64,000 bases of DNA from a candidate division FCPU426 bacterium (lineage in GTDB: Bacteria; Oederibacteriota; JAAXVQ01; JAUVAV01). Within the stretch, counting starts at the first letter, position 1; the number at the start of each line of letters is the position of its first letter. The stretch lies in assembly GCA_040756875.1 (NCBI GenBank), contig JBFLYH010000002.1, positions 735,078 through 799,077 of the forward strand. Reading direction: 5' to 3'. The notes under the pieces were generated by a model. That model ran no database searches. It saw nothing but the letters and a program-made list of their open reading frames with translations, and was not told the origin of the DNA. A program made the position numbers and the translations under genes. Below, piece after piece: positions 1 to 64,000 of this stretch.

Positions 1-886
1 GCCCCGCATCCTTCAAGGCCAGGGCCACCGACTGCCGGGTCCCCCACCCTTCGGGGTGCGGCGTGGACAGGTGGTACGCGTCGCTCGACCACCCATATCC
101 CAGCACCCGGGCGTAGGCTTTCCCGCCCCGTTGCCTCAGGCTCTCGCCGGATTCCAGCACCAGCGCCGCTCCGGCCTCGCCCATGATCAGCCCCCGCCGC
201 GCGCGGTCAAACGGGCGGCAGCAGTCCGGCGCCATGGCCCGCAGGCTGCAAAAGCCCGTGTAATCCGGCTCGGCCAGCAAATCCATGCCGCCGGCCAGAA
301 CCACGTCGGCCAGGCCCTGGCGAATGCGCTCCACGGCCAGGGACAGCGCGTAGCCGCTGGCCGCGCAGGCGTTCGTGTTCGTGCTCTGCCAGCCCGTGAG
401 CCCCAGCCGCTGCGCCATCTGGTAGAGAAAGCTGTAGGTCACGTTCTCGCTCACGATGTCGCGCGTGACCTCCAGGGCGCTGGCCAGGTCCTGCGTTTCC
501 CAGGTCCGCTTGCAGCGCACCACGTGCTCGTTCAGGTCGCCGTGGGTGGTGCCGAACACCAGGTCCACGGCGCCGTGCTGCGAGCGCTGGTCCGCGCCCA
601 GCCACCCCGCGTCCGCCAAGGCTGCCCGGCCGGCCGAGAGCGCCAGCCGCGCCGCCGGATCCAGGGCTTTTTGTTCCTCAGTGCTCAAGTTGCGCAGGCC
701 GTCCAAATCCTTGATCTGCGCGGCCATGTGCACGGGCAGCCAGCGGGTGTCGAAGCGCGTCACCGGGCCCACGCCGGACGTCCCGGCGACCAGGGCCGGC
801 CAGAACGCCTCCGCGCCCGCGCCCAGCGGCGTGTTCAGGCCCAATCCGGTCACATAGACTTCAGGCCTGCCGGCGCGGGCCGTCAT
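1..886 (-). CDS. Beta-ketoacyl-ACP synthase (FabF/KS-like), 5' part; runs off the left edge
   Basis: Not in the ORF track because there is no stop in the window. Hand translation from ATG 886 (ATGA overlap with the lnt stop) gives MTARAGRPEVYVTGLGLNTPLG...GTSGVGPVTRFD...STNTNACAASGYA...CRPFDRARRGLIMGE...WSSDAYHLSTPHPEG. The catalytic Cys is present. Confidence 0.92.
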   Translation of the reverse strand, partial: MTARAGRPEVYVTGLGLNTPLGAGAEAFWPALVAGTSGVGPVTRFDTRWLPVHMAAQIKDLDGLRNLSTEEQKALDPAARLALSAGRAALADAGWLGADQRSQHGAVDLVFGTTHGDLNEHVVRCKRTWETQDLASALEVTRDIVSENVTYSFLYQMAQRLGLTGWQSTNTNACAASGYALSLAVERIRQGLADVVLAGGMDLLAEPDYTGFCSLRAMAPDCCRPFDRARRGLIMGEAGAALVLESGESLRQRGGKAYARVLGYGWSSDAYHLSTPHPEGWGTRQSVALALKDAG

Positions 887-2592
887 GCCGGCCTCTCCTG
901 GCCGGACTTGGAAAAACGCTCGCGCCCCCAGCTCCAGGCCATCATCGCGACCAAAACGGCGGTCAGGCCCAGCACCAGCCATCCCATCCAGTCGCCGCAG
1001 CGCACGTAAACCGTTTTTCCGTTGAGCAGGGGCAGGCGTTTGACCAGCGCCGCGCGCTGGCCGAAGGGCGCGCGGTCGCGGACCAGGCCAAGCGGATCCA
1101 CGTACGCCGCGCTCGCCGTGCTCGAAACCAGCCCGACCCAGCGCCGGGTTTCCACGGCGCGGAAGCAAGCCATCTGCAGGCGCATGTTGAAAAACACCGG
1201 CGTGGGAAACCAGTTGCCCGTGCCGGCGTTCAGGATGACCTCGCCGCCCAGGCGCACGCCCTGGACGAAATACTGAGGAAACATGATTTCCTCGCACACC
1301 CGCAGGATCACCGCGCCCTGCGGCAGCTGGAACACCTTGCTGGCCGATCCAGGCGACAGGTCTTTCATGTCCTCGTCCACGGAGGTAAGCTTGAGCAGTT
1401 CGTAGGTCGTCGCGAAAACACGGTTCAGCAGGCGGATCGCGCCGTTCACCAGCGGCCGGCCGGGCATGTATTCCCCGAAGGGTATGAGGTACTGCTTCAG
1501 GTAATAATCGCGGATCTTTCCCTTCGCGTCGACCAGGTACCAAACATTGAAGCGCCGTTCGGAGTCCAGGGCGGTGACCAGCCCGATGATCGCCGGCACG
1601 CCCGCCTCCTCGAGTATGTCCTGGAAGTCCCGCCACACCTTGGCCGTGGAGGGCAGGGTCAAGGGCAGTGCGCTCTCGGTAAAAACCAGCAGCTCGGCGC
1701 GGTCGGCTTTGGCGTTCAGGGCCAGCCGGCGGAAAAGGACGATGGCGGACTGCTTGATGCGTTCGCTCCACTCGCCATAATTGCCCGCGTCGAACTGCCC
1801 CTGCAACAAGGCCGGACGGAGGCTGCGCTCGGCCTGCGATTGCAGGCGTTCCACCTTGGCCGCGTCGAGGTTGCCGGCCACGATCAGGGCCGCGAAGCCC
1901 AGGCCCAAAACCGCGGCCATCAGGCTGTTGACGAGAAGCGGGCGCCCCTCCGCGGCCGGCACCTTGCCGGCAAGCACGGGCTCGGGCCGGCGCACATCCC
2001 AGGCGCGCAGGAAGCGCCAGGCCAGGAGGGCCAGGCCGGCGGCCACGCACAGCACGAAATAATCAGCGCCCAGCACGCCGGTCAGGGACGCCATTTGCAT
2101 GAGCGGCGGAAGCCCGGCCAGCGGATACGCATACAGCAGAATGGGCGGCGGGAAGAACCAGATTTTGGGCGTCAGCACCAGGCGCAGAAATTCGAAGGCC
2201 GCAAAATTCGCCGGTGCGAACAGCAAATACCAGGCGGGAAAGCGGCGGATGCAGGCGCCGGCCCACAGGCCCACGTTCCCGAAAATGCCGTACACCATGG
2301 CCGCGAGAAAAAGAAAAATCAGCGGCGTGGCCAGGGGAAACGAGGGCAGCATCTCGAACCACAGGGTGGCGGGAATCAAAAACATGGCCAGGCCGGACAG
2401 GCCGCACCAGCGGTAGGCTTCGCGGCCCTGGTAGCGCAGCATAATCATGAAGGTGGGCATTGGCACCAGAAACACCAGCAGCGCGGACAGGATGTTCGAC
2501 TCCGGCAGCAGGTAATTGGGCCACGCGAGATAGGCGCACAGCGCCTGCAGGATCAGCAGCCATGGCATGGGGCGTTTCAACGCGGATACCAT
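883..2592 (-). CDS. lnt: Apolipoprotein N-acyltransferase-like protein (Lnt paralogue 1)
   Basis: Multi-TM N-terminus plus nitrilase-fold motifs FTESALP / YLKQYLIPFGE / RVCEE / RAVE. Start chosen at ATG 2592 behind GGAGG (the ORF track starts at 2637). Confidence 0.88.
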   Translation of the reverse strand: MVSALKRPMPWLLILQALCAYLAWPNYLLPESNILSALLVFLVPMPTFMIMLRYQGREAYRWCGLSGLAMFLIPATLWFEMLPSFPLATPLIFLFLAAMVYGIFGNVGLWAGACIRRFPAWYLLFAPANFAAFEFLRLVLTPKIWFFPPPILLYAYPLAGLPPLMQMASLTGVLGADYFVLCVAAGLALLAWRFLRAWDVRRPEPVLAGKVPAAEGRPLLVNSLMAAVLGLGFAALIVAGNLDAAKVERLQSQAERSLRPALLQGQFDAGNYGEWSERIKQSAIVLFRRLALNAKADRAELLVFTESALPLTLPSTAKVWRDFQDILEEAGVPAIIGLVTALDSERRFNVWYLVDAKGKIRDYYLKQYLIPFGEYMPGRPLVNGAIRLLNRVFATTYELLKLTSVDEDMKDLSPGSASKVFQLPQGAVILRVCEEIMFPQYFVQGVRLGGEVILNAGTGNWFPTPVFFNMRLQMACFRAVETRRWVGLVSSTASAAYVDPLGLVRDRAPFGQRAALVKRLPLLNGKTVYVRCGDWMGWLVLGLTAVLVAMMAWSWGRERFSKSGQERPA

Positions 2593-2608
2593 CCATCCCC
2601 TCCGGGTC

Positions 2609-4273
2609 TCAGGCGCCGGTTTTTCGGCGAGCCGCAACTACGGTCAGCAACAGCGTCAGCAGTACGCACAGCCAGGCAAACACATCTCCGAACCGCGCGT
2701 AAAAAGTCAGGCCGTCAAGCAAGGGCAGGGTCGGCACGGCCACCACCCGCTTCCCATAAGGTGTTTCACTCCGCACCGCGCCCAGGGCGTCGATTGTGGC
2801 CGCCGCGCCCATGTTGGCCACCACCCCGATCCAGCGCCGGGTCTCCACCGCCCGGAAGGCGCTTGTCTCCAGGTTTAAATACCAGTCCACCGGCGTCTTG
2901 AACCAGTTGACGGTCCTGGGCGTGAGAATCACATCGGCGCCTTGCATGACCGCCTGCCTGAAAAACCGGGGAATGATCGTTTCAGTGCATACCTTCAGCG
3001 CCACCCGTGCGCCGGCCACGTCAAATATTTTTTCCTGTTTGCCGGCACGAAGATCATAGTAATCCCGCGGAATGGCCGTAATTTTCAAGACCCGATAGGA
3101 CGTGCGCAAGAGTTTGTTTACTCCCGTCATCACCGGGTCCACCAAGCTGCGCAAGGGCAGGTACTCGCCAAACGGCGTCAGGTAGCGTTTGAGGTAATAA
3201 TCCTGGACCGTTCCCTGGGCGCTGATCAAATACCAGATATTGAAAACCTGCTCCTCCTCCACCGTGGTCGTAAGCCCCACGAAGGCCGGCAGGCCCACTT
3301 CCTTGAAGATGGTGCGGAGGTTCTGCCAGGCGTGCTCGTCCGCCGGCAGGGTCATGGGCAGTGCGTTCTCGGTGAAAACCAGCACCTGACCGCCTTGGGC
3401 CAGGGCTTCCAGGCTCATGTCACGATAGGTGCGCAGGGCAAATCCCTGCTGGGGCCTGCTCCAGTCCTTGGCCCGCGAGGGATCGAACTGGGATTGCAGC
3501 AACGCGGGACGCAGCGTGCGCCGCGCCTGGTCCTGCAGGCGGCTGACGCGCAGGGCGTCTACGTTACCCAGCATGAACAGCGCGAACAAAACCGCCACCG
3601 TGCCGCTGGCCACGGCCACTGTGAGGGTCCGCTGTCCGGGAGCGAGGGCGGGTATGTTCTGGGTGACGGGGAGGTGGGTGCGAAACCACGCCAGGCGGCC
3701 AAGAAGCGACAGCGCGACCAAGGCCAGGAGGGAGCTGATGAAAAAGGCAAGGAAAGCCGGTCCGTAGTATCCGGTGTAGGCGCTCATTTGGATCAGGGGC
3801 GGAAGCCCGGCAAAAGGAAAGGCAAACAACAACGAAGGAGGCGGCACCAGTGAAAAATGCTCGGCCAGCAGCACGCGCATGAACTCCTGGTTGCAAATGA
3901 TGGCCGGCGCCGCCAGGGTGAACGCCCAGGGCAGGCGCCGGTAAATGAACGAACCCAGATAACCGCAGGCGCCTCCCAGCAGAAAGGACAGCGCCAGTAC
4001 CAGCAGCCAAATCAATACGCCGGTCACGGGAAAGAAATTCATATGGACCAGGTGGACGGTCGGCAAAAGAACCATGGCCACTACAGATAATCCGGACCAC
4101 ACAAAAACCTGCCTCCCCCGGTAGGCCAGGAAGATGATGAAGTAGGTCGCGCCCATCAAGGGCAGGAGCAGGGCCGAAACGGGGTTGGGCCGGTAAAGGA
4201 TGGGGTTGGGAAACGCCAGAAAGGCAATCAGCGCCTGGATCAGCAGCAAACTTACGGAGAGAAAGGCTGGCAT
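2609..4273 (-). CDS. lnt: Apolipoprotein N-acyltransferase-like protein (Lnt paralogue 2)
   Basis: Motifs FTENALP / YLKRYLTPFGE / KVCTE / RAVE and the C-terminal TFYARFGD typical of Lnt. Confidence 0.88.
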   Translation of the reverse strand: MPAFLSVSLLLIQALIAFLAFPNPILYRPNPVSALLLPLMGATYFIIFLAYRGRQVFVWSGLSVVAMVLLPTVHLVHMNFFPVTGVLIWLLVLALSFLLGGACGYLGSFIYRRLPWAFTLAAPAIICNQEFMRVLLAEHFSLVPPPSLLFAFPFAGLPPLIQMSAYTGYYGPAFLAFFISSLLALVALSLLGRLAWFRTHLPVTQNIPALAPGQRTLTVAVASGTVAVLFALFMLGNVDALRVSRLQDQARRTLRPALLQSQFDPSRAKDWSRPQQGFALRTYRDMSLEALAQGGQVLVFTENALPMTLPADEHAWQNLRTIFKEVGLPAFVGLTTTVEEEQVFNIWYLISAQGTVQDYYLKRYLTPFGEYLPLRSLVDPVMTGVNKLLRTSYRVLKITAIPRDYYDLRAGKQEKIFDVAGARVALKVCTETIIPRFFRQAVMQGADVILTPRTVNWFKTPVDWYLNLETSAFRAVETRRWIGVVANMGAAATIDALGAVRSETPYGKRVVAVPTLPLLDGLTFYARFGDVFAWLCVLLTLLLTVVAARRKTGA

Positions 4274-4303
4274 GTTTGCTTGCCCTTTCTTCAGTCAGCC
4301 GAT

Positions 4304-4438
4304 ATGGAGCCCTCCGGGCATGCCCGGGGTACCCATTCCTGCCCTGCGTTTCTTGCAGGATAGGCGGCGACATCCTCGCAGCAGAAGATCCGCATTCATC
4401 CCCGGCCATAGGCCGGGGTTTCCTGCGAAGGGGATGAA
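4304..4438. repeat. Intergenic double-hairpin palindromic element
   Basis: Palindrome CCGGGCATGCCCGG (4314-4327); hairpin CCCCGGCC-ATA-GGCCGGGG (4400-4418); TTCATCCCC (4395-4403) is complementary to GGGGATGAA (4430-4438). Confidence 0.55.
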
Positions 4439-4482
4439 GTGGAGCCGCGTCGCGTTTCCGGGCCTTCTCCCAGCGAAGCTGC

Positions 4483-6120
4483 CTACGGACGCCGGGTGGC
4501 GGCGAACGCGACCAACAGCAGTATCACCAATACGCACAGCCAGGCAAACAGGTCGCCGAAGCGTGCGTAAAAAGTCAGACCGTCCAGCAACGGGAGCGTC
4601 GGCACGTCCACCGCCCGTATTCCGTAGGGTGTTTCGCTCCGCACCACGCCCAGGGCGTCGACGGTGGCCGCGGCGCCCATGCTGGCCACCAGGCCGATCC
4701 AGCGCCTGCTTTCCACCGCCCGGAACGAACAGGCCTCCATGTTCAAATACCAGTCCACCGGCGTTTTGAACCAATTGACCGCCCTGGGCGAGAAAAACAC
4801 TTCCGCTCCCTGGTTGACCGCCTGCCTGAAAAACCGGGGGATGGTGGTCTCGGTGCAGACCTTGAGGCTGACCCGGGCGCCGGCCACGGCGAACACCTTC
4901 TCCTCCCGTCCTGCGCCCAGATCGTAATGATCGTTGGGAATGGCGGTGATTCTGAAAATTTTATAGCTCGTGTTGAGCAAGGCGTTTACGCCGCCCAGCA
5001 CCGCATCCACCAATCCGCGCAAGGGCAAATACTCGCCAAAGGGGGTTAAGTACCGCTTGATATAATGATCCTCCATTTCGCCTTGCGCGCTGATCAGATA
5101 CCAGACATTGTACGTTTCCTCGTCTCCCACGGTGGTGATCAGGCCCACGAAAGCCGGCAGTCCGGTTTCCCTGAAAATGCCGCATAAATGCTGCCAGGCC
5201 TGCTGTTCCCCGGGCAGGGTCAGAGGCAGCGCGTTTTCAGTGAACACCAGCACCTGGGCCTGCTTGGCCACGGCTTCGTAGCACATCTGCCGGTAGGTGC
5301 GCAGCGCGAATCCCCTCTGGGGCGGGCCCCATTCCGGAGCCTGGGAAGGGTCGAACTGGGATTGCAACAGGGCGGGCCGGATCACGCGCTGCGCCTCCTT
5401 TTGCAGGCGGCTGAAGCGCATCGCGTCCGCGTTTCCCAGCACAGCCAGGAACAACAGGCCCGCGGCCACGGCCACGGACACCAGGCCGGCCAGCCGGCGC
5501 TGGGGCGCGGTTAAAACCAGATCCGGCTTGATCCAGCCGGCCCGCGCCAGGAATTCCGCCGCAACTTGGGCCAGGACCGCGCCGACGAAAAACACCATGA
5601 GCGCCGGCCCGTACAAACCCGTGAACGCACTCATTTGGATTAAAGGCGGCCAGCCGGCCAGGGGCAGGGACAGGGTGAACGACGGAGGCGGAACCAGCGA
5701 AAAAACTTCCGACAGCAGGACCCGGCCGAATTCCTCGCCGCACAGCAAAACCGGGGCCGACAGGGAAAACGACCAGGGCAAACGCCGGAAGATGAATGCG
5801 CCCAGGGACCCGTAGGCGCCGCCCAGCAGGAACGTCAGGGCGAGCGTCAGCAGCCAGAGCAACGCGCCGGTTACGGGAAACAAACTAATTTGGGTCAGGT
5901 GAAACGTCGGCAACAGGACAACAGCCGCCACGGAGAGTCCGGTCCAGAGAAAAGCCTGGCGCCCGCGGTATAGCAGGACAAATAAAAAAACCGGGGCCAA
6001 CGCGAGCGGCAACAGCAGGGCTGACACCGGATTGGGTTTCATGAGCAGGGGGGTGGGATAAGCCAGGAAAGCCATGAGTGCTTGCACCAGCAATACCAGC
6101 ACAGACACCTGCATCGGCAT
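4483..6120 (-). CDS. lnt: Apolipoprotein N-acyltransferase-like protein (Lnt paralogue 3)
   Basis: Motifs FTENALP / YIKRYLTPFGE / KVCTE / RAVE / TFYARFGD. Start at ATG 6120 chosen by alignment with paralogue 2 (MPMQVSV.. vs MPAFLSV..); GTG 6171 is the alternative. Confidence 0.88.
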   Translation of the reverse strand: MPMQVSVLVLLVQALMAFLAYPTPLLMKPNPVSALLLPLALAPVFLFVLLYRGRQAFLWTGLSVAAVVLLPTFHLTQISLFPVTGALLWLLTLALTFLLGGAYGSLGAFIFRRLPWSFSLSAPVLLCGEEFGRVLLSEVFSLVPPPSFTLSLPLAGWPPLIQMSAFTGLYGPALMVFFVGAVLAQVAAEFLARAGWIKPDLVLTAPQRRLAGLVSVAVAAGLLFLAVLGNADAMRFSRLQKEAQRVIRPALLQSQFDPSQAPEWGPPQRGFALRTYRQMCYEAVAKQAQVLVFTENALPLTLPGEQQAWQHLCGIFRETGLPAFVGLITTVGDEETYNVWYLISAQGEMEDHYIKRYLTPFGEYLPLRGLVDAVLGGVNALLNTSYKIFRITAIPNDHYDLGAGREEKVFAVAGARVSLKVCTETTIPRFFRQAVNQGAEVFFSPRAVNWFKTPVDWYLNMEACSFRAVESRRWIGLVASMGAAATVDALGVVRSETPYGIRAVDVPTLPLLDGLTFYARFGDLFAWLCVLVILLLVAFAATRRP

Positions 6121-6253
6121 TTTCTTTGGGTCCTTTCCTCTGCCGGACGATTCCCGGTACGGCAACTTCACGCCCGTTCCGAAAAACGCCTGCTTTTTTG
6201 GGCTATTCCGGCGCCCGCCAAGCGCCGCGGATTCAAATGCGCCGGATATCCTT

Positions 6254-6291
6254 GAATAATAACATACTTTGCGAGGATCGCCAAAACGTAT
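6254..6291 (-). promoter_or_regulatory. Sigma70-like promoter, copy 1 (upstream of lnt-lnt-lnt-KS)
   Basis: Minus strand reads ATACGTT-TTGGCG-17 nt-TATTAT with TG at the extended -10 position. 32/38 identical, without gaps, to 11348-11385. Confidence 0.75.
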
Positions 6292-6352
6292 CTCCGCTTC
6301 ATCTTGCTGGCGCTGGATGGAACCAATGGTGCGGCAGGACCAGGGGGGAGGT

Positions 6353-7531
6353 TTAGGCGGGCAATTCCAGCAGGCAGGCCATGGCTTTGCGATCCTGGTC
6401 CAGGGCCATGACCATGGCCCGCCGGGCGTTCAATGGACGAGCCGTCATAGGCAGGTAAAGCTCGCGCGCGGCCCCAGACGAAGGCAAACGCTGCGTTGGC
6501 AACAGGAGGCGATGCTCGAGGCAGAGAATGGCCAGCACTGCGGCCATGGCACCGGCGGCGTGCCATGTTTCCCCCAGTGCTCCCTTGAGCGCGGTCATGG
6601 GCGGCCGCTGGTTCCCAAAAACGTTTTTCATGCTTTCCATCTCAGCCTGATCCTGCGCCGGATCGCCATTGGCGGCAAGAAAAACCGCTTCCACGTCCCC
6701 GGCCTTCCAGCCGGCGTCAGCCAAAGCCGCGGCGATGGCTTGGTTGCAGGCGCGGGGATCGCCTTGGCCGGCTGCCTCCGGATTATATGCCATGCCAAAG
6801 CCGCATAGCCGGGCCCTGGGGCGCAGCCCCTGTTGACGAGCTTCGTCGGCTCTCAACAAAAACATCCAGGCTGAGCCTTCTCCGAGATCAACGGCGCCCG
6901 GACGCCAGCCCTCCAGGATTCCCGTCCCTGATCCGGGGGGAGCGCCGGGCCCGGAAAAACCCCGCACCATTCTGGCACTGATTTCCTGAACCGCACCGGC
7001 TGCCACCTGCCGGGCCCGGCCGGTGGATAAAACCCGACACGCGGTTTCCAATGCTTCCAGCCCGGCCGTATGCCCGGTGGACATCGTCAAAATGAACGCC
7101 TGGATCCCGAGGAGGATCGACACTTGGCTGGCCGTGGCATTCGCCGACAGATTCAGAAAAAAGAAAGGGCTCATCAGATGATATTCGCGGGTGGACAAAA
7201 CCTGCAGGATGGTGTCGGAATAAATGTCCGGCGTGAATCCGGTCACCAGGCCGGTCTCCGCCGCCGCCGGTGGCTGCCCCGTGTCTTTCGCCCAGGCCTG
7301 CCACAAGCGGCGGCACGCTGCGCCGGCCAGCAGGGACGAACGTGTGAACCCCTGTTTTTTTCCGTTGCCCAGCAACACCCGGAGGTCCTGGGACACCGGG
7401 GCGCTTTCGGTCCCGTCGGACCCGCGTGTCAATCCCTGCCGGCCGGCGGCCAGGCTATCGAAAACCGCCTGCGGGTCGTCGCCCAGGGCATGCACCAGGC
7501 CAAGGTGGGTGATTACGATCGCGTCTTTCAC
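6353..7531 (-). CDS. Non-catalytic ketosynthase / chain-length-factor-like subunit
   Basis: Thiolase/KS fold (VITHLGLVHALG, LGEGSA). The active-site Cys region reads STGHTAG, HGTGT is replaced by AANGD and GH by GE. GTG 7531 overlaps the upstream KS stop (GTGA). Confidence 0.82.
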   Translation of the reverse strand: MKDAIVITHLGLVHALGDDPQAVFDSLAAGRQGLTRGSDGTESAPVSQDLRVLLGNGKKQGFTRSSLLAGAACRRLWQAWAKDTGQPPAAAETGLVTGFTPDIYSDTILQVLSTREYHLMSPFFFLNLSANATASQVSILLGIQAFILTMSTGHTAGLEALETACRVLSTGRARQVAAGAVQEISARMVRGFSGPGAPPGSGTGILEGWRPGAVDLGEGSAWMFLLRADEARQQGLRPRARLCGFGMAYNPEAAGQGDPRACNQAIAAALADAGWKAGDVEAVFLAANGDPAQDQAEMESMKNVFGNQRPPMTALKGALGETWHAAGAMAAVLAILCLEHRLLLPTQRLPSSGAARELYLPMTARPLNARRAMVMALDQDRKAMACLLELPA

Positions 7532-8742
7532 GCAGGCCCGCTTTCGGCCTGCTGCAAGATCAGGCTGAGGTTGTTGCCGCCGAATCCCATGGCATTGACC
7601 ATGCACGTTTCCAGTCTGCCCGCCTTGGGCTCGGACACGACTACGGGCAGCGGACAGTCCGGATCCATCTCGATCGTTTCGGAAACCGGCGGGATCTGTC
7701 CCTCCCGCAGCATGAGCGCCGCAGACAGAATGTCAACCGCCTGGGCCGCGCCCTGTGAATGCCCCACGCGGGGTTTGAACGCCGTGACCGGCGGCAGGTC
7801 CGGACCGAAGACCGCCTGCAGGGCCCGGGCTTCCGCGCGGTCGTTGCTGGGCGTTCCGGTGCCGTGAGCCACCACACAGCTGATCTGCGCAGGCGCCAGC
7901 CGGGCCGCCTGCAACGCGCGCCGCATGGCGGTTTCCAGACCTTCGCCGCGGGGCCGGGGCGCGGAAATATGATAAGCGTCCGCGGACCAGCCTTCTCCGG
8001 CCAGTCGCGCCCACGGCCGCGCGTTCCGGCTCCGCGCGGAATCGGCCGATTCCAGAAGAAACATGGCGGCCGCGTCGCCCAGCATCGTGCCTTCTCGGCC
8101 ACGGTCGAACGGCCGGATGCACGACGGCGCCAGGGCCCGCAGGTTGGCGAACCCGGCCTGCACGACCTCGGCAAACAGGTCCGCAGCCCCGCACAAGACC
8201 GCTTCCGCACGCTCCAGGCGGATGAGGTCCGCGGCCAGGGAAACAGCGTACCCGGCCGCGGCGCAGGTGTTGGTGTTCAACCCCTGGGCCTCCCGCAATC
8301 CCAGCGCCCGGGCCATGTCCGTTAAAAAAGCATAGGGTTGCCGCTCACGAAATCCCGCGCCCAGGGTCTCCTCCGGTTCCCTGCGCAGGTAGTTTTCGCC
8401 GTCATTCAAACCGCCGTTGCTGGTGCCGAGCAGCACGGCGAGGCTAGGCAACCGGCTGCGCCGCTCCTCTGACAGCAGGCGGGCATCCGCCAGAGCCTGC
8501 CGCGCGGCCGACAAAGCGGCGGCGGCGAGCCGGCTGAGGCGTCCGGTTTCCTCCGGGTCCAGCCACTGATCAGCGGCCAATGGCTCGATTTCGGCGCCGC
8601 GAACAAAAGCCAGGCCCTGGGTATTGAATTTTTGTATGGGTTTTATTCCTGAACGGCCTTCCAGGCAGGCTTGCCAATAAGGCGCTACGCCGATTCCCAG
8701 TGGCGTAACCGCTCCCATCCCTGTGATCCAAACATCCCTCAT
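7528..8742 (-). CDS. Beta-ketoacyl-ACP synthase (FabF/KS-like)
   Basis: VWITGMGAVTPLG, NTCAAA (Cys), AHGTGT (His) and KPRVGHSQGA (His) give a complete Cys-His-His triad. Start at ATG 8742. Confidence 0.93.
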   Translation of the reverse strand: MRDVWITGMGAVTPLGIGVAPYWQACLEGRSGIKPIQKFNTQGLAFVRGAEIEPLAADQWLDPEETGRLSRLAAAALSAARQALADARLLSEERRSRLPSLAVLLGTSNGGLNDGENYLRREPEETLGAGFRERQPYAFLTDMARALGLREAQGLNTNTCAAAGYAVSLAADLIRLERAEAVLCGAADLFAEVVQAGFANLRALAPSCIRPFDRGREGTMLGDAAAMFLLESADSARSRNARPWARLAGEGWSADAYHISAPRPRGEGLETAMRRALQAARLAPAQISCVVAHGTGTPSNDRAEARALQAVFGPDLPPVTAFKPRVGHSQGAAQAVDILSAALMLREGQIPPVSETIEMDPDCPLPVVVSEPKAGRLETCMVNAMGFGGNNLSLILQQAESGPA

Positions 8743-8862
8743 GGTTCTTCCTTGTTCGTTTGATCCTGCCACCCGGCCTGCGGGATGGGCATCATGACCA
8801 GGTGCCAAAGCAGACAGGAAGCTTTTGGACCGTATTCGCCGCTTGACGCCGCGTGGAGCCGG

Positions 8863-9174
8863 TCAGCCCGCGCCCCCGCCGCTTTCAGAAGGAGGCGCGG
8901 ACGGCGTCCGGGCTTTATCTTCCATTTTCCGGCGGATGAGCTCGACCACCTGGCCGAGCTGGGTCACCTGTTTCAGATCCTCCTCGGAAAGACCCACGCC
9001 GTAGCGGCGCTCCAGGGTCACCAGGACCTCGAGCAGGGCCACGGAATCGATCTGCATGATCTGTTCCAGTGAACCGTCGAGCCGCACCTGGTCGGGGTCC
9101 ACTTCCAACACCTCGACCACGAGGTCCTTGATTTCCTGTTCCAGATTTTCGGGGATAGGTTTCTGCTCGGTCAT
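8863..9174 (-). CDS. Acyl carrier protein
   Basis: Acidic ~100-aa protein with phosphopantetheinylation motif QIDSVALLE. ATGA overlap with the stomatin gene stop. Confidence 0.9.
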   Translation of the reverse strand: MTEQKPIPENLEQEIKDLVVEVLEVDPDQVRLDGSLEQIMQIDSVALLEVLVTLERRYGVGLSEEDLKQVTQLGQVVELIRRKMEDKARTPSAPPSESGGGAG

Positions 9175-10031
9175 TTCTTCCCCGCCGTGGCTGAACTGAT
9201 CCGCTCAGCCAGGGGTTTCAGAAAACCAAGAAATTCCATGGGCAGAATGTACTTGGCCGCCGGGCTTTCGCCGAGCGCCTTCAGGGCCTCGAGATACTGC
9301 AGGCTGATGGTCTTGTCGTCGATGCGGTTGGCGGCCGCGAAGATTTTTTCCAGGGCCTGGGCATACCCCTCGGCCTTCAGGATCTGGGCCTGGCGTTCGC
9401 CCTCGGCCTGCAAAATCCGCGATTGCCGGTCGCCTTCGGCCACGGTGATGGAAAACTGCTTTTTACCGTCCGCTTCCAGCACCAGGGCGCGCCGGGTCCG
9501 CTCGGCGGCCATTTGCTTGTTCATGGCCTCCTGCACGTCGGCCGGCGGCTGGATCTCGCGGATTTCCACGGTCGTAACCTTGACGCCCCAGCGCTCGGTG
9601 ACTTCGTCCAGTTTGGCCCGCAGCACGCGGTTGATGTCCTCGCGCTTGGCCAGCACGTCGTCCAGGGGAATGTCGCCCACCACCGCGCGCAGCGTGGTCA
9701 TGGCGATGCCCTGCGCGGCGCCGGAGAAATTGCGCACTTGGACCACCGAGTGCACGGGGTTGGTCACCTTGAGGTAGATGAGGAAGTCGATGGCAATGGG
9801 CGCGTTGTCCTTGGTGATGCAGGTTTGGGAGGGGATCTCCAGGAAAATTTCCCGCAGATCGACGCTCACGACTTTATCGATGAACGGAATGATCACCACC
9901 AGGCCCGGCCCGAGCTGGCCCTTGCAGGCCCCCAGGCGGAAGAGCACCAGGCGCTGGTACTCGGGAACGATTTTCACCGCCATCATCACCAGCAGCACGG
10001 CGGCCGCAATCAACGTGGCATAGACACCCAT
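9171..10031 (-). CDS. SPFH / stomatin (band 7) family protein
   Basis: N-terminal TM, then RLVLFRLG...GPGL...ITKDNA...TTLRAVVG...WGVKVTTVEIREI and QMAAER. Confidence 0.95.
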   Translation of the reverse strand: MGVYATLIAAAVLLVMMAVKIVPEYQRLVLFRLGACKGQLGPGLVVIIPFIDKVVSVDLREIFLEIPSQTCITKDNAPIAIDFLIYLKVTNPVHSVVQVRNFSGAAQGIAMTTLRAVVGDIPLDDVLAKREDINRVLRAKLDEVTERWGVKVTTVEIREIQPPADVQEAMNKQMAAERTRRALVLEADGKKQFSITVAEGDRQSRILQAEGERQAQILKAEGYAQALEKIFAAANRIDDKTISLQYLEALKALGESPAAKYILPMEFLGFLKPLAERISSATAGKK

Positions 10032-10050
10032 GACAAGCCTCCCTGGAAAT

Positions 10051-11316
10051 TTATTCCGGCGCGACCGGCCGGACTTTCAGACGCAGTCCCTCGACTGCCT
10101 CGACCACCACGCGCTGGTTGGGCGCCAGCGGGCCGGACTCGCCCGTGGCCAGCCAGTCGTCGCCGGCCACGTGCACGATCACGCCGGCCATGGTTTTCGC
10201 CGTGACTACACCTTGGGCTCCGACCAGGCTTTCCGTACCCGAGATGGCCGGCCGCCGCCTGAGGCGCAGCGCCACCAGCGCGAACAGCATCACATAAGCC
10301 ACGGTCAGGCCGCTCATGGTCGCCAGCACCGACGTGGCCAACCGGAACGAGGGCAGGTCCGAGGGGAACAGCATGAACGATCCCAAAATCAGGGACACGG
10401 CGCCGCCCGCGGCCAAAATCCCGTGGCTCACGACGAATGCCTCCAGCACCAGCAGCACCGCGCCCAAGACCAGCAGGAGCAGGCCGGTGAGCGAGAGCGG
10501 CAGGCCTTCGAAACCCATAAGCGCCAAGAGCAGGCAGATGGCGCCCGCCACGCCGGGCAGGATCGCGCCCGGGCTCGCCAATTCGTAAATCAGCCCGTAC
10601 ACGCCCAGCAGAAACAATACGTACGTCAGATTCGGATTGGACAGGGCGTGCAGCAGCTCCTCGGTCGGCCGCACGGGCACGGGCTGCACCGGCCGGCCGG
10701 CAAGTTCCAGTTGCGGGTCCTTGGCCGCGATCTGCCGCAGCAGATCGTCGACGTCCGGGGCGATAAAATCCGCCACGCCCTGTTTGAGCGCCTCCTCGGC
10801 CGGCAAAGACAGGCTCTTGGTCACCATGCGGCCGGCCGCGTCTTCGTTGCGGCCGCGCCGGCGCGCCAGGCCGACCAGGTAGGCCGCTGCGTCGTTGGTG
10901 ATTTTGGCCGAGGCTTTCTTGCCCTGCAAATCCACCGGGTGCGCGGCGCCAAGGTTGGTGCCGGGCGTCATGGCCAGGTACGTGGCCGCTGCGCCGATGA
11001 AGGCCCCAGCTGAAGCCGCGCGGGCGCCGGCCGGATGCACGTACACCGCGGTGGGCACGGAGGCATTGAGCAGGCTCTTGGTGATGCGCCGCATGGAGGG
11101 ATCCAGGCCGCCCGGCGTGTCCAGAACGAGCAGCACCAGCGCGGCGTCAGCCTTGTGGGCGCGGGCCAGGCCCCGTTCCACGTATCGGGCCAAAATCGGG
11201 TCGATGATGCCTTCCACGTCCAGCCGTATCACCGGTCCGGCGGCCGCCTGGGCCCACCCCGGGAAACCGGCCATAATCAAGGCTATAGCTGCGATCCATC
11301 CCCGTTGTGTTCGCAC
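10051..11316 (-). CDS. nfeD: NfeD-family membrane-bound serine protease (long form)
   Basis: Signal peptide, LDTPGG, AASAG, GAAHPV, a TM bundle and a C-terminal OB-like region. Start at GTG 11316 behind AGGGG; the ORF-track start 11367 lies inside the promoter. Confidence 0.92.
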   Translation of the reverse strand: MRTQRGWIAAIALIMAGFPGWAQAAAGPVIRLDVEGIIDPILARYVERGLARAHKADAALVLLVLDTPGGLDPSMRRITKSLLNASVPTAVYVHPAGARAASAGAFIGAAATYLAMTPGTNLGAAHPVDLQGKKASAKITNDAAAYLVGLARRRGRNEDAAGRMVTKSLSLPAEEALKQGVADFIAPDVDDLLRQIAAKDPQLELAGRPVQPVPVRPTEELLHALSNPNLTYVLFLLGVYGLIYELASPGAILPGVAGAICLLLALMGFEGLPLSLTGLLLLVLGAVLLVLEAFVVSHGILAAGGAVSLILGSFMLFPSDLPSFRLATSVLATMSGLTVAYVMLFALVALRLRRRPAISGTESLVGAQGVVTAKTMAGVIVHVAGDDWLATGESGPLAPNQRVVVEAVEGLRLKVRPVAPE

Positions 11317-11347
11317 GGCAACACCCCTGGGCAGCGAGGATAATAGT

Positions 11348-11385
11348 GAATAATAGCATATTTTCAAGGGATCGCCAAAACGTAT
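11348..11385 (-). promoter_or_regulatory. Sigma70-like promoter, copy 2 (upstream of nfeD-stomatin-ACP-KS-CLF)
   Basis: Minus strand reads ATACGTT-TTGGCG-17 nt-TATTAT with TG extended -10. Near-identical to 6254-6291. Confidence 0.75.
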
Positions 11386-11395
11386 TGGCGGGCGC

Positions 11396-11716
11396 TCAGT
11401 GCAGCTTGATCTGATGCTCCTCGGGGCCGGCTGCGGCTTCCTTGATTTCGCCGAACACCTGCTCGTAGCGCGTGACGTTTTCGGACAGGGCGCGCAGGAA
11501 CCGCTTGGTGTGCCCGGGCGAACTGATGACGCGCGCCCGCACTTTGGCTTTGGGCTGCTGGGGCTGGACGAAGATGAAATCCATCACGAACTCCGTAGCG
11601 TTGTGGGCAACCAGGGCCAGGTTGACGTAGGCGCCCTGCGACGTGGCCTCGTCGATCTCCACCTGGAGCTGCAGCCCCTGCTGCGCAGGGGTTTCGGGGG
11701 TTTTGGGTTTGTTCAT
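11396..11716 (-). CDS. DUF3467 family protein
   Basis: GAYVNLALVAHNATEFVMDF...ARVISSPGHTKRFLRALSENVTRYEQVFGEI matches the family pattern as I recall it. Confidence 0.85.
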   Translation of the reverse strand: MNKPKTPETPAQQGLQLQVEIDEATSQGAYVNLALVAHNATEFVMDFIFVQPQQPKAKVRARVISSPGHTKRFLRALSENVTRYEQVFGEIKEAAAGPEEHQIKLH

Positions 11717-11717
11717 G

Positions 11718-14700
11718 TCATTGTCCTCCTGGGACGCGATAAATGCGCACGCCCTGCTGGTCGTAGACCAGGTCCAGCAGGCGGCTGAATTTTTCCAGAC
11801 CCGCGCCAGAATAGGCGCGCCGCTCGTTCTCGCCCACGAACACGTATTTGACGCGGTAGCGCCGCATGAGCTTCAGCGCCTGGCCCACATCCAGCGTGGA
11901 ATAAATCGTATCCGCGTCGCGCGTGTGGCTTGCGGTCAGTTCGGGATGGTAGCGCATCTGCTCTTCCTGCCCCACCCAGCCGATCAGGGTGGGCAGGCCG
12001 GTGAAAATCGCCACGCGCGTGTCGAAGCAATTGTACCCCCGCACGCCCGGCGCTTCCAGCACCACCTCCGTGCGGTCCACATTCTGCCGCAGCCACTCCA
12101 GGGCCGGGGCCTCGCTGCTGAGCAGGTTCCGCAGGTAGGCGAAGCCGTCGAGGGTCGGCCGCTTGAAAGCGGAGCATAGCCGCATGCGGTCGTAGACCGA
12201 CACCGGCGCGTACAGGGCCGCCACCAGGACCACGGCCGCCAGCACGCCGGCCCAGACGGCGCGGGACCACGCCGGCCTCGGCCAGAGCGCCCAGGCCAGG
12301 GGCGCGCCCAAGAGGCTCGCCGCCAGAACCCACGCCAGCCAGGGCCAGCTTTCGGTTTCCTGGAAATAATTGGCCGCGGCCCACAAGGCGAGCACGCCCA
12401 GGCCCAGCAGCAACAGCCGCCACCAGCGGCCGCGGCCGAACAGTTCCTGCCAGCGCTTCCCTTCCTCGCGGGTGCCGGGGAAAAGCCGGGCCAGCAGGCT
12501 GGCGGCCACCAGGGCGAAATAAATCCATACCACCATGTAGAACTTGAACACTGTGTTCATGCGGCTCATGTCGCCGCCCACGCCCATGAAGTCGCGGACG
12601 TGCACCAGCTCGCAGCCCCAGACCACGGCCAGGCCCAGCACGGCCAGCAGCATGGTCAGGCGCAGTTGCGGCGAGAGCGGCTGCCAGCCCAGGCTGTACA
12701 CAGCGGCCAGCAGCAGGAGCGAAAGCACGGCCAGCAGGACCTGGTCGAACATCAGCAACACCACGAGGACCACCAATCCGGAGAGCGCGGCGTACAGGGC
12801 CAGGGGATGCCTGGCCCACACCGTGGCGGCCACGCGCTGCAGGCGCTCCCACCAGGCCAGGCGCGACCGGCTGGCCCAGCCCCACTGCTTCAGCTGGCGC
12901 TGGGCCTGGGGCACGAGCTGCTGGGCCCAAAAAGTGACGGCCAGGAACACCACCAGCCCGAAAAATTCCAAAAACTCCTTGAGGGGCGTGCGCACCGCCG
13001 GATTGACCCAGGCCAAAGAGGTGGATTGCGGTTTGAAGTTCCAATGGAAGAAAAACATCAGCGCCAGGCCGCCCACCACCAGACGCAGCCAGGCCAGGCC
13101 CGCCTCGCCCAGTTCGGCCCAGGGGAAGACGCGCGCCGCGCGGCCCTTGCGTTCCTGGAAGGTTTTAGCCGCCAGCACGCCCAGGCACAGCAGGGCGTAG
13201 GGCGGGAAATTCCAGGTGTTAATCGCGGACAGGGCGCCGAGCGTCAAGGCGGTCACGAAGAAGGCCAGCCCGCGCTCCGTGCCCGTGCGCCCCGGCGCCT
13301 CCAGGAGCAGGCTGCGCTCGCGCGAGGGCGAGAGCAGGTTCATGCCCCAGGCGATCAGTGGCAGGGAGTACGGCATGGCAATAATGTGCGCGTGCAGATC
13401 GCCGTACAGGAACGAGAACCAGGGCATCTCGTTGATGGTGCCCTTGATAAGGCGCGTCGGATTCCAGATGAATTCGAACCGCCCCGCGTGGCGCAGGGCA
13501 TCGCCGAACGTGCGGCCCAGGTTGGTGAAGATATCGCCCACGTGCCAGGCGCGGTTGAACGGCTCCATCAGGTAGAAGAAGGTGTGCAGGTTGCCGGCGA
13601 GCATGGCCGCCCCGGCCGCAACCAGGCCCCAGCGCCGCTTGCCCGTCAGCGCCAGGCCCAGGCCGTACACGCCCGTGAACGTCAAGGCAAACAGCAGGGA
13701 CAGGCAGATCTGATACGACCACTGCGGCGGCACGCCGATCAGCTTGGCCAAAATGCCCAGGATCATCTGGCCGTAATAATAATAGTTGATGGAATAGCCG
13801 GACAGCCACGGATCATAGGGCGGAAAGTGCAGGCTGTGGTACACCGCGGAGAGGAAGGTCACGCCCATGGGCTCGCCGCCGCCGTTGTAGCCCTGGCCGT
13901 AGGGGTTCTTGATGTCCGGATTGTACAGCTTGGTCAGCAGATACAGGACAAAGACCGCCAGAAAAACCGCTTCAGCGACCAGCCACTCCCGGCCGCGCAG
14001 GCGCAGGAACTCGCGGATCTCGACGCGCCGGTGGTAGGCCCACAGCAGCGAGGCGCCGGCCAACAGCAGCAGCACCAGGGCCGAGGTGCCCTGCAGGTGC
14101 CGGGCCAGTCCCGCGGAGACCAGCATCCACACCACCCAGGTGAACACCAGGGTGCCGATGATTTTCGCCAGGGCCAGCCCCGAGTCCGGCAGCCGCGGAA
14201 ACAGGCTCAGGCACAACGGCAGGGCCAGGAGGCCGATGAACTCCACCAGGAGCAGCCAGGCCAGGCTCGCGGTGAAACCGTTGAGCCGGCCCAGCACGAA
14301 CACCGGGCGGCCCTGGGGTTCCCCGATGTTGGCGTTGACCACCGTGGGCAGTTCGCCCGCCGCAGGTTTGACGGCCGCCGGTTTCGGCGCCTGAACGCGG
14401 GCCGGGACTTTTTCGGCCACACGGCGCTGGATCTCGACCACGCGCTCGTCCAGGCGCCGCGCCTGCTCTTCGGGCGCGAGCGGCGGGGATTGCCGCCGGA
14501 AAAGATACACGTGCGGATGGTCGTAGAGCGTGAAACTTTCGTCCGCCGCGTCGTCCGCGAATTCGCGGCCGAAGAGCGAGGGATAATTCTTGAACTCCGC
14601 CGCCAGCTTGAATCCCAGCCGCCCCTCGAACATCAGCTCGTAGTACGCCGCGTTGATAGGGTAGCGCTCGGGCAGGCGGCGGTACACCGCGTGCGCCCGG

Positions 14701-16349
14701 GTGTCGGCCATGACGATCAGGTCGTTGGCCGCGAGCGCCTGCAGGATCATCTCGCGCTTGCGCGGGGTGTCCGGCTCCTGGATGGCCAGCTTGTTCATGC
14801 GGAAAGCCTTGGGCGTGAGCCCGGGCACGTGCGTGGGCAGGTCGTCGCCCCATTCCTCGTTGAGAACGGCCAGGGGCCGGGCCAGGCCGTTTTCCTGGAC
14901 CATGGCCGGCAGCTCCTGCTGGATCCACCGGCTGGCCGCGATCCAGGGGTGCTCGTGCCGGTAAATGGAGGTGAACGCCAGGGCCCACAACACGGTTCCG
15001 GCCAGCGCCAGGCCGATGATCGCCGCGGCCGCCTGTTTCGGCCAGCCGGTTGGGAGCCGCTGCCTGAGGCTTAGTAAAGCGTGGCTGGCCAGCAGGGCGA
15101 AGACCGGGGTCAGGGGCAGCAGGTAGCGGTTGAACTTGGCGAAGGACACGCCGATCAGGCCGAAATAGACCAGCGCGAACCCCAGGACGATCCACCAGGA
15201 CCCGTGGCGCAGCAGCAACGCGCGCAAGGCCTGCCACTGGCGCCGGAACGCCAGGCGCGCGGACTGAACGACACCGATCGCCGGATACGCCGCAAAAGCC
15301 AGCAAGCCCGCCAGACCCAGGGTCCAGCCCACGGTGTACATGAGCAGCTGCTTGATGAAATATATGTAGGGAAGGGTCTTGAGGTATTGGCGGTTGTAGG
15401 GCACGTCCGCCACGCCGGTCACCAAGATCCGGCGCTGCTCGTTCTGGTTGGTCCAGAACTTGTCCCAGTCCAGGAGCGCGTGCGGCATGGCCAGGAAAAA
15501 ACTGAGCGCCCCTGCGCCCACGGCCCAGGCCAGGTCCTGCCAGCGTTGCCGGCGGGCGGCGGGCGGGGCCTGCAGCAGGCCGAAGCCGTGGCCCAGGATG
15601 ACCGATACCGCCAGGGGCGCGGCGCTGGTCTTGGTGGCCGCGGCCAGGCCCAGGAAGACGCCGGTCAGAACATAGGCCTTGCGGCCGCCCTCGCTGGCCA
15701 GGCGCACGGACCAGTACAGCGTGGCAGCCACCAGAAACCCGAGGGGCACGTCCACCACAAAGAAGCGCGCCATTTGGACATTGAGAACCGTGAAAGAGAG
15801 AAACGCCGCGGCCAGGAGCCCGACCCAGGTGCCCTGCCCGCGGGGCGCGAGCCGGCGGCCCAGTAAAAACGTGAACACGATCGTGCCCAGGTCAAAAAAC
15901 CCGGAAAGCATGCGGCCGGCCCAGATCACGAAGCGGTTGGAATCAAAATGGCCGAACCAGCCGGCCACCGTGCTCACTGCGTCTTTGATCATCGCCAGCA
16001 CGTACATGGGGAACGTGCCGTACTGCAGGCCCGTGGGTTCCTGGGGGTAGGAGAGCTGGCTGACCACTCCGAAGATCCAGCGTTCGTCCGGGTGGAACTG
16101 GCGGTCCACGTACCAATCCGGCCGCAGGAAGCGCAGCAGCGCGGCCGCGAGCAGGATGGCGGCCAGCCACAGCCATTCCGGCTGGGCCTCCAGTTGGGCG
16201 CGCCAGCGGTTCCAAACCGCCAGGATGCGGCTGCGTTGTTGGTCCCACCATCCGGCCGGTTTGCGGGCCGGCCGGGGACGCGCTTTATGGACAGACCGGG
16301 GACGCGTTTTGCGGACTGCGCGGGATTTGACTGGGCGGCGGCTGGGCAT
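11718..16349 (-). CDS. Large polytopic GT-C protein: PMT_2/GT39-like domain fused to DUF2298 (YYY) domain
   Basis: N-half QFHPDERWI...GRMLSG..DLGT...FFVVD. C-half GGEPM...FPPYDPWLSGYSINYYYYGQ, TINEMPWFSFLYGDLHAH, RMNTVFKFY, TGLPTLIGW. Confidence 0.85.
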   Translation of the reverse strand: MPSRRPVKSRAVRKTRPRSVHKARPRPARKPAGWWDQQRSRILAVWNRWRAQLEAQPEWLWLAAILLAAALLRFLRPDWYVDRQFHPDERWIFGVVSQLSYPQEPTGLQYGTFPMYVLAMIKDAVSTVAGWFGHFDSNRFVIWAGRMLSGFFDLGTIVFTFLLGRRLAPRGQGTWVGLLAAAFLSFTVLNVQMARFFVVDVPLGFLVAATLYWSVRLASEGGRKAYVLTGVFLGLAAATKTSAAPLAVSVILGHGFGLLQAPPAARRQRWQDLAWAVGAGALSFFLAMPHALLDWDKFWTNQNEQRRILVTGVADVPYNRQYLKTLPYIYFIKQLLMYTVGWTLGLAGLLAFAAYPAIGVVQSARLAFRRQWQALRALLLRHGSWWIVLGFALVYFGLIGVSFAKFNRYLLPLTPVFALLASHALLSLRQRLPTGWPKQAAAAIIGLALAGTVLWALAFTSIYRHEHPWIAASRWIQQELPAMVQENGLARPLAVLNEEWGDDLPTHVPGLTPKAFRMNKLAIQEPDTPRKREMILQALAANDLIVMADTRAHAVYRRLPERYPINAAYYELMFEGRLGFKLAAEFKNYPSLFGREFADDAADESFTLYDHPHVYLFRRQSPPLAPEEQARRLDERVVEIQRRVAEKVPARVQAPKPAAVKPAAGELPTVVNANIGEPQGRPVFVLGRLNGFTASLAWLLLVEFIGLLALPLCLSLFPRLPDSGLALAKIIGTLVFTWVVWMLVSAGLARHLQGTSALVLLLLAGASLLWAYHRRVEIREFLRLRGREWLVAEAVFLAVFVLYLLTKLYNPDIKNPYGQGYNGGGEPMGVTFLSAVYHSLHFPPYDPWLSGYSINYYYYGQMILGILAKLIGVPPQWSYQICLSLLFALTFTGVYGLGLALTGKRRWGLVAAGAAMLAGNLHTFFYLMEPFNRAWHVGDIFTNLGRTFGDALRHAGRFEFIWNPTRLIKGTINEMPWFSFLYGDLHAHIIAMPYSLPLIAWGMNLLSPSRERSLLLEAPGRTGTERGLAFFVTALTLGALSAINTWNFPPYALLCLGVLAAKTFQERKGRAARVFPWAELGEAGLAWLRLVVGGLALMFFFHWNFKPQSTSLAWVNPAVRTPLKEFLEFFGLVVFLAVTFWAQQLVPQAQRQLKQWGWASRSRLAWWERLQRVAATVWARHPLALYAALSGLVVLVVLLMFDQVLLAVLSLLLLAAVYSLGWQPLSPQLRLTMLLAVLGLAVVWGCELVHVRDFMGVGGDMSRMNTVFKFYMVVWIYFALVAASLLARLFPGTREEGKRWQELFGRGRWWRLLLLGLGVLALWAAANYFQETESWPWLAWVLAASLLGAPLAWALWPRPAWSRAVWAGVLAAVVLVAALYAPVSVYDRMRLCSAFKRPTLDGFAYLRNLLSSEAPALEWLRQNVDRTEVVLEAPGVRGYNCFDTRVAIFTGLPTLIGWVGQEEQMRYHPELTASHTRDADTIYSTLDVGQALKLMRRYRVKYVFVGENERRAYSGAGLEKFSRLLDLVYDQQGVRIYRVPGGQ

Positions 16350-16352
16350 GGA

Positions 16353-17225
16353 CTATTTCAGATACAGGATGAGCCCCACGGTCAGGACCCACAACAGGAT
16401 CGCCACGATCATGGGCCGGTCGCGCAGCAGGATCATCTCAGGCGCGCCGCCCTGGTTTTTCTGGTAGACGAGATAAAGATAGCGAAGCACGCCGTAAAGC
16501 ACGAACGGCACGGTGAGCATCAGTGAGCGGTAATCCTGGGCCGTGGCCGACGTGGCGGCGTAGAGGCAGTAGGCGATGATCGTGGCCGAAGCCACCACGC
16601 CCATGATCTGGTCGAGTAGCTGGGCGGAATATTCGCCCAGGGAACGGCGGTGCTGGGTCGCTTTCTCCCCCAGCACCAGGAGTTCGTGGCGGCGTTTGGC
16701 GAAGCCGAGGAACAGCGAGAGCAGCGTGGTCACGATCAGGAGCCAGCTGGAAATCGGCACCTGGATCAGCCAGGCGCCGGCCGCAGCGCGCAGCACGAAG
16801 CCCGCGGTCACGGTAAAGACATCGAGCAGCACCGCGTGCTTCAGGCCTAGGGAGTAGGCCGCGTTCAGCCCCAGGTACAGCAGCACCACGCCGAGCATGA
16901 GAGGCGAAAGGGCCGCGCTCCAGGCCAGGCTGATTGCCAGCAAAACAAAAGCGCCGGTCACGGCCGCCCGGGGCGAGATGGCTTTGGACGCCAGGGGCCG
17001 GTTTTTCTTCTGGGGATGGAGCCGGTCGCCGGGCATGTCCCGCCAGTCGTTGAAGATGTACACCACGCCGGCTGCCAGGCAGAAAATGACGAACAATTGC
17101 AACACTTGCAGCAATTTCGCGGCGTCGAACAGGTTGGCGGAAAACACCAGGCCCGCGAACACCACCAGGTTTTTCGTCCACTGTTTGGGCCGGATGAGCT
17201 GCAGGAACGCTTTCAGACCGCGCAT
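16353..17225 (-). CDS. UbiA-family decaprenyl-phosphate phosphoribosyltransferase-like protein
   Basis: RPKQWTKN, YIFNDWRD, DRLHPQKKNRPLAS, YSLGLKH, GFVLR, KRRHEL. Confidence 0.9.
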   Translation of the reverse strand: MRGLKAFLQLIRPKQWTKNLVVFAGLVFSANLFDAAKLLQVLQLFVIFCLAAGVVYIFNDWRDMPGDRLHPQKKNRPLASKAISPRAAVTGAFVLLAISLAWSAALSPLMLGVVLLYLGLNAAYSLGLKHAVLLDVFTVTAGFVLRAAAGAWLIQVPISSWLLIVTTLLSLFLGFAKRRHELLVLGEKATQHRRSLGEYSAQLLDQIMGVVASATIIAYCLYAATSATAQDYRSLMLTVPFVLYGVLRYLYLVYQKNQGGAPEMILLRDRPMIVAILLWVLTVGLILYLK

Positions 17226-17259
17226 GGAAATTCCTTGAAATAAGGGGATTTTAAGGCAA

Positions 17260-17289
17260 ATGGTATCATTCAGAGGCGCGGGGTGTCAA
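17260..17289 (-). promoter_or_regulatory. Putative sigma70 promoter of the ubiA-GT-C-DUF3467 unit
   Basis: Minus strand TTGACA-18 nt-TACCAT with TG extended -10. Confidence 0.55.
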
Positions 17290-17321
17290 GGCGGATTGCC
17301 TGTCCTGCCCCGGTTGCCCAG

Positions 17322-17356
17322 AAAAAAGCCCCGGCCGCAGGAACACGGCCGGGGCT
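17322..17356 (-). terminator. Rho-independent terminator
   Basis: Minus strand AGCCCCGGCCG-TGTTCCTG-CGGCCGGGGC followed by TTTTTT, just after the stop at 17374. Confidence 0.85.
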
Positions 17357-17373
17357 TGAATCGCAGAGGAATA

Positions 17374-20300
17374 TTATCGAATCAACGCCACTTTCTTCTT
17401 CTGGTCCAGCACGACCTTGCCTTCTGCATCCGTGATCTTGATCCGGCACAAATAGATCCCCGGCGCCACGTTGGCAGCCTGCCAGACCGTGGCCAGGGTC
17501 TGCCCTGCCCCGCCGTTCACAGTCTCGCTGATCGAGGCCACCCGCTCGCCAGTCAGGCGGTAGATGTCGATCTTCACTGTCGCCTGACCGCTCAGTGTGT
17601 AGGCGAAATTCACCTGCCCCCGTGCGGGCTGGGGATAAACCACCACGGTTTGCGCCTTTACAAACGGCGTGGAAGTGGGCATTGGTGTCGAGGTTCCGGT
17701 TGCAGTCAGCGTGGGCATGACCAGCGTTGAAGTTGGAGTGGCGGTCGGCGTCTCTGTGGCCGTGTCCGGGAGATGCAGTGATGCCTGCGCTTCATTCAAC
17801 CATTGCTCGCCTGCTGCCTGAGCTTCTTCCTGGGTGGAGAAGTTCATATTGTCCGTAGGCGTTTCATTGGGCTGCTCAACGGCCGCCGCCCACACCCACC
17901 ACCACGGGACCACGATGATCGGCAGGTAGGTGACGCCGCCCAGGCCTTGGTTGTCGATCTGCAGTATATTGACTCTCGCGATCTGCAGGCCGCCGGCGGT
18001 GAAATCCGCGCCAGCCGGCTGTCCGGCCGGGCCGGTATATGCAAACGCGTCCTGGGACCCTCCGAAGGTGCCTGAACCGAAGACCACGCGGTAATGAATC
18101 AGGACATTCGGCTGCGGCGTACCGTGGTACGAGGACAAGGCGAATATCTTTTGGGTATGCCCCTGACGCATGAAGATGGAGATTGAGGGCCAGGCAATGA
18201 CCTGCTGCGGCGTGGGCGGAGTGGCGGTGGCAACCGGCGTGCAGGTGGTGGTAATCGTCGCTGTGTCTGTCGAAGTAGGCGTCAGCGTGACGGTGGGCGT
18301 TGCCGTCGCGGTGACAGTGTAGGTTTCCGTCTCCGTCGGTGTCTCCGTGGAAGTCCAGGTCGGCGTCTCCGTGCAGGTGGCAGTCGCGCTCGTCGTCTCG
18401 GTGGCGGTAACCGTCGCGGTATCGATCTCGGTTCCGGTGGCCGTGCAAGTCGGGGTGCCGGTTGGAACCGAGGTATTCGTGGGCGTAATGGTCGCAGAGC
18501 ACGTGACTGTCACCGTACTACTGGGAGTAGCTGCGTTTCGCGCTCCGAAAATCACCCCAAAGCCGTTCCCGGAATCCGTGCTGAAGGCAATGTCGGTCAA
18601 TCCGTCCCCATTGTAATCGCCCTCGGCGTCCAACGCCCAAACCGTATAGACCGTAGCCAATTCTTGCGGTGCGGAGAATTGCCCTTGGCCGTCCCCGTAA
18701 TAAAGCTTAATGCCGGAAAAGGCATTGCCTCCGGCCACCAGAACGTCCAGATGGCCGTCGCCGTTTATCTCCTTAAAAACGGCGCCGGGAAAACTTCCGG
18801 CGTAGGCAGGACCATAGTTCTGCTGGTTCCAGATATAATCGCCCGCTGGTTTTGCGCCATTTAGGAACGCCAGCTGATAGGGCGGAGGATTGGTGTTGTC
18901 ATAGGCCACATAGTCGGCATAGCCGTCTTGGTTCACATCCCCGGCGCTGCGTTTGAAACCATTTCCGATGCGGATGGCATCCGAAGCTACCAGGGAGGCG
19001 GACCAGGCCCGGCTGCCCAGATTTAAATATGCCCTGAGGCAAGACAGGATTTCGGGCCCGTTGAGTTCAATGGAAGCTCCGATCAAATCCAGCAATCCGT
19101 CGTGGTTGATATCGATCAGGTCAAATACGCATCCAGCCGGAGTTTGCGGGCAAGCAGGGCCTCCGCCGTTGGCAAAATTACCCAGACCGTCGCCGTAGAA
19201 TACCCTGGCATACCAGTATAATTGCGTGCCGCCGGGACTATGGACAATGTCCAGATTCCCATCCTGGTCCACATCGGCAATTTGTATCGTATTGCCGTAG
19301 GGATGGATGAGGCGGGTTTTTGTCCAGTTGCCGCCGCCTTGGCTGATCAATACCCAAGGCCCTTCCCAGCGCATGGTCACTGCGATATCCGTTTTGCCGT
19401 CCTTGTTCAGGTCGGCTGCGGCAATGTCATGAGGATCGTCCCAACCGGGGTCGGTGATGGTTTGCTCCTTGGCCCAGGTTCTGGTGACGCTATCAAAGGA
19501 CCAAATGTCGAGGCACGGACCGCCGGCATCCACGCGCATTCCAACAATCAGCTTTTCTTTCCCAGCTTCGGTAAAATAGGCATGGCACAAAGCTCTGCTG
19601 CTGCCATAGCCGACAATTTGGGGCGTTTCCCAAACGACCGGCTCTCCGTAATCCGGAGTCGCAAAAGGAGTGAAGGTGGCGGTCGGCGTTTCCGCGGGAG
19701 TCGGCGTCTCGGTCGCGGTTATCGTGGGAGTGGGTGTGAGGGTGACCGTCGGCGATACGGTTGCCGTTGCGCTGGGAGTCGGGGTGGAAGGGATGAAATG
19801 AAACACTTCCAAACCCGCGAGAAAATCCGCCACATAGATGTCATTGCCGTCCAGTACGAGACTTCTGGCGTCAGCCGGCGTTTGATAGTACCCCGCCTCA
19901 AAGGGCGCGGCCGGATCGCTGATGTCGAACACCCGCAGGTCGCCGTCCGCCACATAGGCATAATTCCCGCTGACAACGATTTGATTGGCGGTTTGCGGCA
20001 GCGTGCATTGCCCCGTTTCGAACGGCATGAACGGATCGCTGATATTAATCGTCCGCAAGGTGGTCCCGTCCAGAACGAAGGCATACTCGCCGTTCACGGC
20101 CACGCCTTGGCTGGAACCCGAGGTGTCAACATGGCCCACCACAAAAGGAAAGGACGGATTGCTGATACTGATAATTTCCAATGCGCCGTCCGTCACATAG
20201 GCATAGTCGCCTTTCACAGCCACGCCATGGGCTGACCCCGGCGTGTCACAATGCCCCGCTTCGGCCGGCGAGGCGGGATTGCTGACATCAATGACACGCA

Positions 20301-21660
20301 GCGAGCCGTTCGTCACATAGGCATAATTTCCGCTCAACGCGATATTTTGGACTGATCCCGGCAGCTGGGCGCTGAAACCCGACATGCTTATTTGGCCCAC
20401 GCTCGTCGGCAAAGCCGGGTCGCTGATACTGATCACGCGAAAACCGTTCATATCGTCCGCTGCATAAACATAGCTTCCATTCATGGCCAGATCAATAATG
20501 ACCCCGTCAATATACCCCCTGTCCACAGGCAAAGCTGGATTGCTGACATCCATGACATGCATGCCGCCGTTGTAATCCGCCGCACATGAATAAGCTCCGC
20601 TTTTGGCTATGCTGCAGGCGCTTCCCGGCGTGGTAAAAAATCCCACCTCGGCTGGCAAGGAGGGATTGCTGATGTCGATTGCACGCAAGCCTTGATAATA
20701 ATCCGCTAAAAAAGCGTAATTACCACTAACGTCTACACCAAAAGACCAATATAAATGATCACTGAAAGATCCTACAACCATGGGAACAACAGGATTGCTG
20801 ATATTAATCACGCTTAGTCCCGCCCTGGCCGCCACAAACGCAAAATCTTCTCTCACTACTACATGGGTGCTGCCAGCAACAATAGTGCAAATCCCGGTTT
20901 GGGTTGGAGCTGTTGGATTGCTGACATCAATGACACGGAGACCTTCCCAATAATCCACAAGATAGGCATGATTTCCATTTGCCGCAACGCCCTGGGCCCC
21001 TTCCGAATGGAAAGAGAAGGGATTTTCAAAATGACCTACTTCACTTGGCGATAAGGGATTGCTGATATCGATCACGTACATACCCGCCATTTCGGCGGCC
21101 ACATAGGCATAATTCCCGCTGACCGCCACGTCAACATAAGCGCTGGTTCCTTCTGTCCCGCTGCCATACCGGCCAACCACTGCCGGTGATGCGGGATTGG
21201 AAATATCGATCACCTGCAGGCCGGTAAATCCGGCTGCCACATAGGCATAATTTCCGCTAAGGGTTATACTATGGGCGGAAGGCCCGTACCCCAAGTCTCC
21301 AAGCAAATCGCAGTAACCAGCTTGATAAGGTGATGTTGGGTTGCTGACATTAACGACGCTCATACTGGTTCTGGACACCACATACGCGTAATCCCCGCTT
21401 ACGGCTGCGTCGCGGGCGCCGACGGCATAATACGCGGCCTGCACAGGATGGGCCGGATTGGAAATATCCATTATGGATAAAACTCCATCAGCAGCCACAT
21501 AGGCATAATTACCCTGCAAGGATACTGCCCAGGGATTACCGCCAACCAATGCCCCAACCAGATGAACGTTATTCGAATCCGCAGCCATGGCGACAGGGAA
21601 TGGGACGAAGAGAACCGTAGTAATGACCCAAAGGATTAAGCTGCGTTTTATTGGTTTCAC
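17374..21660 (-). CDS. Secreted LVIVD-repeat + FG-GAP/VCBS protein with Thr/Pro linkers and T9SS-like C-terminal domain
   Basis: Signal peptide; many SGNYAYVA...GLxVIDISNP repeats; DxNxDGxxD motifs; TPT-rich linkers; C-terminus VYPQPARG...APGIY...KKKVALIR. Confidence 0.88.
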   Translation of the reverse strand: MKPIKRSLILWVITTVLFVPFPVAMAADSNNVHLVGALVGGNPWAVSLQGNYAYVAADGVLSIMDISNPAHPVQAAYYAVGARDAAVSGDYAYVVSRTSMSVVNVSNPTSPYQAGYCDLLGDLGYGPSAHSITLSGNYAYVAAGFTGLQVIDISNPASPAVVGRYGSGTEGTSAYVDVAVSGNYAYVAAEMAGMYVIDISNPLSPSEVGHFENPFSFHSEGAQGVAANGNHAYLVDYWEGLRVIDVSNPTAPTQTGICTIVAGSTHVVVREDFAFVAARAGLSVINISNPVVPMVVGSFSDHLYWSFGVDVSGNYAFLADYYQGLRAIDISNPSLPAEVGFFTTPGSACSIAKSGAYSCAADYNGGMHVMDVSNPALPVDRGYIDGVIIDLAMNGSYVYAADDMNGFRVISISDPALPTSVGQISMSGFSAQLPGSVQNIALSGNYAYVTNGSLRVIDVSNPASPAEAGHCDTPGSAHGVAVKGDYAYVTDGALEIISISNPSFPFVVGHVDTSGSSQGVAVNGEYAFVLDGTTLRTINISDPFMPFETGQCTLPQTANQIVVSGNYAYVADGDLRVFDISDPAAPFEAGYYQTPADARSLVLDGNDIYVADFLAGLEVFHFIPSTPTPSATATVSPTVTLTPTPTITATETPTPAETPTATFTPFATPDYGEPVVWETPQIVGYGSSRALCHAYFTEAGKEKLIVGMRVDAGGPCLDIWSFDSVTRTWAKEQTITDPGWDDPHDIAAADLNKDGKTDIAVTMRWEGPWVLISQGGGNWTKTRLIHPYGNTIQIADVDQDGNLDIVHSPGGTQLYWYARVFYGDGLGNFANGGGPACPQTPAGCVFDLIDINHDGLLDLIGASIELNGPEILSCLRAYLNLGSRAWSASLVASDAIRIGNGFKRSAGDVNQDGYADYVAYDNTNPPPYQLAFLNGAKPAGDYIWNQQNYGPAYAGSFPGAVFKEINGDGHLDVLVAGGNAFSGIKLYYGDGQGQFSAPQELATVYTVWALDAEGDYNGDGLTDIAFSTDSGNGFGVIFGARNAATPSSTVTVTCSATITPTNTSVPTGTPTCTATGTEIDTATVTATETTSATATCTETPTWTSTETPTETETYTVTATATPTVTLTPTSTDTATITTTCTPVATATPPTPQQVIAWPSISIFMRQGHTQKIFALSSYHGTPQPNVLIHYRVVFGSGTFGGSQDAFAYTGPAGQPAGADFTAGGLQIARVNILQIDNQGLGGVTYLPIIVVPWWWVWAAAVEQPNETPTDNMNFSTQEEAQAAGEQWLNEAQASLHLPDTATETPTATPTSTLVMPTLTATGTSTPMPTSTPFVKAQTVVVYPQPARGQVNFAYTLSGQATVKIDIYRLTGERVASISETVNGGAGQTLATVWQAANVAPGIYLCRIKITDAEGKVVLDQKKKVALIR

Positions 21661-21772
21661 ACCAGCCTCCCACGACTTAGATCTAACCGATTGCGATTAT
21701 ATATGATTTGAGCCTGTGCACCTGCTGAATACTACATTAAAAATAATCAAAATCTATTGAATCAAGCATAGT

Positions 21773-21803
21773 AAGCCCCGGCCGCAGGAACACGGCCGGG
21801 GCT
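21773..21803. repeat. 31-bp exact direct repeat of the hairpin at 17326-17356
   Basis: AAGCCCCGGCCGCAGGAACACGGCCGGGGCT occurs at both sites. This copy lacks the T-tract on the minus strand. Confidence 0.9.
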
Positions 21804-21829
21804 GTCGGGATTGCCTGTCTGTTTGGCGG

Positions 21830-22261
21830 TTACCTGATCTCCGAGGTGCAGTGCGGGCAGCGGGTGGCTTTAAGCGGGATGTTCGAGAGGCAGAACGGGC
21901 ATTCCTTGGTGGTGGGCGCTGCCGGAGCGGGCGCGCGCTTCAAGCGGTTTACCTGCTTGATCACGATAAACAGAACGAACGCCACGATGGTAAAATCAAT
22001 GACCTGGTTGATGAACAGGCCGTAATTCAGCGTCGCGGCGCCCGCAGCCTTGGCTGCAGCCAGGGAAGCATACGACTGGCCGGACAGGCTGAGGAACAGG
22101 TTGGAAAAATCCAGCTTGCCCAGCAGCATGCCAATGGGCGGCATCATGATATCCGCCACGATCGAGGAAACCAGCTTGCTGAACGCGCCTCCCAAAATGA
22201 ACCCCACGGCCAGATCGACCAGGTTTCCCTTCAGCGCAAACTCCTTGAACTCCTTGAACAT
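21830..22261 (-). CDS. mscL: Large-conductance mechanosensitive channel with C-terminal Zn-ribbon
   Basis: [32 protein letters not shown]; tail CPFC...CPHC. Confidence 0.96.
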
Positions 22262-22390
22262 GATTGCCCTCCCCGTATATTGATAGCAACGCTTCATTAC
22301 TATATTCGCTCAGAGACAGAAATCAAGCGCAGAAGATAAAATGTGGAGGTCAGGTGGGATGGTGATGTTTTGGCGGGAGCCTTTCGCGGT

Positions 22391-23698
22391 TTACTTCAGA
22401 TAGATCCGTTGCGCTTTGGTTTTTACGCTCTCCACGCCGTTGCCTGCCACGGCTGTGACGCTGAGGTAATAGGTTTGCTTGCGGCGAAGGATCTTGGTGC
22501 TGAAAGAAAGTTTGGTGATGGGCTGGACATTGATTTTTTGCGGCTGGGTTTTGCTTGTGCTCATATAAACATTATAGGTAAAAGGGCCTTCGGCTTGCGG
22601 CGGCTTCCAGGCAACTGTGATTCTTGCACCTTTGGATTTCAGGCTCACAATGCGCGGCAGGGGCGTTTCCCGTACCGGCGCTGGCTTGGGCGCAGTCTTT
22701 TCGGCTTTGGCTGTTTGGGTGCGAACCGGAAGCGCCGCCGGTTGGACGGCAGGCGCCAGGGACAAAACCGGAGCGGCCGGCGGCTCGCCGAACCGGTAGG
22801 CGATGCTCATGCGATGGCTGGCGTTCAAAAACATACCGGGAATATAGGCGTAATTGATTTCTATATTTTGCCAGCATAGCCCGGCCCCGAAGTGCAGGTA
22901 CGCCTCTTCCTGGTTCAGGCGGTAACCGGCGTTCACGGACGCGATTTTATATCTGACTTCCAACCCCGCCTCCGGAAACCACGTCTCATCCACCCAGTTG
23001 TACGCCAGGCCCACGCCGGGCAGCACCTGCCAGTCTTGCAGCCTGAAGACGTAGCTGCTGCCAAGATAAACCGAACCAGGCAGGGGGATTTCCGCTTCCA
23101 GGTATTTGGCCGACCACCCGAGGTTTTGCACGGCAGCCAAGACCAGCCACGCTGCCTCGGGTTTCCACATCGCCCCCGCGTCCGCGGCCACGGCCCAGGC
23201 GGATTCCCGCTCGGCCAGTTCGCTTTGCACGAACTTCAGAGTCGCGCCGGTCCAGAGGTTTCCGGCCAACCTCCGCCCATACGAGCCCAGGGCGATCACT
23301 TCGCGGTCCGCCAAAACAGTTTCGGTTTGCAGCGTTCCGTCCTCAATCCAATTCAACTCTATGGGTCCGGCGTCATAATACACGAATCCGCCGGCCAAAG
23401 CGTCTTCCGGCCAGGGCACGGCCAGCAGGAGGCCGCCGAATTTGTCTTCCGCGAACCCCAGTTCGGAAATCATGGCCAGCGAGGTCTGGGAAACCGCGCC
23501 CAGCAAAGCCGGGTTGCCCAGGACATCCGCGGCCTGGCCAATGCCGGCCAGGCTGGAAAAGCGGGCGCCCCGGACTTTCTGGAAAATCGGCCAGCCCGAT
23601 TTCCCGGCACCGGCTTGCGCCCAGCCGGCGAATCCGGCCAGATATAAAACCAACAAGAAGACGATAAGATTATTAGGCTTGCGGGTCATCTCGGTCAC
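22391..23698 (-). CDS. PorV/PorQ (UPF0164)-like outer-membrane beta-barrel with C-terminal fibronectin-III-like domain
   Basis: Signal peptide; GARFSSLAG...NPALLG; GATLKFV, ADAG, VQNLG, NYAY, SHRMSIAYRF; Pro/Ala linker; ITVAWKP...YNVY...YYLSVTAV..NGVES. Confidence 0.7.
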   Translation of the reverse strand: MTEMTRKPNNLIVFLLVLYLAGFAGWAQAGAGKSGWPIFQKVRGARFSSLAGIGQAADVLGNPALLGAVSQTSLAMISELGFAEDKFGGLLLAVPWPEDALAGGFVYYDAGPIELNWIEDGTLQTETVLADREVIALGSYGRRLAGNLWTGATLKFVQSELAERESAWAVAADAGAMWKPEAAWLVLAAVQNLGWSAKYLEAEIPLPGSVYLGSSYVFRLQDWQVLPGVGLAYNWVDETWFPEAGLEVRYKIASVNAGYRLNQEEAYLHFGAGLCWQNIEINYAYIPGMFLNASHRMSIAYRFGEPPAAPVLSLAPAVQPAALPVRTQTAKAEKTAPKPAPVRETPLPRIVSLKSKGARITVAWKPPQAEGPFTYNVYMSTSKTQPQKINVQPITKLSFSTKILRRKQTYYLSVTAVAGNGVESVKTKAQRIYLK

Positions 23699-26600
23699 CG
23701 GATAATCGCGATTTTCTTATGGGCGTGCAGCCCCGGCCCTTGCACCACGGCAATGTAAATGCCGGGCGCCGCCTCGCGGGCGCGCCACTCGAACATCCCG
23801 CTCTGGGTGTGCTCGCGGGTCTCTTTCCAAATCAGCACGCCATTGAGATTGAGCACACGGCATTCCACCAAGCCGATGCCAGCCGCCTGATAATAGATTT
23901 TAACCGTATCGCCCAAGCTGGGATTGACCGTGCCCCGGCCCAGCGCGGACCCCAGCACCAGGATCTGCCCCGCCGGCAGGCTCAGGGCAAAAGTGGGTGT
24001 CACGGTCGGCGTCTGCGTCTGCGTCGGGGTTATGGTCCTGGTCGGCGTGGCGGTCGGCGTGGCCGTGGCTTGCCCTGTGGGCGTGATCGTGGCCGTGGCC
24101 GTCGGCGTGGGCGTGGGATTCGCAACCGTGATCGAAACCGGCGCGGAGGTGGTGCGGTTGCCCGCCTGGTCCCGGGCCACCGCGGTCAGCACGTGCGTTC
24201 CGTTAGCGACCAGGGTGGTGTCCCAAATGAAGGAGTACGGCGCCACCGTGTCCTCGCTGCCCAGGCTCACGCCGTCGGCGCGGAAACGCACGCCCGCCAC
24301 CTGCCGGTTGTCCGAGGCATTGGCCGTGATCACCAGCGAGCCCAGGACCACCGCGCCGCTGACCGGCGAGGTGATGCTGACGCTGGGCGGCGTGTAATCG
24401 TTGAAGTAGGTGGCCGTATGGCTGGCGTTGAACCACATCATCGGCCACTGCATGTACGGACGCTGGAAGGCCGCGCCGGTGTTCCACACGTTGATCGTGT
24501 CATTGTAGGCCAGCACCAGATCCGTCACGCCGTCGGCCTCCAAGTCCCAAAGCGCCGGAGACAGCGACGACCCCTGGGGCACAATCCGCGGCCAGCCGGA
24601 CAGCGAAACGCCGTTGCCGCTCCAGGCGTACACCGTGTTCTCGTCGGCCGAGACTTGCACGATATCCGGCAGACCGTCCCCGCTCACGTCACCGGAAACC
24701 GGGCCCGGCCATACCGAGCCGCCGGCCATGTCCGGCAGGTTGATCGGCCAGCCGCTGACCGCGGTGCCGTTGTGGTGATAGGCGTACTCATTGTCCTGGC
24801 CCTGGCCATGGACGACGATTTCCAGATCATTGTCATTGTCCAGGTCCGCCAGGGTCGCCGGCGCCAGGCTGTCGGTCCCGATAGTGACCGGCCAGCCGCT
24901 TATGGCCGTGCCATTGGCCTCGAACGCGCACAGCCAGCCGTTCTCGTTCGCGGCCACGATTTCCATCGCGCCGTCGTTGTCAATGTCCCCGGCTACGGGA
25001 TGCGGCGTGTAACCATCGGCCAAAATGACGGGCCAGCCGCTGACCACGGCGCCGTTGTGGTGGAAGGCGTACAGCCGGCTGTTGTTGTAGTATCCCAGGC
25101 CGACCACGATTTCCAGATCATTGTCGTTGTCCAGGTCCACCAGGCAGGCGTGGCTGGCCTGGTTCTGTACCGTGCCCATACCCGTCGGGAAATTCAGGTA
25201 GAAGTATTGGGGCCAGCCGGACAGCAAGGTGCCGTTGTAGCGGTAGACGAAAATCGCGGCCGTGATGCTGGTGCCGCTGGAATCGGTTTCGCTGGTGAAC
25301 ACGATTTCCTGGTTGCCGTCGTTGTCCACGTCCCCCACGGACGGCGTGTGGCTGCCGTATCCGTTCCCCGCCAGCACGACGCTTTGCGGCCAGCCGGGCA
25401 GGTAGTTGCCCGCCTGGTCGAACACGTGGAACGTGGTCGTGCAGTTGGGGAACCCCCAGTTATACCCGCCGACGATGATCTGCTGGTCGCCGCTGCCCAC
25501 CAGGTCAGCCACGGTGGGCGCGCTCAACCAGGTGCGGTTGAGCGTGCTGCGCGGCCAGCCCAGGGCTTCGCTGCCGTCGTGGTGGAACAGGTGCACGTCA
25601 TACGCCCAGTTGGGGCCGCCGAGGTTGCGCCGCGTGGTGACCGCGATTTCCTGGTCGCCGTTGTTGTCGGCATCCCCCAGGGCCACGCCGTCGCTCCACA
25701 CCAGGCCGCTGATCGTGCGCGGCCAGCCCGTTTGCACGCTCTTTTGCAGGTACACCAGCTTCTCGGAAATGCTCACGTTGCCGCTGGCATCCGTGGTGCG
25801 CAGCCGCAACATATAAGGAAGATTGTCGGTCAAGCCGCCCACGGACCAGGTTCCCAGCGTGCCGTTGGTCACGGGCGTGCCGCTGGTCTGGATCGTGACC
25901 CAGGCGGTGGGATAGAGCCGTTCGCCGTATTCCAGGGTATAGGAGGAAAAGTTCGCGCCGCCGGCAGATCCGGTCACCTGAATGTCGATCGCGACCGTCT
26001 GCTCGTGGGGCGGCGAAGTGATCTCCGCCACCGGCACGGCCGACAGCTGCAAGGCGGACAGCACGTTCACCCGGCCAGTGCCGATGTATTTGTCCGAAAC
26101 CGGCCGGTCGGTCGTGGAGTAAATCACTTTGCCAACTTCCGCGTTGCTGAATTGCGGCCGACGCGAGCGGACCAGCGCCGCCAAACCGGACACATAGGCG
26201 CAGGAAAAACTGGTGCCGTTCCCGCCGGCCGCGTAGGTGTCGTCGAAGGCCGTGGCCGCGATGTTGCTTCCGGGCGCGGCTACGCTCACCCACGTGCCAT
26301 AGTTGCTGGCATTTCCCTGGTTCAGCGGCGGCTGCGGCACGCCCCAGATCGAGCGCTGGTCGCTGCTGTCCGTGGCCGCCACGCCGATCACGTACGGCTG
26401 GTAGGCCGCGGGGTAATACGGGTTGCCGCTGTCGTGGTTGCCGGCGCTGGCCACGATCACCGCGCCCTGGCTGTAGGCGAAATCCACCGCGTCCTTGACC
26501 GCGCCCGGCCAGTTGTTGTCTCCCAGGGAGAGGTTGATGACCTGGGCGCCGTTGCGGCCGGCGTAGTAAATCGCGCTGGCGATCCATTCGGAAATGATGT

Positions 26601-27492
26601 ACACGCTGTAGGTGCAGGCCACGCCCACGCGCAGCGGCATGATTTTGCAGCGCCAGCTTGTGCCCGCGATGCCCGCGCTGTTGTTGCCCACGGCCGCGGC
26701 CACGCCGGCCATCATAGTGCCGTGGCCCTGGAAATCCATGGGGTCGTTGTCCGGGACCTCGTAGTCCTCGCCCGGCGCATACGCGGTCACCGTAACCGCG
26801 TAATACACGAAATCCCAGCCGCGCACGTCGTCGATGTAGCCGTTGCTGTCGTCGTCCACGCCGTTGATGCTGTTCGCGCCGCTTTCCGCGGGATTGGTCC
26901 AAAGGTTGCCGGCCAAATCCGGATGGTTCCAGTCCACGCCCGTGTCCACCACGGCGATCACCACACCGGTATTACCCTGTTCCAAGTCCCACCCGGCTTC
27001 GGATTGCATTTGCGGATGCGCCCACTGCTGGCCGTAATTAGGGTCATTGGGAACGATGTCCAACTGGAAAAGGTAATTGGGATGGGCGTATTCCACGGCC
27101 GGATCCCGCTCCAACTCCCTCGCCATGGCTTCGGGATCGGCCGTGGTACGGTTCACTTTGATCTTGTATATGTTCTCCAGATGCGGCGCGGCCGGCATGG
27201 GCGCCGGCTGTTGTTTGCCTGTTCCCCGGGCGGCGGCCGTTGCCGTTGCTCCGGGGAAAAGCCGGTGGATGTCCCCCACGCCAAACCGCCGGTCCAACTG
27301 ACTCAGTCCCGCGCAAAAAGCCAGGGAAGGCTTGCTCGCGGCCACGGCGGCACCGGCGGCCGCGCCCGCTGATTCCTTAAACTTGACGATCACCTCGCCG
27401 GGAACATACTCCTCAGCTGCCCAGCCCGGGGCAACTGCCAGGAGAAACAAACCCATGGCCAAGCCTGCGGCCCGAGAAAAAAATGTTCTCAT
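23695..27492 (-). CDS. Subtilisin-like S8 serine protease with FG-GAP and Ig domains and C-terminal sorting-like domain
   Basis: Triad IAVVDTG / HGTMMAG / NGTSFS; prodomain YVPGEVIVKF; repeated GWP motifs; TPT linker; ends KKIAIIR. Confidence 0.93.
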   Translation of the reverse strand: MRTFFSRAAGLAMGLFLLAVAPGWAAEEYVPGEVIVKFKESAGAAAGAAVAASKPSLAFCAGLSQLDRRFGVGDIHRLFPGATATAAARGTGKQQPAPMPAAPHLENIYKIKVNRTTADPEAMARELERDPAVEYAHPNYLFQLDIVPNDPNYGQQWAHPQMQSEAGWDLEQGNTGVVIAVVDTGVDWNHPDLAGNLWTNPAESGANSINGVDDDSNGYIDDVRGWDFVYYAVTVTAYAPGEDYEVPDNDPMDFQGHGTMMAGVAAAVGNNSAGIAGTSWRCKIMPLRVGVACTYSVYIISEWIASAIYYAGRNGAQVINLSLGDNNWPGAVKDAVDFAYSQGAVIVASAGNHDSGNPYYPAAYQPYVIGVAATDSSDQRSIWGVPQPPLNQGNASNYGTWVSVAAPGSNIAATAFDDTYAAGGNGTSFSCAYVSGLAALVRSRRPQFSNAEVGKVIYSTTDRPVSDKYIGTGRVNVLSALQLSAVPVAEITSPPHEQTVAIDIQVTGSAGGANFSSYTLEYGERLYPTAWVTIQTSGTPVTNGTLGTWSVGGLTDNLPYMLRLRTTDASGNVSISEKLVYLQKSVQTGWPRTISGLVWSDGVALGDADNNGDQEIAVTTRRNLGGPNWAYDVHLFHHDGSEALGWPRSTLNRTWLSAPTVADLVGSGDQQIIVGGYNWGFPNCTTTFHVFDQAGNYLPGWPQSVVLAGNGYGSHTPSVGDVDNDGNQEIVFTSETDSSGTSITAAIFVYRYNGTLLSGWPQYFYLNFPTGMGTVQNQASHACLVDLDNDNDLEIVVGLGYYNNSRLYAFHHNGAVVSGWPVILADGYTPHPVAGDIDNDGAMEIVAANENGWLCAFEANGTAISGWPVTIGTDSLAPATLADLDNDNDLEIVVHGQGQDNEYAYHHNGTAVSGWPINLPDMAGGSVWPGPVSGDVSGDGLPDIVQVSADENTVYAWSGNGVSLSGWPRIVPQGSSLSPALWDLEADGVTDLVLAYNDTINVWNTGAAFQRPYMQWPMMWFNASHTATYFNDYTPPSVSITSPVSGAVVLGSLVITANASDNRQVAGVRFRADGVSLGSEDTVAPYSFIWDTTLVANGTHVLTAVARDQAGNRTTSAPVSITVANPTPTPTATATITPTGQATATPTATPTRTITPTQTQTPTVTPTFALSLPAGQILVLGSALGRGTVNPSLGDTVKIYYQAAGIGLVECRVLNLNGVLIWKETREHTQSGMFEWRAREAAPGIYIAVVQGPGLHAHKKIAIIR

Positions 27493-27649
27493 GCCCAATC
27501 CTTATCAAGATGAGATGGGACCGCTAAAAAGCGCAACGTATATCCACTGCAAGCAGGGATGCGCGGGTTTTTCGGCGAATATATATGTGAATACTAACTA
27601 TATCCCAGGATGGGGGTTTTAGCAAGTTAGGCAGGAATGAACGGGAGGG

Positions 27650-28078
27650 TCAAACACTTGTGGCAGATAATACTTTGTAAATACACTGGTTTTGTACGAC
27701 CTTGAGCCCAGCGGCCTCGGCTCGCTGGGCGGCTTCGGGGTGGGAAATGCCTTCCTGCATCCATACGATCTTACAGCCAAGCGTGATGGCCTCATCCACG
27801 ATCGCGGGCACGGCTTCCGCATTCCGGAAAATATCCACCACATCCACGGCCTGGCCGTAAGCCGTCAGCGACGGATAGGCTTTGCGCCCCAAGATCGCGT
27901 CCGTCGCCGGCCGGATGGGAATCACTTCATAGCCGCGTTCAATCAGGAATTTGGCGATGCGGTGTGATGGCCGGTCCGGAGTGGGCGACAGTCCGACCAC
28001 GGCGATGGTGCGGACGCCTGCCAGCAAGGACGCGGCTTCCCCCGCCGGCGTGGGCAGGCCGCAGGCAAAATCGCTCAT
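27650..28078 (-). CDS. CoA-binding protein (YccU-like)
   Basis: TIAVVGLSPTPDRPS, VDVVDIFR, VWMQEGI. Confidence 0.92.
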   Translation of the reverse strand: MSDFACGLPTPAGEAASLLAGVRTIAVVGLSPTPDRPSHRIAKFLIERGYEVIPIRPATDAILGRKAYPSLTAYGQAVDVVDIFRNAEAVPAIVDEAITLGCKIVWMQEGISHPEAAQRAEAAGLKVVQNQCIYKVLSATSV

Positions 28079-28620
28079 AGCTGGCCGGGCTTGGCCTTCA
28101 GCGCCGCAATGTCCGCCTCGAACACGCTTTTATCCCGGTATCCGACGTAACTCTTGTAAATCCGCCCTTCCTGGTCCAACACCAAGGTGTGCGGAATCCC
28201 GCGCAAGCCCACATACCGGGCGATTTCTTCGCTGCCCCAATAGAGGTCGTAGTTGATCTTCAGCTCCTGGGCAAAGGCTTTTACTTGCTCAGCCGGCGCC
28301 TGGTCGAACGACAGTCCCACCACGGCCATTACATCACGGTGTTCCTGTTGCAGTTCAACAAAGTGGGGAATTTCCATGCGGCAAGGCGGGCACCAGGTGG
28401 CGAACAAATCCAGAATCACGATTTTGCCGCGGTATTGCTTCAACTCCGCGTTCTGGCCGTCCAAGGTGCGCACCGTGAAATCCGGAAAGCGCTGCGTCTC
28501 TTGGGCAGCCGCCGGCTTGCTATCGACATTGCCGGCCGGCCCGGGCTGTTCCGCGCCTTGGCAGCCTGCCAGCCACCAGGCGCCTGCCAACAGGACGGCA
28601 AGCAGAATGTTTCGCTTCAT
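28075..28620 (-). CDS. TlpA/ResA-like thiol-disulfide oxidoreductase (lipoprotein)
   Basis: Lipobox LAGC; FATWCPPCRMEIP; GIPHT. Confidence 0.92.
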   Translation of the reverse strand: MKRNILLAVLLAGAWWLAGCQGAEQPGPAGNVDSKPAAAQETQRFPDFTVRTLDGQNAELKQYRGKIVILDLFATWCPPCRMEIPHFVELQQEHRDVMAVVGLSFDQAPAEQVKAFAQELKINYDLYWGSEEIARYVGLRGIPHTLVLDQEGRIYKSYVGYRDKSVFEADIAALKAKPGQL

Positions 28621-28644
28621 GGGAGTCTCCTTCCTTAACTTTAA

Positions 28645-28809
28645 TTACGCGGCCAGCAGAGCGCCCAGTCCGGCGCCATAAAGCGTGGCCAGCCAGGGCG
28701 AACTCCAAATCGGACAGGCGCCGCTGGCGCAACCGACAAACCGGTATAGGAGGAATCCGGTCCCCGCGCCCAATCCGGCGCCGATGGCGAGTTTCACGAT
28801 CTGAGGCAT
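28645..28809 (-). CDS. Small membrane protein with GCxSGxCPI motif (DUF6132-like), 54 aa
   Basis: Below the ORF-track cutoff. Hand translation: MPQIVKLAIGAGLGAGTGFLLYRFVGCASGACPIWSSPWLATLYGAGLGALLAA. It fills the operon gap and has GGAG upstream. Confidence 0.8.
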   Translation of the reverse strand: MPQIVKLAIGAGLGAGTGFLLYRFVGCASGACPIWSSPWLATLYGAGLGALLAA

Positions 28810-28818
28810 GCCTGCTCC

Positions 28819-29142
28819 TTACTTTTTGGCCAATGCCTGGTCGATTTCGGACAACAGCAGGGGTTTGGGGCGCAAGCCCACCCAGCTAGCCAGCCGTTTG
28901 CCGCCGGAAAACAGCAGCAGCGTGGGAATGCTCATAATGGTAAACCGTTCGGCCAATTCCTGGGCGCGGTCCACATTGACTTTCACAATCTTGACCCCTG
29001 GCCGCTCTCGGGCGATTTCTTCCAAAATCGGAGCCACCATGCGGCAAGGCGCGCACCAGTCGGCGTAAAAATCGACCAAAATCGTGCCCGCTGCCTGCTC
29101 TACTTCCTGGGTAAACTGTTCGCTGGTTATGTCGACGGCCAT
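28819..29142 (-). CDS. trxA: Thioredoxin
   Basis: VDFYADWCAPCRM, MSIPTLLLF; AGGAGG upstream. Confidence 0.95.
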   Translation of the reverse strand: MAVDITSEQFTQEVEQAAGTILVDFYADWCAPCRMVAPILEEIARERPGVKIVKVNVDRAQELAERFTIMSIPTLLLFSGGKRLASWVGLRPKPLLLSEIDQALAKK

Positions 29143-29203
29143 TTCCAATCCTCCTCGCCATGATGAGTGATCCTGCTTCCGGGTGCGGGATTCCCCGTCC
29201 CGG

Positions 29204-29515
29204 CTAGGATTCTGAGTTCGCGACCCACTGGCACAGCATTTCCAGCAACTGCTTGACCTGAGGGTCAGTCACCTGATAGCAAATCTGCTTTCCCCGGCGT
29301 TGGGCGCTCACCAGTCCGGCCCGCCGCAGCCGGTGAAGGTGCTGCGACGCCAGAGGCTGGCTGATGCGCAATTGCCGCCAGATCTTGTCCACGTGGCATT
29401 CCTGCTGGCACAAACCGAGCAGCATCTGCAGGCGAACCGGGTGCGCCATAGCCCTCATTTTTTCCGCCAGCCGCACCTGCACCTGGCGGCGGGTGGTCTT
29501 CTCGTTAGGTTTCAT
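29204..29515 (-). CDS. ArsR/SmtB family transcriptional regulator
   Basis: MAHPVRLQML...ECHV...ISQPLASQHL..LRRAGLV...RRGKQICY. Confidence 0.93.
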   Translation of the reverse strand: MKPNEKTTRRQVQVRLAEKMRAMAHPVRLQMLLGLCQQECHVDKIWRQLRISQPLASQHLHRLRRAGLVSAQRRGKQICYQVTDPQVKQLLEMLCQWVANSES

Positions 29516-29519
29516 GGTT

Positions 29520-29551
29520 ATTATATAACATATTGTTTATATAATTGTCAA
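29520..29551 (-). promoter_or_regulatory. Promoter and inverted-repeat operator upstream of arsR
   Basis: Inverted repeat ATTATATAA-8 nt-TTATATAAT (29520-29545) overlapping a minus-strand TTGACA (29551-29546). Confidence 0.75.
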
Positions 29552-29559
29552 CGAATATT

Positions 29560-31290
29560 TTAGGCGTGGCGGGCCCGCAGGAGGGCTTCCACCTCTCCGG
29601 CTGTGGACAGGCGCAGGCTCGCGGCCGCCAATTCACGGCAGGCATCCAGGTGCAACCGGGTAATGGCCTGGGCCAGGTCGGGCAATAATACGGGCGCTAC
29701 AGAGAATTCGCGGTATCCCAGCCCCAGCAGAAGCGGAAGGTAGCGGGGGTCTCCGGCGATTTCCCCACAGATGCTGATGGTCTTCCCGGCTGCGGCCGCG
29801 GCCTGGGCCAGGCGGTTAAGCAGGGAAAGAATCACCGGCGCCGTGGAGCGGTAGTACGGCTGCAGCCGCTCGGAGGTGCGGTCCGCCACCATCACGTACT
29901 GCACCAGGTCGTTGGTGCCGACCGAAAGGAAGTCAGCTTCCGGCAACAGAATCTCCGGAAGCACGGCCGCGGCCGGCGTTTCGATCATGGCGCCGACCGG
30001 CACCTTCGGATCGTGCGGCACCTTGGCTGCCGACAGGATTTGTATTTGTTCGGCCACGAGCGTGCGTACCTGGCGCAATTCCTCCACGCCGCTGACCATG
30101 GGCAGCAGGATGCGGGCCGGGCCGTGGGCGCCGGCCCGCAGGATGGCGCGCAACTGGGCGGCGAAGACTTTTTGGTAGGCAAGCGACAGGCGCAGGGAAC
30201 GCCATCCCAGCACGCACGTCGGCTGCGGTTCCACGGGGTTTTCGAAGTCAAAATGCTTGTCCTCGCCGATGTCCAAAGTGCGGATGGTCACGGGATGCGG
30301 CGCCATCATTTCCACCACGTGGCGGTACGCCTGATACTGGGCGTCCTCGTTTAAAAATTCTCCCCGATCCATGAATAAAAATTCGGTGCGCAGCAGCCCC
30401 ACACCCAACGCACCCAGCCGGCGGGCTTCCTCGGCTTCAAATTCGCGGGTGAGGTTGGCCGCGAGGATCACTTCGGTGCCGTCCGCGGTGCGAACCGTCT
30501 GGGCAGGACGCTGAGGTTCGGCCGCGCCCTGCCGGACGGAAATATCCTGGCGGGCGGCGGCGATCTCCTTGGCCGTCGGCTCGGTAAGCACCTGCCCGGC
30601 CGTGCCGTCCACCACGACCAGCGTTCCGGCTTGCAGGCGGGTAAGGGCCTGCGGCACACTGACCACGGCCGGCAGTTTGAGGGAACGGGCCAGGATGGCG
30701 GCGTGGGAAGACACTCCGCCATGCTCGGTGATGAAGGCGGCCACGTGCTGGCGGTGAAAATGCACCGTGTCCGACGGCATTAACTCCCTCGCCACCAGGA
30801 TGATCTGTTCCCCTTCGTCCAGGGTGCATTGGCGCTGGTAGGAGATCAAATTGTCCAGAATGCGCCGGCCGATGTCGCGGTAATCGCCGGCCCTTTCCTG
30901 GATATAGGGGTCCGGGATTTTCTGGAAGATCCGGCCGAGGTCCTCGATGACCTCTTCAACCGCAGCCTCCAGATTCACGTTTTTGGTGATCAGCGTTTTT
31001 TCCACCCGGGCGTAAAAAGCGGGATCATCCAGCAACAACCGGTGGGAAGCAAAAATGGCGGCCTCATCCTGCCCCACTTCCTGCTCCACCCGTTCGCGCA
31101 ACTGGCCGATCTGGCGGCGGGAAGCGGCCAGGGCTTCGTCCAGACGCTTAAGCTCGTCGCGCACCTGTTCGGGCTTGATGGCGTAACGAGGAATCGCTTC
31201 AGGATCGTTCCAGAAGCAAACACGTCCCACGGCCAATCCGGGCGAAGCGGGGATGCCGAGAATGAGGCCCGGCTTCTCGCTGATGCTCAC
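29560..31290 (-). CDS. ptsI: Phosphoenolpyruvate-protein phosphotransferase (PTS enzyme I)
   Basis: GGVSSHAAILARS (phospho-His), GVGLLRTEFLFM, IRTLDIG, SVGTNDLVQY, ICGE. Confidence 0.94.
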   Translation of the reverse strand: MSISEKPGLILGIPASPGLAVGRVCFWNDPEAIPRYAIKPEQVRDELKRLDEALAASRRQIGQLRERVEQEVGQDEAAIFASHRLLLDDPAFYARVEKTLITKNVNLEAAVEEVIEDLGRIFQKIPDPYIQERAGDYRDIGRRILDNLISYQRQCTLDEGEQIILVARELMPSDTVHFHRQHVAAFITEHGGVSSHAAILARSLKLPAVVSVPQALTRLQAGTLVVVDGTAGQVLTEPTAKEIAAARQDISVRQGAAEPQRPAQTVRTADGTEVILAANLTREFEAEEARRLGALGVGLLRTEFLFMDRGEFLNEDAQYQAYRHVVEMMAPHPVTIRTLDIGEDKHFDFENPVEPQPTCVLGWRSLRLSLAYQKVFAAQLRAILRAGAHGPARILLPMVSGVEELRQVRTLVAEQIQILSAAKVPHDPKVPVGAMIETPAAAVLPEILLPEADFLSVGTNDLVQYVMVADRTSERLQPYYRSTAPVILSLLNRLAQAAAAAGKTISICGEIAGDPRYLPLLLGLGYREFSVAPVLLPDLAQAITRLHLDACRELAAASLRLSTAGEVEALLRARHA

Positions 31291-31943
31291 AAACCGCCTC
31301 CGGTCACCATGGACAGCACTTTATCCACGAATTGCGGTTCGGGCATGGCACCCTCGAATGAACCCAGTCCCTCCACCACGGTCTTGGGAACGCCCATTAC
31401 CTGTTCCTTGACGGTCAGATACGGAAACTCCGACGATTCGATCATGTCCGCCGTGATCAGCGGACTGGCCACGGCCAGCTGGTGCGCCATGTGCACCGCG
31501 CTCGGGCAGTAGGGGCAGGTCAGGGTGACGAACACCTTCAAATGAATCGGCTTGGTGATGGCGCCGAGTTTCTGCAGCGAAGCCGGCGAGAGGTCCGGTT
31601 TTCCTTGGGCAACCAGTTTGATCGCCGAGAGCAGGGAGGTGAATTCATACCCGGCCGGAACGCCGTAAAATCTCACCCCGTAATCCTGGGTGCCCACCAC
31701 GGCCAGAGCCGGGATTTTATCGATTTTATATTTTTGCACCGCCTCTTTGTCGAGCACGAAGTCGTGAACCTCAAGCTTGACTTTCTGCGGCGCCAGCTGG
31801 GAGATCTCCTCGGCCAACTGGTGGTTCTCCCGGCAGTACTGGCATTCCAATTGCTGCGTAAACACATGCAAGGTCACCGGCTGGGGTAAAGCCTCCAGCA
31901 GGGGTTTCACCTGTTTTTGAACTTCGGAATCCAAGAGCGGCAT
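31287..31943 (-). CDS. Protein disulfide oxidoreductase (double thioredoxin fold, AhpF-NTD/GlrX_arch-like)
   Basis: CQYC and CPYC motifs, FYGVPAGYEFTSL, VMGVPKT. Confidence 0.92.
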   Translation of the reverse strand: MPLLDSEVQKQVKPLLEALPQPVTLHVFTQQLECQYCRENHQLAEEISQLAPQKVKLEVHDFVLDKEAVQKYKIDKIPALAVVGTQDYGVRFYGVPAGYEFTSLLSAIKLVAQGKPDLSPASLQKLGAITKPIHLKVFVTLTCPYCPSAVHMAHQLAVASPLITADMIESSEFPYLTVKEQVMGVPKTVVEGLGSFEGAMPEPQFVDKVLSMVTGGGL

Positions 31944-32043
31944 GGGACACCTCCAGAGAATGTTTTCTTCTGCCTTGCCTGCGGAATGCCACGAAACCTG
32001 AATATCGGCAAGCGCTTCGGCGCCTGACGATTCCGGACGCCTG

Positions 32044-33030
32044 CTAGTCGGGAATGCGCTTAATATAACGGTAGGCGGTCAGCGCGGCTTTGGCGCCTTC
32101 GCCGGCCGCGATGATGATCTGTTTCTCCGGAACCGTGGTGCAATCACCGGCCGCGAACACGCCCGGTCGAGACGTCCGGGCGCGGTCATCCACCCGGATC
32201 TCTCCGTGGGGAGTCAGTTCCACCAAACCCCGACAAAACTCCGTATTGGGAAGCAATCCCACCTCGATGAACACGCCGCGGGCTTCCACGTGCTGTTCAG
32301 GGCCGCCGCCGCGCGGCCGGATAGCCACGCCCGTCACCTTGCCGCCCTCCCCCTCAATGGCGACCAGCTGATGGCCGTCCAGGAGCTTGGCGCGGCCCCG
32401 CACTTGATCAAGCAGGACCGGATCCGCCTGCCAGCCGTCCGCAAAGTTGATCACGGTCACGGGACTATTGAGTTCCAGCATGTCCAGCGCGGCTGAAATC
32501 CCGGAATTGCCGCCGCCGACCACGACCACCGGCAGCCCCTTGAAAAACGGGCCGTCGCAAATCGAACAGAAGGAGACGCCGCGGCCCTGGTATTCTTTTT
32601 CGCCCGGAACGTTCAGCGGACGCTGGCGCTTGCCCGTGGCGATGAGCAGGCTGCGGGCTGAAATCGTGCGGCCGGTGTTGGTCGCAAGCACAAAAAGCGG
32701 TCCCGCCTTCTCTTCCACTGCTGTCACGCTTTCTCCCTGGGCAAGCTTCAGCGGAAAATGCCTGACCTGTTCTGAGAACTTGCTCGCCAGATCCGGCCCG
32801 CTGATATACTGGTACCCCATATAATTTTCCACACCCCCGGTCCACAACACCTGCCCGCCCAGGTCCGGCGTGATCATCACAATTTTCAACTGCTTGCGCA
32901 GGGCATAAACCGCCGCGGTCATGCCCGCGGGTCCGCCCCCCACGATGGCCAGTTCAAAAACCTGATCCTGCTCTTCGCCGGGCTTAAGACCCGCCTCGAC
33001 GGGCAAATCCAGTTTGAACTCCAATGCCAT
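32044..33030 (-). CDS. trxB: Thioredoxin reductase / AhpF C-terminal-like FAD oxidoreductase
   Basis: IVGGGPAG, GRGVSFCSICDG, VVGGGNSG, FAAGD, KQIIIAAGEGAKAA. Confidence 0.92.
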   Translation of the reverse strand: MALEFKLDLPVEAGLKPGEEQDQVFELAIVGGGPAGMTAAVYALRKQLKIVMITPDLGGQVLWTGGVENYMGYQYISGPDLASKFSEQVRHFPLKLAQGESVTAVEEKAGPLFVLATNTGRTISARSLLIATGKRQRPLNVPGEKEYQGRGVSFCSICDGPFFKGLPVVVVGGGNSGISAALDMLELNSPVTVINFADGWQADPVLLDQVRGRAKLLDGHQLVAIEGEGGKVTGVAIRPRGGGPEQHVEARGVFIEVGLLPNTEFCRGLVELTPHGEIRVDDRARTSRPGVFAAGDCTTVPEKQIIIAAGEGAKAALTAYRYIKRIPD

Positions 33031-33205
33031 AAGGCTTCTCCTTGTAAAACGTTCGGCCGTTTAGAAATTTAGACACCGGTGGGCGGCGTTGCATTTGGAT
33101 GAGGGGACACGAAGGTCCCCTGATCGAAGCCAGCGACTCTCTTCTTGAATCTGTTCCGTGCTGTGCTTCCCGCGCTTCTACCTCTCAAAGGCCGTGCAGA
33201 GGGGT

Positions 33206-33766
33206 TCACTCCTGCCAGTGAATAATGAACCTGCAGTAGGGATCTCCTTTGGCCAGACACAAGTCATGTTTTACTTCAACGAGAGTGGCTTTTCCCAAAC
33301 GCATGGCGCCTTCCATCCAACCCACAACTTCCGCTTCGTGGTGCAGGGGGAGCTCCGGGAAATTATGCAGGTGCAATTCAGCCTCGTCGCTGTCCAGGCG
33401 CATCACCCGCATCTCGCCCGTGTCATAATACCGCCGCCAGATCAAATCGCTGCTGCGGATGACCGCCTTGATTGACATCATTTTGAGAAAAGAGCGATAA
33501 ATACCCTGCAAATTTTCTTGGGCATCGAATCCCCCCATGGTCCGGATCCATTGATAATCGCCCTGGCCCAATACCTGGTCAGCCGCAACCAGCAGCCTCC
33601 ACCAAAAACCGTAATCGATCCATTGACTGGACAGCAAGGACTGATTGAGAAGCGCTTGATCTTGAAGGTTTAAACGGTTGGCAATGGCCGTCAACCCTTG
33701 TTCGCCGGCCTGCTGCATGACCAGCTTTCTGAAATTTTGCAAGTGTACGGCTTTAGTTTTACTCAC
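33206..33766 (-). CDS. Hypothetical protein, V4R/DUF2378-like
   Basis: IWRRYYDTG motif and C-terminal CLAKGDPYCRF resembling V4R. Similar to 41525..42073. Confidence 0.6.
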   Translation of the reverse strand: MSKTKAVHLQNFRKLVMQQAGEQGLTAIANRLNLQDQALLNQSLLSSQWIDYGFWWRLLVAADQVLGQGDYQWIRTMGGFDAQENLQGIYRSFLKMMSIKAVIRSSDLIWRRYYDTGEMRVMRLDSDEAELHLHNFPELPLHHEAEVVGWMEGAMRLGKATLVEVKHDLCLAKGDPYCRFIIHWQE

Positions 33767-33874
33767 GGCGTCCCTTTCTGACCGCGACGGTCAAGCGCCA
33801 TTTTCCTATACAGCCGACCTCTCTGCCTAGCAAATAATCGGACTGCCTGGGACTTTTCACAAGGAGTAATGGGC

Positions 33875-33907
33875 AAAAAAAAACGGCCCCGGAAACCGGG
33901 GCCGTTT
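33875..33907 (-). terminator. Rho-independent terminator of the cold-shock gene
   Basis: AAACGGCCCCGG-TTT-CCGGGGCCGTTT followed by a T-run on the minus strand. Confidence 0.88.
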
Positions 33908-33943
33908 GTCTATGGCTTGTTGAATTCGGCTGGAAGCTGGTCT

Positions 33944-34150
33944 TTAGCCGACTTTCTTGACGTTCGCCGCTTGCGCGCCCTTGGGGCCGTTCACGACATC
34001 GAATTCAACCGTTTCGCCCTCGTTCAGAGTGCGAAACCCGTCACCTTGGATGGCGGAAAAATGCACAAACACATCCTTGCCGCCCTCCTGGGCCAAGAAA
34101 CCATAACCCTTAGCCGCGTTGAACCACTTCACCTTACCTTGCACTGCCAT
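33944..34150 (-). CDS. cspA: Cold-shock protein (CspA family)
   Basis: [29 protein letters not shown] upstream. Confidence 0.97.
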
Positions 34151-34420
34151 GAATCACTTTCCTCCTAAAATTAAAATCTAGCCGCGCCGGGCAAACCGGC
34201 GTTTTTCGGCTTAAAAAGACTTTATCACTCTTAAAAACCCAAGTCAACAGTTATTTACATTATTATTGTTTTCCCGGGGTGGAGGTGAAAACCAGCGGAT
34301 TCCTCTCCCTGGCCCCTCGGGGGCCGGGCCGGGACTTGCGGCGTTTCAGGATAAAAAGCTTGTTTTGCAAAATTTTCCGCGCATGGACGGCATTCTCTCT
34401 GCCGTTTGTAGGCCGGATGA

Positions 34421-35521
34421 TCAATTCAGAGTTTGGCGGAAACGGTTGAAACTGCCGGCCACCGCCACCACGGCCAGGACAGCCAGGGCCGCCAGGTTGG
34501 ACCAAAACACCCAGTCGTCCCCGCCCTTGAGCAAAATGTTCCGCATCAGGGTCAGCATATATTTCAACGGGTTCAGATAGGCCACCAGGATCAGGCCGCC
34601 AGGCATGTTCTCGATCGGAAAAAACATGCCCGAGAGCATCAGGGCGGGAAATAAAAACAGGAACGTGGCCATCATGGCCTGCTGCTGGCGCCGTGCGATG
34701 GTGGAGATGAACGTGCCCACGGAAATGGTGGAGCAGACGAACATCAACGCTGCCGCCAGGAACTTCCAGTACGCCCCGCGCATGGGCAGGCCAAAAAGCA
34801 GGACCGCGGCCAGTAGGATCAAATGCACGAGCACCATGGACAGCACCAGAAACGGCAGGGTCTTTCCCAGCAGGATTTCCCAATTCTTGAGCGGCGCCGC
34901 GATCAGGGTTTCGAACGTGCCCAGTTCCTTCTCCCGCACCAGCGCCATGCTGGTCAGGAGCACCGTGATGATGCACAGCAACATGACCATCACGCCGGGC
35001 ACGAGGAAAAACGAGGTTTCCATGGACGGGTTGTACAACATGCGGATGTCAAAAGTCATGGCCGGAACGGGTACTGCCCCGGGCTGCAGGTCCGCGGCCA
35101 CAGCCGCTGCCGTGGCTTGAAGGTAGCGCTCCACGGCGCGGGCGCGCAGGACGTTGGTGGCGTCCACCAGCAGCTGCACTTGCGTCTGGCCGCGCTGGAT
35201 CTGGCGGGTCAAGCCGCCGGTCGGAGCGACCAGCACTGCGTCCGCCTGCCCTGATTGCACCCAAGTGAACGGGTCCTGTCCCGAAACCCGGGCCGGCAGG
35301 AACCAGCGCGAGCTTAGGGCGCGTTCAAACAGGCGCTCCGCCAGGACATCCCCGGGCTGGAAACTCGCGGCCAGACGGATGTTGCGGATCTCGTTGGAAA
35401 TGGCGTACCCGAAAATCGTCAGCTGAATGATGGGCGCAGCGAAAATCAGGATACGCATGCGCGGATCCCTCAGCGTCTGGATGAATTCCTTGCGGATAAA
35501 ACCCTTGATGGTCGCGTTCAT
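34421..35521 (-). CDS. ABC-2 exporter permease (YbhR-like)
   Basis: KEFIQTLRD, YNPSM, REKELGTFETL, LSGMFFPIENMP. Confidence 0.92.
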   Translation of the reverse strand: MNATIKGFIRKEFIQTLRDPRMRILIFAAPIIQLTIFGYAISNEIRNIRLAASFQPGDVLAERLFERALSSRWFLPARVSGQDPFTWVQSGQADAVLVAPTGGLTRQIQRGQTQVQLLVDATNVLRARAVERYLQATAAAVAADLQPGAVPVPAMTFDIRMLYNPSMETSFFLVPGVMVMLLCIITVLLTSMALVREKELGTFETLIAAPLKNWEILLGKTLPFLVLSMVLVHLILLAAVLLFGLPMRGAYWKFLAAALMFVCSTISVGTFISTIARRQQQAMMATFLFLFPALMLSGMFFPIENMPGGLILVAYLNPLKYMLTLMRNILLKGGDDWVFWSNLAALAVLAVVAVAGSFNRFRQTLN

Positions 35522-36669
35522 TTGCCCTCCGTCCGGCCTTTCGCGCGGCGAGGTTCCAGATCGGTCTTAAACGCCCGCAAGGCGCCGGCTACGATCAGCA
35601 GATTGAGCATGGTCAGCATCCCTAAGGGCAGCGCCAATTCAAACACCCCCGCTCCTTTGAGGAAAAGCCCCCGGCTCATGGCCACGAACCAGCGGGGAGG
35701 CAGTACAAAGGTCAGGTATTGGAAAAAAGCCGGCATGCTCTCGATGGGGAAGATGAATCCTGACATCAGCAGAGCCGGAAGCAGGCCGGCGATGAACGAC
35801 AGCTGGACAGCCAGGGTCTGCTGGCGGGCGGCGACGGAAATGAGCAGTCCCTGGGCCAGACACAGCGTCAGGAACAGGATGACGCCCAGCAAGTACAGCA
35901 AATGGCTGCCGCGGAAAGGCACGCCGAATTGCAGCCGGGCCACGAGATAAATGAGCCCGACCGTGATGAGCACCAACCCCAAATAAGGCGCGAGCTTGCC
36001 CAGAATAATTTCCAGCGGCCGCACGGGCGTGGACAGCAGCAGTTCCATGGACCCGGTCTCCCATTCCCGGGCCACGGTCAGTGCCGTTAAAATGATGGAG
36101 AGGATGCCCATCACCACCACAGCCAGCCCGGGGATGACGAACCAATGGCTGTTCAACTCGGGGTTGAACAGGTAGCGGGTGCTGAACGTCAGGGGCGCGC
36201 GCGCAGCCGCTCCGCTCAGCCTGGCGGCTGCGGCTTGCTGGATTCCACCCAGGTAGGACAAAATCAGGCCGGAAGTGGAATTGTCCGCCCCGTCCAGGAG
36301 CACCTGCACCTGGGCCGGACGGCCGGCGCCCAGGTCCTTGCCAAATCCCGGTTCGATGATCAGCACGCCCTTGGTTTTTTCCTGTACCATGCCGGTTTGG
36401 ATTTCCTGTCCGGGAACCGGCGGCAGAAGCCGGAAATAGCCCGAAGCCCGCAGAATTGTGAGCAGCTCCCGCGACGCGCGTGTCGCGTCACGGTCCGCGG
36501 CCACCAGGCGGACTTCCCGCACGTTGAAATCGATGACGTACCCGAAGAATAAAACCATGATCACAGGCAGGCCGAACGCCCAGGCCAGGGTAAACGGATC
36601 GCGCGTGATGTGGCGCACCTCTTTATGGGCGATGGACAGTGCGCGGCTGGGATAAAAACGGCGGCTCAT
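35518..36669 (-). CDS. ABC-2 exporter permease (YbhS-like)
   Basis: KEVRHITRD, FNPELNS, AREWETGSMELL, SGFIFPIESMP. Confidence 0.92.
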   Translation of the reverse strand: MSRRFYPSRALSIAHKEVRHITRDPFTLAWAFGLPVIMVLFFGYVIDFNVREVRLVAADRDATRASRELLTILRASGYFRLLPPVPGQEIQTGMVQEKTKGVLIIEPGFGKDLGAGRPAQVQVLLDGADNSTSGLILSYLGGIQQAAAARLSGAAARAPLTFSTRYLFNPELNSHWFVIPGLAVVVMGILSIILTALTVAREWETGSMELLLSTPVRPLEIILGKLAPYLGLVLITVGLIYLVARLQFGVPFRGSHLLYLLGVILFLTLCLAQGLLISVAARQQTLAVQLSFIAGLLPALLMSGFIFPIESMPAFFQYLTFVLPPRWFVAMSRGLFLKGAGVFELALPLGMLTMLNLLIVAGALRAFKTDLEPRRAKGRTEGK

Positions 36670-37652
36670 GAGCGCCTCCCCCGGCTGCGTGCGGCGCGCC
36701 GCCCGACTGGCCGGTTCTCGGCGGCTGCCGCTGGCTGCTCCACCAGGCGGATAAAGACGTCTTCCAGAGACGGCTGAATCGGACGCATGCGAAAGGTTTT
36801 AGGAATCTGGCGGGCGGTCGTTTTCCAGGCTCGGGGATCAAGCACCAGCACGTGATAGCGCCGGCCATAAGGCTGAATGCGCGCCACTTTTGGGTCAGGC
36901 CGCAGCTGCTCGATGACAGTGCGGGAGGCGCCCAGCGGCGGATCGATTTCCAGCAGAGTTTCTGGAAACGTTTTGGATTTCAGTTGGGCGGGCGTGTCCA
37001 GGGCGATGATCTGGCCGTCGCGCATGAGGGCGATGCGATGGCAGTTTTCCGCCTCATCCAGGTAATGGGTGGTCACAAAAATCGTCTTGCCCGAGCGCGC
37101 CAGTTTGCGGATCAACTCCCAAAACCGGGCGCGCACGGCCGGCGCCACTCCGGCTGTCGGTTCGTCCAGGAAAACAATTTCCGGGTCGTGGAGCAGCGCG
37201 GCCGCCAGGGCGAGCTGTTGCTTGACTCCGCCGGGAAGATCCGACACACGGGTTGTGACCGGAAAGGTGAAGTTCACGAACTCGAACAGCGCCCGGGTCC
37301 GCTGGCGCAGGAGCGCATCGGGCAGCTTCCGCAGGCTGGCGGTGAAAGCCAGGTTTTCAGCCACCGACAGATCGCCGTACAAGGTAAACCGCTGAGACAT
37401 GTATCCAACTTTGTTTTTAATGGCCTGCGGCTGGTCCGTGCAGCTGGTGCCCGCCAGGCAGGCTTCGCCCGAAGTCGGAACCAGCAGTCCGCAGAGCACG
37501 CGGATGGTGGTGGTCTTGCCCGCGCCGTTCGCGCCCAGGAACCCGAAGATTTCCCCGGGGCGGACGGAAAATGAAATGTCGTCCACGGCCGTGAACGCGC
37601 CGAAACGCACAGTCAGGTGCTCTACGGTGACGGCCGGTGCCGCGCTGTTCAT
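36666..37652 (-). CDS. ABC transporter ATP-binding protein
   Basis: GANGAGKTT, LPGG, FLDEPTAG, TTHYLDEAE. Confidence 0.94.
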   Translation of the reverse strand: MNSAAPAVTVEHLTVRFGAFTAVDDISFSVRPGEIFGFLGANGAGKTTTIRVLCGLLVPTSGEACLAGTSCTDQPQAIKNKVGYMSQRFTLYGDLSVAENLAFTASLRKLPDALLRQRTRALFEFVNFTFPVTTRVSDLPGGVKQQLALAAALLHDPEIVFLDEPTAGVAPAVRARFWELIRKLARSGKTIFVTTHYLDEAENCHRIALMRDGQIIALDTPAQLKSKTFPETLLEIDPPLGASRTVIEQLRPDPKVARIQPYGRRYHVLVLDPRAWKTTARQIPKTFRMRPIQPSLEDVFIRLVEQPAAAAENRPVGRRAARSRGRRS

Positions 37653-38383
37653 GGCTTCCCTCCTGCGGCCCGGCGTTTGAAAAAGGCTTCAAACGAGTCC
37701 ACCCTCGCTTTGGTTAATATGCTCCTGGGTTCGCCGCTCGCCAGCACGCGGCCTTCGTCCAGGGCGTGCACCCGGCTGCACCGTTCGGCTTCATCCATGT
37801 AGGCCGTGGAGACGATGACGAGGATCTTCTGGCGCACCAGACGGTAAAGGAGGTCCCAAAATTCGCGGCGGCTGATGGGATCCACGCCGTTGGTGGGTTC
37901 GTCCAGGAGCACGACGCTGGGCGATTGCAGGAGCGCGCACATCAAACCCAGTTTTTTATACATGCCGCCCGACAGTTTGGCGGCCGGCCGGTCCGTAAAC
38001 GGTTCCAGCCGCGTCAAATGCAGCAGTTCCGCGCGGCGTTGTCGGTAGACTTCCAGAGGAATCAAATAAAGATCACGGAAAAAGTCGAGATGCTCGGACA
38101 CCGAAAGATCTGGATACAGGCTTTGTTGCTGAGGCATGTAGGCGAAATCAGGCCGGATGGCCGCGAAATCCGCCGGAGCCCCGTCTTGCTGGTAGGCGAT
38201 GCTCCCGCCGGTCGGCGCCAGCAGTCCGATCAGCAGGCGCAGCAGGGTGGTTTTGCCGGCTCCGTCTGGCCCGATCAGGCCGTGCAGCAAGGCCGGCTCG
38301 AAGCGCAGCGACAATCCCTTCAGCGCTTGGGTCCCTCCCAGCAGTTTGCTGACCTGGTTGACTTCAATGCCGATCTGACGCAT
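37649..38383 (-). CDS. ABC transporter ATP-binding protein
   Basis: GPDGAGKTT, LSGGM, LLDEPTNG. Confidence 0.94.
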   Translation of the reverse strand: MRQIGIEVNQVSKLLGGTQALKGLSLRFEPALLHGLIGPDGAGKTTLLRLLIGLLAPTGGSIAYQQDGAPADFAAIRPDFAYMPQQQSLYPDLSVSEHLDFFRDLYLIPLEVYRQRRAELLHLTRLEPFTDRPAAKLSGGMYKKLGLMCALLQSPSVVLLDEPTNGVDPISRREFWDLLYRLVRQKILVIVSTAYMDEAERCSRVHALDEGRVLASGEPRSILTKARVDSFEAFFKRRAAGGKP

Positions 38384-38436
38384 GCATCCCTCTCTGATCC
38401 GATCGGTCAGGCGCGCTCGATGCGTCTGACCGGCCG

Positions 38437-39180
38437 TTATTTCCTGTTCGCGTCCGGCAAACGCACTTCGATGGTCATGCCGGGTTTGAGCACGCGATCA
38501 GCGTTTTCAAAAACGATCTTGACGCCGTACACCAGCCGGCTGCGCTCGCTGCGGGTTTGCACGTTCTTGGGCGTAAACTCCGCCTGATCCCTGATCAACG
38601 CGATTTTGCCGGTCCAGCTTTTGCCGGGCATTTCGGGCAAAATCCCTTTCACGGCCTGCCCCAGCGACAGGTCGGACAGCATCGGCTGTTCCACATAAAT
38701 ATACGCCCACACTTCGGACAAATCCCCCAAAGTCAGCAATTGCATGCCCGGCGCCACCAGTTCCCCGGGTTCGCGGTAGGTATGCAGGATGGTTCCCGCC
38801 TGCGGCGCCTTGACCGTGCACCAGTCCACCATGAGCGCGGCTTGGTCGCGCTTGAACTGGAGCTGGTCCAACACGGCCTGGGTCAGCGTGCCGTTGCTCA
38901 ACAGCCGGCGGCCGCGTTGGTACTCCTTTTCCGCTAAAGCCGCCGCGAGCTTAAGGTCTTCGCCGGAAAATACCAGCAAGGTCTGGCCGGCCTTGACTTC
39001 CTCCCCTTCCTTGACTTCGGCCGTCGCCAACACCGACGCGACCCGGCTCGACAGGATGATTTCCGTGGCCTCGATGGTCCCGGCGTAAAAAAACGGCCGG
39101 GGCCGAAGCAGCCACCAAACCACGCCGCCGGCCAGCAGCAGGATGACAATGGGTATAGCGATTCTTTTTTTGTCCTTCAT
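38437..39180 (-). CDS. HlyD/YbhG-like membrane fusion protein
   Basis: Start MKDKKR overlapping the TolC stop; AEFTPKNVQT...RLVYGVK, LKPGM. Confidence 0.9.
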   Translation of the reverse strand: MKDKKRIAIPIVILLLAGGVVWWLLRPRPFFYAGTIEATEIILSSRVASVLATAEVKEGEEVKAGQTLLVFSGEDLKLAAALAEKEYQRGRRLLSNGTLTQAVLDQLQFKRDQAALMVDWCTVKAPQAGTILHTYREPGELVAPGMQLLTLGDLSEVWAYIYVEQPMLSDLSLGQAVKGILPEMPGKSWTGKIALIRDQAEFTPKNVQTRSERSRLVYGVKIVFENADRVLKPGMTIEVRLPDANRK

Positions 39181-40550
39181 GGCTTCGTCTCCTCGTTTTC
39201 GGATAGGCTGTCCAACACGGCCAGTTGGATCGCCATCTGAGTGCGCGTCAGCGCAAATTGGGTCTTGGCTTCCAGGGCCCGCAAATTGGCGGCCTGCACT
39301 TCCAGGTAATTGGCGCGGCCGATGTGATAGGCCTGATAAACCAGACGGGCCAGGGTTTCGGTTTCCTGCGAGGATTGCTGGACCAGTTTCAGTTCCGCGC
39401 GCAGCTGCGCCAAAGTGTCCTGGGCTTTCTTCCAGCCGACGTCCAGATCGGTTTGGGCCTGTTGGGCCATGGCTTCGTCGGCTTTGGCGGTTCGTTCCTG
39501 TTCCTCCACCTGCCTGACCACCCGCTGTCCCTCCCACAACGGCCAGCTGGCATTAACGCCCACGGTGTTTTGCTGGACCGTTTCCAGCACCGGGCCGTTG
39601 GGATAATCCCAGGAGGCCTTGGCGTACACCTGCACGCGGGGCCAATGCCCGGCATTGTATCCGGCCGCCGCCTGGCGGGCGGATTCGGCCAATTCCGTGA
39701 AAACCTTGGCCCGGGGATGGTCGCCAGCCGCCGGCGCCTTGCCGGGCTGGTCCAGACGCGCCAAGGATTGCTCAAGTGGATCAAACATCAACAAGAGCGT
39801 GGGTGTTTCAATGTCACTGGCTATTTGTTTGGCGGTTTCCGGGTCCATGGGAAAAGCCAAATCCAGGCTTTCTCCGCCGCCGGTGAGCGACAGCAGATCC
39901 CGGACAGCACCGGTTAACTGGGTCCGGGCCTGCTGGATCTGCCGCTGCCTGGCCAACACCTCGAGATGGCTGGAGAGCAAATCGATCCGGCTGGAAGCAC
40001 CTGCCCTCGCCTGCGCCTGAATGTCCCGGTACTGGGCCTGCGCCAGTTGCAGGGAATCCGCCAGCAGGCGGATTTGCTCGAGCGCCAGCTGCACCTGGAA
40101 GTAGGCCAGCCGGGTTTTGAGCGTGATCTCCCGTTGCTGGCCTTCCACTTCCTGCTCTTTAGCCCTATACCCGGCGCTCAAGGCCTGCCAGGCATAGTAC
40201 GTTGCCCCTGAATCCCAGATCGTCCAGGACAACTGCGGCCCAACGGAGTAATTCACATTGTCTCCCATGGGAATGGAGCGCGCACCGGGCATGGGCAGTG
40301 TGATGTTCGGCACTTCGGTGACATACCGCCAAGTGCCTTCCAACGAGAGCCGGGGCCACAGCAAGCCGGCGTAGCTCCAGGATTTGGCGCCCAAAGCCTT
40401 CAGTTCCCATTGCTTGGCTTGCAGCGAAGGGGTGTGGGTTTGGGCTTCCTGCACGGCTTGGTCAAGGCCCAGGGACAGAGACGGCGTTTCTGCCTGCGCC
40501 GCCGCCGAGGCAAAAACCGCGGCCAGAAGCACGGGAAGCATCTTTCTCAT
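39177..40550 (-). CDS. TolC-family outer membrane efflux protein
   Basis: Signal peptide, WPRLSL, WTIWDSG, WPRVQV, WPLWEG, and operon context. Confidence 0.88.
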   Translation of the reverse strand: MRKMLPVLLAAVFASAAAQAETPSLSLGLDQAVQEAQTHTPSLQAKQWELKALGAKSWSYAGLLWPRLSLEGTWRYVTEVPNITLPMPGARSIPMGDNVNYSVGPQLSWTIWDSGATYYAWQALSAGYRAKEQEVEGQQREITLKTRLAYFQVQLALEQIRLLADSLQLAQAQYRDIQAQARAGASSRIDLLSSHLEVLARQRQIQQARTQLTGAVRDLLSLTGGGESLDLAFPMDPETAKQIASDIETPTLLLMFDPLEQSLARLDQPGKAPAAGDHPRAKVFTELAESARQAAAGYNAGHWPRVQVYAKASWDYPNGPVLETVQQNTVGVNASWPLWEGQRVVRQVEEQERTAKADEAMAQQAQTDLDVGWKKAQDTLAQLRAELKLVQQSSQETETLARLVYQAYHIGRANYLEVQAANLRALEAKTQFALTRTQMAIQLAVLDSLSENEETKP

Positions 40551-41323
40551 GACATCCTCCTGGTTTTCAAACGCGAAGAACCAGTTGTCTGCAGAGGTTC
40601 TTCCGGCGTTTTACGTCGGTTCCGGTCCAGGTAAAAATCAATGATCTGATTAATCCTGCGGTTGAGGGCTGAAGGCATGGATTCCAATGAGACGTCCGGA
40701 TCAAGCGCCCTGAAAGCCAAGTCCAACCGCATTCGCAAAATATGATCCTTCATCATGATCGGGATGCCAACGTTTTTAATAATATTCAATGGTGGCTTTA
40801 GGTTCGCTTTTTCCAGCGCCCCCATCATGATGCTCGGTCCGGCTACGCTGCTGATTATATAGGTAATGATGATGGGCAAGGGGGCCTGGGCGATCAGGCG
40901 TTGTCTCTGGCACTGCCGGATCAAATCCAAAATGATCACGGCGTGCCTGGGCACGTGCTCTTCCAGCAATTTGACGATCTGCTGATCCCCCTCCAAAATG
41001 TCGCGCCCAAGCGCCAGCAAAAGCTGCCGGTGGTTGCGGGCAAAGCAAGCCAGATTGAAAAGCGCGTTGTAGAGTTTTTCCTTTGGATCCTTGCCGGATG
41101 CGGCCTTGAGGGTGAACTCCCTAAAGAAGTCCTCGTAAAACACCTCGGCCACGCGCCGCATAAATTCTCGTTTGGTTTTAAAATAGTAATGGAACATCCC
41201 CAGATTCACGCCTGCTTTCTTAGCCACCGCCCTCAGGCTTAGGCGCGAAAAGCCGACGGCCGGCAGGAGCGCAATAGCCGCCTCGATCAACTTGAGGTCC
41301 GTGCTGGGTTCGGTTCGTTTCAT
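40547..41323 (-). CDS. TetR/AcrR family regulator
   Basis: GFSRLSLRAVAKKAGVNLGMFHYYFKTK HTH; GGAGG before ATG 41323. Confidence 0.93.
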   Translation of the reverse strand: MKRTEPSTDLKLIEAAIALLPAVGFSRLSLRAVAKKAGVNLGMFHYYFKTKREFMRRVAEVFYEDFFREFTLKAASGKDPKEKLYNALFNLACFARNHRQLLLALGRDILEGDQQIVKLLEEHVPRHAVIILDLIRQCQRQRLIAQAPLPIIITYIISSVAGPSIMMGALEKANLKPPLNIIKNVGIPIMMKDHILRMRLDLAFRALDPDVSLESMPSALNRRINQIIDFYLDRNRRKTPEEPLQTTGSSRLKTRRMS

Positions 41324-41344
41324 GGCCTCCTCCATCCGCCCGAC

Positions 41345-41394
41345 TTATACATGTTGTATAATTTAGTTATACATTCTGTATAACATATTGTCAA
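41345..41394 (-). promoter_or_regulatory. Tandem TetR-type operators overlapping a sigma70 promoter
   Basis: TTATACA-NNN-TGTATAA at 41345-41361 and 41367-41383; minus strand TTGACA-17 nt-TATAAC. Confidence 0.85.
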
Positions 41395-41524
41395 ATGTTT
41401 TTTGCAGCGCCGGCGCCAACGCGCCCCGTTCAACTTTGCGTCTGGATTTTCCGGACCCAACATACGATAATGTCACATTGATACTCCCCAGCGCCTTTAT
41501 CCCTCATGGCCAGGAGGACGCATT

Positions 41525-42073
41525 ATGGCTTTATCCAAAGCCGCGGGTGTTATTCATACCCGTACACTCCTGCGGGAAAAAGGAAAGGAAGCGGAAGCCA
41601 AACTTCTTTCCCGGCTGACCCCCGAGGAGCAGGTCCAGTACCTCGCGCTGCTTCCGGTCAGCAAGATCCCCATCGAAACCGCCACAAAAATTTACCTTGC
41701 ATCCGTGCCGATTTTGTTTCCCGATAAAACCGTTTCCCAAGGCATGCAGGAATTGGCCCGTAGCACGGCCCTGAACGACATGCGTGGCGTATACAGCATT
41801 TTGCTGCGTTTCACCACCCCCGAGTTCATGATCAAACAGACCGCCAAGATCTGGCAAACGTATCACGATGCCGGCGAAGCCACGGCGGAGCATGTCGGAC
41901 CCAAGCAGGCTTTGTTGCGCGTCACTCGCTATCCCGACCTGCCCAAGGCGTTTCTCGATATTGTCTCTGGTTACATCCTTGGCTTGTTTCAAATCAGCGG
42001 CGTCAAGAACACGCAAATGCAGGTCCGCGACCACAATCCCGAAGCGTGGGAATGGCTGGTCAGCTGGGATTGA
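41525..42073 (+). CDS. Hypothetical protein, DUF2378/V4R-like
   Basis: AGGAGG RBS; IWQTYHDAG motif; similar to 33206..33766. Confidence 0.65.
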   Translation: MALSKAAGVIHTRTLLREKGKEAEAKLLSRLTPEEQVQYLALLPVSKIPIETATKIYLASVPILFPDKTVSQGMQELARSTALNDMRGVYSILLRFTTPEFMIKQTAKIWQTYHDAGEATAEHVGPKQALLRVTRYPDLPKAFLDIVSGYILGLFQISGVKNTQMQVRDHNPEAWEWLVSWD

Positions 42074-42154
42074 GCGATGGCGCCTTTTAAAAGCACTTGC
42101 CTGAATCCCTTCCTTCATATACACTAAGCGGCTTTCAAACCTTATTGCGAACGG

Positions 42155-43999
42155 ATGATCATGCCCATACGCGAAGACCTTCGAAACATCGCCATCGTGG
42201 CCCACGTGGACCATGGCAAAACCACGTTGATCGACGCCATGCTGAGGCAGAGCGGGACGTTCGGCGACCGCGAAACCGTGCAGGAACGGGTGATGGATTC
42301 CAATCCGCTCGAGCGCGAACGCGGCATCACCATCTTTTCCAAGCACGCCTCGATCCATAAAAACGGGGTCAAGATCAACATCATCGACACGCCCGGCCAC
42401 GCCGACTTCGGCGGCGAGGTCGAGCGCATCTTGCAAATGGCCGATGGCATCCTTCTGCTGGTGGACGCGGCCGAAGGCCCCCTGCCCCAGACCAAGTTCG
42501 TCCTGCGTAAAGCCCTGGAGCGCGGCCTCAAGGCCGTGGTGCTGATCAACAAAATCGACCGGCCAGACGCCCAACCCCACGACACGCTGGATAAAATCTT
42601 CGATTTGTTCGTGGCCCTGGGCGCCACGGACGAGCAATTGGATTTCAACGTGCTCTACGGCAGTTCGCGGGAAGGCTTTGCCCGCACGGAACTGGACGAA
42701 GCCTCCCACGACCTGGAGCCTTTGTTCGCCGCCCTGCTCAAGGAGCTTCCGGGCCCGGAGGTGGCGCCCGACCAACCTCTGCAACTGCTGGTGACCAACA
42801 CTGATTATTCCGATTACCTGGGCCGTCTGGCCATCGGCCGCATTACGCGCGGTTCTTTATCCAAGGGCCAGGACGTCGTGGCCATCAATCACGCCGACGG
42901 CCGGCTGGTCCCCTTCCGGGTGACCGCCCTCTACCTGCATGAAGGCTTGAAGCGCGTGGATGCGGACCGGGCGGATGCCGGCGAAGTGGTCGTGCTGGCG
43001 GGGTTGGACGAAATTACCATCGGCGATACGGTGGCCGACGCGCTCCAACCCGAGGCCCTGCCCGGGCTGTCCGTGGACGAACCCACGCTGACCATGATAT
43101 TTTCAGTCAACAACAGCCCCTTTGCGGGGCGGGAAGGCAAATATGTCACCACCCGCCACCTGCGCGACCGGCTGTACAAGGAGGCGTTGACCAACCTGAG
43201 CCTGCGCGTGCAGGACACGGATTCGCCGGATGCCTTGCGCGTGTCCGGCCGCGGGGAATTGCACCTGGCCATTCTGATCGAAACCATGCGGCGGGAAGGG
43301 TTTGAATTCCAGGTCAGCAAGCCCGAAGTCATTCTGCACGAAGTTCAGGGGCAAAAACAGGAGCCTTTTGAAGAACTGACCATTGACGTGGCCAGCCCGG
43401 ACATCGGCGCTTGCATCGAGCGGTTGGGCAGCCGCAAGGCTGAGATGAGCCACATGGAAACCACGCCAGACGGCCGCACCCGGGCGGTCTTCAGCATTCC
43501 TTCGCGGTGCCTCCTGGGGTTCCGCAACGAGTTCCTGACCCTCACGCGCGGCGAAGGGCTTATGCACCACACCGTGGCCGGATACCGCGACTACAAGGGC
43601 GGCAGCGTGGGGCGCTCCCGCGGTGTGCTCATCGCGGACCAGACCGGCACTGCCACCGCCTACGCCCTGTTCCAGCTTTCGGACCGGGGTGAGTACTTTA
43701 TCGAGTCTGGAACGGAAGTGTATGAAGGAATGATCATCGGCGAGAACAGCCGAGACAGCGACCTGGCGGTCAACATCACCCGCACCAAACAGCTGTCGAA
43801 CATGCGCAGCAAAGCCGCGGACGAGGCGCTGACCGTGCCTCCGCCCCGGCGCTTGTCCCTGGAACAGATGCTGGAATATATTAATGAAGATGAACTGGTG
43901 GAAATAACCCCGGAATCCCTGCGCCTGCGCAAGAAAATCCTCGACGCCCTGCAGCGCAAGCGCGCCGACCGGGCCAAGGCCAGGGCCGAGGAAGAATAA
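42155..43999 (+). CDS. typA: Translational GTPase TypA/BipA
   Basis: AHVDHGKTT, RERGITI, DTPGHADFGGEVER, GRGELHL, ELVEITPESLRLRK. Confidence 0.98.
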   Translation: MIMPIREDLRNIAIVAHVDHGKTTLIDAMLRQSGTFGDRETVQERVMDSNPLERERGITIFSKHASIHKNGVKINIIDTPGHADFGGEVERILQMADGILLLVDAAEGPLPQTKFVLRKALERGLKAVVLINKIDRPDAQPHDTLDKIFDLFVALGATDEQLDFNVLYGSSREGFARTELDEASHDLEPLFAALLKELPGPEVAPDQPLQLLVTNTDYSDYLGRLAIGRITRGSLSKGQDVVAINHADGRLVPFRVTALYLHEGLKRVDADRADAGEVVVLAGLDEITIGDTVADALQPEALPGLSVDEPTLTMIFSVNNSPFAGREGKYVTTRHLRDRLYKEALTNLSLRVQDTDSPDALRVSGRGELHLAILIETMRREGFEFQVSKPEVILHEVQGQKQEPFEELTIDVASPDIGACIERLGSRKAEMSHMETTPDGRTRAVFSIPSRCLLGFRNEFLTLTRGEGLMHHTVAGYRDYKGGSVGRSRGVLIADQTGTATAYALFQLSDRGEYFIESGTEVYEGMIIGENSRDSDLAVNITRTKQLSNMRSKAADEALTVPPPRRLSLEQMLEYINEDELVEITPESLRLRKKILDALQRKRADRAKARAEEE

Positions 44000-44017
44000 T
44001 TACTGCTTTGTCACATG

Positions 44018-47000
44018 CTATCGGATCAAAGCAAGCTTGCCTTGTTTCGCCATCGTTTCCCGTCCGCTCGCATCCTTGATCACCAAACGATAGAAATAAA
44101 CGCCTGCCGCCATATCTGCGGCCGCCCAGCGGGTGGTCAGGGTGCGCCCGTTGCCGCCATTTTGTAATTCCGTAATGGTTGCCACTCGTTCGCCGGTTAA
44201 ACGATAAATATCAATGGCCACGCGAACCTCGCCAACCGAATAATACCCAAAAATCACGCTGCCCCGGGCTGGATTCGGATAAGCCATTACCTTCCCCGCC
44301 TCAAGTTCCCATGCTGGCGTTTCAGTATGGGTCGGGGTCATCGTGCGTGTTGCTGCCAGAGTCGCGGTTAAGCTCGGAGATGGTGTGGAAGTCAAGGTCG
44401 GGCTGGCTGAAATTGTAGGGGTTGCCATGGCTGTTGGTACTAAGGTCGGTGACTCCGTTGCCGTTGGTGAATTAGTCTCTGTCCTCGTAAGCGTGGGTGA
44501 AGTCGTCGCAGTTTCTGTGATTGTCGCAGTCAAAGTCTCAGTGGGAGACTCTGTGCTGGTCGGCGTGATGGTGAAGGTGACGCTCTCCGTTGGCGTTTCA
44601 GTCATCGTTGGCGTTTCGCTGATGGTTGGCGACTGTGAGGCAGTGCTGGAAATAGTGGCTGTGGGTGTGAAGGTAGGTGGATTTTCTGAATAGATCCGCA
44701 CATAATCAAATTGAACCGCGGCCGCGCTCCCGCCCTCCACAGTCAATTGCACCGCGAACTCGCTTACCCCGCTTAATTGGGTCAACAGAGCGTAATTAAT
44801 CTTGAAGACCCCAGTTGATTTCATACTGTTAGTGATATCCCAATACCGGTACGCCCCTTCGAGCTCCTGGATGCCCAGCTTCCATCGGGTGCCAGGATTC
44901 CCCCATGGAGTATGGGGCAGAATATCCGCCACACGAACCTCAATCATGGGGTAAACATTTACATCACAATGGATGTGGGGCGAGAGTGATTTGCCCCAAT
45001 TAGATTCTGCAGTCCGCGTCAGGCAGGCATAGAACCCGTTGTTGGAATATTTCAAATTCGCGTTGAAATCGCCATTTTCACCTTCGTCTTCCCAGTCTAC
45101 CACCGGTGCTTCGTTTTCACCTGTAAACGGTTCATTAAATACATCATACGGATTGGGGGTGGGAGTAATAGTGAATGTATAGGTGGGAGTTGCTGTGGCG
45201 GTGGGCGTATGGGTGGGGGTGGGAGTATGCTCCGGACCATCGTGATACACTCGTACATAATCGACCCTAAACCAACGTCCTTCTGCTCCTTCAATGGTCA
45301 GTTGGATAACAAATTTAGCCTGGCCACTTAAATTTGTTATATCCCGGTAATTGAACACAAATGTGCCGCTATCCATGCAACTACTATTCAAATTCCAATA
45401 GCGAAAATCACCTTCCATTTCCTGAATCCCGATTTTCCAGGTTGCGTGCGGCGCCGGCGAGATTCCGGTTACGCTGATTTCCACCAGGGGATAATAATCC
45501 ACATCGCATTGAATGTTTGGAGACAACACTTTACCCCAACCGTCGGTGCTGGTGCAGGTGATCACCGTTTCAGGATCATCATAGTATTGATACGTCTCCG
45601 AATCCATCCAGGTCGTAGTCAGGCCCGCGCCGAAGTCAACCCAATCCCAGTATCCCCCTCCTCCGGGAAGAGGGACCCAAACGTTTAGTTCATTCTGCCA
45701 ATTACTATCAAAGGAGATCTCCTCATCTTTATAAATCGTGTTCGGGATATTGGTTGGAGTAATGGTTGGAGTGGAAGTGCGGGTCGGACTAATGGTAGGG
45801 GTGGGAGAGATAGTCGGCGTCTCGGTAGAAGAATAGATGGGTGAGACGGTAGAGGTGGGAGTCGCGGTCGCGGTGGCTGTGCGTGTGGGTGTGGCAGTGC
45901 GGGTCGGAGAGACCGTGGGTGTGGAGGTGATGGTCGATGAGGCGGTGGCAGTCGGAGTGGGGGTGGGGTGGAATTGAACCCATATTTTTAAATCATCCTG
46001 CCACGCGGCTGAGAACACTTCCTGATTGCCATCCGCGTCCACATCCAGGAGCGCGCCCCTGCCATCATATGAGTAATAATAATTAATTATATTATGCTTT
46101 AAATAACTCTGCGAGCCATCGTTTTCCAGCCAAGCCAAGTTCTGGTTATTGCTGCGTATTAAAATGACGTCCAAATCTGAATCATGGTCAATATCAGTAA
46201 ACAGAACATCGCCTGCACCACCGATCTCCTGGCCAAAACCTTGCCCGGTAAATTGTTGGGAGCCATCATTGCTGAACCAAGAAATATTATCACTACTCGC
46301 AAGGCATATATCCAAATCGCCGTCTTGATCAATATCCTGCATGAATATCCGGGTGGGATAAGGATACATTCCCACATTTGAGTTTATCGGCGCAAACTGC
46401 ATAGCATCATCATTGCGCAGCCAAATCACTTCATATTCAGAATTCACTAAAATATCATTATCACCATCGCTATCTAAATCTCCCACGGCTATCAGGCGGG
46501 GGTTGGCTTCCCAACTCAAAAAAGGATTACTGTTGTATTCGCTATAGATAACATGCGATGCAAATACCGCCCCCCCGTTTTGGTTTTCATAAACGAGAAC
46601 CTTTATTTCAAATCCCAAACCCAGCCATTCCGGCAATTGTCGTTCAATTCGCAAATAGATAATATCCTGGTCGCCATCCTGATCCATGTCCGCGACCAGT
46701 ACATACCCGCTGGAATCCACTGTGTTCGGGAAGGAATCAATTTGAGTATGGTTGAAAAAATTGTTTTGGGCGCTCTTCTGCCACACGGCCAATTCATCAT
46801 AAGTAACTTCATATGCTCCTGCAAACCGGTTCGCACTGATAATTTCGATCTGCCCGTCGTTGTTCAAATCTGCAGCCTGGACCGAGGTGGCTCTTTTAAT
46901 GTGTCCGGTCACCCAGGTGTCCAAGGTAATGGGATGCTTTATCATTACCTCCGGCAAACCGAAATTTTCCCACCAAACAATCGTTCCTTCCTCACCTATA

Positions 47001-47191
47001 ATAACATCTCCTAATGCCCCAATTAAATCCTGGTCGCCATCATGATCAACATCACTGACTGCGAGTTGTTGGATGGCGCTTCCTAGTTCTTCAATAATGT
47101 AAGACTGAAAATCAACCGCCGCGGCAGCACCTTTGCACCAAAATAATCCCAATGCCAGTATATTCAAAAGAATCCGCTTCACCATTTGCAT
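44018..47191 (-). CDS. Secreted FG-GAP protein with Thr/Pro linkers, a duplicated unknown domain and T9SS-like C-terminal domain
   Basis: Signal peptide; DxDxDGDxD repeats; two WGKxLSP..CDV..YP..E domains; C-terminus AYPNPARG...AAGVYFY...GKLALIR. Visibly more AT-rich than its neighbours. Confidence 0.85.
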   Translation of the reverse strand: MQMVKRILLNILALGLFWCKGAAAAVDFQSYIIEELGSAIQQLAVSDVDHDGDQDLIGALGDVIIGEEGTIVWWENFGLPEVMIKHPITLDTWVTGHIKRATSVQAADLNNDGQIEIISANRFAGAYEVTYDELAVWQKSAQNNFFNHTQIDSFPNTVDSSGYVLVADMDQDGDQDIIYLRIERQLPEWLGLGFEIKVLVYENQNGGAVFASHVIYSEYNSNPFLSWEANPRLIAVGDLDSDGDNDILVNSEYEVIWLRNDDAMQFAPINSNVGMYPYPTRIFMQDIDQDGDLDICLASSDNISWFSNDGSQQFTGQGFGQEIGGAGDVLFTDIDHDSDLDVILIRSNNQNLAWLENDGSQSYLKHNIINYYYSYDGRGALLDVDADGNQEVFSAAWQDDLKIWVQFHPTPTPTATASSTITSTPTVSPTRTATPTRTATATATPTSTVSPIYSSTETPTISPTPTISPTRTSTPTITPTNIPNTIYKDEEISFDSNWQNELNVWVPLPGGGGYWDWVDFGAGLTTTWMDSETYQYYDDPETVITCTSTDGWGKVLSPNIQCDVDYYPLVEISVTGISPAPHATWKIGIQEMEGDFRYWNLNSSCMDSGTFVFNYRDITNLSGQAKFVIQLTIEGAEGRWFRVDYVRVYHDGPEHTPTPTHTPTATATPTYTFTITPTPNPYDVFNEPFTGENEAPVVDWEDEGENGDFNANLKYSNNGFYACLTRTAESNWGKSLSPHIHCDVNVYPMIEVRVADILPHTPWGNPGTRWKLGIQELEGAYRYWDITNSMKSTGVFKINYALLTQLSGVSEFAVQLTVEGGSAAAVQFDYVRIYSENPPTFTPTATISSTASQSPTISETPTMTETPTESVTFTITPTSTESPTETLTATITETATTSPTLTRTETNSPTATESPTLVPTAMATPTISASPTLTSTPSPSLTATLAATRTMTPTHTETPAWELEAGKVMAYPNPARGSVIFGYYSVGEVRVAIDIYRLTGERVATITELQNGGNGRTLTTRWAAADMAAGVYFYRLVIKDASGRETMAKQGKLALIR

Positions 47192-47332
47192 GCGGCACCT
47201 GAAGATGGATTAATAAGCAAAACGTGTTTGGCTAAAGCTATAATAATGGACGAAATAGGCGGAAAATTTATTACACTATTTTAATACTGAAAACCGGATC
47301 ATGAACCCGTTCTGAATTACTCTTCTGGTTGC

Positions 47333-47812
47333 TCACCATCCGTGTATAATCACCGCCAGGGTCCAGCCCGCGCCCATGGTGGCCAAAGCGCCGGCCAGGA
47401 TGCTGCCCATGGCTTTAGCCAAGCTGGTTTTCCCCAACACCCGCCCCAAATTGCCGTAAATGACCGGCACACCGAGGATGGCGATCAAGGCCCGCCAGCC
47501 GCTATGCAGCCCGAACCACTCGATCAGGAACATATATAAGGTATTCGCGATCAAGGCGATCATGACCGCGGCCGCGATGACGCGGAGTTCGTTCCACGCT
47601 TGGGCATTCTTGATCATCCGGCCTGCCAGCCACAGCGTAGCCGCCAAAACCAGCAACCCACCCGCGATGACACCGGCGATCTGTAGAGCGCTCCAGCTCA
47701 GCCCCCACTGGTACCCCCAGCCGCCCGGCACCAGATGAGGTGTCAGCAGCAGGCCCAGGGTTAATCCCAACCCAGCCAGAAAGCCCAGCAACCCTTTCCA
47801 GGAATCAAACAT
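47333..47812 (-). CDS. Hypothetical membrane protein
   Basis: 159 aa with several hydrophobic helices; starts 3 nt after the ABC-F stop. Confidence 0.7.
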   Translation of the reverse strand: MFDSWKGLLGFLAGLGLTLGLLLTPHLVPGGWGYQWGLSWSALQIAGVIAGGLLVLAATLWLAGRMIKNAQAWNELRVIAAAVMIALIANTLYMFLIEWFGLHSGWRALIAILGVPVIYGNLGRVLGKTSLAKAMGSILAGALATMGAGWTLAVIIHGW

Positions 47813-47815
47813 CTT

Positions 47816-49699
47816 TTAGCTCCCTTCGAGTGCGGCCAGCTTGTCTTCGAAATGCTTGGCCTTGATCTCCAGATTGCGCTGTGCCTTTTCCAGCTCCAGA
47901 TACAGAAAATCCACCTGAGCTTTAAGATCGCGGTTCTGCTTGGGCAGTTCGGCAATGGCTTTGGCGTCTCCCTGCACGGAGGCCTCGATCATCTGCTGGT
48001 TGTTCTGCCCCAGTTCAACTTCCAGGCGTTCGATCATCCGTTCCAATTCGTGCACTCGCGCTTCCAACGGGCGCACCGTTTTAGATTTCTCCTGGATCAG
48101 CTTCGCACGGGCCTGGCGCATTTCCTTGGGCTTGGCGGCTTCCGGCATCTTCGTCTGATCCGGCGGTGGGGCCGCGACGGTTTCCGGCAACGCTTCCTTG
48201 TCCGGATTGCCCTCATCCTCCCAGCCGATGTCATCCAAGAAGGACTGATAGGTGCCGTTGTACAAGCGGACGCGGTTGCGGTCGAAAATGATCAGCTTCT
48301 CGGCCAGGGTGTGCAAAAAGACTTCATCGTGGGTGACGAACACGATGGACCCCTCGAAATCCTGCATGGCGTCCAGCAAGGCTTCGCAGCTTTCCATGTC
48401 CAGGTGGTTGGTCGGCTCGTCCAGAAGCAGCAAGTGCGCCGGCTTGAGCAGCAGCTTGCCGAGCAGAACCCGGCTTTTTTCTCCTCCGGAGAGCACCTCG
48501 ATTTTTTTTAACGCCAGGTCTTCGCTAAACAGCATGACGCCGCAAATGGTCCGCGCCCGCTCGCGGTTGCGGTTGGGTTCGGCTTCGATCATTTCCTCTT
48601 CAATGCTCTTCTCCGGATCCAGGCGCAGGACGTTGGTTTGGCCGAAAAAAGCCGTCTCCAGTTTCGGATGCCGGCGGATGCCTCCGTGGGTGGGGTTCAG
48701 TTCTCCGGCCAGAAGCCTCAACAGCGTGGATTTGCCTTTTCCGTTTTTGCCGATCACCGCAATCCGTTCCCGCCGGCCCAGGTGGAATCCCAGGTTTTGG
48801 ATCAGCCAGGGCTGCCCGTCTTGGTAGCGGAATCCGAGATGCTGGGCCGAGAGCATTTCCTGGGCGGGGAATTCCTGGCTCGTAAAGGCGAAATCCACTT
48901 CTTCCAGCCTTTCCAACTGCTCCAGCTTGGGGCGCTTGGCCAGGGTTTTAATGCGTGATTGCACCAGGCCGGCCAGGCGAGCCTTGGCTCGGAAGCGGTT
49001 GATGAAAGTCTCGATCTCTTTCTCCCGGCGCTCGGCCCTGACGCGCGTTTTTTCATGGATCTCCTCTTCCTGCAGCAGTTGGGAATATAGCTTGGCCGTG
49101 GATCCCGGAAGTTTGCGCACCCGCCGGCGGTGGATGATCATGGTGTGCGTGGTCACGCTGTCCATGAACTGGCGGTCATGGGTGATCAGGATGAATTCCC
49201 GCTGCCATTGGCGCAGGAATTTTTCCAGCCAGCGGATGGACACGATGTCCAGGTAATTCGTCGGCTCATCGAGCAGCAGCAGGTCCGGCTCGGACACCAG
49301 GGTTTTGGTCAGGTTGAGCCGGATCTGATAGCCGCCGGAAAATTCCTGCGGCGGCCGTTCCAAATCCGGTTCCGTGAACCCCAATCCGAACAATATTTTT
49401 TCCACGCGCCAATGGTCGTCTGACTGGGCCGGCGGCAGGCCCAGGCAGGCCTCGGCCAGCAGCGTGGGCTGTGAGAACGACAGGTGCTGTTGCAGATAAC
49501 CGATGGTATATCCCCGCGGCAGGCTGATCTCCCCGCTATCCGCTTCCTCCTGCCCCAGCAGCAGCCGGAATAACGTCGTTTTACCGCTGCCGTTGCGGCC
49601 CACCAACCCGATCTTTTCTCCCGCGTTGACATTGAAGCTGACTTTGTCCAGCAGCAGCTGCGCGCCATAGGCTTTGGTCAATTCAGCGATTTTAATCAT
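47816..49699 (-). CDS. ABC-F family ATPase
   Basis: Two ABC domains (GRNGSGKTT..FSGG..LLLDEPTNYLD; GKNGKGKST..LSGGE..LLLDEPTNHLD), no TM segments, coiled-coil tail. Confidence 0.95.
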   Translation of the reverse strand: MIKIAELTKAYGAQLLLDKVSFNVNAGEKIGLVGRNGSGKTTLFRLLLGQEEADSGEISLPRGYTIGYLQQHLSFSQPTLLAEACLGLPPAQSDDHWRVEKILFGLGFTEPDLERPPQEFSGGYQIRLNLTKTLVSEPDLLLLDEPTNYLDIVSIRWLEKFLRQWQREFILITHDRQFMDSVTTHTMIIHRRRVRKLPGSTAKLYSQLLQEEEIHEKTRVRAERREKEIETFINRFRAKARLAGLVQSRIKTLAKRPKLEQLERLEEVDFAFTSQEFPAQEMLSAQHLGFRYQDGQPWLIQNLGFHLGRRERIAVIGKNGKGKSTLLRLLAGELNPTHGGIRRHPKLETAFFGQTNVLRLDPEKSIEEEMIEAEPNRNRERARTICGVMLFSEDLALKKIEVLSGGEKSRVLLGKLLLKPAHLLLLDEPTNHLDMESCEALLDAMQDFEGSIVFVTHDEVFLHTLAEKLIIFDRNRVRLYNGTYQSFLDDIGWEDEGNPDKEALPETVAAPPPDQTKMPEAAKPKEMRQARAKLIQEKSKTVRPLEARVHELERMIERLEVELGQNNQQMIEASVQGDAKAIAELPKQNRDLKAQVDFLYLELEKAQRNLEIKAKHFEDKLAALEGS

Positions 49700-49840
49700 T
49701 CTTTCCGTCCCTGTAAAAAATTGGTTCCCATTATACTCATTTTTCATTTAGCTGGAAGCAGGTTCAGGAGCTCTCGCACATTTCATTCACGTTGAACAAA
49801 AACGCACGCCGGGAAAAGAAGGTCTTGAAATCAATTAAAA

Positions 49841-49888
49841 AATCAATATCTTGTGGTATGATACTGAGTAAAACCTCATATATAGTGT
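49841..49888 (+). promoter_or_regulatory. Tandem NrdR boxes
   Basis: AATCAATATCTTGTGG (49841-49856) and ACCTCATATATAGTGT (49873-49888), 32 bp apart, resemble the consensus acaCwAtATaTwGtgt and lie upstream of nrdJ. Confidence 0.8.
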
Positions 49889-49964
49889 ATATTCAGAGTA
49901 TTTGCTTGACACCCCACGGTCCCCGGACTAAGATGGCTTCCCTTATCCTGTGTGGAGGTCAGAA

Positions 49965-52220
49965 ATGTCCCAGCCAGCATCCAACTCGATTCAACTATCC
50001 CCCAATGCCCTGAGGGTTCTGGAAAAACGCTATCTCCGGCGCGACCAGTCGGAAAAAGTGGTGGAAACGCCCGAAGCCATGTTCCGCCGGGTGGCGGACA
50101 ATATCGCGGCGGTTGACCGGCGGCATGATCCCGAGACCGACGTGCAACCCGTCTCAGAGGAATTTTTTCAGTTGATGACCTCGCTGGAATTCCTGCCCAA
50201 CTCGCCCACGCTGATGAATGCCGGCCGGGATCTGCAGCAACTGTCCGCCTGCTTTGTCCTGCCCATCGAAGACTCCATGGACTCCATTTTCGAAACCGTA
50301 AAAAACGCCGCCCTGATCCATAAAAGTGGCGGCGGCACGGGGTTCTCCTTTTCACGCCTGCGTCCGGTCAACGACCGGGTGCGCTCAACCAACGGATGCG
50401 CCAGCGGGCCGGTCTCCTTCATGAAGGTTTTCAACGCCGCCACCGAAGCGGTCAAGCAGGGCGGCACGCGCCGCGGGGCCAACATGGCCATCCTGCGCGT
50501 GGATCACCCGGATATCATGGAATACATACACTGCAAGCAGGACACCAGGGAACTCACCAACTTCAACATCAGCGTAGCGCTTACGGACCGTTTCATGCAG
50601 GCCGTGGAGGCGGATGCCGAATATGAGCTTATGAATCCGCGGACCCGGCAGGTCGCCGGCCAGCTCAAAGCCCGGGACGTTTTCACGCAGATCGTGCACA
50701 ATGCCTGGCAGACCGGCGAACCCGGCATCGTCTTTATCGACCGCATCAACGCAGCCAACCCCACGCCCGCATTGGGCGAGATCGAAAGCACCAACCCCTG
50801 CGGCGAACAGCCGCTCCTGCCGTACGAAGCCTGCAACCTTGGCTCCGTCAACCTGGCGTTGATGGTCATGGAAAAGGACGGCACGCAAGTGGTGGACTAC
50901 GGCCGCCTGCGGCGCGTGGTGCGCAGCGCCGTGCATTTTCTGGACAATGTCATCGACGCTTCGGTCTTTCCCCTGCCGCAAATCGACCAGCTGGTCAAAA
51001 CCAACCGCAAAATCGGCTTGGGCGTCATGGGCTTCGCGGACCTGCTGCTCAAACTCGGAATTCCCTACAATTCGGACCGCGCCCTCCAGTTGGCCGAAGG
51101 GCTGATGAAATTCATCGACGACGAAAGCAAGCAGATGTCGCACGAACTGGCCGTGCGCCGCGGCGCTTTCCCGGCCTTTGATCAAAGCGTTTATGCCCGA
51201 CAGGGCGCTCCCATTCTGCGCAACGCCACCACCACCACGATTGCGCCCACGGGGACCATCAGCATCCTGGCCGGGGTCAGCTCGGGCATCGAACCCCTGT
51301 TTGCCATCTCCTACGTGCGCAATGTCATGGACCGCGACCAGCTGCCCGAGGTGAATCCGGTCTTCGAACAGACCGCCCACCTCCACGGTTTCTGGTCCCT
51401 CGACCTCATGCGGGACATCGCCAAGCATGGCACCATCCAGGAGATGGATAGCATCCCCGAGGAAATACGGCGCGTGTTTGTCACGGCCCACGACATTACG
51501 CCCCTGTGGCATGTGCACATGCAGGCCGCGTTCCAGCGCCATACGGACAACGCCGTATCCAAAACCGTGAATTTCCCGCGCACGGCCACGGAAGGGGACG
51601 TGGAGGAAGTTTTCCGGGAGGCTTTCAATACGCAATGCAAAGGCGTCACCATCTACCGTGACGGCAGCCGCGAGGGGCAGGTCCTCTCCGTCGGCGCTTC
51701 CGCGCCGGCGGCCGCGCCCGCCGAAACGCCCGCCCATATGCTGGAACCCCGCAAGCGGCCGGAAGTGACTTTCGGACGCACGGAAAAACTCAAGACCGGT
51801 TGCGGCAACCTGTACATTACCCTCAACCACGATGACACCGGCCTGTTCGAAATCTTCACGCAAATGGGAAAATCCGGCGGCTGTGCCGCGGCCCAGTCCG
51901 AAGCCATCGCCCGCCTCGTTTCCCTGGCCCTCCGCGCCAATGTCAATCCGGAATCCATTGTGAAAAACATTAGGGGCATCCGCTGCTCGCACCCGGCCTG
52001 GGTCAACGGCGGCATGGTTCTGTCCTGCCCGGACGCCATCGGTTTGGCCATGGAAAGCTATCTGAAATGGCGCCAGGGCGACGTCGCGGATACCAAGCTG
52101 GCCAGCGGCCTCTCGGCCCTGGATCAGCTTACCGGCGCCTGTCCGGAATGCGGCGGCACCATTGAACATGAAAGCGGCTGTCTGGTCTGCAAAGCCTGCG
52201 GGTTCTCCCGCTGCGGTTGA
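49965..52220 (+). CDS. nrdJ: Class II (adenosylcobalamin-dependent) ribonucleotide reductase
   Basis: FLPNSPTLMNAG, LSACFV, TNPCGEQPL, ACNLGS, TIAPTGT; C-terminal TGCG domain and Zn-ribbon CPEC..CKAC; GGAGG RBS. Confidence 0.96.
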   Translation: MSQPASNSIQLSPNALRVLEKRYLRRDQSEKVVETPEAMFRRVADNIAAVDRRHDPETDVQPVSEEFFQLMTSLEFLPNSPTLMNAGRDLQQLSACFVLPIEDSMDSIFETVKNAALIHKSGGGTGFSFSRLRPVNDRVRSTNGCASGPVSFMKVFNAATEAVKQGGTRRGANMAILRVDHPDIMEYIHCKQDTRELTNFNISVALTDRFMQAVEADAEYELMNPRTRQVAGQLKARDVFTQIVHNAWQTGEPGIVFIDRINAANPTPALGEIESTNPCGEQPLLPYEACNLGSVNLALMVMEKDGTQVVDYGRLRRVVRSAVHFLDNVIDASVFPLPQIDQLVKTNRKIGLGVMGFADLLLKLGIPYNSDRALQLAEGLMKFIDDESKQMSHELAVRRGAFPAFDQSVYARQGAPILRNATTTTIAPTGTISILAGVSSGIEPLFAISYVRNVMDRDQLPEVNPVFEQTAHLHGFWSLDLMRDIAKHGTIQEMDSIPEEIRRVFVTAHDITPLWHVHMQAAFQRHTDNAVSKTVNFPRTATEGDVEEVFREAFNTQCKGVTIYRDGSREGQVLSVGASAPAAAPAETPAHMLEPRKRPEVTFGRTEKLKTGCGNLYITLNHDDTGLFEIFTQMGKSGGCAAAQSEAIARLVSLALRANVNPESIVKNIRGIRCSHPAWVNGGMVLSCPDAIGLAMESYLKWRQGDVADTKLASGLSALDQLTGACPECGGTIEHESGCLVCKACGFSRCG

Positions 52221-52263
52221 ATAGCCGCCGGCAGTCGCCGGCTCGAAAAGGTGAGGAGGCACG

Positions 52264-53328
52264 ATGACACGCTCCCGCGTTCCGCGTTCCACCCGCCCCG
52301 CTCCGGCGGTGCTTCTGCCGGAGGAACGGGATTTCGCCCGCTGGCTCGCCAAAGACGCCTCGGTGGTGGATTATTTTGCCGGCGCCATGGCCGGCGTTCC
52401 GCGCGAATTATGGAGCACGCTGGAATCCTTGCGCAAGCGCAAGGGCCGCTCCCTGTACGTGGAACTCTTGTACGCCCTCACCCATAAATACTTCCGCGCC
52501 TCCGATGCGCGCCGTCTGTGGACCGCCCTGGTGCGCCACCGGGAGGAAATGAACCGTTCGCTCAAGCGCGTGGTGGGGCTCAAAGTCGCGGCCTTGGATT
52601 ATTTCGACGGCCAACCCGAGCATCTGCGGGATTTGCAGCTCCTGCCGGCCGAAGACCTGGACAATCTGATGATTTCCGCCCATCAGGACGGGTTGACCGG
52701 GCTTTCCAACCACCGCTACTTCCAGGAACGCTTGCGCGAGGAAATCATCCGCAGCCACCGTTACCACCACACCTTCGGCTTGCTGTTCCTGGACCTGGAC
52801 CGTTTCAAGCAGTACAACGACACCCACGGCCATCCCCAGGGAGACCGCTTGCTCCAGGAAGTCGCGCGGCGTCTTAAAAGCGCCTGCCGCCAATCCGACG
52901 TGGTCGCCCGCTACGGCGGAGACGAGTTTGCCGTGATTTTGCCGGAAACCGCCACGCGCCCCTGCCTTAAAGTGGCTCTGCGCCTGCTCGAGACCCTGGC
53001 CCACCCGGTGCCTGTGAAACTCCCCGCGGCGACTAAAGGAAGCCGCGGGGCTTCCAAATGTCACCCCCGAACCCCTCATCCCTCCCTCTGCATTCCTTCG
53101 GGACACGACGGGTCTGTGGTGAAGGGGGTCAAATCCGAGGCGCATGACATTCCCGTGGTCTCGGTTTCCATAGGGCTGAGCCTTTATCCCGGCGACGGGC
53201 TGGTCGCCGAACGACTGATCTCCTCGGCTGACCGGGCCTTGTACCGCGCCAAACACAGCGGCCGCAACTGCCTCAGCCACGGCGCACGCATTTTGCGCCG
53301 GCCTTTGTCCCGCAACACCAGGGCTTAA
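52264..53328 (+). CDS. Diguanylate cyclase (GGDEF) with internal insertion
   Basis: DGLTGLSN, DLDRFKQYND, RQSD I-site, RYGGDEF, VSIG, ADRALYRAK. Confidence 0.93.
   Translation: MTRSRVPRSTRPAPAVLLPEERDFARWLAKDASVVDYFAGAMAGVPRELWSTLESLRKRKGRSLYVELLYALTHKYFRASDARRLWTALVRHREEMNRSLKRVVGLKVAALDYFDGQPEHLRDLQLLPAEDLDNLMISAHQDGLTGLSNHRYFQERLREEIIRSHRYHHTFGLLFLDLDRFKQYNDTHGHPQGDRLLQEVARRLKSACRQSDVVARYGGDEFAVILPETATRPCLKVALRLLETLAHPVPVKLPAATKGSRGASKCHPRTPHPSLCIPSGHDGSVVKGVKSEAHDIPVVSVSIGLSLYPGDGLVAERLISSADRALYRAKHSGRNCLSHGARILRRPLSRNTRA
53014..53133. mobile_element. Putative in-frame palindromic (MITE/REP-like) insertion
   Basis: Hairpin CCCCGCGGC/GCCGCGGGG (53022-53050), bounded by GTGAAA...GTCAAA. 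Adds about 38 atypical codons inside the GGDEF domain. Confidence 0.55.
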
Positions 53329-53442
53329 CCCCCCGCCAAATCCGCCGAAGATATTCATAGCGCTCAAGGGCCCTTCCTGCCAAGGACGGCGCATTTTGGC
53401 CCTGCGCCGCAAATCACTCTGCCACACCTCCAGGAGGCCGCT

Positions 53443-53832
53443 ATGAAACCCCAGCGCCGCAAACATGCACGGCGATCGGTTCGCGTACCCGTTCTCTGCC
53501 GGATTCGAAACCGTAAAAACGAGATCGTCATTTCCGCGGTGGGAAAAACCAACAACATCAGCTTGGGCGGCATGAACGTCTCCCTCCCTGTCCACCTGCT
53601 GAAACTGAATTCCCGGTTGGTGGAATACACCGCCGAATTGCCGGAACCTTTCGCGCCCCTGGCCGGCAAGGGCGTGATCCGCTGGGGATACTGGGATGAA
53701 AAGAACTGGCAAACGACTTTCGGTTTGGAATTATGCTGGCTGGAAGACGATCAAATTGCGGAACTGGAAGATTTTCTCCGTCACCTCAACGAGCAATCCG
53801 AGACGCCCTTTTTCAGCACCATGAACAACTGA
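53443..53832 (+). CDS. PilZ domain protein
   Basis: RKHAR (RxxxR) and NISLGG (N/DxSxxG) motifs; AGGAGG RBS. Confidence 0.85.
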   Translation: MKPQRRKHARRSVRVPVLCRIRNRKNEIVISAVGKTNNISLGGMNVSLPVHLLKLNSRLVEYTAELPEPFAPLAGKGVIRWGYWDEKNWQTTFGLELCWLEDDQIAELEDFLRHLNEQSETPFFSTMNN

Positions 53833-53953
53833 CACCTCTTGTTCCGGCTTGTTTTCCTCCAAGGGCGACCGCTTTATGCATCCGGCAGGGAATGCTGGTT
53901 TCGACCGCGCTTTTTTGTTATAGTGGGCGAAAGCTGACAAGGAGCGGAACGCC

Positions 53954-54427
53954 GTGTCCAACCTGAAAGAACTGCTTGAGTTTGCCCAGCGAATTGAGGA
54001 AAACGGCCTGCGTTTCTACGAGGAAGCCATGCGCTCCGCACCTTCGACTGAGGTCCGGCTGCTCTTCGAATACCTGGCCGAAGAAGAAGCGGCGCATCAA
54101 AAAACCTTTGTCCGGCTGCAGGCGGATGCTGACCTCCTGTCCCATGCCTACCCCGAGAACCTCGATAATTTCGCCTTCTTGCGGGCCTTTGTCCACCACG
54201 TGATTTTTTCCCCGGAGTTGAAGGTCCAAGCCTCTGCACTGCGAAATACGGCGGAGGTGATCCGCTTTGCGATGCGCCGGGAAACCGAATCGCTTCTATA
54301 CTACGAGGAAATCAAACAGCTTTTTTCAACTCCGGCTCACGACGTGCTCGACCGCATCATCAGCGAAGAAACCCAGCATTATCTCAAGCTCTCCCGGCTT
54401 TTGGAAAAACTGGAGGCCACCGGTTAA
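53954..54427 (+). CDS. Ferritin-like / rubrerythrin family protein
   Basis: IEENGLRFY, LAEEEAAH, RETESLLYY, SEETQH diiron pattern. Confidence 0.88.
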   Translation: MSNLKELLEFAQRIEENGLRFYEEAMRSAPSTEVRLLFEYLAEEEAAHQKTFVRLQADADLLSHAYPENLDNFAFLRAFVHHVIFSPELKVQASALRNTAEVIRFAMRRETESLLYYEEIKQLFSTPAHDVLDRIISEETQHYLKLSRLLEKLEATG

Positions 54428-54624
54428 TCAGCGTTCGGATTGAGGCCCGTCCGGTTTGGCGCCGGTTTCTTATCCTTGTGGGCGCTATAAAACGCCTGAA
54501 TAGCTTCCAAATTTTCCAGAATGAGTTTGGCTTTCGCCAGCCCAAACGTAAATCCATACTGGTCGTCTTCACTGCGTTTTAAGGTTATCACCGCATTGCC
54601 TTTAAATTCACCGATCGTATGCAT
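54424..54624 (-). CDS. Small hypothetical protein
   Basis: 66 aa (EFKGNAVITLKR..FTFGLAKAKLILEN) with AAGGAG RBS; function unknown. Confidence 0.7.
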   Translation of the reverse strand: MHTIGEFKGNAVITLKRSEDDQYGFTFGLAKAKLILENLEAIQAFYSAHKDKKPAPNRTGLNPNAD

Positions 54625-54715
54625 GCCTGATCTCCTTCCCAGAGAACCGTTTTGGCCGGGTGTTTATAGAATAGACCGTTCCCGCGGGAAAATATTTCGT
54701 CCCTTTTGTGTTTTT

Positions 54716-55672
54716 TTATTTGTGGATCCCTCCCGCTGACTGCACTTTCCAGACCGCGATGGGATCCCAGCCGGCCGGTGAAGTGGCCGGCGGGCCGCTC
54801 CAGGCTCCGGCCAGCCCTAATTCCCGCGCCGCCAGCTCGAAATGACATAGGGCGATCCCCATGTCCAAGCGCTGAATATCCTCGGCTTGCAGGAAAACAC
54901 GGGCTGCCTGGCTGTACCACTGATTGCGTTTCAAGTAAAACTGAAACCGTGTCCGGTCGGCGCTCGCCAGCACCCGCCACGGCTGGCGGTTGGAAGCCGA
55001 AGGCCCAAGCCGTACTGCTTCCAAGACCGGGGCAAAAACACCGGCTGCCTCCGGAGTCATGGGTTGCAGGGATTCCTCCAAAAAAAACAGTTCCTCCCAC
55101 TTTTTCCGGGCATGTGCTTGGGCTCCCCAGCGCAAGGCTTGATCCTGCAGTGTGGGTCGCTCGGCCGGCAGTCCAACGGGAGTCATGGCCGGAATATACT
55201 CGCCGGAAGCAGTCTGCAAATGGAGGGCAATTTCCGTGCGATGCAGTGCCCCGCCCAGCCAGCAGGTCGCCAATCCTAAATCCGTCGCCCGGAGAACGAT
55301 CCACTCTAGAGCATATCCGAAATTCTCCAATGCGCCAGGACCTGGGCGGACTGCTCCCGCAATATACTGCTTCGCCCCCTGAATTGTGCCATAAGTCCCG
55401 ATTTTACGGGGCTGGGTCAGGATATTGCCTACGTCAAGCAAAGCAAACCGGACAGGCACAGGAAACGGGCCCTTCGCCGGCTGGCCGAGCGCCTGTTCCA
55501 CGGCGGTTCTAAGCGGTTTTTCCAATGGCACCGGCTGGTAGGTTCTGCATGAACGGCGTCTGGAAATTAAATCCAAAACCGATTGGCTGAATCCGTCCAC
55601 CAAGGTTCTCCTCGTTCTGCCGATACTTGCCTTGGGCATTGCATTTTCAACTGGCTGTGCGAAAATGTCCAC
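54716..55672 (-). CDS. Nitroreductase family protein
   Basis: RRRSCRTY, GLATCWLGG, LGPSASNRQPW, DMGIALCHF. The start position is uncertain. Confidence 0.88.
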   Translation of the reverse strand: MDIFAQPVENAMPKASIGRTRRTLVDGFSQSVLDLISRRRSCRTYQPVPLEKPLRTAVEQALGQPAKGPFPVPVRFALLDVGNILTQPRKIGTYGTIQGAKQYIAGAVRPGPGALENFGYALEWIVLRATDLGLATCWLGGALHRTEIALHLQTASGEYIPAMTPVGLPAERPTLQDQALRWGAQAHARKKWEELFFLEESLQPMTPEAAGVFAPVLEAVRLGPSASNRQPWRVLASADRTRFQFYLKRNQWYSQAARVFLQAEDIQRLDMGIALCHFELAARELGLAGAWSGPPATSPAGWDPIAVWKVQSAGGIHK

Positions 55673-55697
55673 ATCTTATTGATCGGAGCGTTCTGGT

Positions 55698-56174
55698 ATG
55701 CGTGTCATCGCCTTGTGGCTTCTGCTCTTTGGGTTGTGGTCCGTTCCTGCGGGGGTTCGGGCCGATTCCCTGGCGCCAGAACTCCCTCCCTCCGAACCAC
55801 CTGTGGACGGCGTTTTTTGGGAAACCCTGAGCCAACCGGAGCAGACCGCCCAAAAAACCCGTGAAATGTTCACGGCTGGATTTGTGGCTGGGTATGATTA
55901 TGCGTTGGACTTGGTCATCGCCGCCTTGGCGGCGCCTGAATTGGATTACAACGCCAGACAGTTTTCGGAATTCACGGCCAATCAAAAATTCCCTTCACGT
56001 CTGCACACGCTGCAGCTCCAGGCCTTGCTGGACAATTTTTATTCCGTGGCAGCCAACCGCCATCTGCCCCTGTTCGTGGCTTTTACGTATGCGCGCCAAA
56101 TTTTGGCCGGGTATCCGGAGGCATACAGCAGGCAGTATTTGGAGGATATGCGGCGGAAATACCCAGGCCCTTAA
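55698..56174 (+). CDS. Hypothetical exported protein
   Basis: Signal-peptide-like N-terminus; GGAG upstream; fills the gap between its neighbours. Confidence 0.65.
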   Translation: MRVIALWLLLFGLWSVPAGVRADSLAPELPPSEPPVDGVFWETLSQPEQTAQKTREMFTAGFVAGYDYALDLVIAALAAPELDYNARQFSEFTANQKFPSRLHTLQLQALLDNFYSVAANRHLPLFVAFTYARQILAGYPEAYSRQYLEDMRRKYPGP

Positions 56175-56182
56175 ATTTCTGT

Positions 56183-57283
56183 TCAGCTTCCCTGGCTAAT
56201 ATCTCGGCCTTTCCAGGTCATCCCTCTTTTCCGCCAAACCAGCGCGGACCAGGAAAAAATCCCCAGGAAAAAAACCAGAAAAATGGGAAAAAATGCCGAT
56301 GTGTGCCATTTGAAGGCGCCTGTCCGCCCCAGGTGCCAGGCTACCTGCCCGGCGAAGAGCGCATAGACTGTTCCCCACAGGATGAAGTCTGGCCAAGTCC
56401 ATAATATCAAGGCCTGCGCGAAAAATGCGGTGCCTATGACCTGTCCGCTAATCCAGGCGATAATCAACAGCATTATAATCCCCGGAGTCTGGCCTGCTCC
56501 CATGGCGAATGATTTACCCCATCCTCGTATAAGGTCTGCAATTCCTCCTGGATAGAGCCTGACATTCACCGCCCCGAAGCCGCCACATAGACGCACAGAC
56601 ACGCCCTGTTCGGCCAAAGGGCGGGCCAGAGAGTAATTTTCCAGAATTTTATCCTTTACCGCCGCATGGCCGCCTATCCGGAAGTATGTCTCGCGACCGA
56701 GCGCCAGGCACGGACCAAATAATCCTGCTGGCTTGACCCGGTCTGCGAGCACTGTAAAAGCGTTCACGCCGGCGATTTGCAGGATGTTGAAATAGGCTGA
56801 AAACTGTTCCTGCCAAGTGACTGGGCGATGATAAGGTGACAGCGAGAGCGCGGCGTTCGGCTGTTTCAGAGTATCGATCATGCGTTGCAACCCGCCGGGC
56901 TCCAGAACCGTGTCCGCATCTAAAAAGACCAAAACTTCGCCTGTGGCCTGCTCCGCCCCTTGCTGGCAGGCCCAGGGTTTTCCCAGCCAGCCGGCAGGCA
57001 GCGGTTGAGAAGCCAGCACTGCCGCCCCTCCGCCTCGCGCGACTTCGGCCGTCCGGTCCTGCGAGTGATCGTCCACTACTATGATTTCTTCGGGCCGCGG
57101 GTCCTGTTGGACCAGGGACGGCAGAAGAATCCTCAGATTTTGCTCCTCATTGCGCGCCGGGATGATGACGCTGACCCGCGGCTGCCAGGTCCGCCCGGGA
57201 TTAATGCGACAGCGGGGCACGTGCCAGAGCAAGACGACCCCCGCAAGCCACGCCAGACCCGCCAGGATCAATATCCATAGCAT
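56183..57283 (-). CDS. crtQ: GT2 glycosyltransferase, CrtQ-like (diapocarotenoate glycosyltransferase)
   Basis: IIPARNEE, VDDHSQD, PAGWLGKPWAC, FLDAD; lies directly downstream of crtP. Confidence 0.75.
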   Translation of the reverse strand: MLWILILAGLAWLAGVVLLWHVPRCRINPGRTWQPRVSVIIPARNEEQNLRILLPSLVQQDPRPEEIIVVDDHSQDRTAEVARGGGAAVLASQPLPAGWLGKPWACQQGAEQATGEVLVFLDADTVLEPGGLQRMIDTLKQPNAALSLSPYHRPVTWQEQFSAYFNILQIAGVNAFTVLADRVKPAGLFGPCLALGRETYFRIGGHAAVKDKILENYSLARPLAEQGVSVRLCGGFGAVNVRLYPGGIADLIRGWGKSFAMGAGQTPGIIMLLIIAWISGQVIGTAFFAQALILWTWPDFILWGTVYALFAGQVAWHLGRTGAFKWHTSAFFPIFLVFFLGIFSWSALVWRKRGMTWKGRDISQGS

Positions 57284-57290
57284 GGCTGCG

Positions 57291-58796
57291 TCACGCCGGC
57301 CGCAGCCGTTCCAGGTCGGCCTGCACGGCTTTGGCTACGTTCTGTCCACAGAGAATCACCATGGGCATGCCGCCTCCCGGGTTGACCGAACCCCCGGTAA
57401 AATACAGATTGGCGTATTTAGGACTGCGTTTGGGCGCCTTCAGGGCGAAATTCTTCCAGCGGTCGGATACAACGCCATAAATGGAGCCCGCGTTGGAATA
57501 ATAATTTCTCTGGATATCGTATGGGGTCCACATGTCTTCCACCACAATGTGCTTCCGCAGGTCCTTGAGCCCCATGCGCTCCATTTTTTCCAGTACCCGG
57601 TCCCGCAAGGCTTGATAATCCGCGTCCGCGGTCGGATGTTCGGGGTTGAGATGAGGAATGTGAGGCAGGATCTTGATGTTATCGCAGCCGGCCGGGCACA
57701 CGGCCGGGTCCGTTCGGGACGGGGCCACTACGTAGAGCGTGGGGTCCGGTGGGATCTCCTTGTTTACGAATACTGTGTGGAAATGATGCTTTTGGTCCCT
57801 GGAATAGAAAAAGTTATGGTGCCCCAGTTGGGGATAGGGCCGGTCTGTGCCCAAGTGCAGGACCAGGCCGGAGCACGCGGGTTCGAACTTGTCCAGCTTC
57901 TTCAAGAACGCATGCGGTTCTTTGAGCAGGTCGCGGTAGGCGGGGATGACCTCCATGTTAGAGACCACGATATCCGCCTGACGGATCGTGTTGTCCGCCA
58001 GCACCACGCCCAGCACCTTTTTTCCCGACTGCTGCAAAGTCTTGACTTCGGAGCGCACATGGAGCTCCACTCCCAAATCCTTGGCCAGGCGTTCCAGACC
58101 CCGCGCCAGGTTGTACATGCCGCCGCGCACGTACCATAGATCGTAGCGAAATTGGATGATGGGCATGAGGTTCATGAATCCCGGGCTATGGTACGCTGAA
58201 GAGCCTACATACTTAATGAAATAATCGAAGATGTCTATGAAATAACGGTTCTTGATCCGCTTGGCTACACCGCCATGCATGCTGTGCCAGTAATCCATGC
58301 GCAGCAACTCCGCAAGACTGTAACCCGCATTAAAATCGCTGACTGTATCCAGACCTTTCTCGAAATAGCCGTTAGCGATCAGATCGTATTGCTTCGCTGC
58401 GTAGGACAGGAAGTCGAAGACCTGCTTGACCAGGCGCTCGCCGCCGACTTTGCGGACTTCGGCCTTCATCTTTTCCGGGTCCATATACAGATCAATAACT
58501 TTCCCGTCCTCGAAAAAATTCCGCCAGTGCGGGGTCACGGCCTGCAGCTGGACATAGTCCTCCATCTTTTTTCCGGCGTTGTCCCACAGGCGCCGGAAAT
58601 AATGCGGCAAAGTGAAAATGGACGGCCCCATGTCGAATGAATATCCCTGACGTTGAAGCAGATTGAGCTTGCCCCCGACCTTTTCGTTCTTTTCGTGGAT
58701 CTCCACCCGGTGCCCCAGGGTGGCCAGGGAAATGGCCGCCGACAAGCCTCCTAGCCCGGCGCCGATGACGATGATACTCTGTTTGGGAACGTTCAT
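57291..58796 (-). CDS. crtP: Diapolycopene/diaponeurosporene oxygenase (CrtP/CrtNb type)
   Basis: IGAGLGG, FDMGPSIFTLP, GYFEKGLDT, YFIKYVGSS, GGSVNPGGGMPMV resemble staphylococcal CrtP as I recall it. Confidence 0.85.
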   Translation of the reverse strand: MNVPKQSIIVIGAGLGGLSAAISLATLGHRVEIHEKNEKVGGKLNLLQRQGYSFDMGPSIFTLPHYFRRLWDNAGKKMEDYVQLQAVTPHWRNFFEDGKVIDLYMDPEKMKAEVRKVGGERLVKQVFDFLSYAAKQYDLIANGYFEKGLDTVSDFNAGYSLAELLRMDYWHSMHGGVAKRIKNRYFIDIFDYFIKYVGSSAYHSPGFMNLMPIIQFRYDLWYVRGGMYNLARGLERLAKDLGVELHVRSEVKTLQQSGKKVLGVVLADNTIRQADIVVSNMEVIPAYRDLLKEPHAFLKKLDKFEPACSGLVLHLGTDRPYPQLGHHNFFYSRDQKHHFHTVFVNKEIPPDPTLYVVAPSRTDPAVCPAGCDNIKILPHIPHLNPEHPTADADYQALRDRVLEKMERMGLKDLRKHIVVEDMWTPYDIQRNYYSNAGSIYGVVSDRWKNFALKAPKRSPKYANLYFTGGSVNPGGGMPMVILCGQNVAKAVQADLERLRPA

Positions 58797-58798
58797 GG

Positions 58799-59626
58799 CT
58801 ATTCCTCCTGGGATGATTCTCCCTGCCGGCTGATGCGGTCCAGGCCTTCTTGCGCACGCTGGTCCTGCGGATTAGCCATCAAGGATTTCTGGTAATACCG
58901 GTAGGCCTGCTGCCATTCGCCTTGCTTGGCATATACGTCGCCGATAAAACTCAGGCAGGTGCTGTATCCCCACGCCGGGTCTAGGGGCGGATGTTTCTTG
59001 CCGGCCTCAGCCTCGAAAAGTTCCTCGGCTTTTAAAAAATGGGCCAAAGCCTGCTTGGCACCGCCGCCGAAGATCTCCGGGGACATCCACAAGCTCACGC
59101 CTGTCAGATAATGCACCCGAGGATTATCGGGGTTGAGATTAAGCGCCTGGTCGCGGTCCGACTGCACGCCCGGGCCGTGGCTGAACACGGCCCAGGTGTT
59201 GAGCTTGATCTTCATGCCCCGCAGCACCCCACGCAGGGCGAAACTCTCGGAGTATGCCGGGTTCCGTTCAATTGCCCGGGTCAGTACCCGGATGCCTTCG
59301 TCCACCGTGCTTTCACCCTGGTGCTGGTTACGGTCCTGCTCGCGGGCGTGCAGATAATAACTGGCCAAATAGAAAAGGGCCGCGCCCTGCCAGTAATCAG
59401 TCAAATAATTACCCGGTTCGGCTTCTTCGGCGCGCTTGAAAACTTCCACCGCCTCTTGAAACGCGCCTGCCTGCCAAAGGTTATAGGCCTGGTCCATTTT
59501 TTGGATGCCGTCTAAAAGCAGGGCCTGGGCAGTGGGAGTGTTGGCATGGGCAGGCAGGGAAAACCCAATCGGCAGGGAAGCGACCAAAAAAACTCGTCCC
59601 AGGCAGATTGCCCATTTTCCCGGCAT
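58799..59626 (-). CDS. Exported TPR-repeat protein
   Basis: Signal peptide, helical repeats AIERNP, ALNLNPDNPR, SLMANP, and a PAWG motif. Confidence 0.75.
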   Translation of the reverse strand: MPGKWAICLGRVFLVASLPIGFSLPAHANTPTAQALLLDGIQKMDQAYNLWQAGAFQEAVEVFKRAEEAEPGNYLTDYWQGAALFYLASYYLHAREQDRNQHQGESTVDEGIRVLTRAIERNPAYSESFALRGVLRGMKIKLNTWAVFSHGPGVQSDRDQALNLNPDNPRVHYLTGVSLWMSPEIFGGGAKQALAHFLKAEELFEAEAGKKHPPLDPAWGYSTCLSFIGDVYAKQGEWQQAYRYYQKSLMANPQDQRAQEGLDRISRQGESSQEE

Positions 59627-59709
59627 TCGCAGACCTCGCCTCTGGGGTTTGGACCGAGAGATAATCATAACATAATTCTATGTTTTGGCTATAATAAGGC
59701 ATTTGCGGG

Positions 59710-61101
59710 ATGACAGGTGCCTCGGTGAACCCAGCAGAAATTTATTCTCGGCAACATACTTTTTTCCGCACCGGTCGAACCTGGCCAGTCGCTTTTCGGC
59801 GTGAGCATCTTGTTCGCCTCGGCCGCGCCTTGATTGCGCACGAACCGGAGCTGTTGGCCGCTTTGCATCACGATCTGGGCAAATCCGAGATCGAGGCTTT
59901 CGCCTCGGAGCTCGGATTGGTGGCTCGGGAGGTCTCCCTGGCCATCAAGCGTCTGCCGGCCTGGATCAAACCCATCCGCAAACCCACGCCGTGGCTCAAC
60001 TGGCCAGCCAAATCCTTTCAACTGCCAGAGCCTCGCGGCGTCGTGCTGATTATGGGCCCCTGGAATTACCCGGTCCAATTGCTTCTGCTGCCCCTGGTCG
60101 GCGCGCTGGCCGCAGGCTGCTGCGCCGTAGTCAAACCCTCTGAATTTACTCCAGCTGCTTCCGAAGTATTACAACGCCTGATCCGGGATATTTACCCGCC
60201 GGAATATTGTCAAGTCGTGACTGGCACGGGCCAGGAAGCGGCCGCGCTCCTTGACCTTCCTTGGGACCATATCTTCTTCACAGGCAGCACCCGAGTCGGC
60301 CGTCTGGTCATGCAAGCCGCAGCCAAACACCTGACTTCGATCACTTTGGAGTTGGGTGGTAAAAATCCCTGCATCGTCCTGGCCGACACTCCTCTCGAGA
60401 TCGCAGCCGAGCGGATCGCCTGGGGTAAATTCCTGAACGCCGGCCAGACCTGCGGAGCGCCGGACCACTGCTACATCCAACGCCAGGTCCTGGGGCCCTT
60501 CACGGAAGCGCTCAAACGGGTACTTACCCGGTTCTACGGGGCCGATCCCCGCCAGAGCCCGGATTTTGGCCGCATTGTGAATATCGCTCACTTTGACCGT
60601 TTGTTGGGCTATCTCTCCCAGGGCAGGGTCCTGGCCGGCGGTCAGGTTGACCGCGGGTCACGGTATGTGGCCCCCACACTGATGGCCGATGTGCCTGAAA
60701 ATGCACCCCTCATGCAGGAAGAAATCTTCGGCCCCATCCTCCCTCTCCTGCCGTTCGATGACCTCGACGCATTGCTCGGGATCCTGCGTGACCGTCCCAA
60801 CCCTCTGGCTGCCTATGTCTTTACCCGGGACGCGGCCAGCCAGATTAAAGCTTTGCAACACCTCCGTGCGGGCACCATGGCCCTGAATGACACCATGAGC
60901 CAAATCACCAGCTCGCATCTTCCCCTGGGCGGGGTGGGCGAAAGCGGACAGGGCCGTTATCACGGCCAGGCCAGCTTTGCTTGTTTTTCACATTATAAAA
61001 GCGTGTTGGCCAAAGGATACATCTGGAACAACCGCATGAAGTATCCGCCTTATACCGTTCCCTTGAAATGGTTAAAAAAATTTTATGCCTGGCTGATGTA
61101 A
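59710..61101 (+). CDS. aldH: Aldehyde dehydrogenase (AldH-like, carotenoid context)
   Basis: PWNYP, FFTGS, LELGGKNP, NAGQTC, EEIFGP. Confidence 0.88.
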   Translation: MTGASVNPAEIYSRQHTFFRTGRTWPVAFRREHLVRLGRALIAHEPELLAALHHDLGKSEIEAFASELGLVAREVSLAIKRLPAWIKPIRKPTPWLNWPAKSFQLPEPRGVVLIMGPWNYPVQLLLLPLVGALAAGCCAVVKPSEFTPAASEVLQRLIRDIYPPEYCQVVTGTGQEAAALLDLPWDHIFFTGSTRVGRLVMQAAAKHLTSITLELGGKNPCIVLADTPLEIAAERIAWGKFLNAGQTCGAPDHCYIQRQVLGPFTEALKRVLTRFYGADPRQSPDFGRIVNIAHFDRLLGYLSQGRVLAGGQVDRGSRYVAPTLMADVPENAPLMQEEIFGPILPLLPFDDLDALLGILRDRPNPLAAYVFTRDAASQIKALQHLRAGTMALNDTMSQITSSHLPLGGVGESGQGRYHGQASFACFSHYKSVLAKGYIWNNRMKYPPYTVPLKWLKKFYAWLM

Positions 61102-61126
61102 AGCCGCCTCGGGAGAATCACCGCCT

Positions 61127-61957
61127 ATGAAATTATGGCTATGGATTTTGCTGTCCTCTTACCCATTTCTCTGTCTTGGATATTTCCTTTTCCACCGGTT
61201 TTTCATCCTCCACCCCTCTCGCCGCCTTTCCGGCACTCCCGCCGCGTTAGGCTTGGACTATGAAGAAGTTTACTTTCCGGCCGCTGACCTGGTCCGGCTC
61301 CATGGCTGGTATTTGCCCGCTGTAGCTCAAGGGCTCCGGTTGGGGAGCCAGCGACCTGTGATGCTTTTTTTTCCTGGCAACGAAGGAACACTGTCTAAAT
61401 TCCTGGCACAGATGCGGCCCTGGCTGGCAAGCGGATTCGATGTGTTCATGTTCGGTTATCGAGGTTTTGGAAAAAGCGCCTTCCGCTGGCCCACCGAACA
61501 TGGCGTGCGCCTGGATGCGCTGGGCGCCTGGACTTACCTAATCCGCGGCCGGCGTTTGCAGCCTGGCCAGATTATTTTTTATGCCCAATCTTTAGGCTGT
61601 GGAGTGGCCTCCTGGGCGGCGGCCGAATGCTCCCCGGCTGCCCTGATTCTGGAAGGCGGCTTCCCCTCGGTCAACGACCTTGCGTCTCGGGCGGTGCCCT
61701 GGTTGCCCGTCAAGTGGATTACGACTGACCGGTTCGACACTGCTACGCATCTCGGCCGCGTGGCTTGTCCCGTGCTGGTGGCTCACAGTACCGAGGACCG
61801 CCAGGTACCCTGGGCGTATGGACAGCGACTCCTGGTTGCTGCCCGCAGTCCTAAAACCTTTCTCTCTCTGCGGGGCGAACATGCCCGCGCATTGGAAAAC
61901 ATGCCGGACGAATTTATGGAGGCCGTTATTTCCTTTCTGAGCAGCCATGCCGCGTAG
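61127..61957 (+). CDS. Membrane-anchored alpha/beta hydrolase
   Basis: LHGWY, GYRGFGKS, nucleophile elbow AQSLG, HSTED, GEH. Confidence 0.85.
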   Translation: MKLWLWILLSSYPFLCLGYFLFHRFFILHPSRRLSGTPAALGLDYEEVYFPAADLVRLHGWYLPAVAQGLRLGSQRPVMLFFPGNEGTLSKFLAQMRPWLASGFDVFMFGYRGFGKSAFRWPTEHGVRLDALGAWTYLIRGRRLQPGQIIFYAQSLGCGVASWAAAECSPAALILEGGFPSVNDLASRAVPWLPVKWITTDRFDTATHLGRVACPVLVAHSTEDRQVPWAYGQRLLVAARSPKTFLSLRGEHARALENMPDEFMEAVISFLSSHAA

Positions 61958-62043
61958 GAACTGCCTGCTTTACGCTGCAATGATTCCTTGTTATGATAAA
62001 CGCCTCAGATGGACATCTCGCCCGCAGGAGGGGTCCAGATCCC

Positions 62044-63564
62044 ATGCCGGATAAAAAACGGATTGCCATCGTCGGTGCCGGACCGGGCGGTCTGACCAGC
62101 GCCATGCTGCTCGCCGCCCGCGGTTTTGACGTGACTGTATTCGAACAAAAAGACCGTGTGGGCGGACGCAACAGTTCCATCCGACTGGGCCAGTTTATTT
62201 TCGACGTTGGCCCGACGTTCCTGATGTTGAAACAGATCCTCGACGAAGTCTTCGAGGAAGCCAACCGCAAGAGCTTTGATTATTTGGAGTTCAAGCAGCT
62301 CGAACCCATGTACCGGCTGCAGTATCCGGACTTCGTGATCGAGCCCACGACGGACCGGCAAAAAATGCGCGAACAGCTGGAGGGCGCTTTCCCCGGCATT
62401 CAAGCTAACGCCGGCCTGGATCGCTATTACCGCGTGGAAAAACGCCGTTTCGATCTGATGTACCCCTGTCTGCAGAAAGATTATGCCAGCCTGGGAACTA
62501 TGTTTCATCGGGACCTGCGGCGCGCCCTGCCGCATTTATCCCTGGGGCGCAGTCTGATGGGTGTTTTAGGGGATTATTTCAAGCCTGAGTTGGCCCGGCT
62601 GGCATTCACCTTTCAGGCCAAGTATTTAGGCATGTCGCCCTGGGATTGTCCGGGTTTATTCGGGCTGCTGTCGTACATTGAGCACGCCTTCGGTATTTTC
62701 CACGTCACCGGTGGTTTAAGCGAAATCTCGCTGGCCATGGCCAAGGTGGTTCAAGAACACGGAGGCGTCATCCGCCTGAACACGCCGGTCAAGCAGCTGC
62801 TCCTGGACGGGCGTACCGTCCGGGGTGTGGAGCTGGTCTCCGGAGAAAAAGTCCCGGCGGATGACGTGATCATCAACGCGGACTTCGCCCACGCCATGAC
62901 GCACCTGGTCCCTGCCGGCGCCTTGCGCAAATGGACGCCTTCCGCCGTACAGCGGAAAAGGTTTTCTTGCTCCACCTTTATGCTTTATCTGGGGGTGGAT
63001 AAAATCTATGACCTGCCTCACCATACCATCGTATTCGCGAAAAGCTATCGGCAGAATGTCGAAGATATCTTCAAAAACAAGCGCCTGTCCCGGGATGTGT
63101 CCATTTATATCCGAAACGCGTGTGTGAACGATCCCAAAATCGCTCCGAAAGGAAAATCCGCGGTTTATATCCTGGTGCCGGTCGCCAATCAAACCAGCGG
63201 CATTGATTGGGCCCAGGAAAAGACCGCTTTCCGAAAGCTGGTGCTCGACACCATCCAGAGCAAGACCATCATGAACGATCTGGAAAAGCACATCGAGGTG
63301 GAGAAGATGATTACCCCGGTGGACTGGGTGAGCGAATACAGCGTGTACAACGGGGCGACGTTCAATTTAGGGCACAATTTGACGCAGATGCTCTATTTGC
63401 GGCCGCGCAACCGCTTCGAGGAGTTCAAGCATTGCTATCTGGTGGGCGGCGGAACGCATCCGGGCAGCGGACTGCCGACCATTTATGAATCCGGGCGCAT
63501 TTCAGCCAATCTGATTTCAAAATATTACGGTGTGCCCTTTTCTTCTAAAAATCTACATGTGTGA
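62044..63564 (+). CDS. crtN: Diapophytoene desaturase (CrtN type)
   Basis: VGAGPGG, FDVGPTFLM, FQAKYLGMSPWDCP, INADFAHAMTHLV, GGGTHPGSGLPTIYES; AGGAGG RBS. Confidence 0.87.
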   Translation: MPDKKRIAIVGAGPGGLTSAMLLAARGFDVTVFEQKDRVGGRNSSIRLGQFIFDVGPTFLMLKQILDEVFEEANRKSFDYLEFKQLEPMYRLQYPDFVIEPTTDRQKMREQLEGAFPGIQANAGLDRYYRVEKRRFDLMYPCLQKDYASLGTMFHRDLRRALPHLSLGRSLMGVLGDYFKPELARLAFTFQAKYLGMSPWDCPGLFGLLSYIEHAFGIFHVTGGLSEISLAMAKVVQEHGGVIRLNTPVKQLLLDGRTVRGVELVSGEKVPADDVIINADFAHAMTHLVPAGALRKWTPSAVQRKRFSCSTFMLYLGVDKIYDLPHHTIVFAKSYRQNVEDIFKNKRLSRDVSIYIRNACVNDPKIAPKGKSAVYILVPVANQTSGIDWAQEKTAFRKLVLDTIQSKTIMNDLEKHIEVEKMITPVDWVSEYSVYNGATFNLGHNLTQMLYLRPRNRFEEFKHCYLVGGGTHPGSGLPTIYESGRISANLISKYYGVPFSSKNLHV

Positions 63565-64000
63565 GCGTGCGCCCGTCCCCTTCGGCCCCATTCCTGACCG
63601 CCGCCTGGCGGTTTTGCGTTTTGGCGTTGTTTCCATCGGGACTGCCGGTCCGGCGGCTATCTCGGCCGCTTCGCGGCTTTTTAACCGCAAACCGGCTTTT
63701 ACATCCTGACCCACTGCATACAGCGTAGGCACCCACAGAAGCGTCAAAACCGTGGCCAACGCGATGCCCCACAACATGGCCATGACCATGGGCACGACAA
63801 AGGGGTCCTTGCCGCCCAGGCCGTAGGCCGTGGGGATCAGGGCCACAACCGTGGTCAGCGAGGTCAGCAACACGGGTCGCAACCGGGTTTGGGTCGCGTC
63901 CAGAATGGTGTCCGAGGAGATCCGCCCAGCCTCGCCCCGTTCCCGGGCCAGGTGATTGATAAAACTGAGAATAATCAGGGAATCATTCACCACCACGCCG
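63553..64000 (-). CDS. RND (AcrB-family) transporter, C-terminal end; begins outside the window
   Basis: GVVVNDS...RLRPVLLTSLTTVVALIP...TLLWVPTLY. Confidence 0.88.
   Translation of the reverse strand, partial: GVVVNDSLIILSFINHLARERGEAGRISSDTILDATQTRLRPVLLTSLTTVVALIPTAYGLGGKDPFVVPMVMAMLWGIALATVLTLLWVPTLYAVGQDVKAGLRLKSREAAEIAAGPAVPMETTPKRKTARRRSGMGPKGTGARSHM

Follow-up and report, generated by a model that had tools for sequence, protein, structure and literature searches.

A rare operon joining a private fatty-acid synthase to a divergent branch of Lnt-like acyltransferases suggests an undescribed route for an envelope lipid chain

Why do genes of the lipoprotein N-acyltransferase (Lnt) family lie among ketosynthase genes? 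This question is raised by a stretch of 64,000 nucleotides (in the following called the window) from an uncultured groundwater bacterium of candidate division FCPU426. An initial annotation had described here an ACP, an active ketosynthase (KS), a dead KS coupled to it by a GTGA overlap, three lnt paralogues and a further Cys-containing KS coupled to the last of these by an ATGA overlap, all of which we confirmed from the sequence. We favor, with a probability of roughly 40%, the interpretation that the operon encodes a relay for an acyl chain supplied by a private synthase, in which the chain passes to a lysolipid via a PlsC-like enzyme and from there, via the Lnt-like enzymes, to an amine acceptor outside the cytoplasm.

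The cluster genes are all located on the minus strand of the window, at the positions given in the initial annotation. Gene calls in the window and its left flank delineated 14 closely spaced genes on the same strand, forming a tight operon. Domains were assigned with Pfam and NCBIfam models. The following features are given in window coordinates or, where marked C2, in coordinates of the respective contig of this genome (G000).

10051..11367, minus strand: NfeD membrane protease, the partner of the SPFH protein (Pfam NfeD domains); a same-strand neighbor of uncertain membership
9171..10031, minus strand: SPFH/band-7 protein (Pfam Band_7, 4.1e-38), translationally coupled to the ACP; pathway membership uncertain
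8863..9174, minus strand: discrete ACP of 103 amino acids (Pfam PP-binding, 1.2e-10; DSV serine motif), its start overlapping the SPFH stop
7528..8742 (alternative TTG start at 8808), minus strand: KS1, ketosynthase with Cys-His-His (Pfam ketoacyl-synt N and C domains)
6353..7531, minus strand: CLF1, triad-less ketosynthase homolog with GTG start (both Pfam ketoacyl-synthase domains)
4483..6171 (likely true start an ATG near 6120), minus strand: Lnt1, divergent Lnt clade, type A (CN_hydrolase, 5.9e-09)
2609..4273, minus strand: Lnt2, divergent Lnt clade, type A (CN_hydrolase domain; TIGR00546)
883..2637 (alternative start near 2592), minus strand: Lnt3, divergent Lnt clade, type B (CN_hydrolase domain; TIGR00546)
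1..886, minus strand: KS2 (Pfam), the first 295 of 419 codons; whole gene at G000:C2:734704-735963
C2:733514-734716, left of the window: CLF2, the second dead partner (Pfam; solved relative 9s5h_C)
C2:733006-733485, left of the window: FabZ-like hotdog protein without the catalytic His
C2:732316-733002, left of the window: PlsC-type acyltransferase (PF01553, 4.1e-17)
C2:731524-732276, left of the window: FabG-like SDR, followed by a CinA gene

Starts and stops overlap at the SPFH/ACP, KS1/CLF1, Lnt3/KS2 and KS2/CLF2 junctions. Directly in the sequence we read GTGA where the KS1 stop meets the CLF1 start, ATGA where the Lnt3 stop meets the KS2 start, and a further ATGA, absent from the initial annotation, which couples the upstream SPFH gene to the ACP gene. 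The adjacency of NfeD, SPFH and ACP recurs in two other genomes (G001 and G004), and of 80 unrelated loci with an ordinary lnt, 3 have an NfeD-SPFH pair immediately upstream of that gene.

In each KS/CLF pair, a triad-bearing KS stands beside a triad-less homolog, encoded by adjacent and overlapping genes. The operon contains two such pairs, because KS2 has its own dead partner, CLF2, past the window edge. The catalytic Cys, His and His of KS1 were read in 'NTNTCAAAG', 'AHGTGT' and 'VGHSQG', and our alignment of the family (A3), together with the translations, showed the Cys-His-His triad in both KS1 and KS2. In the same alignment CLF1 has Gly in place of the Cys, Ala in place of the first His and Glu in place of the second; the Cys and both His are missing from CLF1, CLF2 and five orthologs. 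Against the NCBIfam fabF model, KS1 scored 281 bits, compared with a cut-off of 494. The best solved relative of KS1 (1.4e-72) and of KS2 is 9s5h_B and that of CLF2 is 9s5h_C, and a single heterodimer entry thus supplies, as its two chains, the closest solved relatives of KS and CLF. Iga11 (6kxd) ranks second for KS2 with 268 bits, and the best solved relative of the ACP is 7qv0_D, an ACP bound to an anammox FabZ variant (42 bits).

Reductases and dehydratases had been expected past the left edge. A FabG-like SDR, a FabZ-like hotdog protein and a PlsC-type acyltransferase were indeed found there, so that the expectation was right in kind, but the hotdog protein lacks the catalytic His. The SDR carries the glycine-rich motif and Tyr-x3-Lys as 'YAAAK'; the FabG model TIGR01830 was its best-scoring model with 233.4 bits, although below the cut-off of 297.75. 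A FabZ-like fold of the hotdog protein was indicated by a solved-structure search and by its Atlas neighbors, with the anammox FabZ structures 8ayc/7qv0 as best solved relatives, and its score against the FabZ model TIGR01750 was 40.7 bits versus a cut-off of 155. The His of 'GHFP' aligns with a Ser in the protein of this genome; among nine orthologs, a Glu (E80) is invariant and no His is conserved anywhere. The Atlas structural neighbors are labeled ApeP-like, and a comparison with the Pfam ApeI and ApeP families gave no placement at E ≤ 10. The PlsC-like protein has the HX4D motif as 'HASHLD' and scored 46, 37 and 24 bits against the general PlsC, Aas-type and OlsA-type models, all far under the cut-offs. 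In its gene content, the cassette has neither an enoyl reductase nor an evidently active dehydratase, so that finishing a long chain would call for help from housekeeping enzymes, and a flippase of the LplT kind is likewise missing.

The cluster genes are extra copies and not housekeeping genes, because the genome has its own plsX-fabH-fabD-fabF operon on a separate contig (C1), Lgt, LspA and three ordinary lnt genes. With the fabF model, the housekeeping fabF reached 637 bits and the two KS proteins of the cluster scored 281 and 333, and the three ordinary lnt copies scored 256–275 bits with TIGR00546, bringing the Lnt-family genes of the genome to six. The genome encodes only two PF01553 acyltransferases, a housekeeping one and that of the cassette. 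Hence, neither did the cluster KS proteins turn out to be housekeeping FabF nor the cluster Lnt proteins the sole Lnt, and no match to a characterized cluster emerged, since we found no description of a KS/CLF-ACP cluster with Lnt-family genes in the literature.

By sequence, the Lnt-like proteins constitute a rare clade of their own, monophyletic in our tree with an SH-aLRT of 100. With TIGR00546 (cut-off 132.9 bits), Lnt1 scored 128.6 and Lnt2 132.3, both just under, and Lnt3 143.1 bits, above it, and Pfam LNT_N matches of 17.5 and 19.9 bits stayed below their cut-off of 27.1. Lnt1 and Lnt2 share 66–67% identity, Lnt3 and Lnt2 approximately 41%. A profile search of 1.84 billion representative proteins returned 23,870 matches, 15 of them at 302–814 bits and the rest, after a gap, at 208 bits or less. 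All 14 genomic copies of the clade have the Glu-Lys-Cys triad and the PFGEY motif unchanged, and both are kept in 24 of 26 clade rows of the alignment. In Lnt2 numbering the triad residues are E302, K362 and C429, which line up with the corresponding region in Lnt chains of solved structure. From the PFGEY Tyr to the Cys there are 57–59 residues in all 26 clade rows, compared with 39–54 in nine ordinary Lnts, and in comparison with the Lnt chain of P. aeruginosa the alignment shows 14 inserted residues. The residue after the catalytic Cys is aromatic in eight of the nine ordinary Lnts and in none of the 26 clade rows.

The Atlas model of Lnt2 aligns with an Lnt family cluster over 505 residues (TM 0.86), and its hydropathy and positive-inside pattern agree with the Lnt membrane layout of a polytopic N-terminal part and a C-terminal helix. 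Because of this pattern and the full-length structural match to Lnt family models, the catalytic (CN-hydrolase) domain is predicted to lie on the periplasmic side. Such an enzyme could therefore not take chains directly from a cytoplasmic ACP but would need a lipid-borne donor, and the PlsC-like enzyme is the obvious candidate for making this lipid intermediate. The initial annotation had proposed that a non-standard chain is installed by amide formation at the membrane. The gene set and the synteny are consistent with this idea, whereas a direct passage from ACP to Lnt is at odds with the predicted periplasmic domain.

To investigate how far the linkage extends, we looked at related genomes, in which the association of KS, CLF, ACP and Lnt was found again. 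A clade Lnt is present in 10 of the 99 genomes examined for the phylum, all belonging to one order. Among 41 genomes, the 10 with a clade Lnt (at least 272 bits) are exactly the 10 with a His-less hotdog (at least 180 bits), and the CLF type occurs in the same 10 plus a fragmented genome (G006); these counts do not represent independent events, as kin share genes. Lnt clade, hotdog and CLF are jointly absent from one genus (g2, three genomes) and from another (g8) of the same order. The core set of ACP, Lnt, hotdog, PlsC, KS, CLF and SDR, or most of it, adjoins the clade Lnt in eight of nine loci of relatives. A metagenome query with the hotdog returned seven loci, one of which was a true relative, with the core set present. 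In contrast, none of 80 ordinary lnt loci from many phyla had a KS, CLF, ACP, hotdog or PlsC neighbor (tblastn, E ≤ 1e-6), and the linkage between Lnt and the synthase is thus more than chance. There are exceptions in gene content. The Lnt-bearing locus of G007 is without a PlsC gene, which lies on another contig with a second KS/CLF-SDR set, and one clade copy in G003 (L032) is solitary, away from any cassette gene. Radical SAM genes neighboring the loci of G001 and G014 share 22% identity and are neither conserved nor orthologous to each other.

From the observed gene content, intact motifs, separate clade and linkage, we infer the chemical steps, the chain and the acceptor of the relay as follows. 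The dedicated ACP, the two putative KS/CLF heterodimers and the FabG-like ketoreductase would assemble, on the private ACP, a chain of defined length, in which a 3-hydroxy group may be left since the FabZ-like partner has no catalytic His. At the cytoplasmic face, the PlsC-type enzyme would then transfer this chain by esterification from the ACP to a lysophospholipid or to glycerol phosphate, a step that we liken to the acyltransferase domain of E. coli Aas, which uses acyl-ACP. According to the available text of PMC11416262, E. coli Lnt uses the sn-1 chain of PE, and Aas re-acylates lyso-PE with acyl-ACP. Once the chain-bearing lipid has reached the outer leaflet, the catalytic Cys of the Lnt-clade enzymes would take the chain and hand it to an amine on an envelope acceptor, lipoprotein N-termini or other, regenerating the lysolipid. 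The three paralogs, two of type A and one of type B, probably have different donors or acceptors. We regard as improbable a further-reaching version, in which the divergent clade is the first Lnt-family branch with a dedicated chain supply, forms the amide on a non-lipoprotein target and uses paralog types A and B for different targets; candidates for such a target would be an amine-bearing glycolipid, LPS or an aminolipid. In either form, the rare operon joins a private fatty-acid synthase to a new Lnt branch and suggests an undescribed route for a special envelope lipid chain. Points counted against the relay are the weak scores with PlsC models, the missing LplT, the missing enoyl reductase and active dehydratase, and the loci of G007 and G003.

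Other explanations draw on the same genes. The OlsB/OlsA pathway of ornithine lipids consists of N-acylation with a 3-hydroxyacyl chain, followed by esterification of a second chain onto the 3-hydroxyl. By this logic, the Lnt-like enzymes would N-acylate an amine or amino-acid head group with a 3-hydroxyacyl chain, and the PlsC-like enzyme would esterify its 3-hydroxyl. With a ketoreductase present and a hotdog without catalytic His, a 3-hydroxyacyl product is plausible, and three paralogs could serve different head groups. The PlsC-like protein matches the lyso-ornithine lipid O-acyltransferase (OlsA) model weakly (24 bits, E 1.6e-05), but far under the 300-bit cut-off, and the general PlsC model scores higher. 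Moreover, head-group synthesis genes are absent from the cassette, and a predicted periplasmic Lnt domain combined with a cytoplasmic ACP and PlsC-like enzyme speaks against acyl-ACP being used directly in the manner of OlsB, so we consider an aminolipid product unlikely. We are also doubtful of phospholipid remodeling, in which the Lnt-like enzymes would strip the sn-1 chain onto any acceptor and the PlsC-like enzyme would refill the lysolipid with the private chain. Bulk membrane lipids would then carry the special chain, as in anammox phospholipids. This would match the anammox Cluster I proteins that are the best solved relatives of ACP, hotdog, KS and CLF alike, since the Cluster I genes presumably serve the synthesis of membrane fatty acids, according to the available preprint text (bioRxiv 10.64898/2026.05.19.726425). 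It would also match Lnt plus Aas as a lysolipid cycle known from the available text of PMC11416262, and the single non-housekeeping PF01553 enzyme in the genome. However, ordinary FabF and FabZ trail by only modest margins in the solved-structure searches (248 versus 217, 276 versus 268 and 75 versus 64 bits). PlsX and the housekeeping PlsC could, furthermore, install a special chain without Lnt, and three Lnt enzymes would be a costly source of lysolipid.

Finally, there may be no shared pathway at all, the Lnt clade representing lipoprotein N-acyltransferase paralogs merely co-inherited beside a fatty-acid gene set. All carriers belong to one order, so that much of the synteny follows from common descent, one copy is solitary (L032), and six Lnt-family genes point to a generally expanding family. 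Yet the adjacency persists at 30–47% protein identity despite changed gene order and flanks, in at least four different genomic contexts. Lnt3 and KS2 are translationally coupled, Lnt clade, hotdog and CLF are missing together from g2 and g8, and the 80 ordinary lnt loci are devoid of such neighbors. We therefore judge mere co-inheritance to be very unlikely.

Among known systems, highly reducing type II PKS and aryl-polyene clusters combine KS/CLF, ACP, KR, hotdog dehydratases and a lysophospholipid-type acyltransferase, a PlsC-family enzyme presumed to attach the chain to a lipid. The cassette shares with them KS/CLF pairs that come with a discrete ACP, a ketoreductase of the SDR type, a small hotdog protein and an acyltransferase of the PlsC family, but it has no adenylation or ammonia-lyase starter genes, glycosyltransferase or LolA/MMPL export genes. 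We know of no Lnt-family gene in such clusters, and our literature search found none in clusters of this type. With OlsB/OlsA, the cassette has in common an N-acyltransferase, a PlsC-family O-acyltransferase and ACP-borne, possibly 3-hydroxy chains. It differs in its dedicated KS/CLF synthase and in its N-acyltransferase, which is of the Lnt/CN-hydrolase type with a predicted periplasmic domain instead of a cytoplasmic GNAT type.

The cluster Lnt proteins resemble E. coli Lnt in the full-length fold, in the conserved Glu-Lys-Cys, PFGEY and Trp-Phe pair and in a catalytic domain predicted outside the cytoplasm. They differ in forming a separate clade, within a KS/CLF operon and with up to three paralogs. 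As in the LplT-Aas cycle described in the available text of PMC11416262, the PlsC/Aas-type acyltransferase and the ACP of the cassette could re-acylate a lysolipid; here, however, the acyl-ACP would come de novo from KS/CLF and ketoreductase and not from an acyl-ACP synthetase domain, and the cassette lacks LplT.

The anammox 'Cluster I' (amxACP, amxFabZ, amxFabF2/amxFabFmut) has been proposed to function in ladderane lipid synthesis, and its paired ketosynthase homologs assemble into a KS/CLF-like heterodimer with malonyl-ACP decarboxylating activity, as stated in the available preprint text (bioRxiv 10.64898/2026.05.19.726425). We infer from molecule names and chain pairing that 9s5h is this heterodimer, the code not being named in that text. 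In the available text of a comparative ladderane paper (PMC2649909), a term search gave zero occurrences of 'acyltransferase' or 'apolipoprotein'. Like Cluster I, the cassette comprises a discrete ACP, a FabZ-type hotdog and an active FabF-like KS with an adjacent triad-less partner, its best solved relatives are 9s5h_B, 9s5h_C, 8ayc/7qv0 and 7qv0_D, and the second His is replaced by Glu in the cluster CLFs as in 9s5h_C, although these likeness scores are only modestly above those of ordinary FabF and FabZ. Unlike in Cluster I, no B12 radical SAM or phytoene-dehydrogenase homolog belongs to the cassette, Pfam assigning no radical SAM or desaturase gene among the operon genes of G000, and the hotdog is without its catalytic His. 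The cassette in turn adds a ketoreductase, a PlsC-type acyltransferase and the Lnt-clade enzymes.

The cassette at the left edge of the window comprises the following genes.

Genes of the cassette within the window, in the direction of transcription
8863-9174, minus strand: ACP (open reading frame with Pfam/NCBIfam match)
7528-8742, alternative start at 8808, minus strand: active ketosynthase KS1 (Cys-His-His triad; Pfam/NCBIfam match)
6353-7531, minus strand: its triad-less partner CLF1 (both ketosynthase domains, 0/3 triad residues)
4483-6171, minus strand: Lnt1 (open reading frame with Pfam/NCBIfam match)
2609-4273, minus strand: Lnt2 (open reading frame with Pfam/NCBIfam match)
883-2637, minus strand: Lnt3 (open reading frame with Pfam/NCBIfam match)
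from 886 to the window edge, minus strand: first 295 codons of the second active ketosynthase, KS2 (Cys-His-His triad)

Direct reading of the sequence bore out the GTGA overlap between KS1 and CLF1 and the ATGA overlap between Lnt3 and KS2 described in the initial annotation, and a third such coupling, again an ATGA, joins the stop codon of the SPFH gene to the start of the ACP gene. The residues also agree with its assignment of KS1 to the active and CLF1 to the dead type (Cys-His-His versus none of the three), and KS2 carries the full triad as well. KS2, listed there as a second ketosynthase, has its own partner in the left flank of the window, which spans positions 735078-799077 of contig C2. 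KS2 is completed there to 419 amino acids and is followed by CLF2 with an overlap of 13 bases, so that the locus carries two KS/CLF pairs. Further in the same direction lie a 159-amino-acid protein, a PlsC-type acyltransferase (PF01553, 4.1e-17), a FabG-like SDR (233 bits against TIGR01830, below the cut-off of 298) and CinA. Counting NfeD and SPFH upstream of the ACP, 14 genes follow each other on one strand with short or overlapping gaps. Promoter and terminator scans yielded nothing above chance level that would split this operon, and an Rfam search gave no family for window positions 1-18000 and just one tRNA in the left flank. A small acceptor peptide encoded in the gaps 5′ of Lnt1 (181 bp) and Lnt2 (209 bp) was considered and dropped, because neither contains a convincing small reading frame on the coding strand. 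No RNA run was listed as containing the stretch; the single DNA run that does is labelled as groundwater metagenome and may be the source sample.

The cluster genes are distinct from the housekeeping copies. A separate canonical lnt and a fab operon, which the initial annotation had suggested looking for elsewhere in the genome, are both present. Contig C1 of the genome studied (G000) carries a plsX-fabH-fabD ... fabF operon, with fabF scoring 637 bits, as well as adjacent Lgt and LspA genes. Scores are 256-275 bits for the ordinary lnt genes, of which there are three, and about 130-143 bits for the three cluster copies.

Ordinary lnt genes of the genome studied (256-275 bits is the range over the three copies)
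G000:C1:879392-880618: ordinary lnt gene
G000:C2:1076571-1077818: ordinary lnt gene
G000:C2:1099431-1100711: ordinary lnt gene

Those on C2 lie some 23 kb from each other and are sister paralogues, and six Lnt-family genes are an unusual number for a genome of 3.2 Mb. PF01553 acyltransferases number just two, the housekeeping and the cluster copy.

Two further gene sets were noticed in this genome. Locus L119 (G000:C3:2000-21000), next to tuf and nusG, holds at 8294-13034 a second specialised set, in which an acyl-CoA dehydrogenase and a KS are joined by a weak KS-like partner and an LpxL-type acyltransferase of lipid A biosynthesis; this set may supply lipid A with a secondary acyl chain. The third, lipid/polyketide-like set at 1229-11100 of locus L120 (G000:C1:908000-926000), with an Sfp-type PPTase, a class I/II aminotransferase, ACP, SDR, enoyl-CoA hydratase, HMG-CoA-synthase-like enzyme, another SDR and two KS, looks like a beta-branching cassette.

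The cluster Lnt-like proteins belong to a clade that is separate and rare and, from its sequences, still looks active. The triad residues (Glu, Lys, Cys), the PFGEY motif and a Trp-Phe pair are the same in all 14 genomic copies of this clade. We compared 26 clade rows, excluding the 216-amino-acid fragment P0021, with nine ordinary Lnts chosen without a rule from the next-best 135 matches. The spacing from the PFGEY Tyr to the Cys is 57-59 residues in the clade and 39-54 in the ordinary proteins, and an aromatic residue directly after the Cys is found in eight of the nine ordinary Lnts but in none of the clade rows. Two metagenomic clade members, P0019 and P0020, lack the Trp-Phe pair as well as Glu and Cys of the triad and are, judging by these residues, probably inactive derivatives. 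When 1.84 billion representative proteins were searched with a profile, 23,870 matched at E <= 0.001, of which the top 15 scored 302-814 bits and the next one 208 bits; a word-indexed protein search returned just eight proteins at E <= 1e-20 among 8000 candidates scored. A maximum-likelihood tree built from 45 rows, 40 of them different, sets the clade apart by a branch with an SH-aLRT of 100 and resolves it into two paralogue types, A (Lnt1, Lnt2), whose genes are placed after ACP or CLF1, and B (Lnt3), placed before the gene for the 159-amino-acid protein. The hydropathy and charge pattern, together with an Atlas model that matches Lnt-family models along its full length (505 residues, TM 0.86), indicate an Lnt topology with the catalytic domain predicted to lie outside the cytoplasm.

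The 159-amino-acid protein has no Pfam match at 0.001 and reaches 41-42 bits against FabZ models, far below their cut-offs; its orthologue in the related genome G003 passes the Pfam FabA model (29.1 bits, cut-off 23). A profile of nine orthologues found FabZ structures (best 8ayc, 5e-20), and the Atlas model supports a FabZ fold (TM 0.81). In the profile alignment, the catalytic His of 'GHFP' stands opposite a non-conserved position, a Ser in G000; the catalytic Glu is invariant among the nine orthologues, and no His is invariant anywhere. This hotdog protein has a FabZ fold and would be unable to act as a canonical dehydratase.

A clade Lnt (E <= 1e-60) occurs in 10 of 99 genomes of the phylum, all within two families of one order, and in none of the 84 genomes from 21 other families. 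In eight relatives, eight of nine clade-Lnt loci adjoin cassette genes; the ninth, in G003 (locus L032 on G003:C27), holds a solitary third copy beside a 2774-amino-acid reading frame without a Pfam match at 1e-4 (9832-19982). The order-level relatives G012, G013 and G014 have a minimal set of ACP, Lnt, hotdog, PlsC, KS, CLF and SDR, to which family-level relatives add a second KS/CLF pair and extra Lnt copies. G001, of the same genus as G000, is without KS1, CLF1 and Lnt1 and has an altered gene order, and in G007 the set is divided between two contigs. The flanks of the cassette vary by lineage: G000, G001, G003 and G005 have DUF2298-DUF3467 and CinA, G007 and G009 have LPS core genes and lpxK, G012 has ribosomal protein L13, and G014 has a radical SAM gene together with pabB. 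When 41 genomes were searched with three queries, the carriers of the clade Lnt and of the His-less hotdog protein were the identical 10 genomes, and the CLF type was found in these and in the fragmented G006 (87% complete), although such co-occurrence counts are non-independent events because the carrier genomes are kin. Within the order, all three are missing from genera g2 and g8. As control loci, we kept 80 among the matches listed by a contig scan with an Lnt alignment, all ordinary Lnts at most 32% identical and from many phyla; none of these 80 has a KS, CLF, ACP, hotdog or PlsC neighbour. Seven loci came from a scan of metagenomes that started from the hotdog protein; just one of them is a true relative, and it has the whole cassette, including the Lnt gene.

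Several neighbours of the cassette deserve mention. The NfeD-SPFH pair (window 9171-11367) lies directly 5′ of the ACP gene here and also in G001 and G004, and the same pair is found just 5′ of an ordinary lnt in three of the 80 listed unrelated loci (L083, L093, L108), all labelled Acidobacteriota; there may be a recurrent link between the SPFH scaffold and Lnt enzymes. At 11718-17225, a 1543-amino-acid DUF2298 protein that includes a PMT_2 (GT-C type) domain adjoins a UbiA-family prenyltransferase, and the DUF2298-DUF3467 arrangement is kept 5′ of the cassette in G000, G001, G003 and G005. Further on follow a 1428-amino-acid protein of LVIVD/FG-GAP repeats that bears a T9SS-type C-terminal sorting domain (17374-21660), with a third-position GC of 0.63 versus 0.79-0.88 in its neighbours, and, close by, a 1267-amino-acid subtilase with FG-GAP repeats (23695-27498).

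Because the catalytic domain of the Lnt-like enzymes is predicted to face away from the cytoplasm while ACP, KS, CLF, SDR and the PlsC-like enzyme work inside, the chain would have to cross on a lipid. In the simplest scheme, the private synthase would make an acyl-ACP, the PlsC-like enzyme would load its chain onto a lysolipid, and the Lnt-like enzymes would move it on to an acceptor amine, giving the lysolipid back; we assign this relay a probability of about 0.4. The same enzymes could end in an ornithine-lipid-like aminolipid, which suits the likely 3-hydroxy chain and is at odds with the topology of the Lnt-like enzymes, and we regard this as unlikely. We would be similarly hesitant to see remodelled bulk phospholipid as their end product. 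That the Lnt and synthase genes adjoin merely by inheritance seems to us quite improbable. For the acceptor of the relay, a link to LPS was considered and set aside, since GT9 heptosyltransferase genes and lpxK surround the cassette in genus g7 and in no other genus; this context is a weak hint.

Lnt is usually regarded as a housekeeping enzyme with one job and as an antibiotic target. If the clade is indeed always wired to a private synthase, the Lnt scaffold would have been recruited for specialised lipid chemistry at the outer face of the inner membrane, and a cell could set the chain transferred by Lnt-type enzymes through a dedicated donor lipid. Sets of FabF, dead FabF, FabZ variant and ACP are under study for ladderane synthesis, where genetics is impossible. 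The cassette offers a second, non-anammox setting for such a set, and expression of its simpler seven-gene version in a laboratory host could reveal what such a KS/CLF pair produces. Its ecological weight is probably small, because it is rare and restricted to one order of an uncultured phylum.

Among solved structures, the closest relatives of the synthase proteins come from anammox bacteria: 9s5h chain B for KS1 and KS2, 9s5h chain C for CLF2, 8ayc/7qv0 for the hotdog profile and 7qv0 chain D for the ACP. The 7qv0/8ay series represents the anammox FabZ variant (PMC10139942). According to a 2026 preprint, a pair of FabF homologues from anammox bacteria assembles into a KS/CLF-like heterodimer with malonyl-ACP decarboxylation and a preference for short chains (10.64898/2026.05.19.726425); we infer that 9s5h is its entry, as its text omits the code. 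The margins over ordinary FabF (KS1 248 versus 217 bits, KS2 276 versus 268, CLF2 111 versus 101) and over ordinary FabZ (hotdog protein 75 versus 64 bits) are modest, and we give more weight to the agreement across four proteins than to any one score. The radical SAM and desaturase-like genes of the anammox cluster do not belong to this cassette. B12-binding radical SAM genes adjoin it in G014 and lie near it in G001; these neighbours are just 22% identical and the G001 type is not beside the cassettes of other carriers, and an anammox-like link was therefore rejected. Relatives of the G001 neighbour lie within about 5 kb of weak CLF-like matches (95-99 bits) on G012:C87 and G014:C3/C12, and genomes of genus g9 may have a separate KS and radical SAM lipid system. 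Acyltransferases are not mentioned in the comparative paper on ladderanes (PMC2649909), as judged by a search for terms. In the full-text literature, we found no description of the Lnt clade or of its combination with KS/CLF genes, while supplementary files, outside this scope, may hold cluster tables. Every part of the cassette comes from a known family; the combination and the Lnt clade are undescribed in print as far as searched, and we rate the locus as a gene cluster for specialised lipids whose transfer step would fall to the Lnt family. For this transfer side, the nearest known logic is the E. coli cycle, in which the sn-1 chain of PE goes to Lnt and the resulting lyso-PE regains a chain from acyl-ACP through the acyltransferase domain of Aas (PMC11416262).

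Follow-up and report, generated by a model that had tools for sequence, protein, structure and literature searches.

Organization of the locus

The analysed window is a 64,000-nucleotide stretch of DNA from a candidate division FCPU426 bacterium (GCA_040756875.1 JBFLYH010000002.1:735078-799077). Three tandem open reading frames on the minus strand (LntC, LntB and LntA) encode Lnt-like proteins, and ketosynthase (KS) and acyl carrier protein (ACP) genes flank them. Members of the Lnt family are membrane-bound acyltransferases, built from eight transmembrane helices together with a nitrilase-type domain that lies in the periplasm. The features are listed below; the last four lie outside the window, downstream, and are numbered as in G000:C2.

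1..886, minus strand: KSalpha2, first 295 codons, continues past the left window edge
883..2637, minus strand: LntC, C-type subfamily member, 584 aa from TTG 2637
2609..4273, minus strand: LntB, B-type subfamily member, 554 aa
4483..6171, minus strand: LntA, second B-type copy, 562 aa from GTG 6171
6256..6284, minus strand: weak sigma-70-like promoter match, TTGGCG-17-TATTAT with TG, in the gap of 181 nt that precedes LntA
6353..7606, minus strand: KSbeta1, Pfam ketoacyl-synt N and C domains, chain-length-factor (CLF) type
7528..8808, minus strand: KSalpha1, FabF-like ketosynthase, Cys-His-His intact
8863..9174, minus strand: dedicated acyl carrier protein, PF00550 42 bits, DS phosphopantetheine site
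733514-734716 (G000:C2): KSbeta2
733006-733485 (G000:C2): hot-dog protein, FabZ-like
732316-733002 (G000:C2): PlsC-type acyltransferase
731524-732276 (G000:C2): FabG-like ketoreductase

The likelier start of LntC is ATG 2592, which has GGAGG 6 nt upstream; it gives a protein of 569 aa and removes the overlap with LntB. An alternative start of LntA at ATG 6120 yields the 545-aa form that is P0002 of the protein collection. Because this form begins there, the end coordinate 6120 used in the initial annotation corresponds to this ATG. The ATG of KSalpha2 (886-884) overlaps the stop codon of LntC (885-883) in the sequence ATGA, and the ATG of the ACP gene overlaps the stop codon of the upstream SPFH gene in the same manner. 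The putative promoter is no more than a hint (three such sites in the region against 1.5 expected).

LntA and LntB are 66% identical, and LntC shares 77% identity with its L009 orthologue. The dN/dS ratios, determined against orthologues or paralogues at dS values of about 0.8-1.0, i.e. near saturation, ranged from 0.15 to 0.24 (LntB 0.15, LntC 0.21 against the L009 orthologue, LntA 0.24). Judged by these ratios, selection on the three genes is purifying.

Catalytic residues and replaced motifs

Motif positions, given in E. coli numbering, come from MAFFT alignments of the proteins to Lnt of E. coli K-12. The catalytic triad E267, K335 and C387, previously noted as intact in all three proteins, was indeed found in LntA, LntB and LntC, and also in all 15 further genome copies of the subfamily. 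W237, E343, E389, W415 and F416 are likewise unchanged in the three proteins. The residues described as essential in E. coli Lnt include W237, E343, Y388 and E389 (PMC3850990; PMC5500890), and six of the seven called essential are present in the window proteins. Every one of the remodelled motifs quoted earlier was recovered. LntA has FTEN, KRYLTPFGE, VCTE, PRAVNWF and LVASMGAA; LntB has FTEN, KRYLTPFGE, VCTE, PRTVNWF and VVANMGAA; LntC has FTES, KQYLIPFGE, VCEE, AGTGNWF and LVSSTASA. Thus, in LntA, LntB and LntC, respectively, Y388 is replaced by T, T and E, N412-D413-A414 by A-V-N, T-V-N and T-G-N, and N445-N446-G447 by S-M-G, N-M-G and S-T-A. The signature is common to the whole clade (22 protein rows and 15 further genome copies), therefore these motifs are not due to chance.

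The initial proposal depended on such substitutions being uncommon in ordinary Lnt, and they are rare there. In a comparison of 22 subfamily rows with 155 canonical rows, the latter being the Lnt-like proteins nearest the subfamily profile rather than experimentally verified Lnt, position 388 was aromatic in 151/155 canonical and 0/22 subfamily rows. The corresponding numbers were 144/155 and 1/22 for N412, 132/155 and 0/22 for D413, 144/155 and 0/22 for W265, and 139/155 and 0/22 for W148; G145 was present in none and T446 in two of the 22 subfamily rows. The Lnt family motifs GFPW (145-148), WPE (265-267), T/S-N-D (411-413) and N-T-G (445-447), each conserved in 121-153 of the 155 canonical rows, are replaced in the subfamily. 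Relative to the E. coli and P. aeruginosa enzymes, GFPW after TM5 has become PPPx, W265-P266 has become F-T, Y388 is D, T or E, T/S-N-D-A reads x-x-x-N and N-T-G reads S/N-M-G. The segment from E343 to C387 comprises 60-62 residues in all 21 subfamily rows in which the region is intact, whereas its canonical median is 43 residues and at least 60 were found in only 2/154 rows. The arm-3 loop of the subfamily exceeds the canonical one by about 17 residues, and arm 7 is extended by 2-3.

These changes had been described as remodelling of the substrate pocket. Several replaced positions (G145, F146, W148, D413, Y388 and arm 3) do appear in the cavity list given by Lu et al. 2017 (PMC5500890), but the replacements are not enriched in that list (5/19 replaced versus 13/58 kept positions, Fisher p = 0.76). 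The Y388W variant of E. coli Lnt was described as forming the acyl-enzyme yet being inactive, which points to step 2 of the reaction (PMC5500890). Arm 3 is described as covering PE when this is bound, and both this arm and arm 7 as opening for the peptide (PMC10313180). In the alignments, the two arms framing the exit of the peptide in the E. coli enzyme, arm 3 and arm 7, are remodelled, and so is the step-2-linked residue 388. A mycobacterial Lnt was described to work with only 5/7 of the 'essential' E. coli residues (PMC3850990), therefore single deviations are no proof of a new function.

Fold and predicted topology

On the TIGR00546 lnt profile (cut-off 132.9 bits) LntC scored 143.1, above the equivalog cut-off, LntB 132.3, 0.6 bit under it, and LntA 128.6. 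With the scores of LntC and LntB, the proteins may have ordinary Lnt activity. All three exceeded the gathering threshold of CN_hydrolase (PF00795, 23.2 bits) with 32.9, 37.2 and 36.1 bits. The threshold of LNT_N (PF20154, 27.1 bits) was not reached by LntC (19.9) or LntA (17.5), and this profile gave no match on LntB.

The initial annotation suggested comparing predicted models with Lnt structures. This was done for LntB, whose AF2 model (pLDDT 94.2, pTM 0.94) has the full-length Lnt fold: the best 20 PDB entries listed by Foldseek were all Lnt, with TM-scores of 0.71-0.76 when normalised to the query and 0.75-0.84 when normalised to the target. Amidases and carbamoylases ranked after Lnt. 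Predicted cytoplasmic loops contain 9 K+R and short periplasmic loops one, therefore the catalytic domain is predicted to be outside, in the periplasm. Together, the model, the Foldseek matches and the charge distribution indicate the Lnt architecture of eight transmembrane helices plus a periplasmic nitrilase domain. Because the predicted topology places the catalytic domain in the periplasm, acyl-ACP is unlikely to be the direct donor.

Compared with Lnt of E. coli and P. aeruginosa (PDB 5N6H, 5N6M, 8B0L and others; TIGR00546), architecture, fold and predicted topology are thus alike, as are the triad, W237, PFGE with E343, E389, R432, W415 and F416; sequence identity is 18-20%. The subfamily genes differ from those of the two species also in their location inside a KS/CLF/ACP cluster and in being additional to canonical lnt genes.

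Phylogeny and distribution

Of the 20,092 Lnt-like matches in 1.84 billion proteins, 14 were full-length members of the subfamily, whose profile scores dropped from 381 to 182 bits at the edge of the group. In the tree the subfamily formed one clade (SH-aLRT 100) with a stem length of 1.69 changes per column. The three genes, by these sequence comparisons, belong to a rare, monophyletic and divergent Lnt subfamily, which bears out the earlier suggestion of a new one. Sixteen copies were found in 10 genomes of one order: one copy in six genomes, two in two and three in two. LntA is sister to the LntB group, and we propose that the three copies arose by an old B/C duplication followed by a later duplication of B.

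In a survey of the phylum, the subfamily was detected in 10/99 genomes and KSbeta in 11/99, the latter being the same ten carriers and one additional genome of 87% completeness. Besides lgt and lspA, the source genome has another three lnt genes, all of them canonical (256-275 bits on TIGR00546). Canonical lnt genes, two or three per genome, were also present in 5/5 tested relatives carrying the subfamily (257-312 bits).

The surrounding gene cluster

The main new point beyond the initial annotation is the cluster context. In the 10 genomes, 15/16 subfamily copies lie in a conserved cluster with an ACP, a hot-dog protein, a PlsC-type acyltransferase, a KS/CLF pair and a ketoreductase. KSalpha retains a complete active site, and none of the three residues is present in KSbeta; in KSbeta1 the FabF Cys/His/His positions read H/A/E. 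KSalpha1 scored 281 bits on TIGR03150, under the cut-off of 493.75. Alignment to AcpP of E. coli located the DS site of the ACP. In 11/11 orthologues of the hot-dog protein, the His that is catalytic in FabZ is missing. The PlsC-like protein has HX4D and matched acyl-ACP:phospholipid acyltransferase weakly (37 bits, far under the cut-off). No enoyl reductase domain was found among the cluster genes scanned, and no starter-activating enzyme, thioesterase, flippase or exporter among the genes between ACP and CinA.

For the KS proteins, the best PDB relatives included the polyene-type KS structures 6KXD, which we take to be the ishigamide KS, and 7F27. The latter comes from an aryl-polyene study (PMC8358021). 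Aryl-polyene and ishigamide-type clusters resemble the present one in having a free-standing ACP, KSalpha with a dead KSbeta, a FabG-like ketoreductase, a hot-dog protein and a PlsC/LPLAT-type acyltransferase, and in the absence of an enoyl reductase. In aryl-polyene clusters the KS-CLF pair is named ApeO/ApeC and the LPLAT ApeD. Unlike the aryl-polyene type, the present cluster, from ACP to CinA, has no aryl-starter activation, methyltransferase, thioesterase, glycosyltransferase or LolA/MMPL-type export, and its hot-dog protein is without the catalytic His. Our literature search found no description of Lnt-like genes in clusters of these types.

Possible function

We consider that LntA, LntB and LntC are best explained as catalytically competent members of a divergent, non-housekeeping Lnt subfamily that is a fixed part of a small lipid-synthesis cluster of the fatty-acid/polyketide type, and give this explanation about even credence. 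With the triad and 6/7 essential residues kept and selection purifying, it is plausible that the proteins are catalytically competent. Judging from the gene content, the most likely function would be periplasmic acyl transfer, via a Cys thioester, of a chain made by the cluster; the Lnt-like proteins probably attach a special lipid chain instead of performing housekeeping lipoprotein acylation. The altered donor or acceptor specificity suggested initially is favoured mainly by the conserved ACP/KS/CLF/PlsC/KR cluster, and we infer it from that context.

Alternatively, the three proteins could be extra housekeeping isozymes that transfer ordinary phospholipid chains to lipoproteins, like Lnt1 and Lnt2 of Streptomyces, and the gene neighbourhood would have no functional meaning. 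Their TIGR00546 scores at or near the equivalog cut-off, the retained triad, W237, E343, E389, W415 and F416, the unchanged fold and the description of several Lnt homologues per genome (PMC3850990) are consistent with this. However, this genome is already equipped with three canonical lnt genes, the long stem and the score gap set the subfamily apart, 15/16 copies occur in one cluster type with KSbeta co-occurring in 10/11 genomes, and position 388, an essential Y in E. coli, is aromatic in 0/22 rows. We regard this alternative as unlikely. Streptomyces Lnt2 and M. bovis BCG_2279c are comparable as extra paralogues beyond plain lipoprotein N-acylation (PMC3850990). BCG_2279c is described as carrying C387S, a change not seen in the window proteins, which retain the Cys, and the account of the two proteins in PMC3850990 reports no link to a ketosynthase cluster.

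Equally unlikely, in our view, is a hydrolase or non-amine transferase, in which water or a hydroxyl would resolve the Cys acyl-enzyme and the chain would be released, as by a phospholipase A1 or an amidase, or re-esterified, e.g. onto a glycolipid. The nitrilase superfamily is mostly hydrolytic, with amidases and carbamoylases next after Lnt in Foldseek, the Lnt-typical T/S-N-D and N-T-G motifs are gone, and beside the Cys, Y388 has given way to an acidic or polar residue; retention of the Lnt-specific fourth residue E343 (PFGE), W237, W415 and F416 argues against such an activity. That the proteins are non-catalytic scaffolds or decaying duplicates is hardly credible: the metagenomic members P0036 and P0037 have lost E267 and C387, so dead forms occur within the family, but the triad is present in the three window proteins and 15 other genome copies, dN/dS is low (0.15-0.24) and the reading frames are intact.

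For the preferred reading, a divergent acyltransferase serving the cluster, the following route can be envisaged. A special acyl chain would be assembled by the KS/CLF in the cytoplasm while bound to the cluster's ACP, and the PlsC/Aas-like acyltransferase would put it onto a (lyso)glycerolipid. After the lipid flips, the active-site Cys of the Lnt-like enzyme would take the chain as a thioester, as in ping-pong step 1 of Lnt, and in step 2 hand it to an envelope amine or another nucleophile. Possible acceptors are the N-termini of lipoproteins or another molecule. By analogy, we infer a parallel with the E. coli Lnt/LplT/Aas cycle, in which a periplasmic Lnt-type enzyme uses the phospholipid sn-1 chain, LplT and Aas re-acylate lysophospholipid at the cytoplasmic face, and the cytoplasmic PlsC-family partner can reload the lysolipid from acyl-ACP, as described in PMC11416262. 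Unlike that system, the cluster encodes neither an LplT-like flippase nor an acyl-ACP synthetase domain.

A more specific version is possible but tentative: a polyketide-like or unusual KS/CLF chain would be loaded on phospholipid by the PlsC/Aas-like protein and transferred in the periplasm to lipoprotein N-termini or a non-protein amine, the B and C types splitting chains or acceptors. If true, a private acyl donor would be a first among Lnt-type enzymes, which would here act in a self-contained lipidation module that charges in the cytoplasm and transfers outside. The three copies in the window may serve different chains or acceptors. The division of labour proposed initially does not hold as a general feature, since most relatives (6/10 carrier genomes) have a single copy.

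Three Lnt-like genes in a ketosynthase cluster

The three tandem Lnt-like paralogues of the window are encoded by the following open reading frames:

883-2637, minus strand, LntC (likeliest start ATG 2592)
2609-4273, minus strand, LntB
4483-6171, minus strand, LntA

The 545-amino acid form of LntA that starts from the ATG at 6120, the right-hand coordinate of the initial annotation, is P0002 of the protein collection. For LntC the ATG at 2592 is most likely the true start: it is preceded by GGAGG, yields a polypeptide of 569 amino acids and lies 16 nt beyond the LntB stop codon. All three paralogues gave above-threshold matches to Pfam CN_hydrolase and matched TIGR00546, the NCBIfam Lnt equivalog model, over nearly its full length, with scores (143.1, 132.3 and 128.6 bits) straddling the cut-off of 132.9 bits. 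Pfam LNT_N was detectable below threshold in two of them (19.9 and 17.5 bits) and absent from LntB.

The key result on these genes is their cluster context. The minus-strand order is SPFH, ACP, KSalpha1, KSbeta1, LntA, LntB, LntC, KSalpha2, KSbeta2, hot-dog protein, PlsC-type acyltransferase, FabG-like ketoreductase (KR) and CinA. The FabF Cys-His-His residues are intact in both KSalpha ketosynthases, and none of the three is present in KSbeta1 or KSbeta2, which resemble chain-length factors (CLF). The Ser site is present in the ACP, as is HX4D in the PlsC-like protein. An enoyl reductase (ER) was not found in the array, nor did the cluster contain a starter-activating enzyme, a thioesterase or an exporter. 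LntC and KSalpha2 overlap by an ATGA start/stop sequence. The same overlap joins the SPFH stop to the ACP start; SPFH belongs to an NfeD-SPFH (band 7) pair directly upstream (9171-11367, minus strand), and its adjacency to ACP was seen only in the window genome and in L009, the locus of the nearest relative. The hot-dog gene lies outside the window:

733006-733485 of contig G000:C2 (the contig of the window), minus strand, FabZ-like hot-dog protein, 159 amino acids, ~1.6-2.1 kb left of the window start

The hot-dog protein scored 40.7 bits with TIGR01750 and had no Pfam match. The catalytic His of FabZ is missing from 11 of 11 orthologues, while the Glu is kept (orthologue loci L009, L011, L012, L091, L092, L094, L095, L097, L098 and L100). 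It may not be a conventional dehydratase.

Conserved and replaced residues

The paralogues were aligned with E. coli K-12 Lnt (from the annotated genome; its residue numbers are used here), the other Lnt genes of the genome and database relatives. All motifs quoted in the initial annotation were present, and, as it had claimed, the catalytic triad E267-K335-C387 is kept in all three paralogues. W237, E343 (of PFGE), E389, R432, W415 and F416 are also kept. At the position of Y388, LntA and LntB have T and LntC has E; N412-D413-A414 reads x-x-N in all three, and the N-T/N-G motif at 445-447 is replaced by S-M-G, N-M-G or S-T-A. The initial annotation had not mentioned several further changes. 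G145-F146-P147-W148, after TM5, is replaced by P-P-P-x, and W265-P266, preceding the catalytic Glu, by F-T. Between E343 and C387 about 17 extra residues, inserted at the position of P361/M362, lengthen arm 3 (the 345-365 lid loop). Arm 7, ahead of W237, is longer by 2-3 residues.

To establish how rare these changes are, a profile of the subfamily (the divergent clade of the paralogues) was used to search 1.84 billion representative proteins. At E <= 0.001 the search returned 20,092 Lnt-like proteins, among which the subfamily amounted to 14 full-length representatives (381-884 bits) and two fragments; the first protein below the score gap had 181.6 bits. Groups were defined from this gap plus the tree, without reference to motifs, giving 22 subfamily rows and 155 other ("canonical") rows: 135 next-best profile matches, 17 proteins from another search and the genome's three other Lnt. 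Because the comparison rows are the Lnt-like proteins nearest to the subfamily, the contrast between the groups is conservative; they are not, however, experimentally verified Lnt.

Occurrence of E. coli Lnt residues in canonical and subfamily rows
Position; canonical; subfamily
388 aromatic; 151/155; 0/22 (D 11, T 3, E 3, I 2, N/G/A 1 each)
N412; 144/155; 1/22
D413; 132/155; 0/22
W265; 144/155; 0/22 (F 20)
G145; 123/155; 0/22 (P 20)
W148; 139/155; 0/22
T446; 132/155; 2/22 (M 18)
G447; 153/155; 15/22

The substitutions of the paralogues were thus not common among other Lnt (22 versus 155 rows). The distance from E343 to C387 was 60-62 residues in 21/21 subfamily rows, compared with a canonical median of 43 and values of at least 60 in only 2/154.

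The initial annotation had described remodelled substrate-pocket motifs. Pocket elements are indeed changed, but the changes are not concentrated there. Of 77 positions at least 75% conserved in the canonical rows, 19 were replaced and 58 kept in the subfamily, and the replaced positions showed no enrichment among the cavity residues listed by Lu et al. 2017 (5/19 versus 13/58 of the kept positions, Fisher p = 0.76). The remodelling therefore reaches beyond the pocket.

Phylogeny and selection

Maximum likelihood analysis of 54 rows set all 26 from the subfamily apart from the rest by a single branch (SH-aLRT 100), with a stem length of 1.69 changes per column. LntB paired with its L009 orthologue (76% identity), LntA was sister of the B group (support 89), and LntC fell into a separate C-type set, with about 41% identity to LntB. 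The single clade, together with the gap between 381 and 181.6 bits, bore out the earlier suggestion of a distinct subfamily.

The dN/dS values were 0.15 for LntB and its orthologue, 0.21 for LntC and its orthologue and 0.24 for LntA and LntB; with dS at ~0.8-1.0 these figures are rough. Judged by these ratios, the subfamily is under purifying selection. The triad is kept in the three window copies and in 15/15 further genome copies. The subfamily is distinct and, on this evidence, probably active, as the initial annotation had inferred; the altered donor or acceptor specificity that it also proposed is a hypothesis. Dead forms exist within the subfamily: two metagenomic members (P0036 and P0037, sister to P0029) are apparent pseudo-enzymes that have lost E267 and C387, as well as E343 and W415/F416.

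Predicted fold and topology

An AlphaFold2 model of LntB built from a 146-sequence alignment had pLDDT 94.2 and pTM 0.94; the deeper alignment was required, as with only 9 sequences the model was unusable (pLDDT 60.4). The best 20 PDB matches listed by Foldseek were all Lnt of E. coli or P. aeruginosa (TM 0.71-0.76 query-normalised, 0.75-0.84 target-normalised, 18-20% identity), followed by soluble nitrilase-superfamily amidases (TM 0.34-0.37). With helices taken from the model, nine K+R residues were counted in predicted cytoplasmic loops versus one in the short predicted periplasmic loops. The catalytic domain should therefore face the periplasm, like that of Lnt. On this predicted topology, direct use of acyl-ACP as donor, which had been suggested initially, is unlikely and was rejected.

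Other lnt genes of the carrier genomes

The window paralogues are probably not the housekeeping Lnt. The 3.2-Mb genome has three further lnt genes (274.7, 273.3 and 255.9 bits), making six Lnt-like genes in total, as well as one lgt and one lspA:

G000:C1:879392-880618, lnt
G000:C2:1076571-1077818, lnt
G000:C2:1099431-1100711, lnt

Two of these three form a pair of their own, with ICYED and with MTGP replacing NTGI; one has PGGE instead of PFGE. Two or three canonical lnt genes (257-312 bits) were found in 5/5 tested relatives carrying the subfamily, whose subfamily genes scored 126-158 bits. In the nearest relative one canonical match (G032:C1:297947-299185) lies inside a 1,285-amino acid open frame, a possible fusion with another domain.

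Distribution of the cluster

A core of ACP, one to three Lnt-like genes, hot-dog protein, PlsC, KSalpha, KSbeta and KR is conserved in the nearest relative, in MAGs labelled Candidatus Firestonebacteria and Candidatus Goldiibacteriota, in further genomes of the same order and in metagenome contigs. A genome met twice was counted once. Querying the genome contigs with a single protein returned no loci, and an alignment-based query was needed; this was non-exhaustive, and six carrier genomes that it missed were recovered by a genome-wide search. Among the best 80 metagenome loci there was one full subfamily locus, which looks identical to a counted genome locus, and one fragment.

The subfamily was present in 10/99 species genomes of the phylum, all within two families of one order. 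The KSbeta gene occurred in 11/99, the same ten and one genome that is 87% complete. Fifteen of the 16 subfamily copies in the ten genomes are in the cluster and one is a lone copy. Six genomes have one copy, two have two and two have three. The division of labour proposed for the paralogues is therefore not general, 6/10 genomes having a single copy. Of the multi-copy genomes, only that of the window and one relative also have a second KS/CLF pair. Among the papers listed in a library search, judged partly by title and abstract, none linked an Lnt-type gene to a ketosynthase cluster.

Proposed function

Functional statements on the paralogues rest on sequence, gene context and a predicted structure; a query for RNA datasets covering the locus returned none. 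For KSalpha2 the nearest proteins of known structure were 9S5H chain B (275.7 bits) and 6KXD (268.4 bits), the latter presumably the ishigamide polyene ketosynthase; for KSbeta2 they were 9S5H chain C (110.6 bits) and 7F27 (100.7 bits). An aryl-polyene ketosynthase study is the source of 7F27 and 7F28 (PMC8358021). Having KS/CLF and KR but no ER, the cluster may make a polyene-like or hydroxylated chain, a reading weakened by the lack of the FabZ His in the hot-dog proteins.

E. coli Lnt transfers the sn-1 chain of PE or PG to C387 and then to the alpha-amino group of the lipoprotein (PMC10313180); LplT flips the remaining lyso-lipid back, and Aas, an enzyme of the PlsC family, re-acylates it (PMC11416262). 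Compared with this cycle, the cluster encodes both ends plus a private chain-making system, which is the basis of the following proposal. A special chain would be built on the cluster ACP and placed on a glycerolipid by the PlsC-like enzyme. The lipid would be flipped, the Lnt-like enzyme would take the chain as a thioester, and an envelope nucleophile would receive it.

In E. coli Lnt, the Y388W replacement still allows the acyl-enzyme to form but leaves the enzyme inactive (PMC5500890). Arm 3 folds over the donor lipid, and arms 3 and 7 frame the peptide-exit opening (PMC10313180). Since the subfamily has all three elements rebuilt (position 388, arm 3 and arm 7), these observations point to a changed second reaction step. 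A caution is that a mycobacterial Lnt is functional with only 5/7 of the residues called essential in E. coli (PMC3850990). The window paralogues share the Lnt fold but depart from several family-wide Lnt motifs and from one residue called essential in E. coli, and for this reason they were not classed as Lnt equivalogs.

Lnt, a drug target, is not known to act outside its housekeeping role, the final reaction in the maturation of diderm lipoproteins. If the proposal is true, a branch of Lnt has been recruited to a dedicated lipid cluster and the scaffold can be turned to a different donor or acceptor. It would also point to a modification of envelope lipids or lipoproteins, not described so far, in a lineage of uncultured groundwater bacteria. 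With the catalytic machinery kept, and residue 388 and both substrate-gating arms rebuilt, the subfamily offers natural variants for dissecting Lnt specificity, Y388 and arm 3 being parts implicated in the second step.

Other neighbouring genes

The lone copy (on G027:C27) adjoins an open frame of 2,942 amino acids (L093:10818-19646); neither this protein nor the three small open frames beside it had a Pfam match or gave a functional hint. In another relative an insert of ~8.6 kb, likewise without functional hint, splits the cluster (L091:365-8706, on G026:C108). It encodes a PEP-utilising enzyme, an IS200-like transposase fragment, HEPN, a response-regulator-TIR protein (CAP12/Pycsar-type) and ORF6N, and looks like a mobile or defence insertion. 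In the window, 11718-16349 (minus strand) encodes a 1,543-amino acid membrane protein with PMT_2 (GT-C type) and DUF2298, followed by a UbiA-like fragment at 16353-16961.
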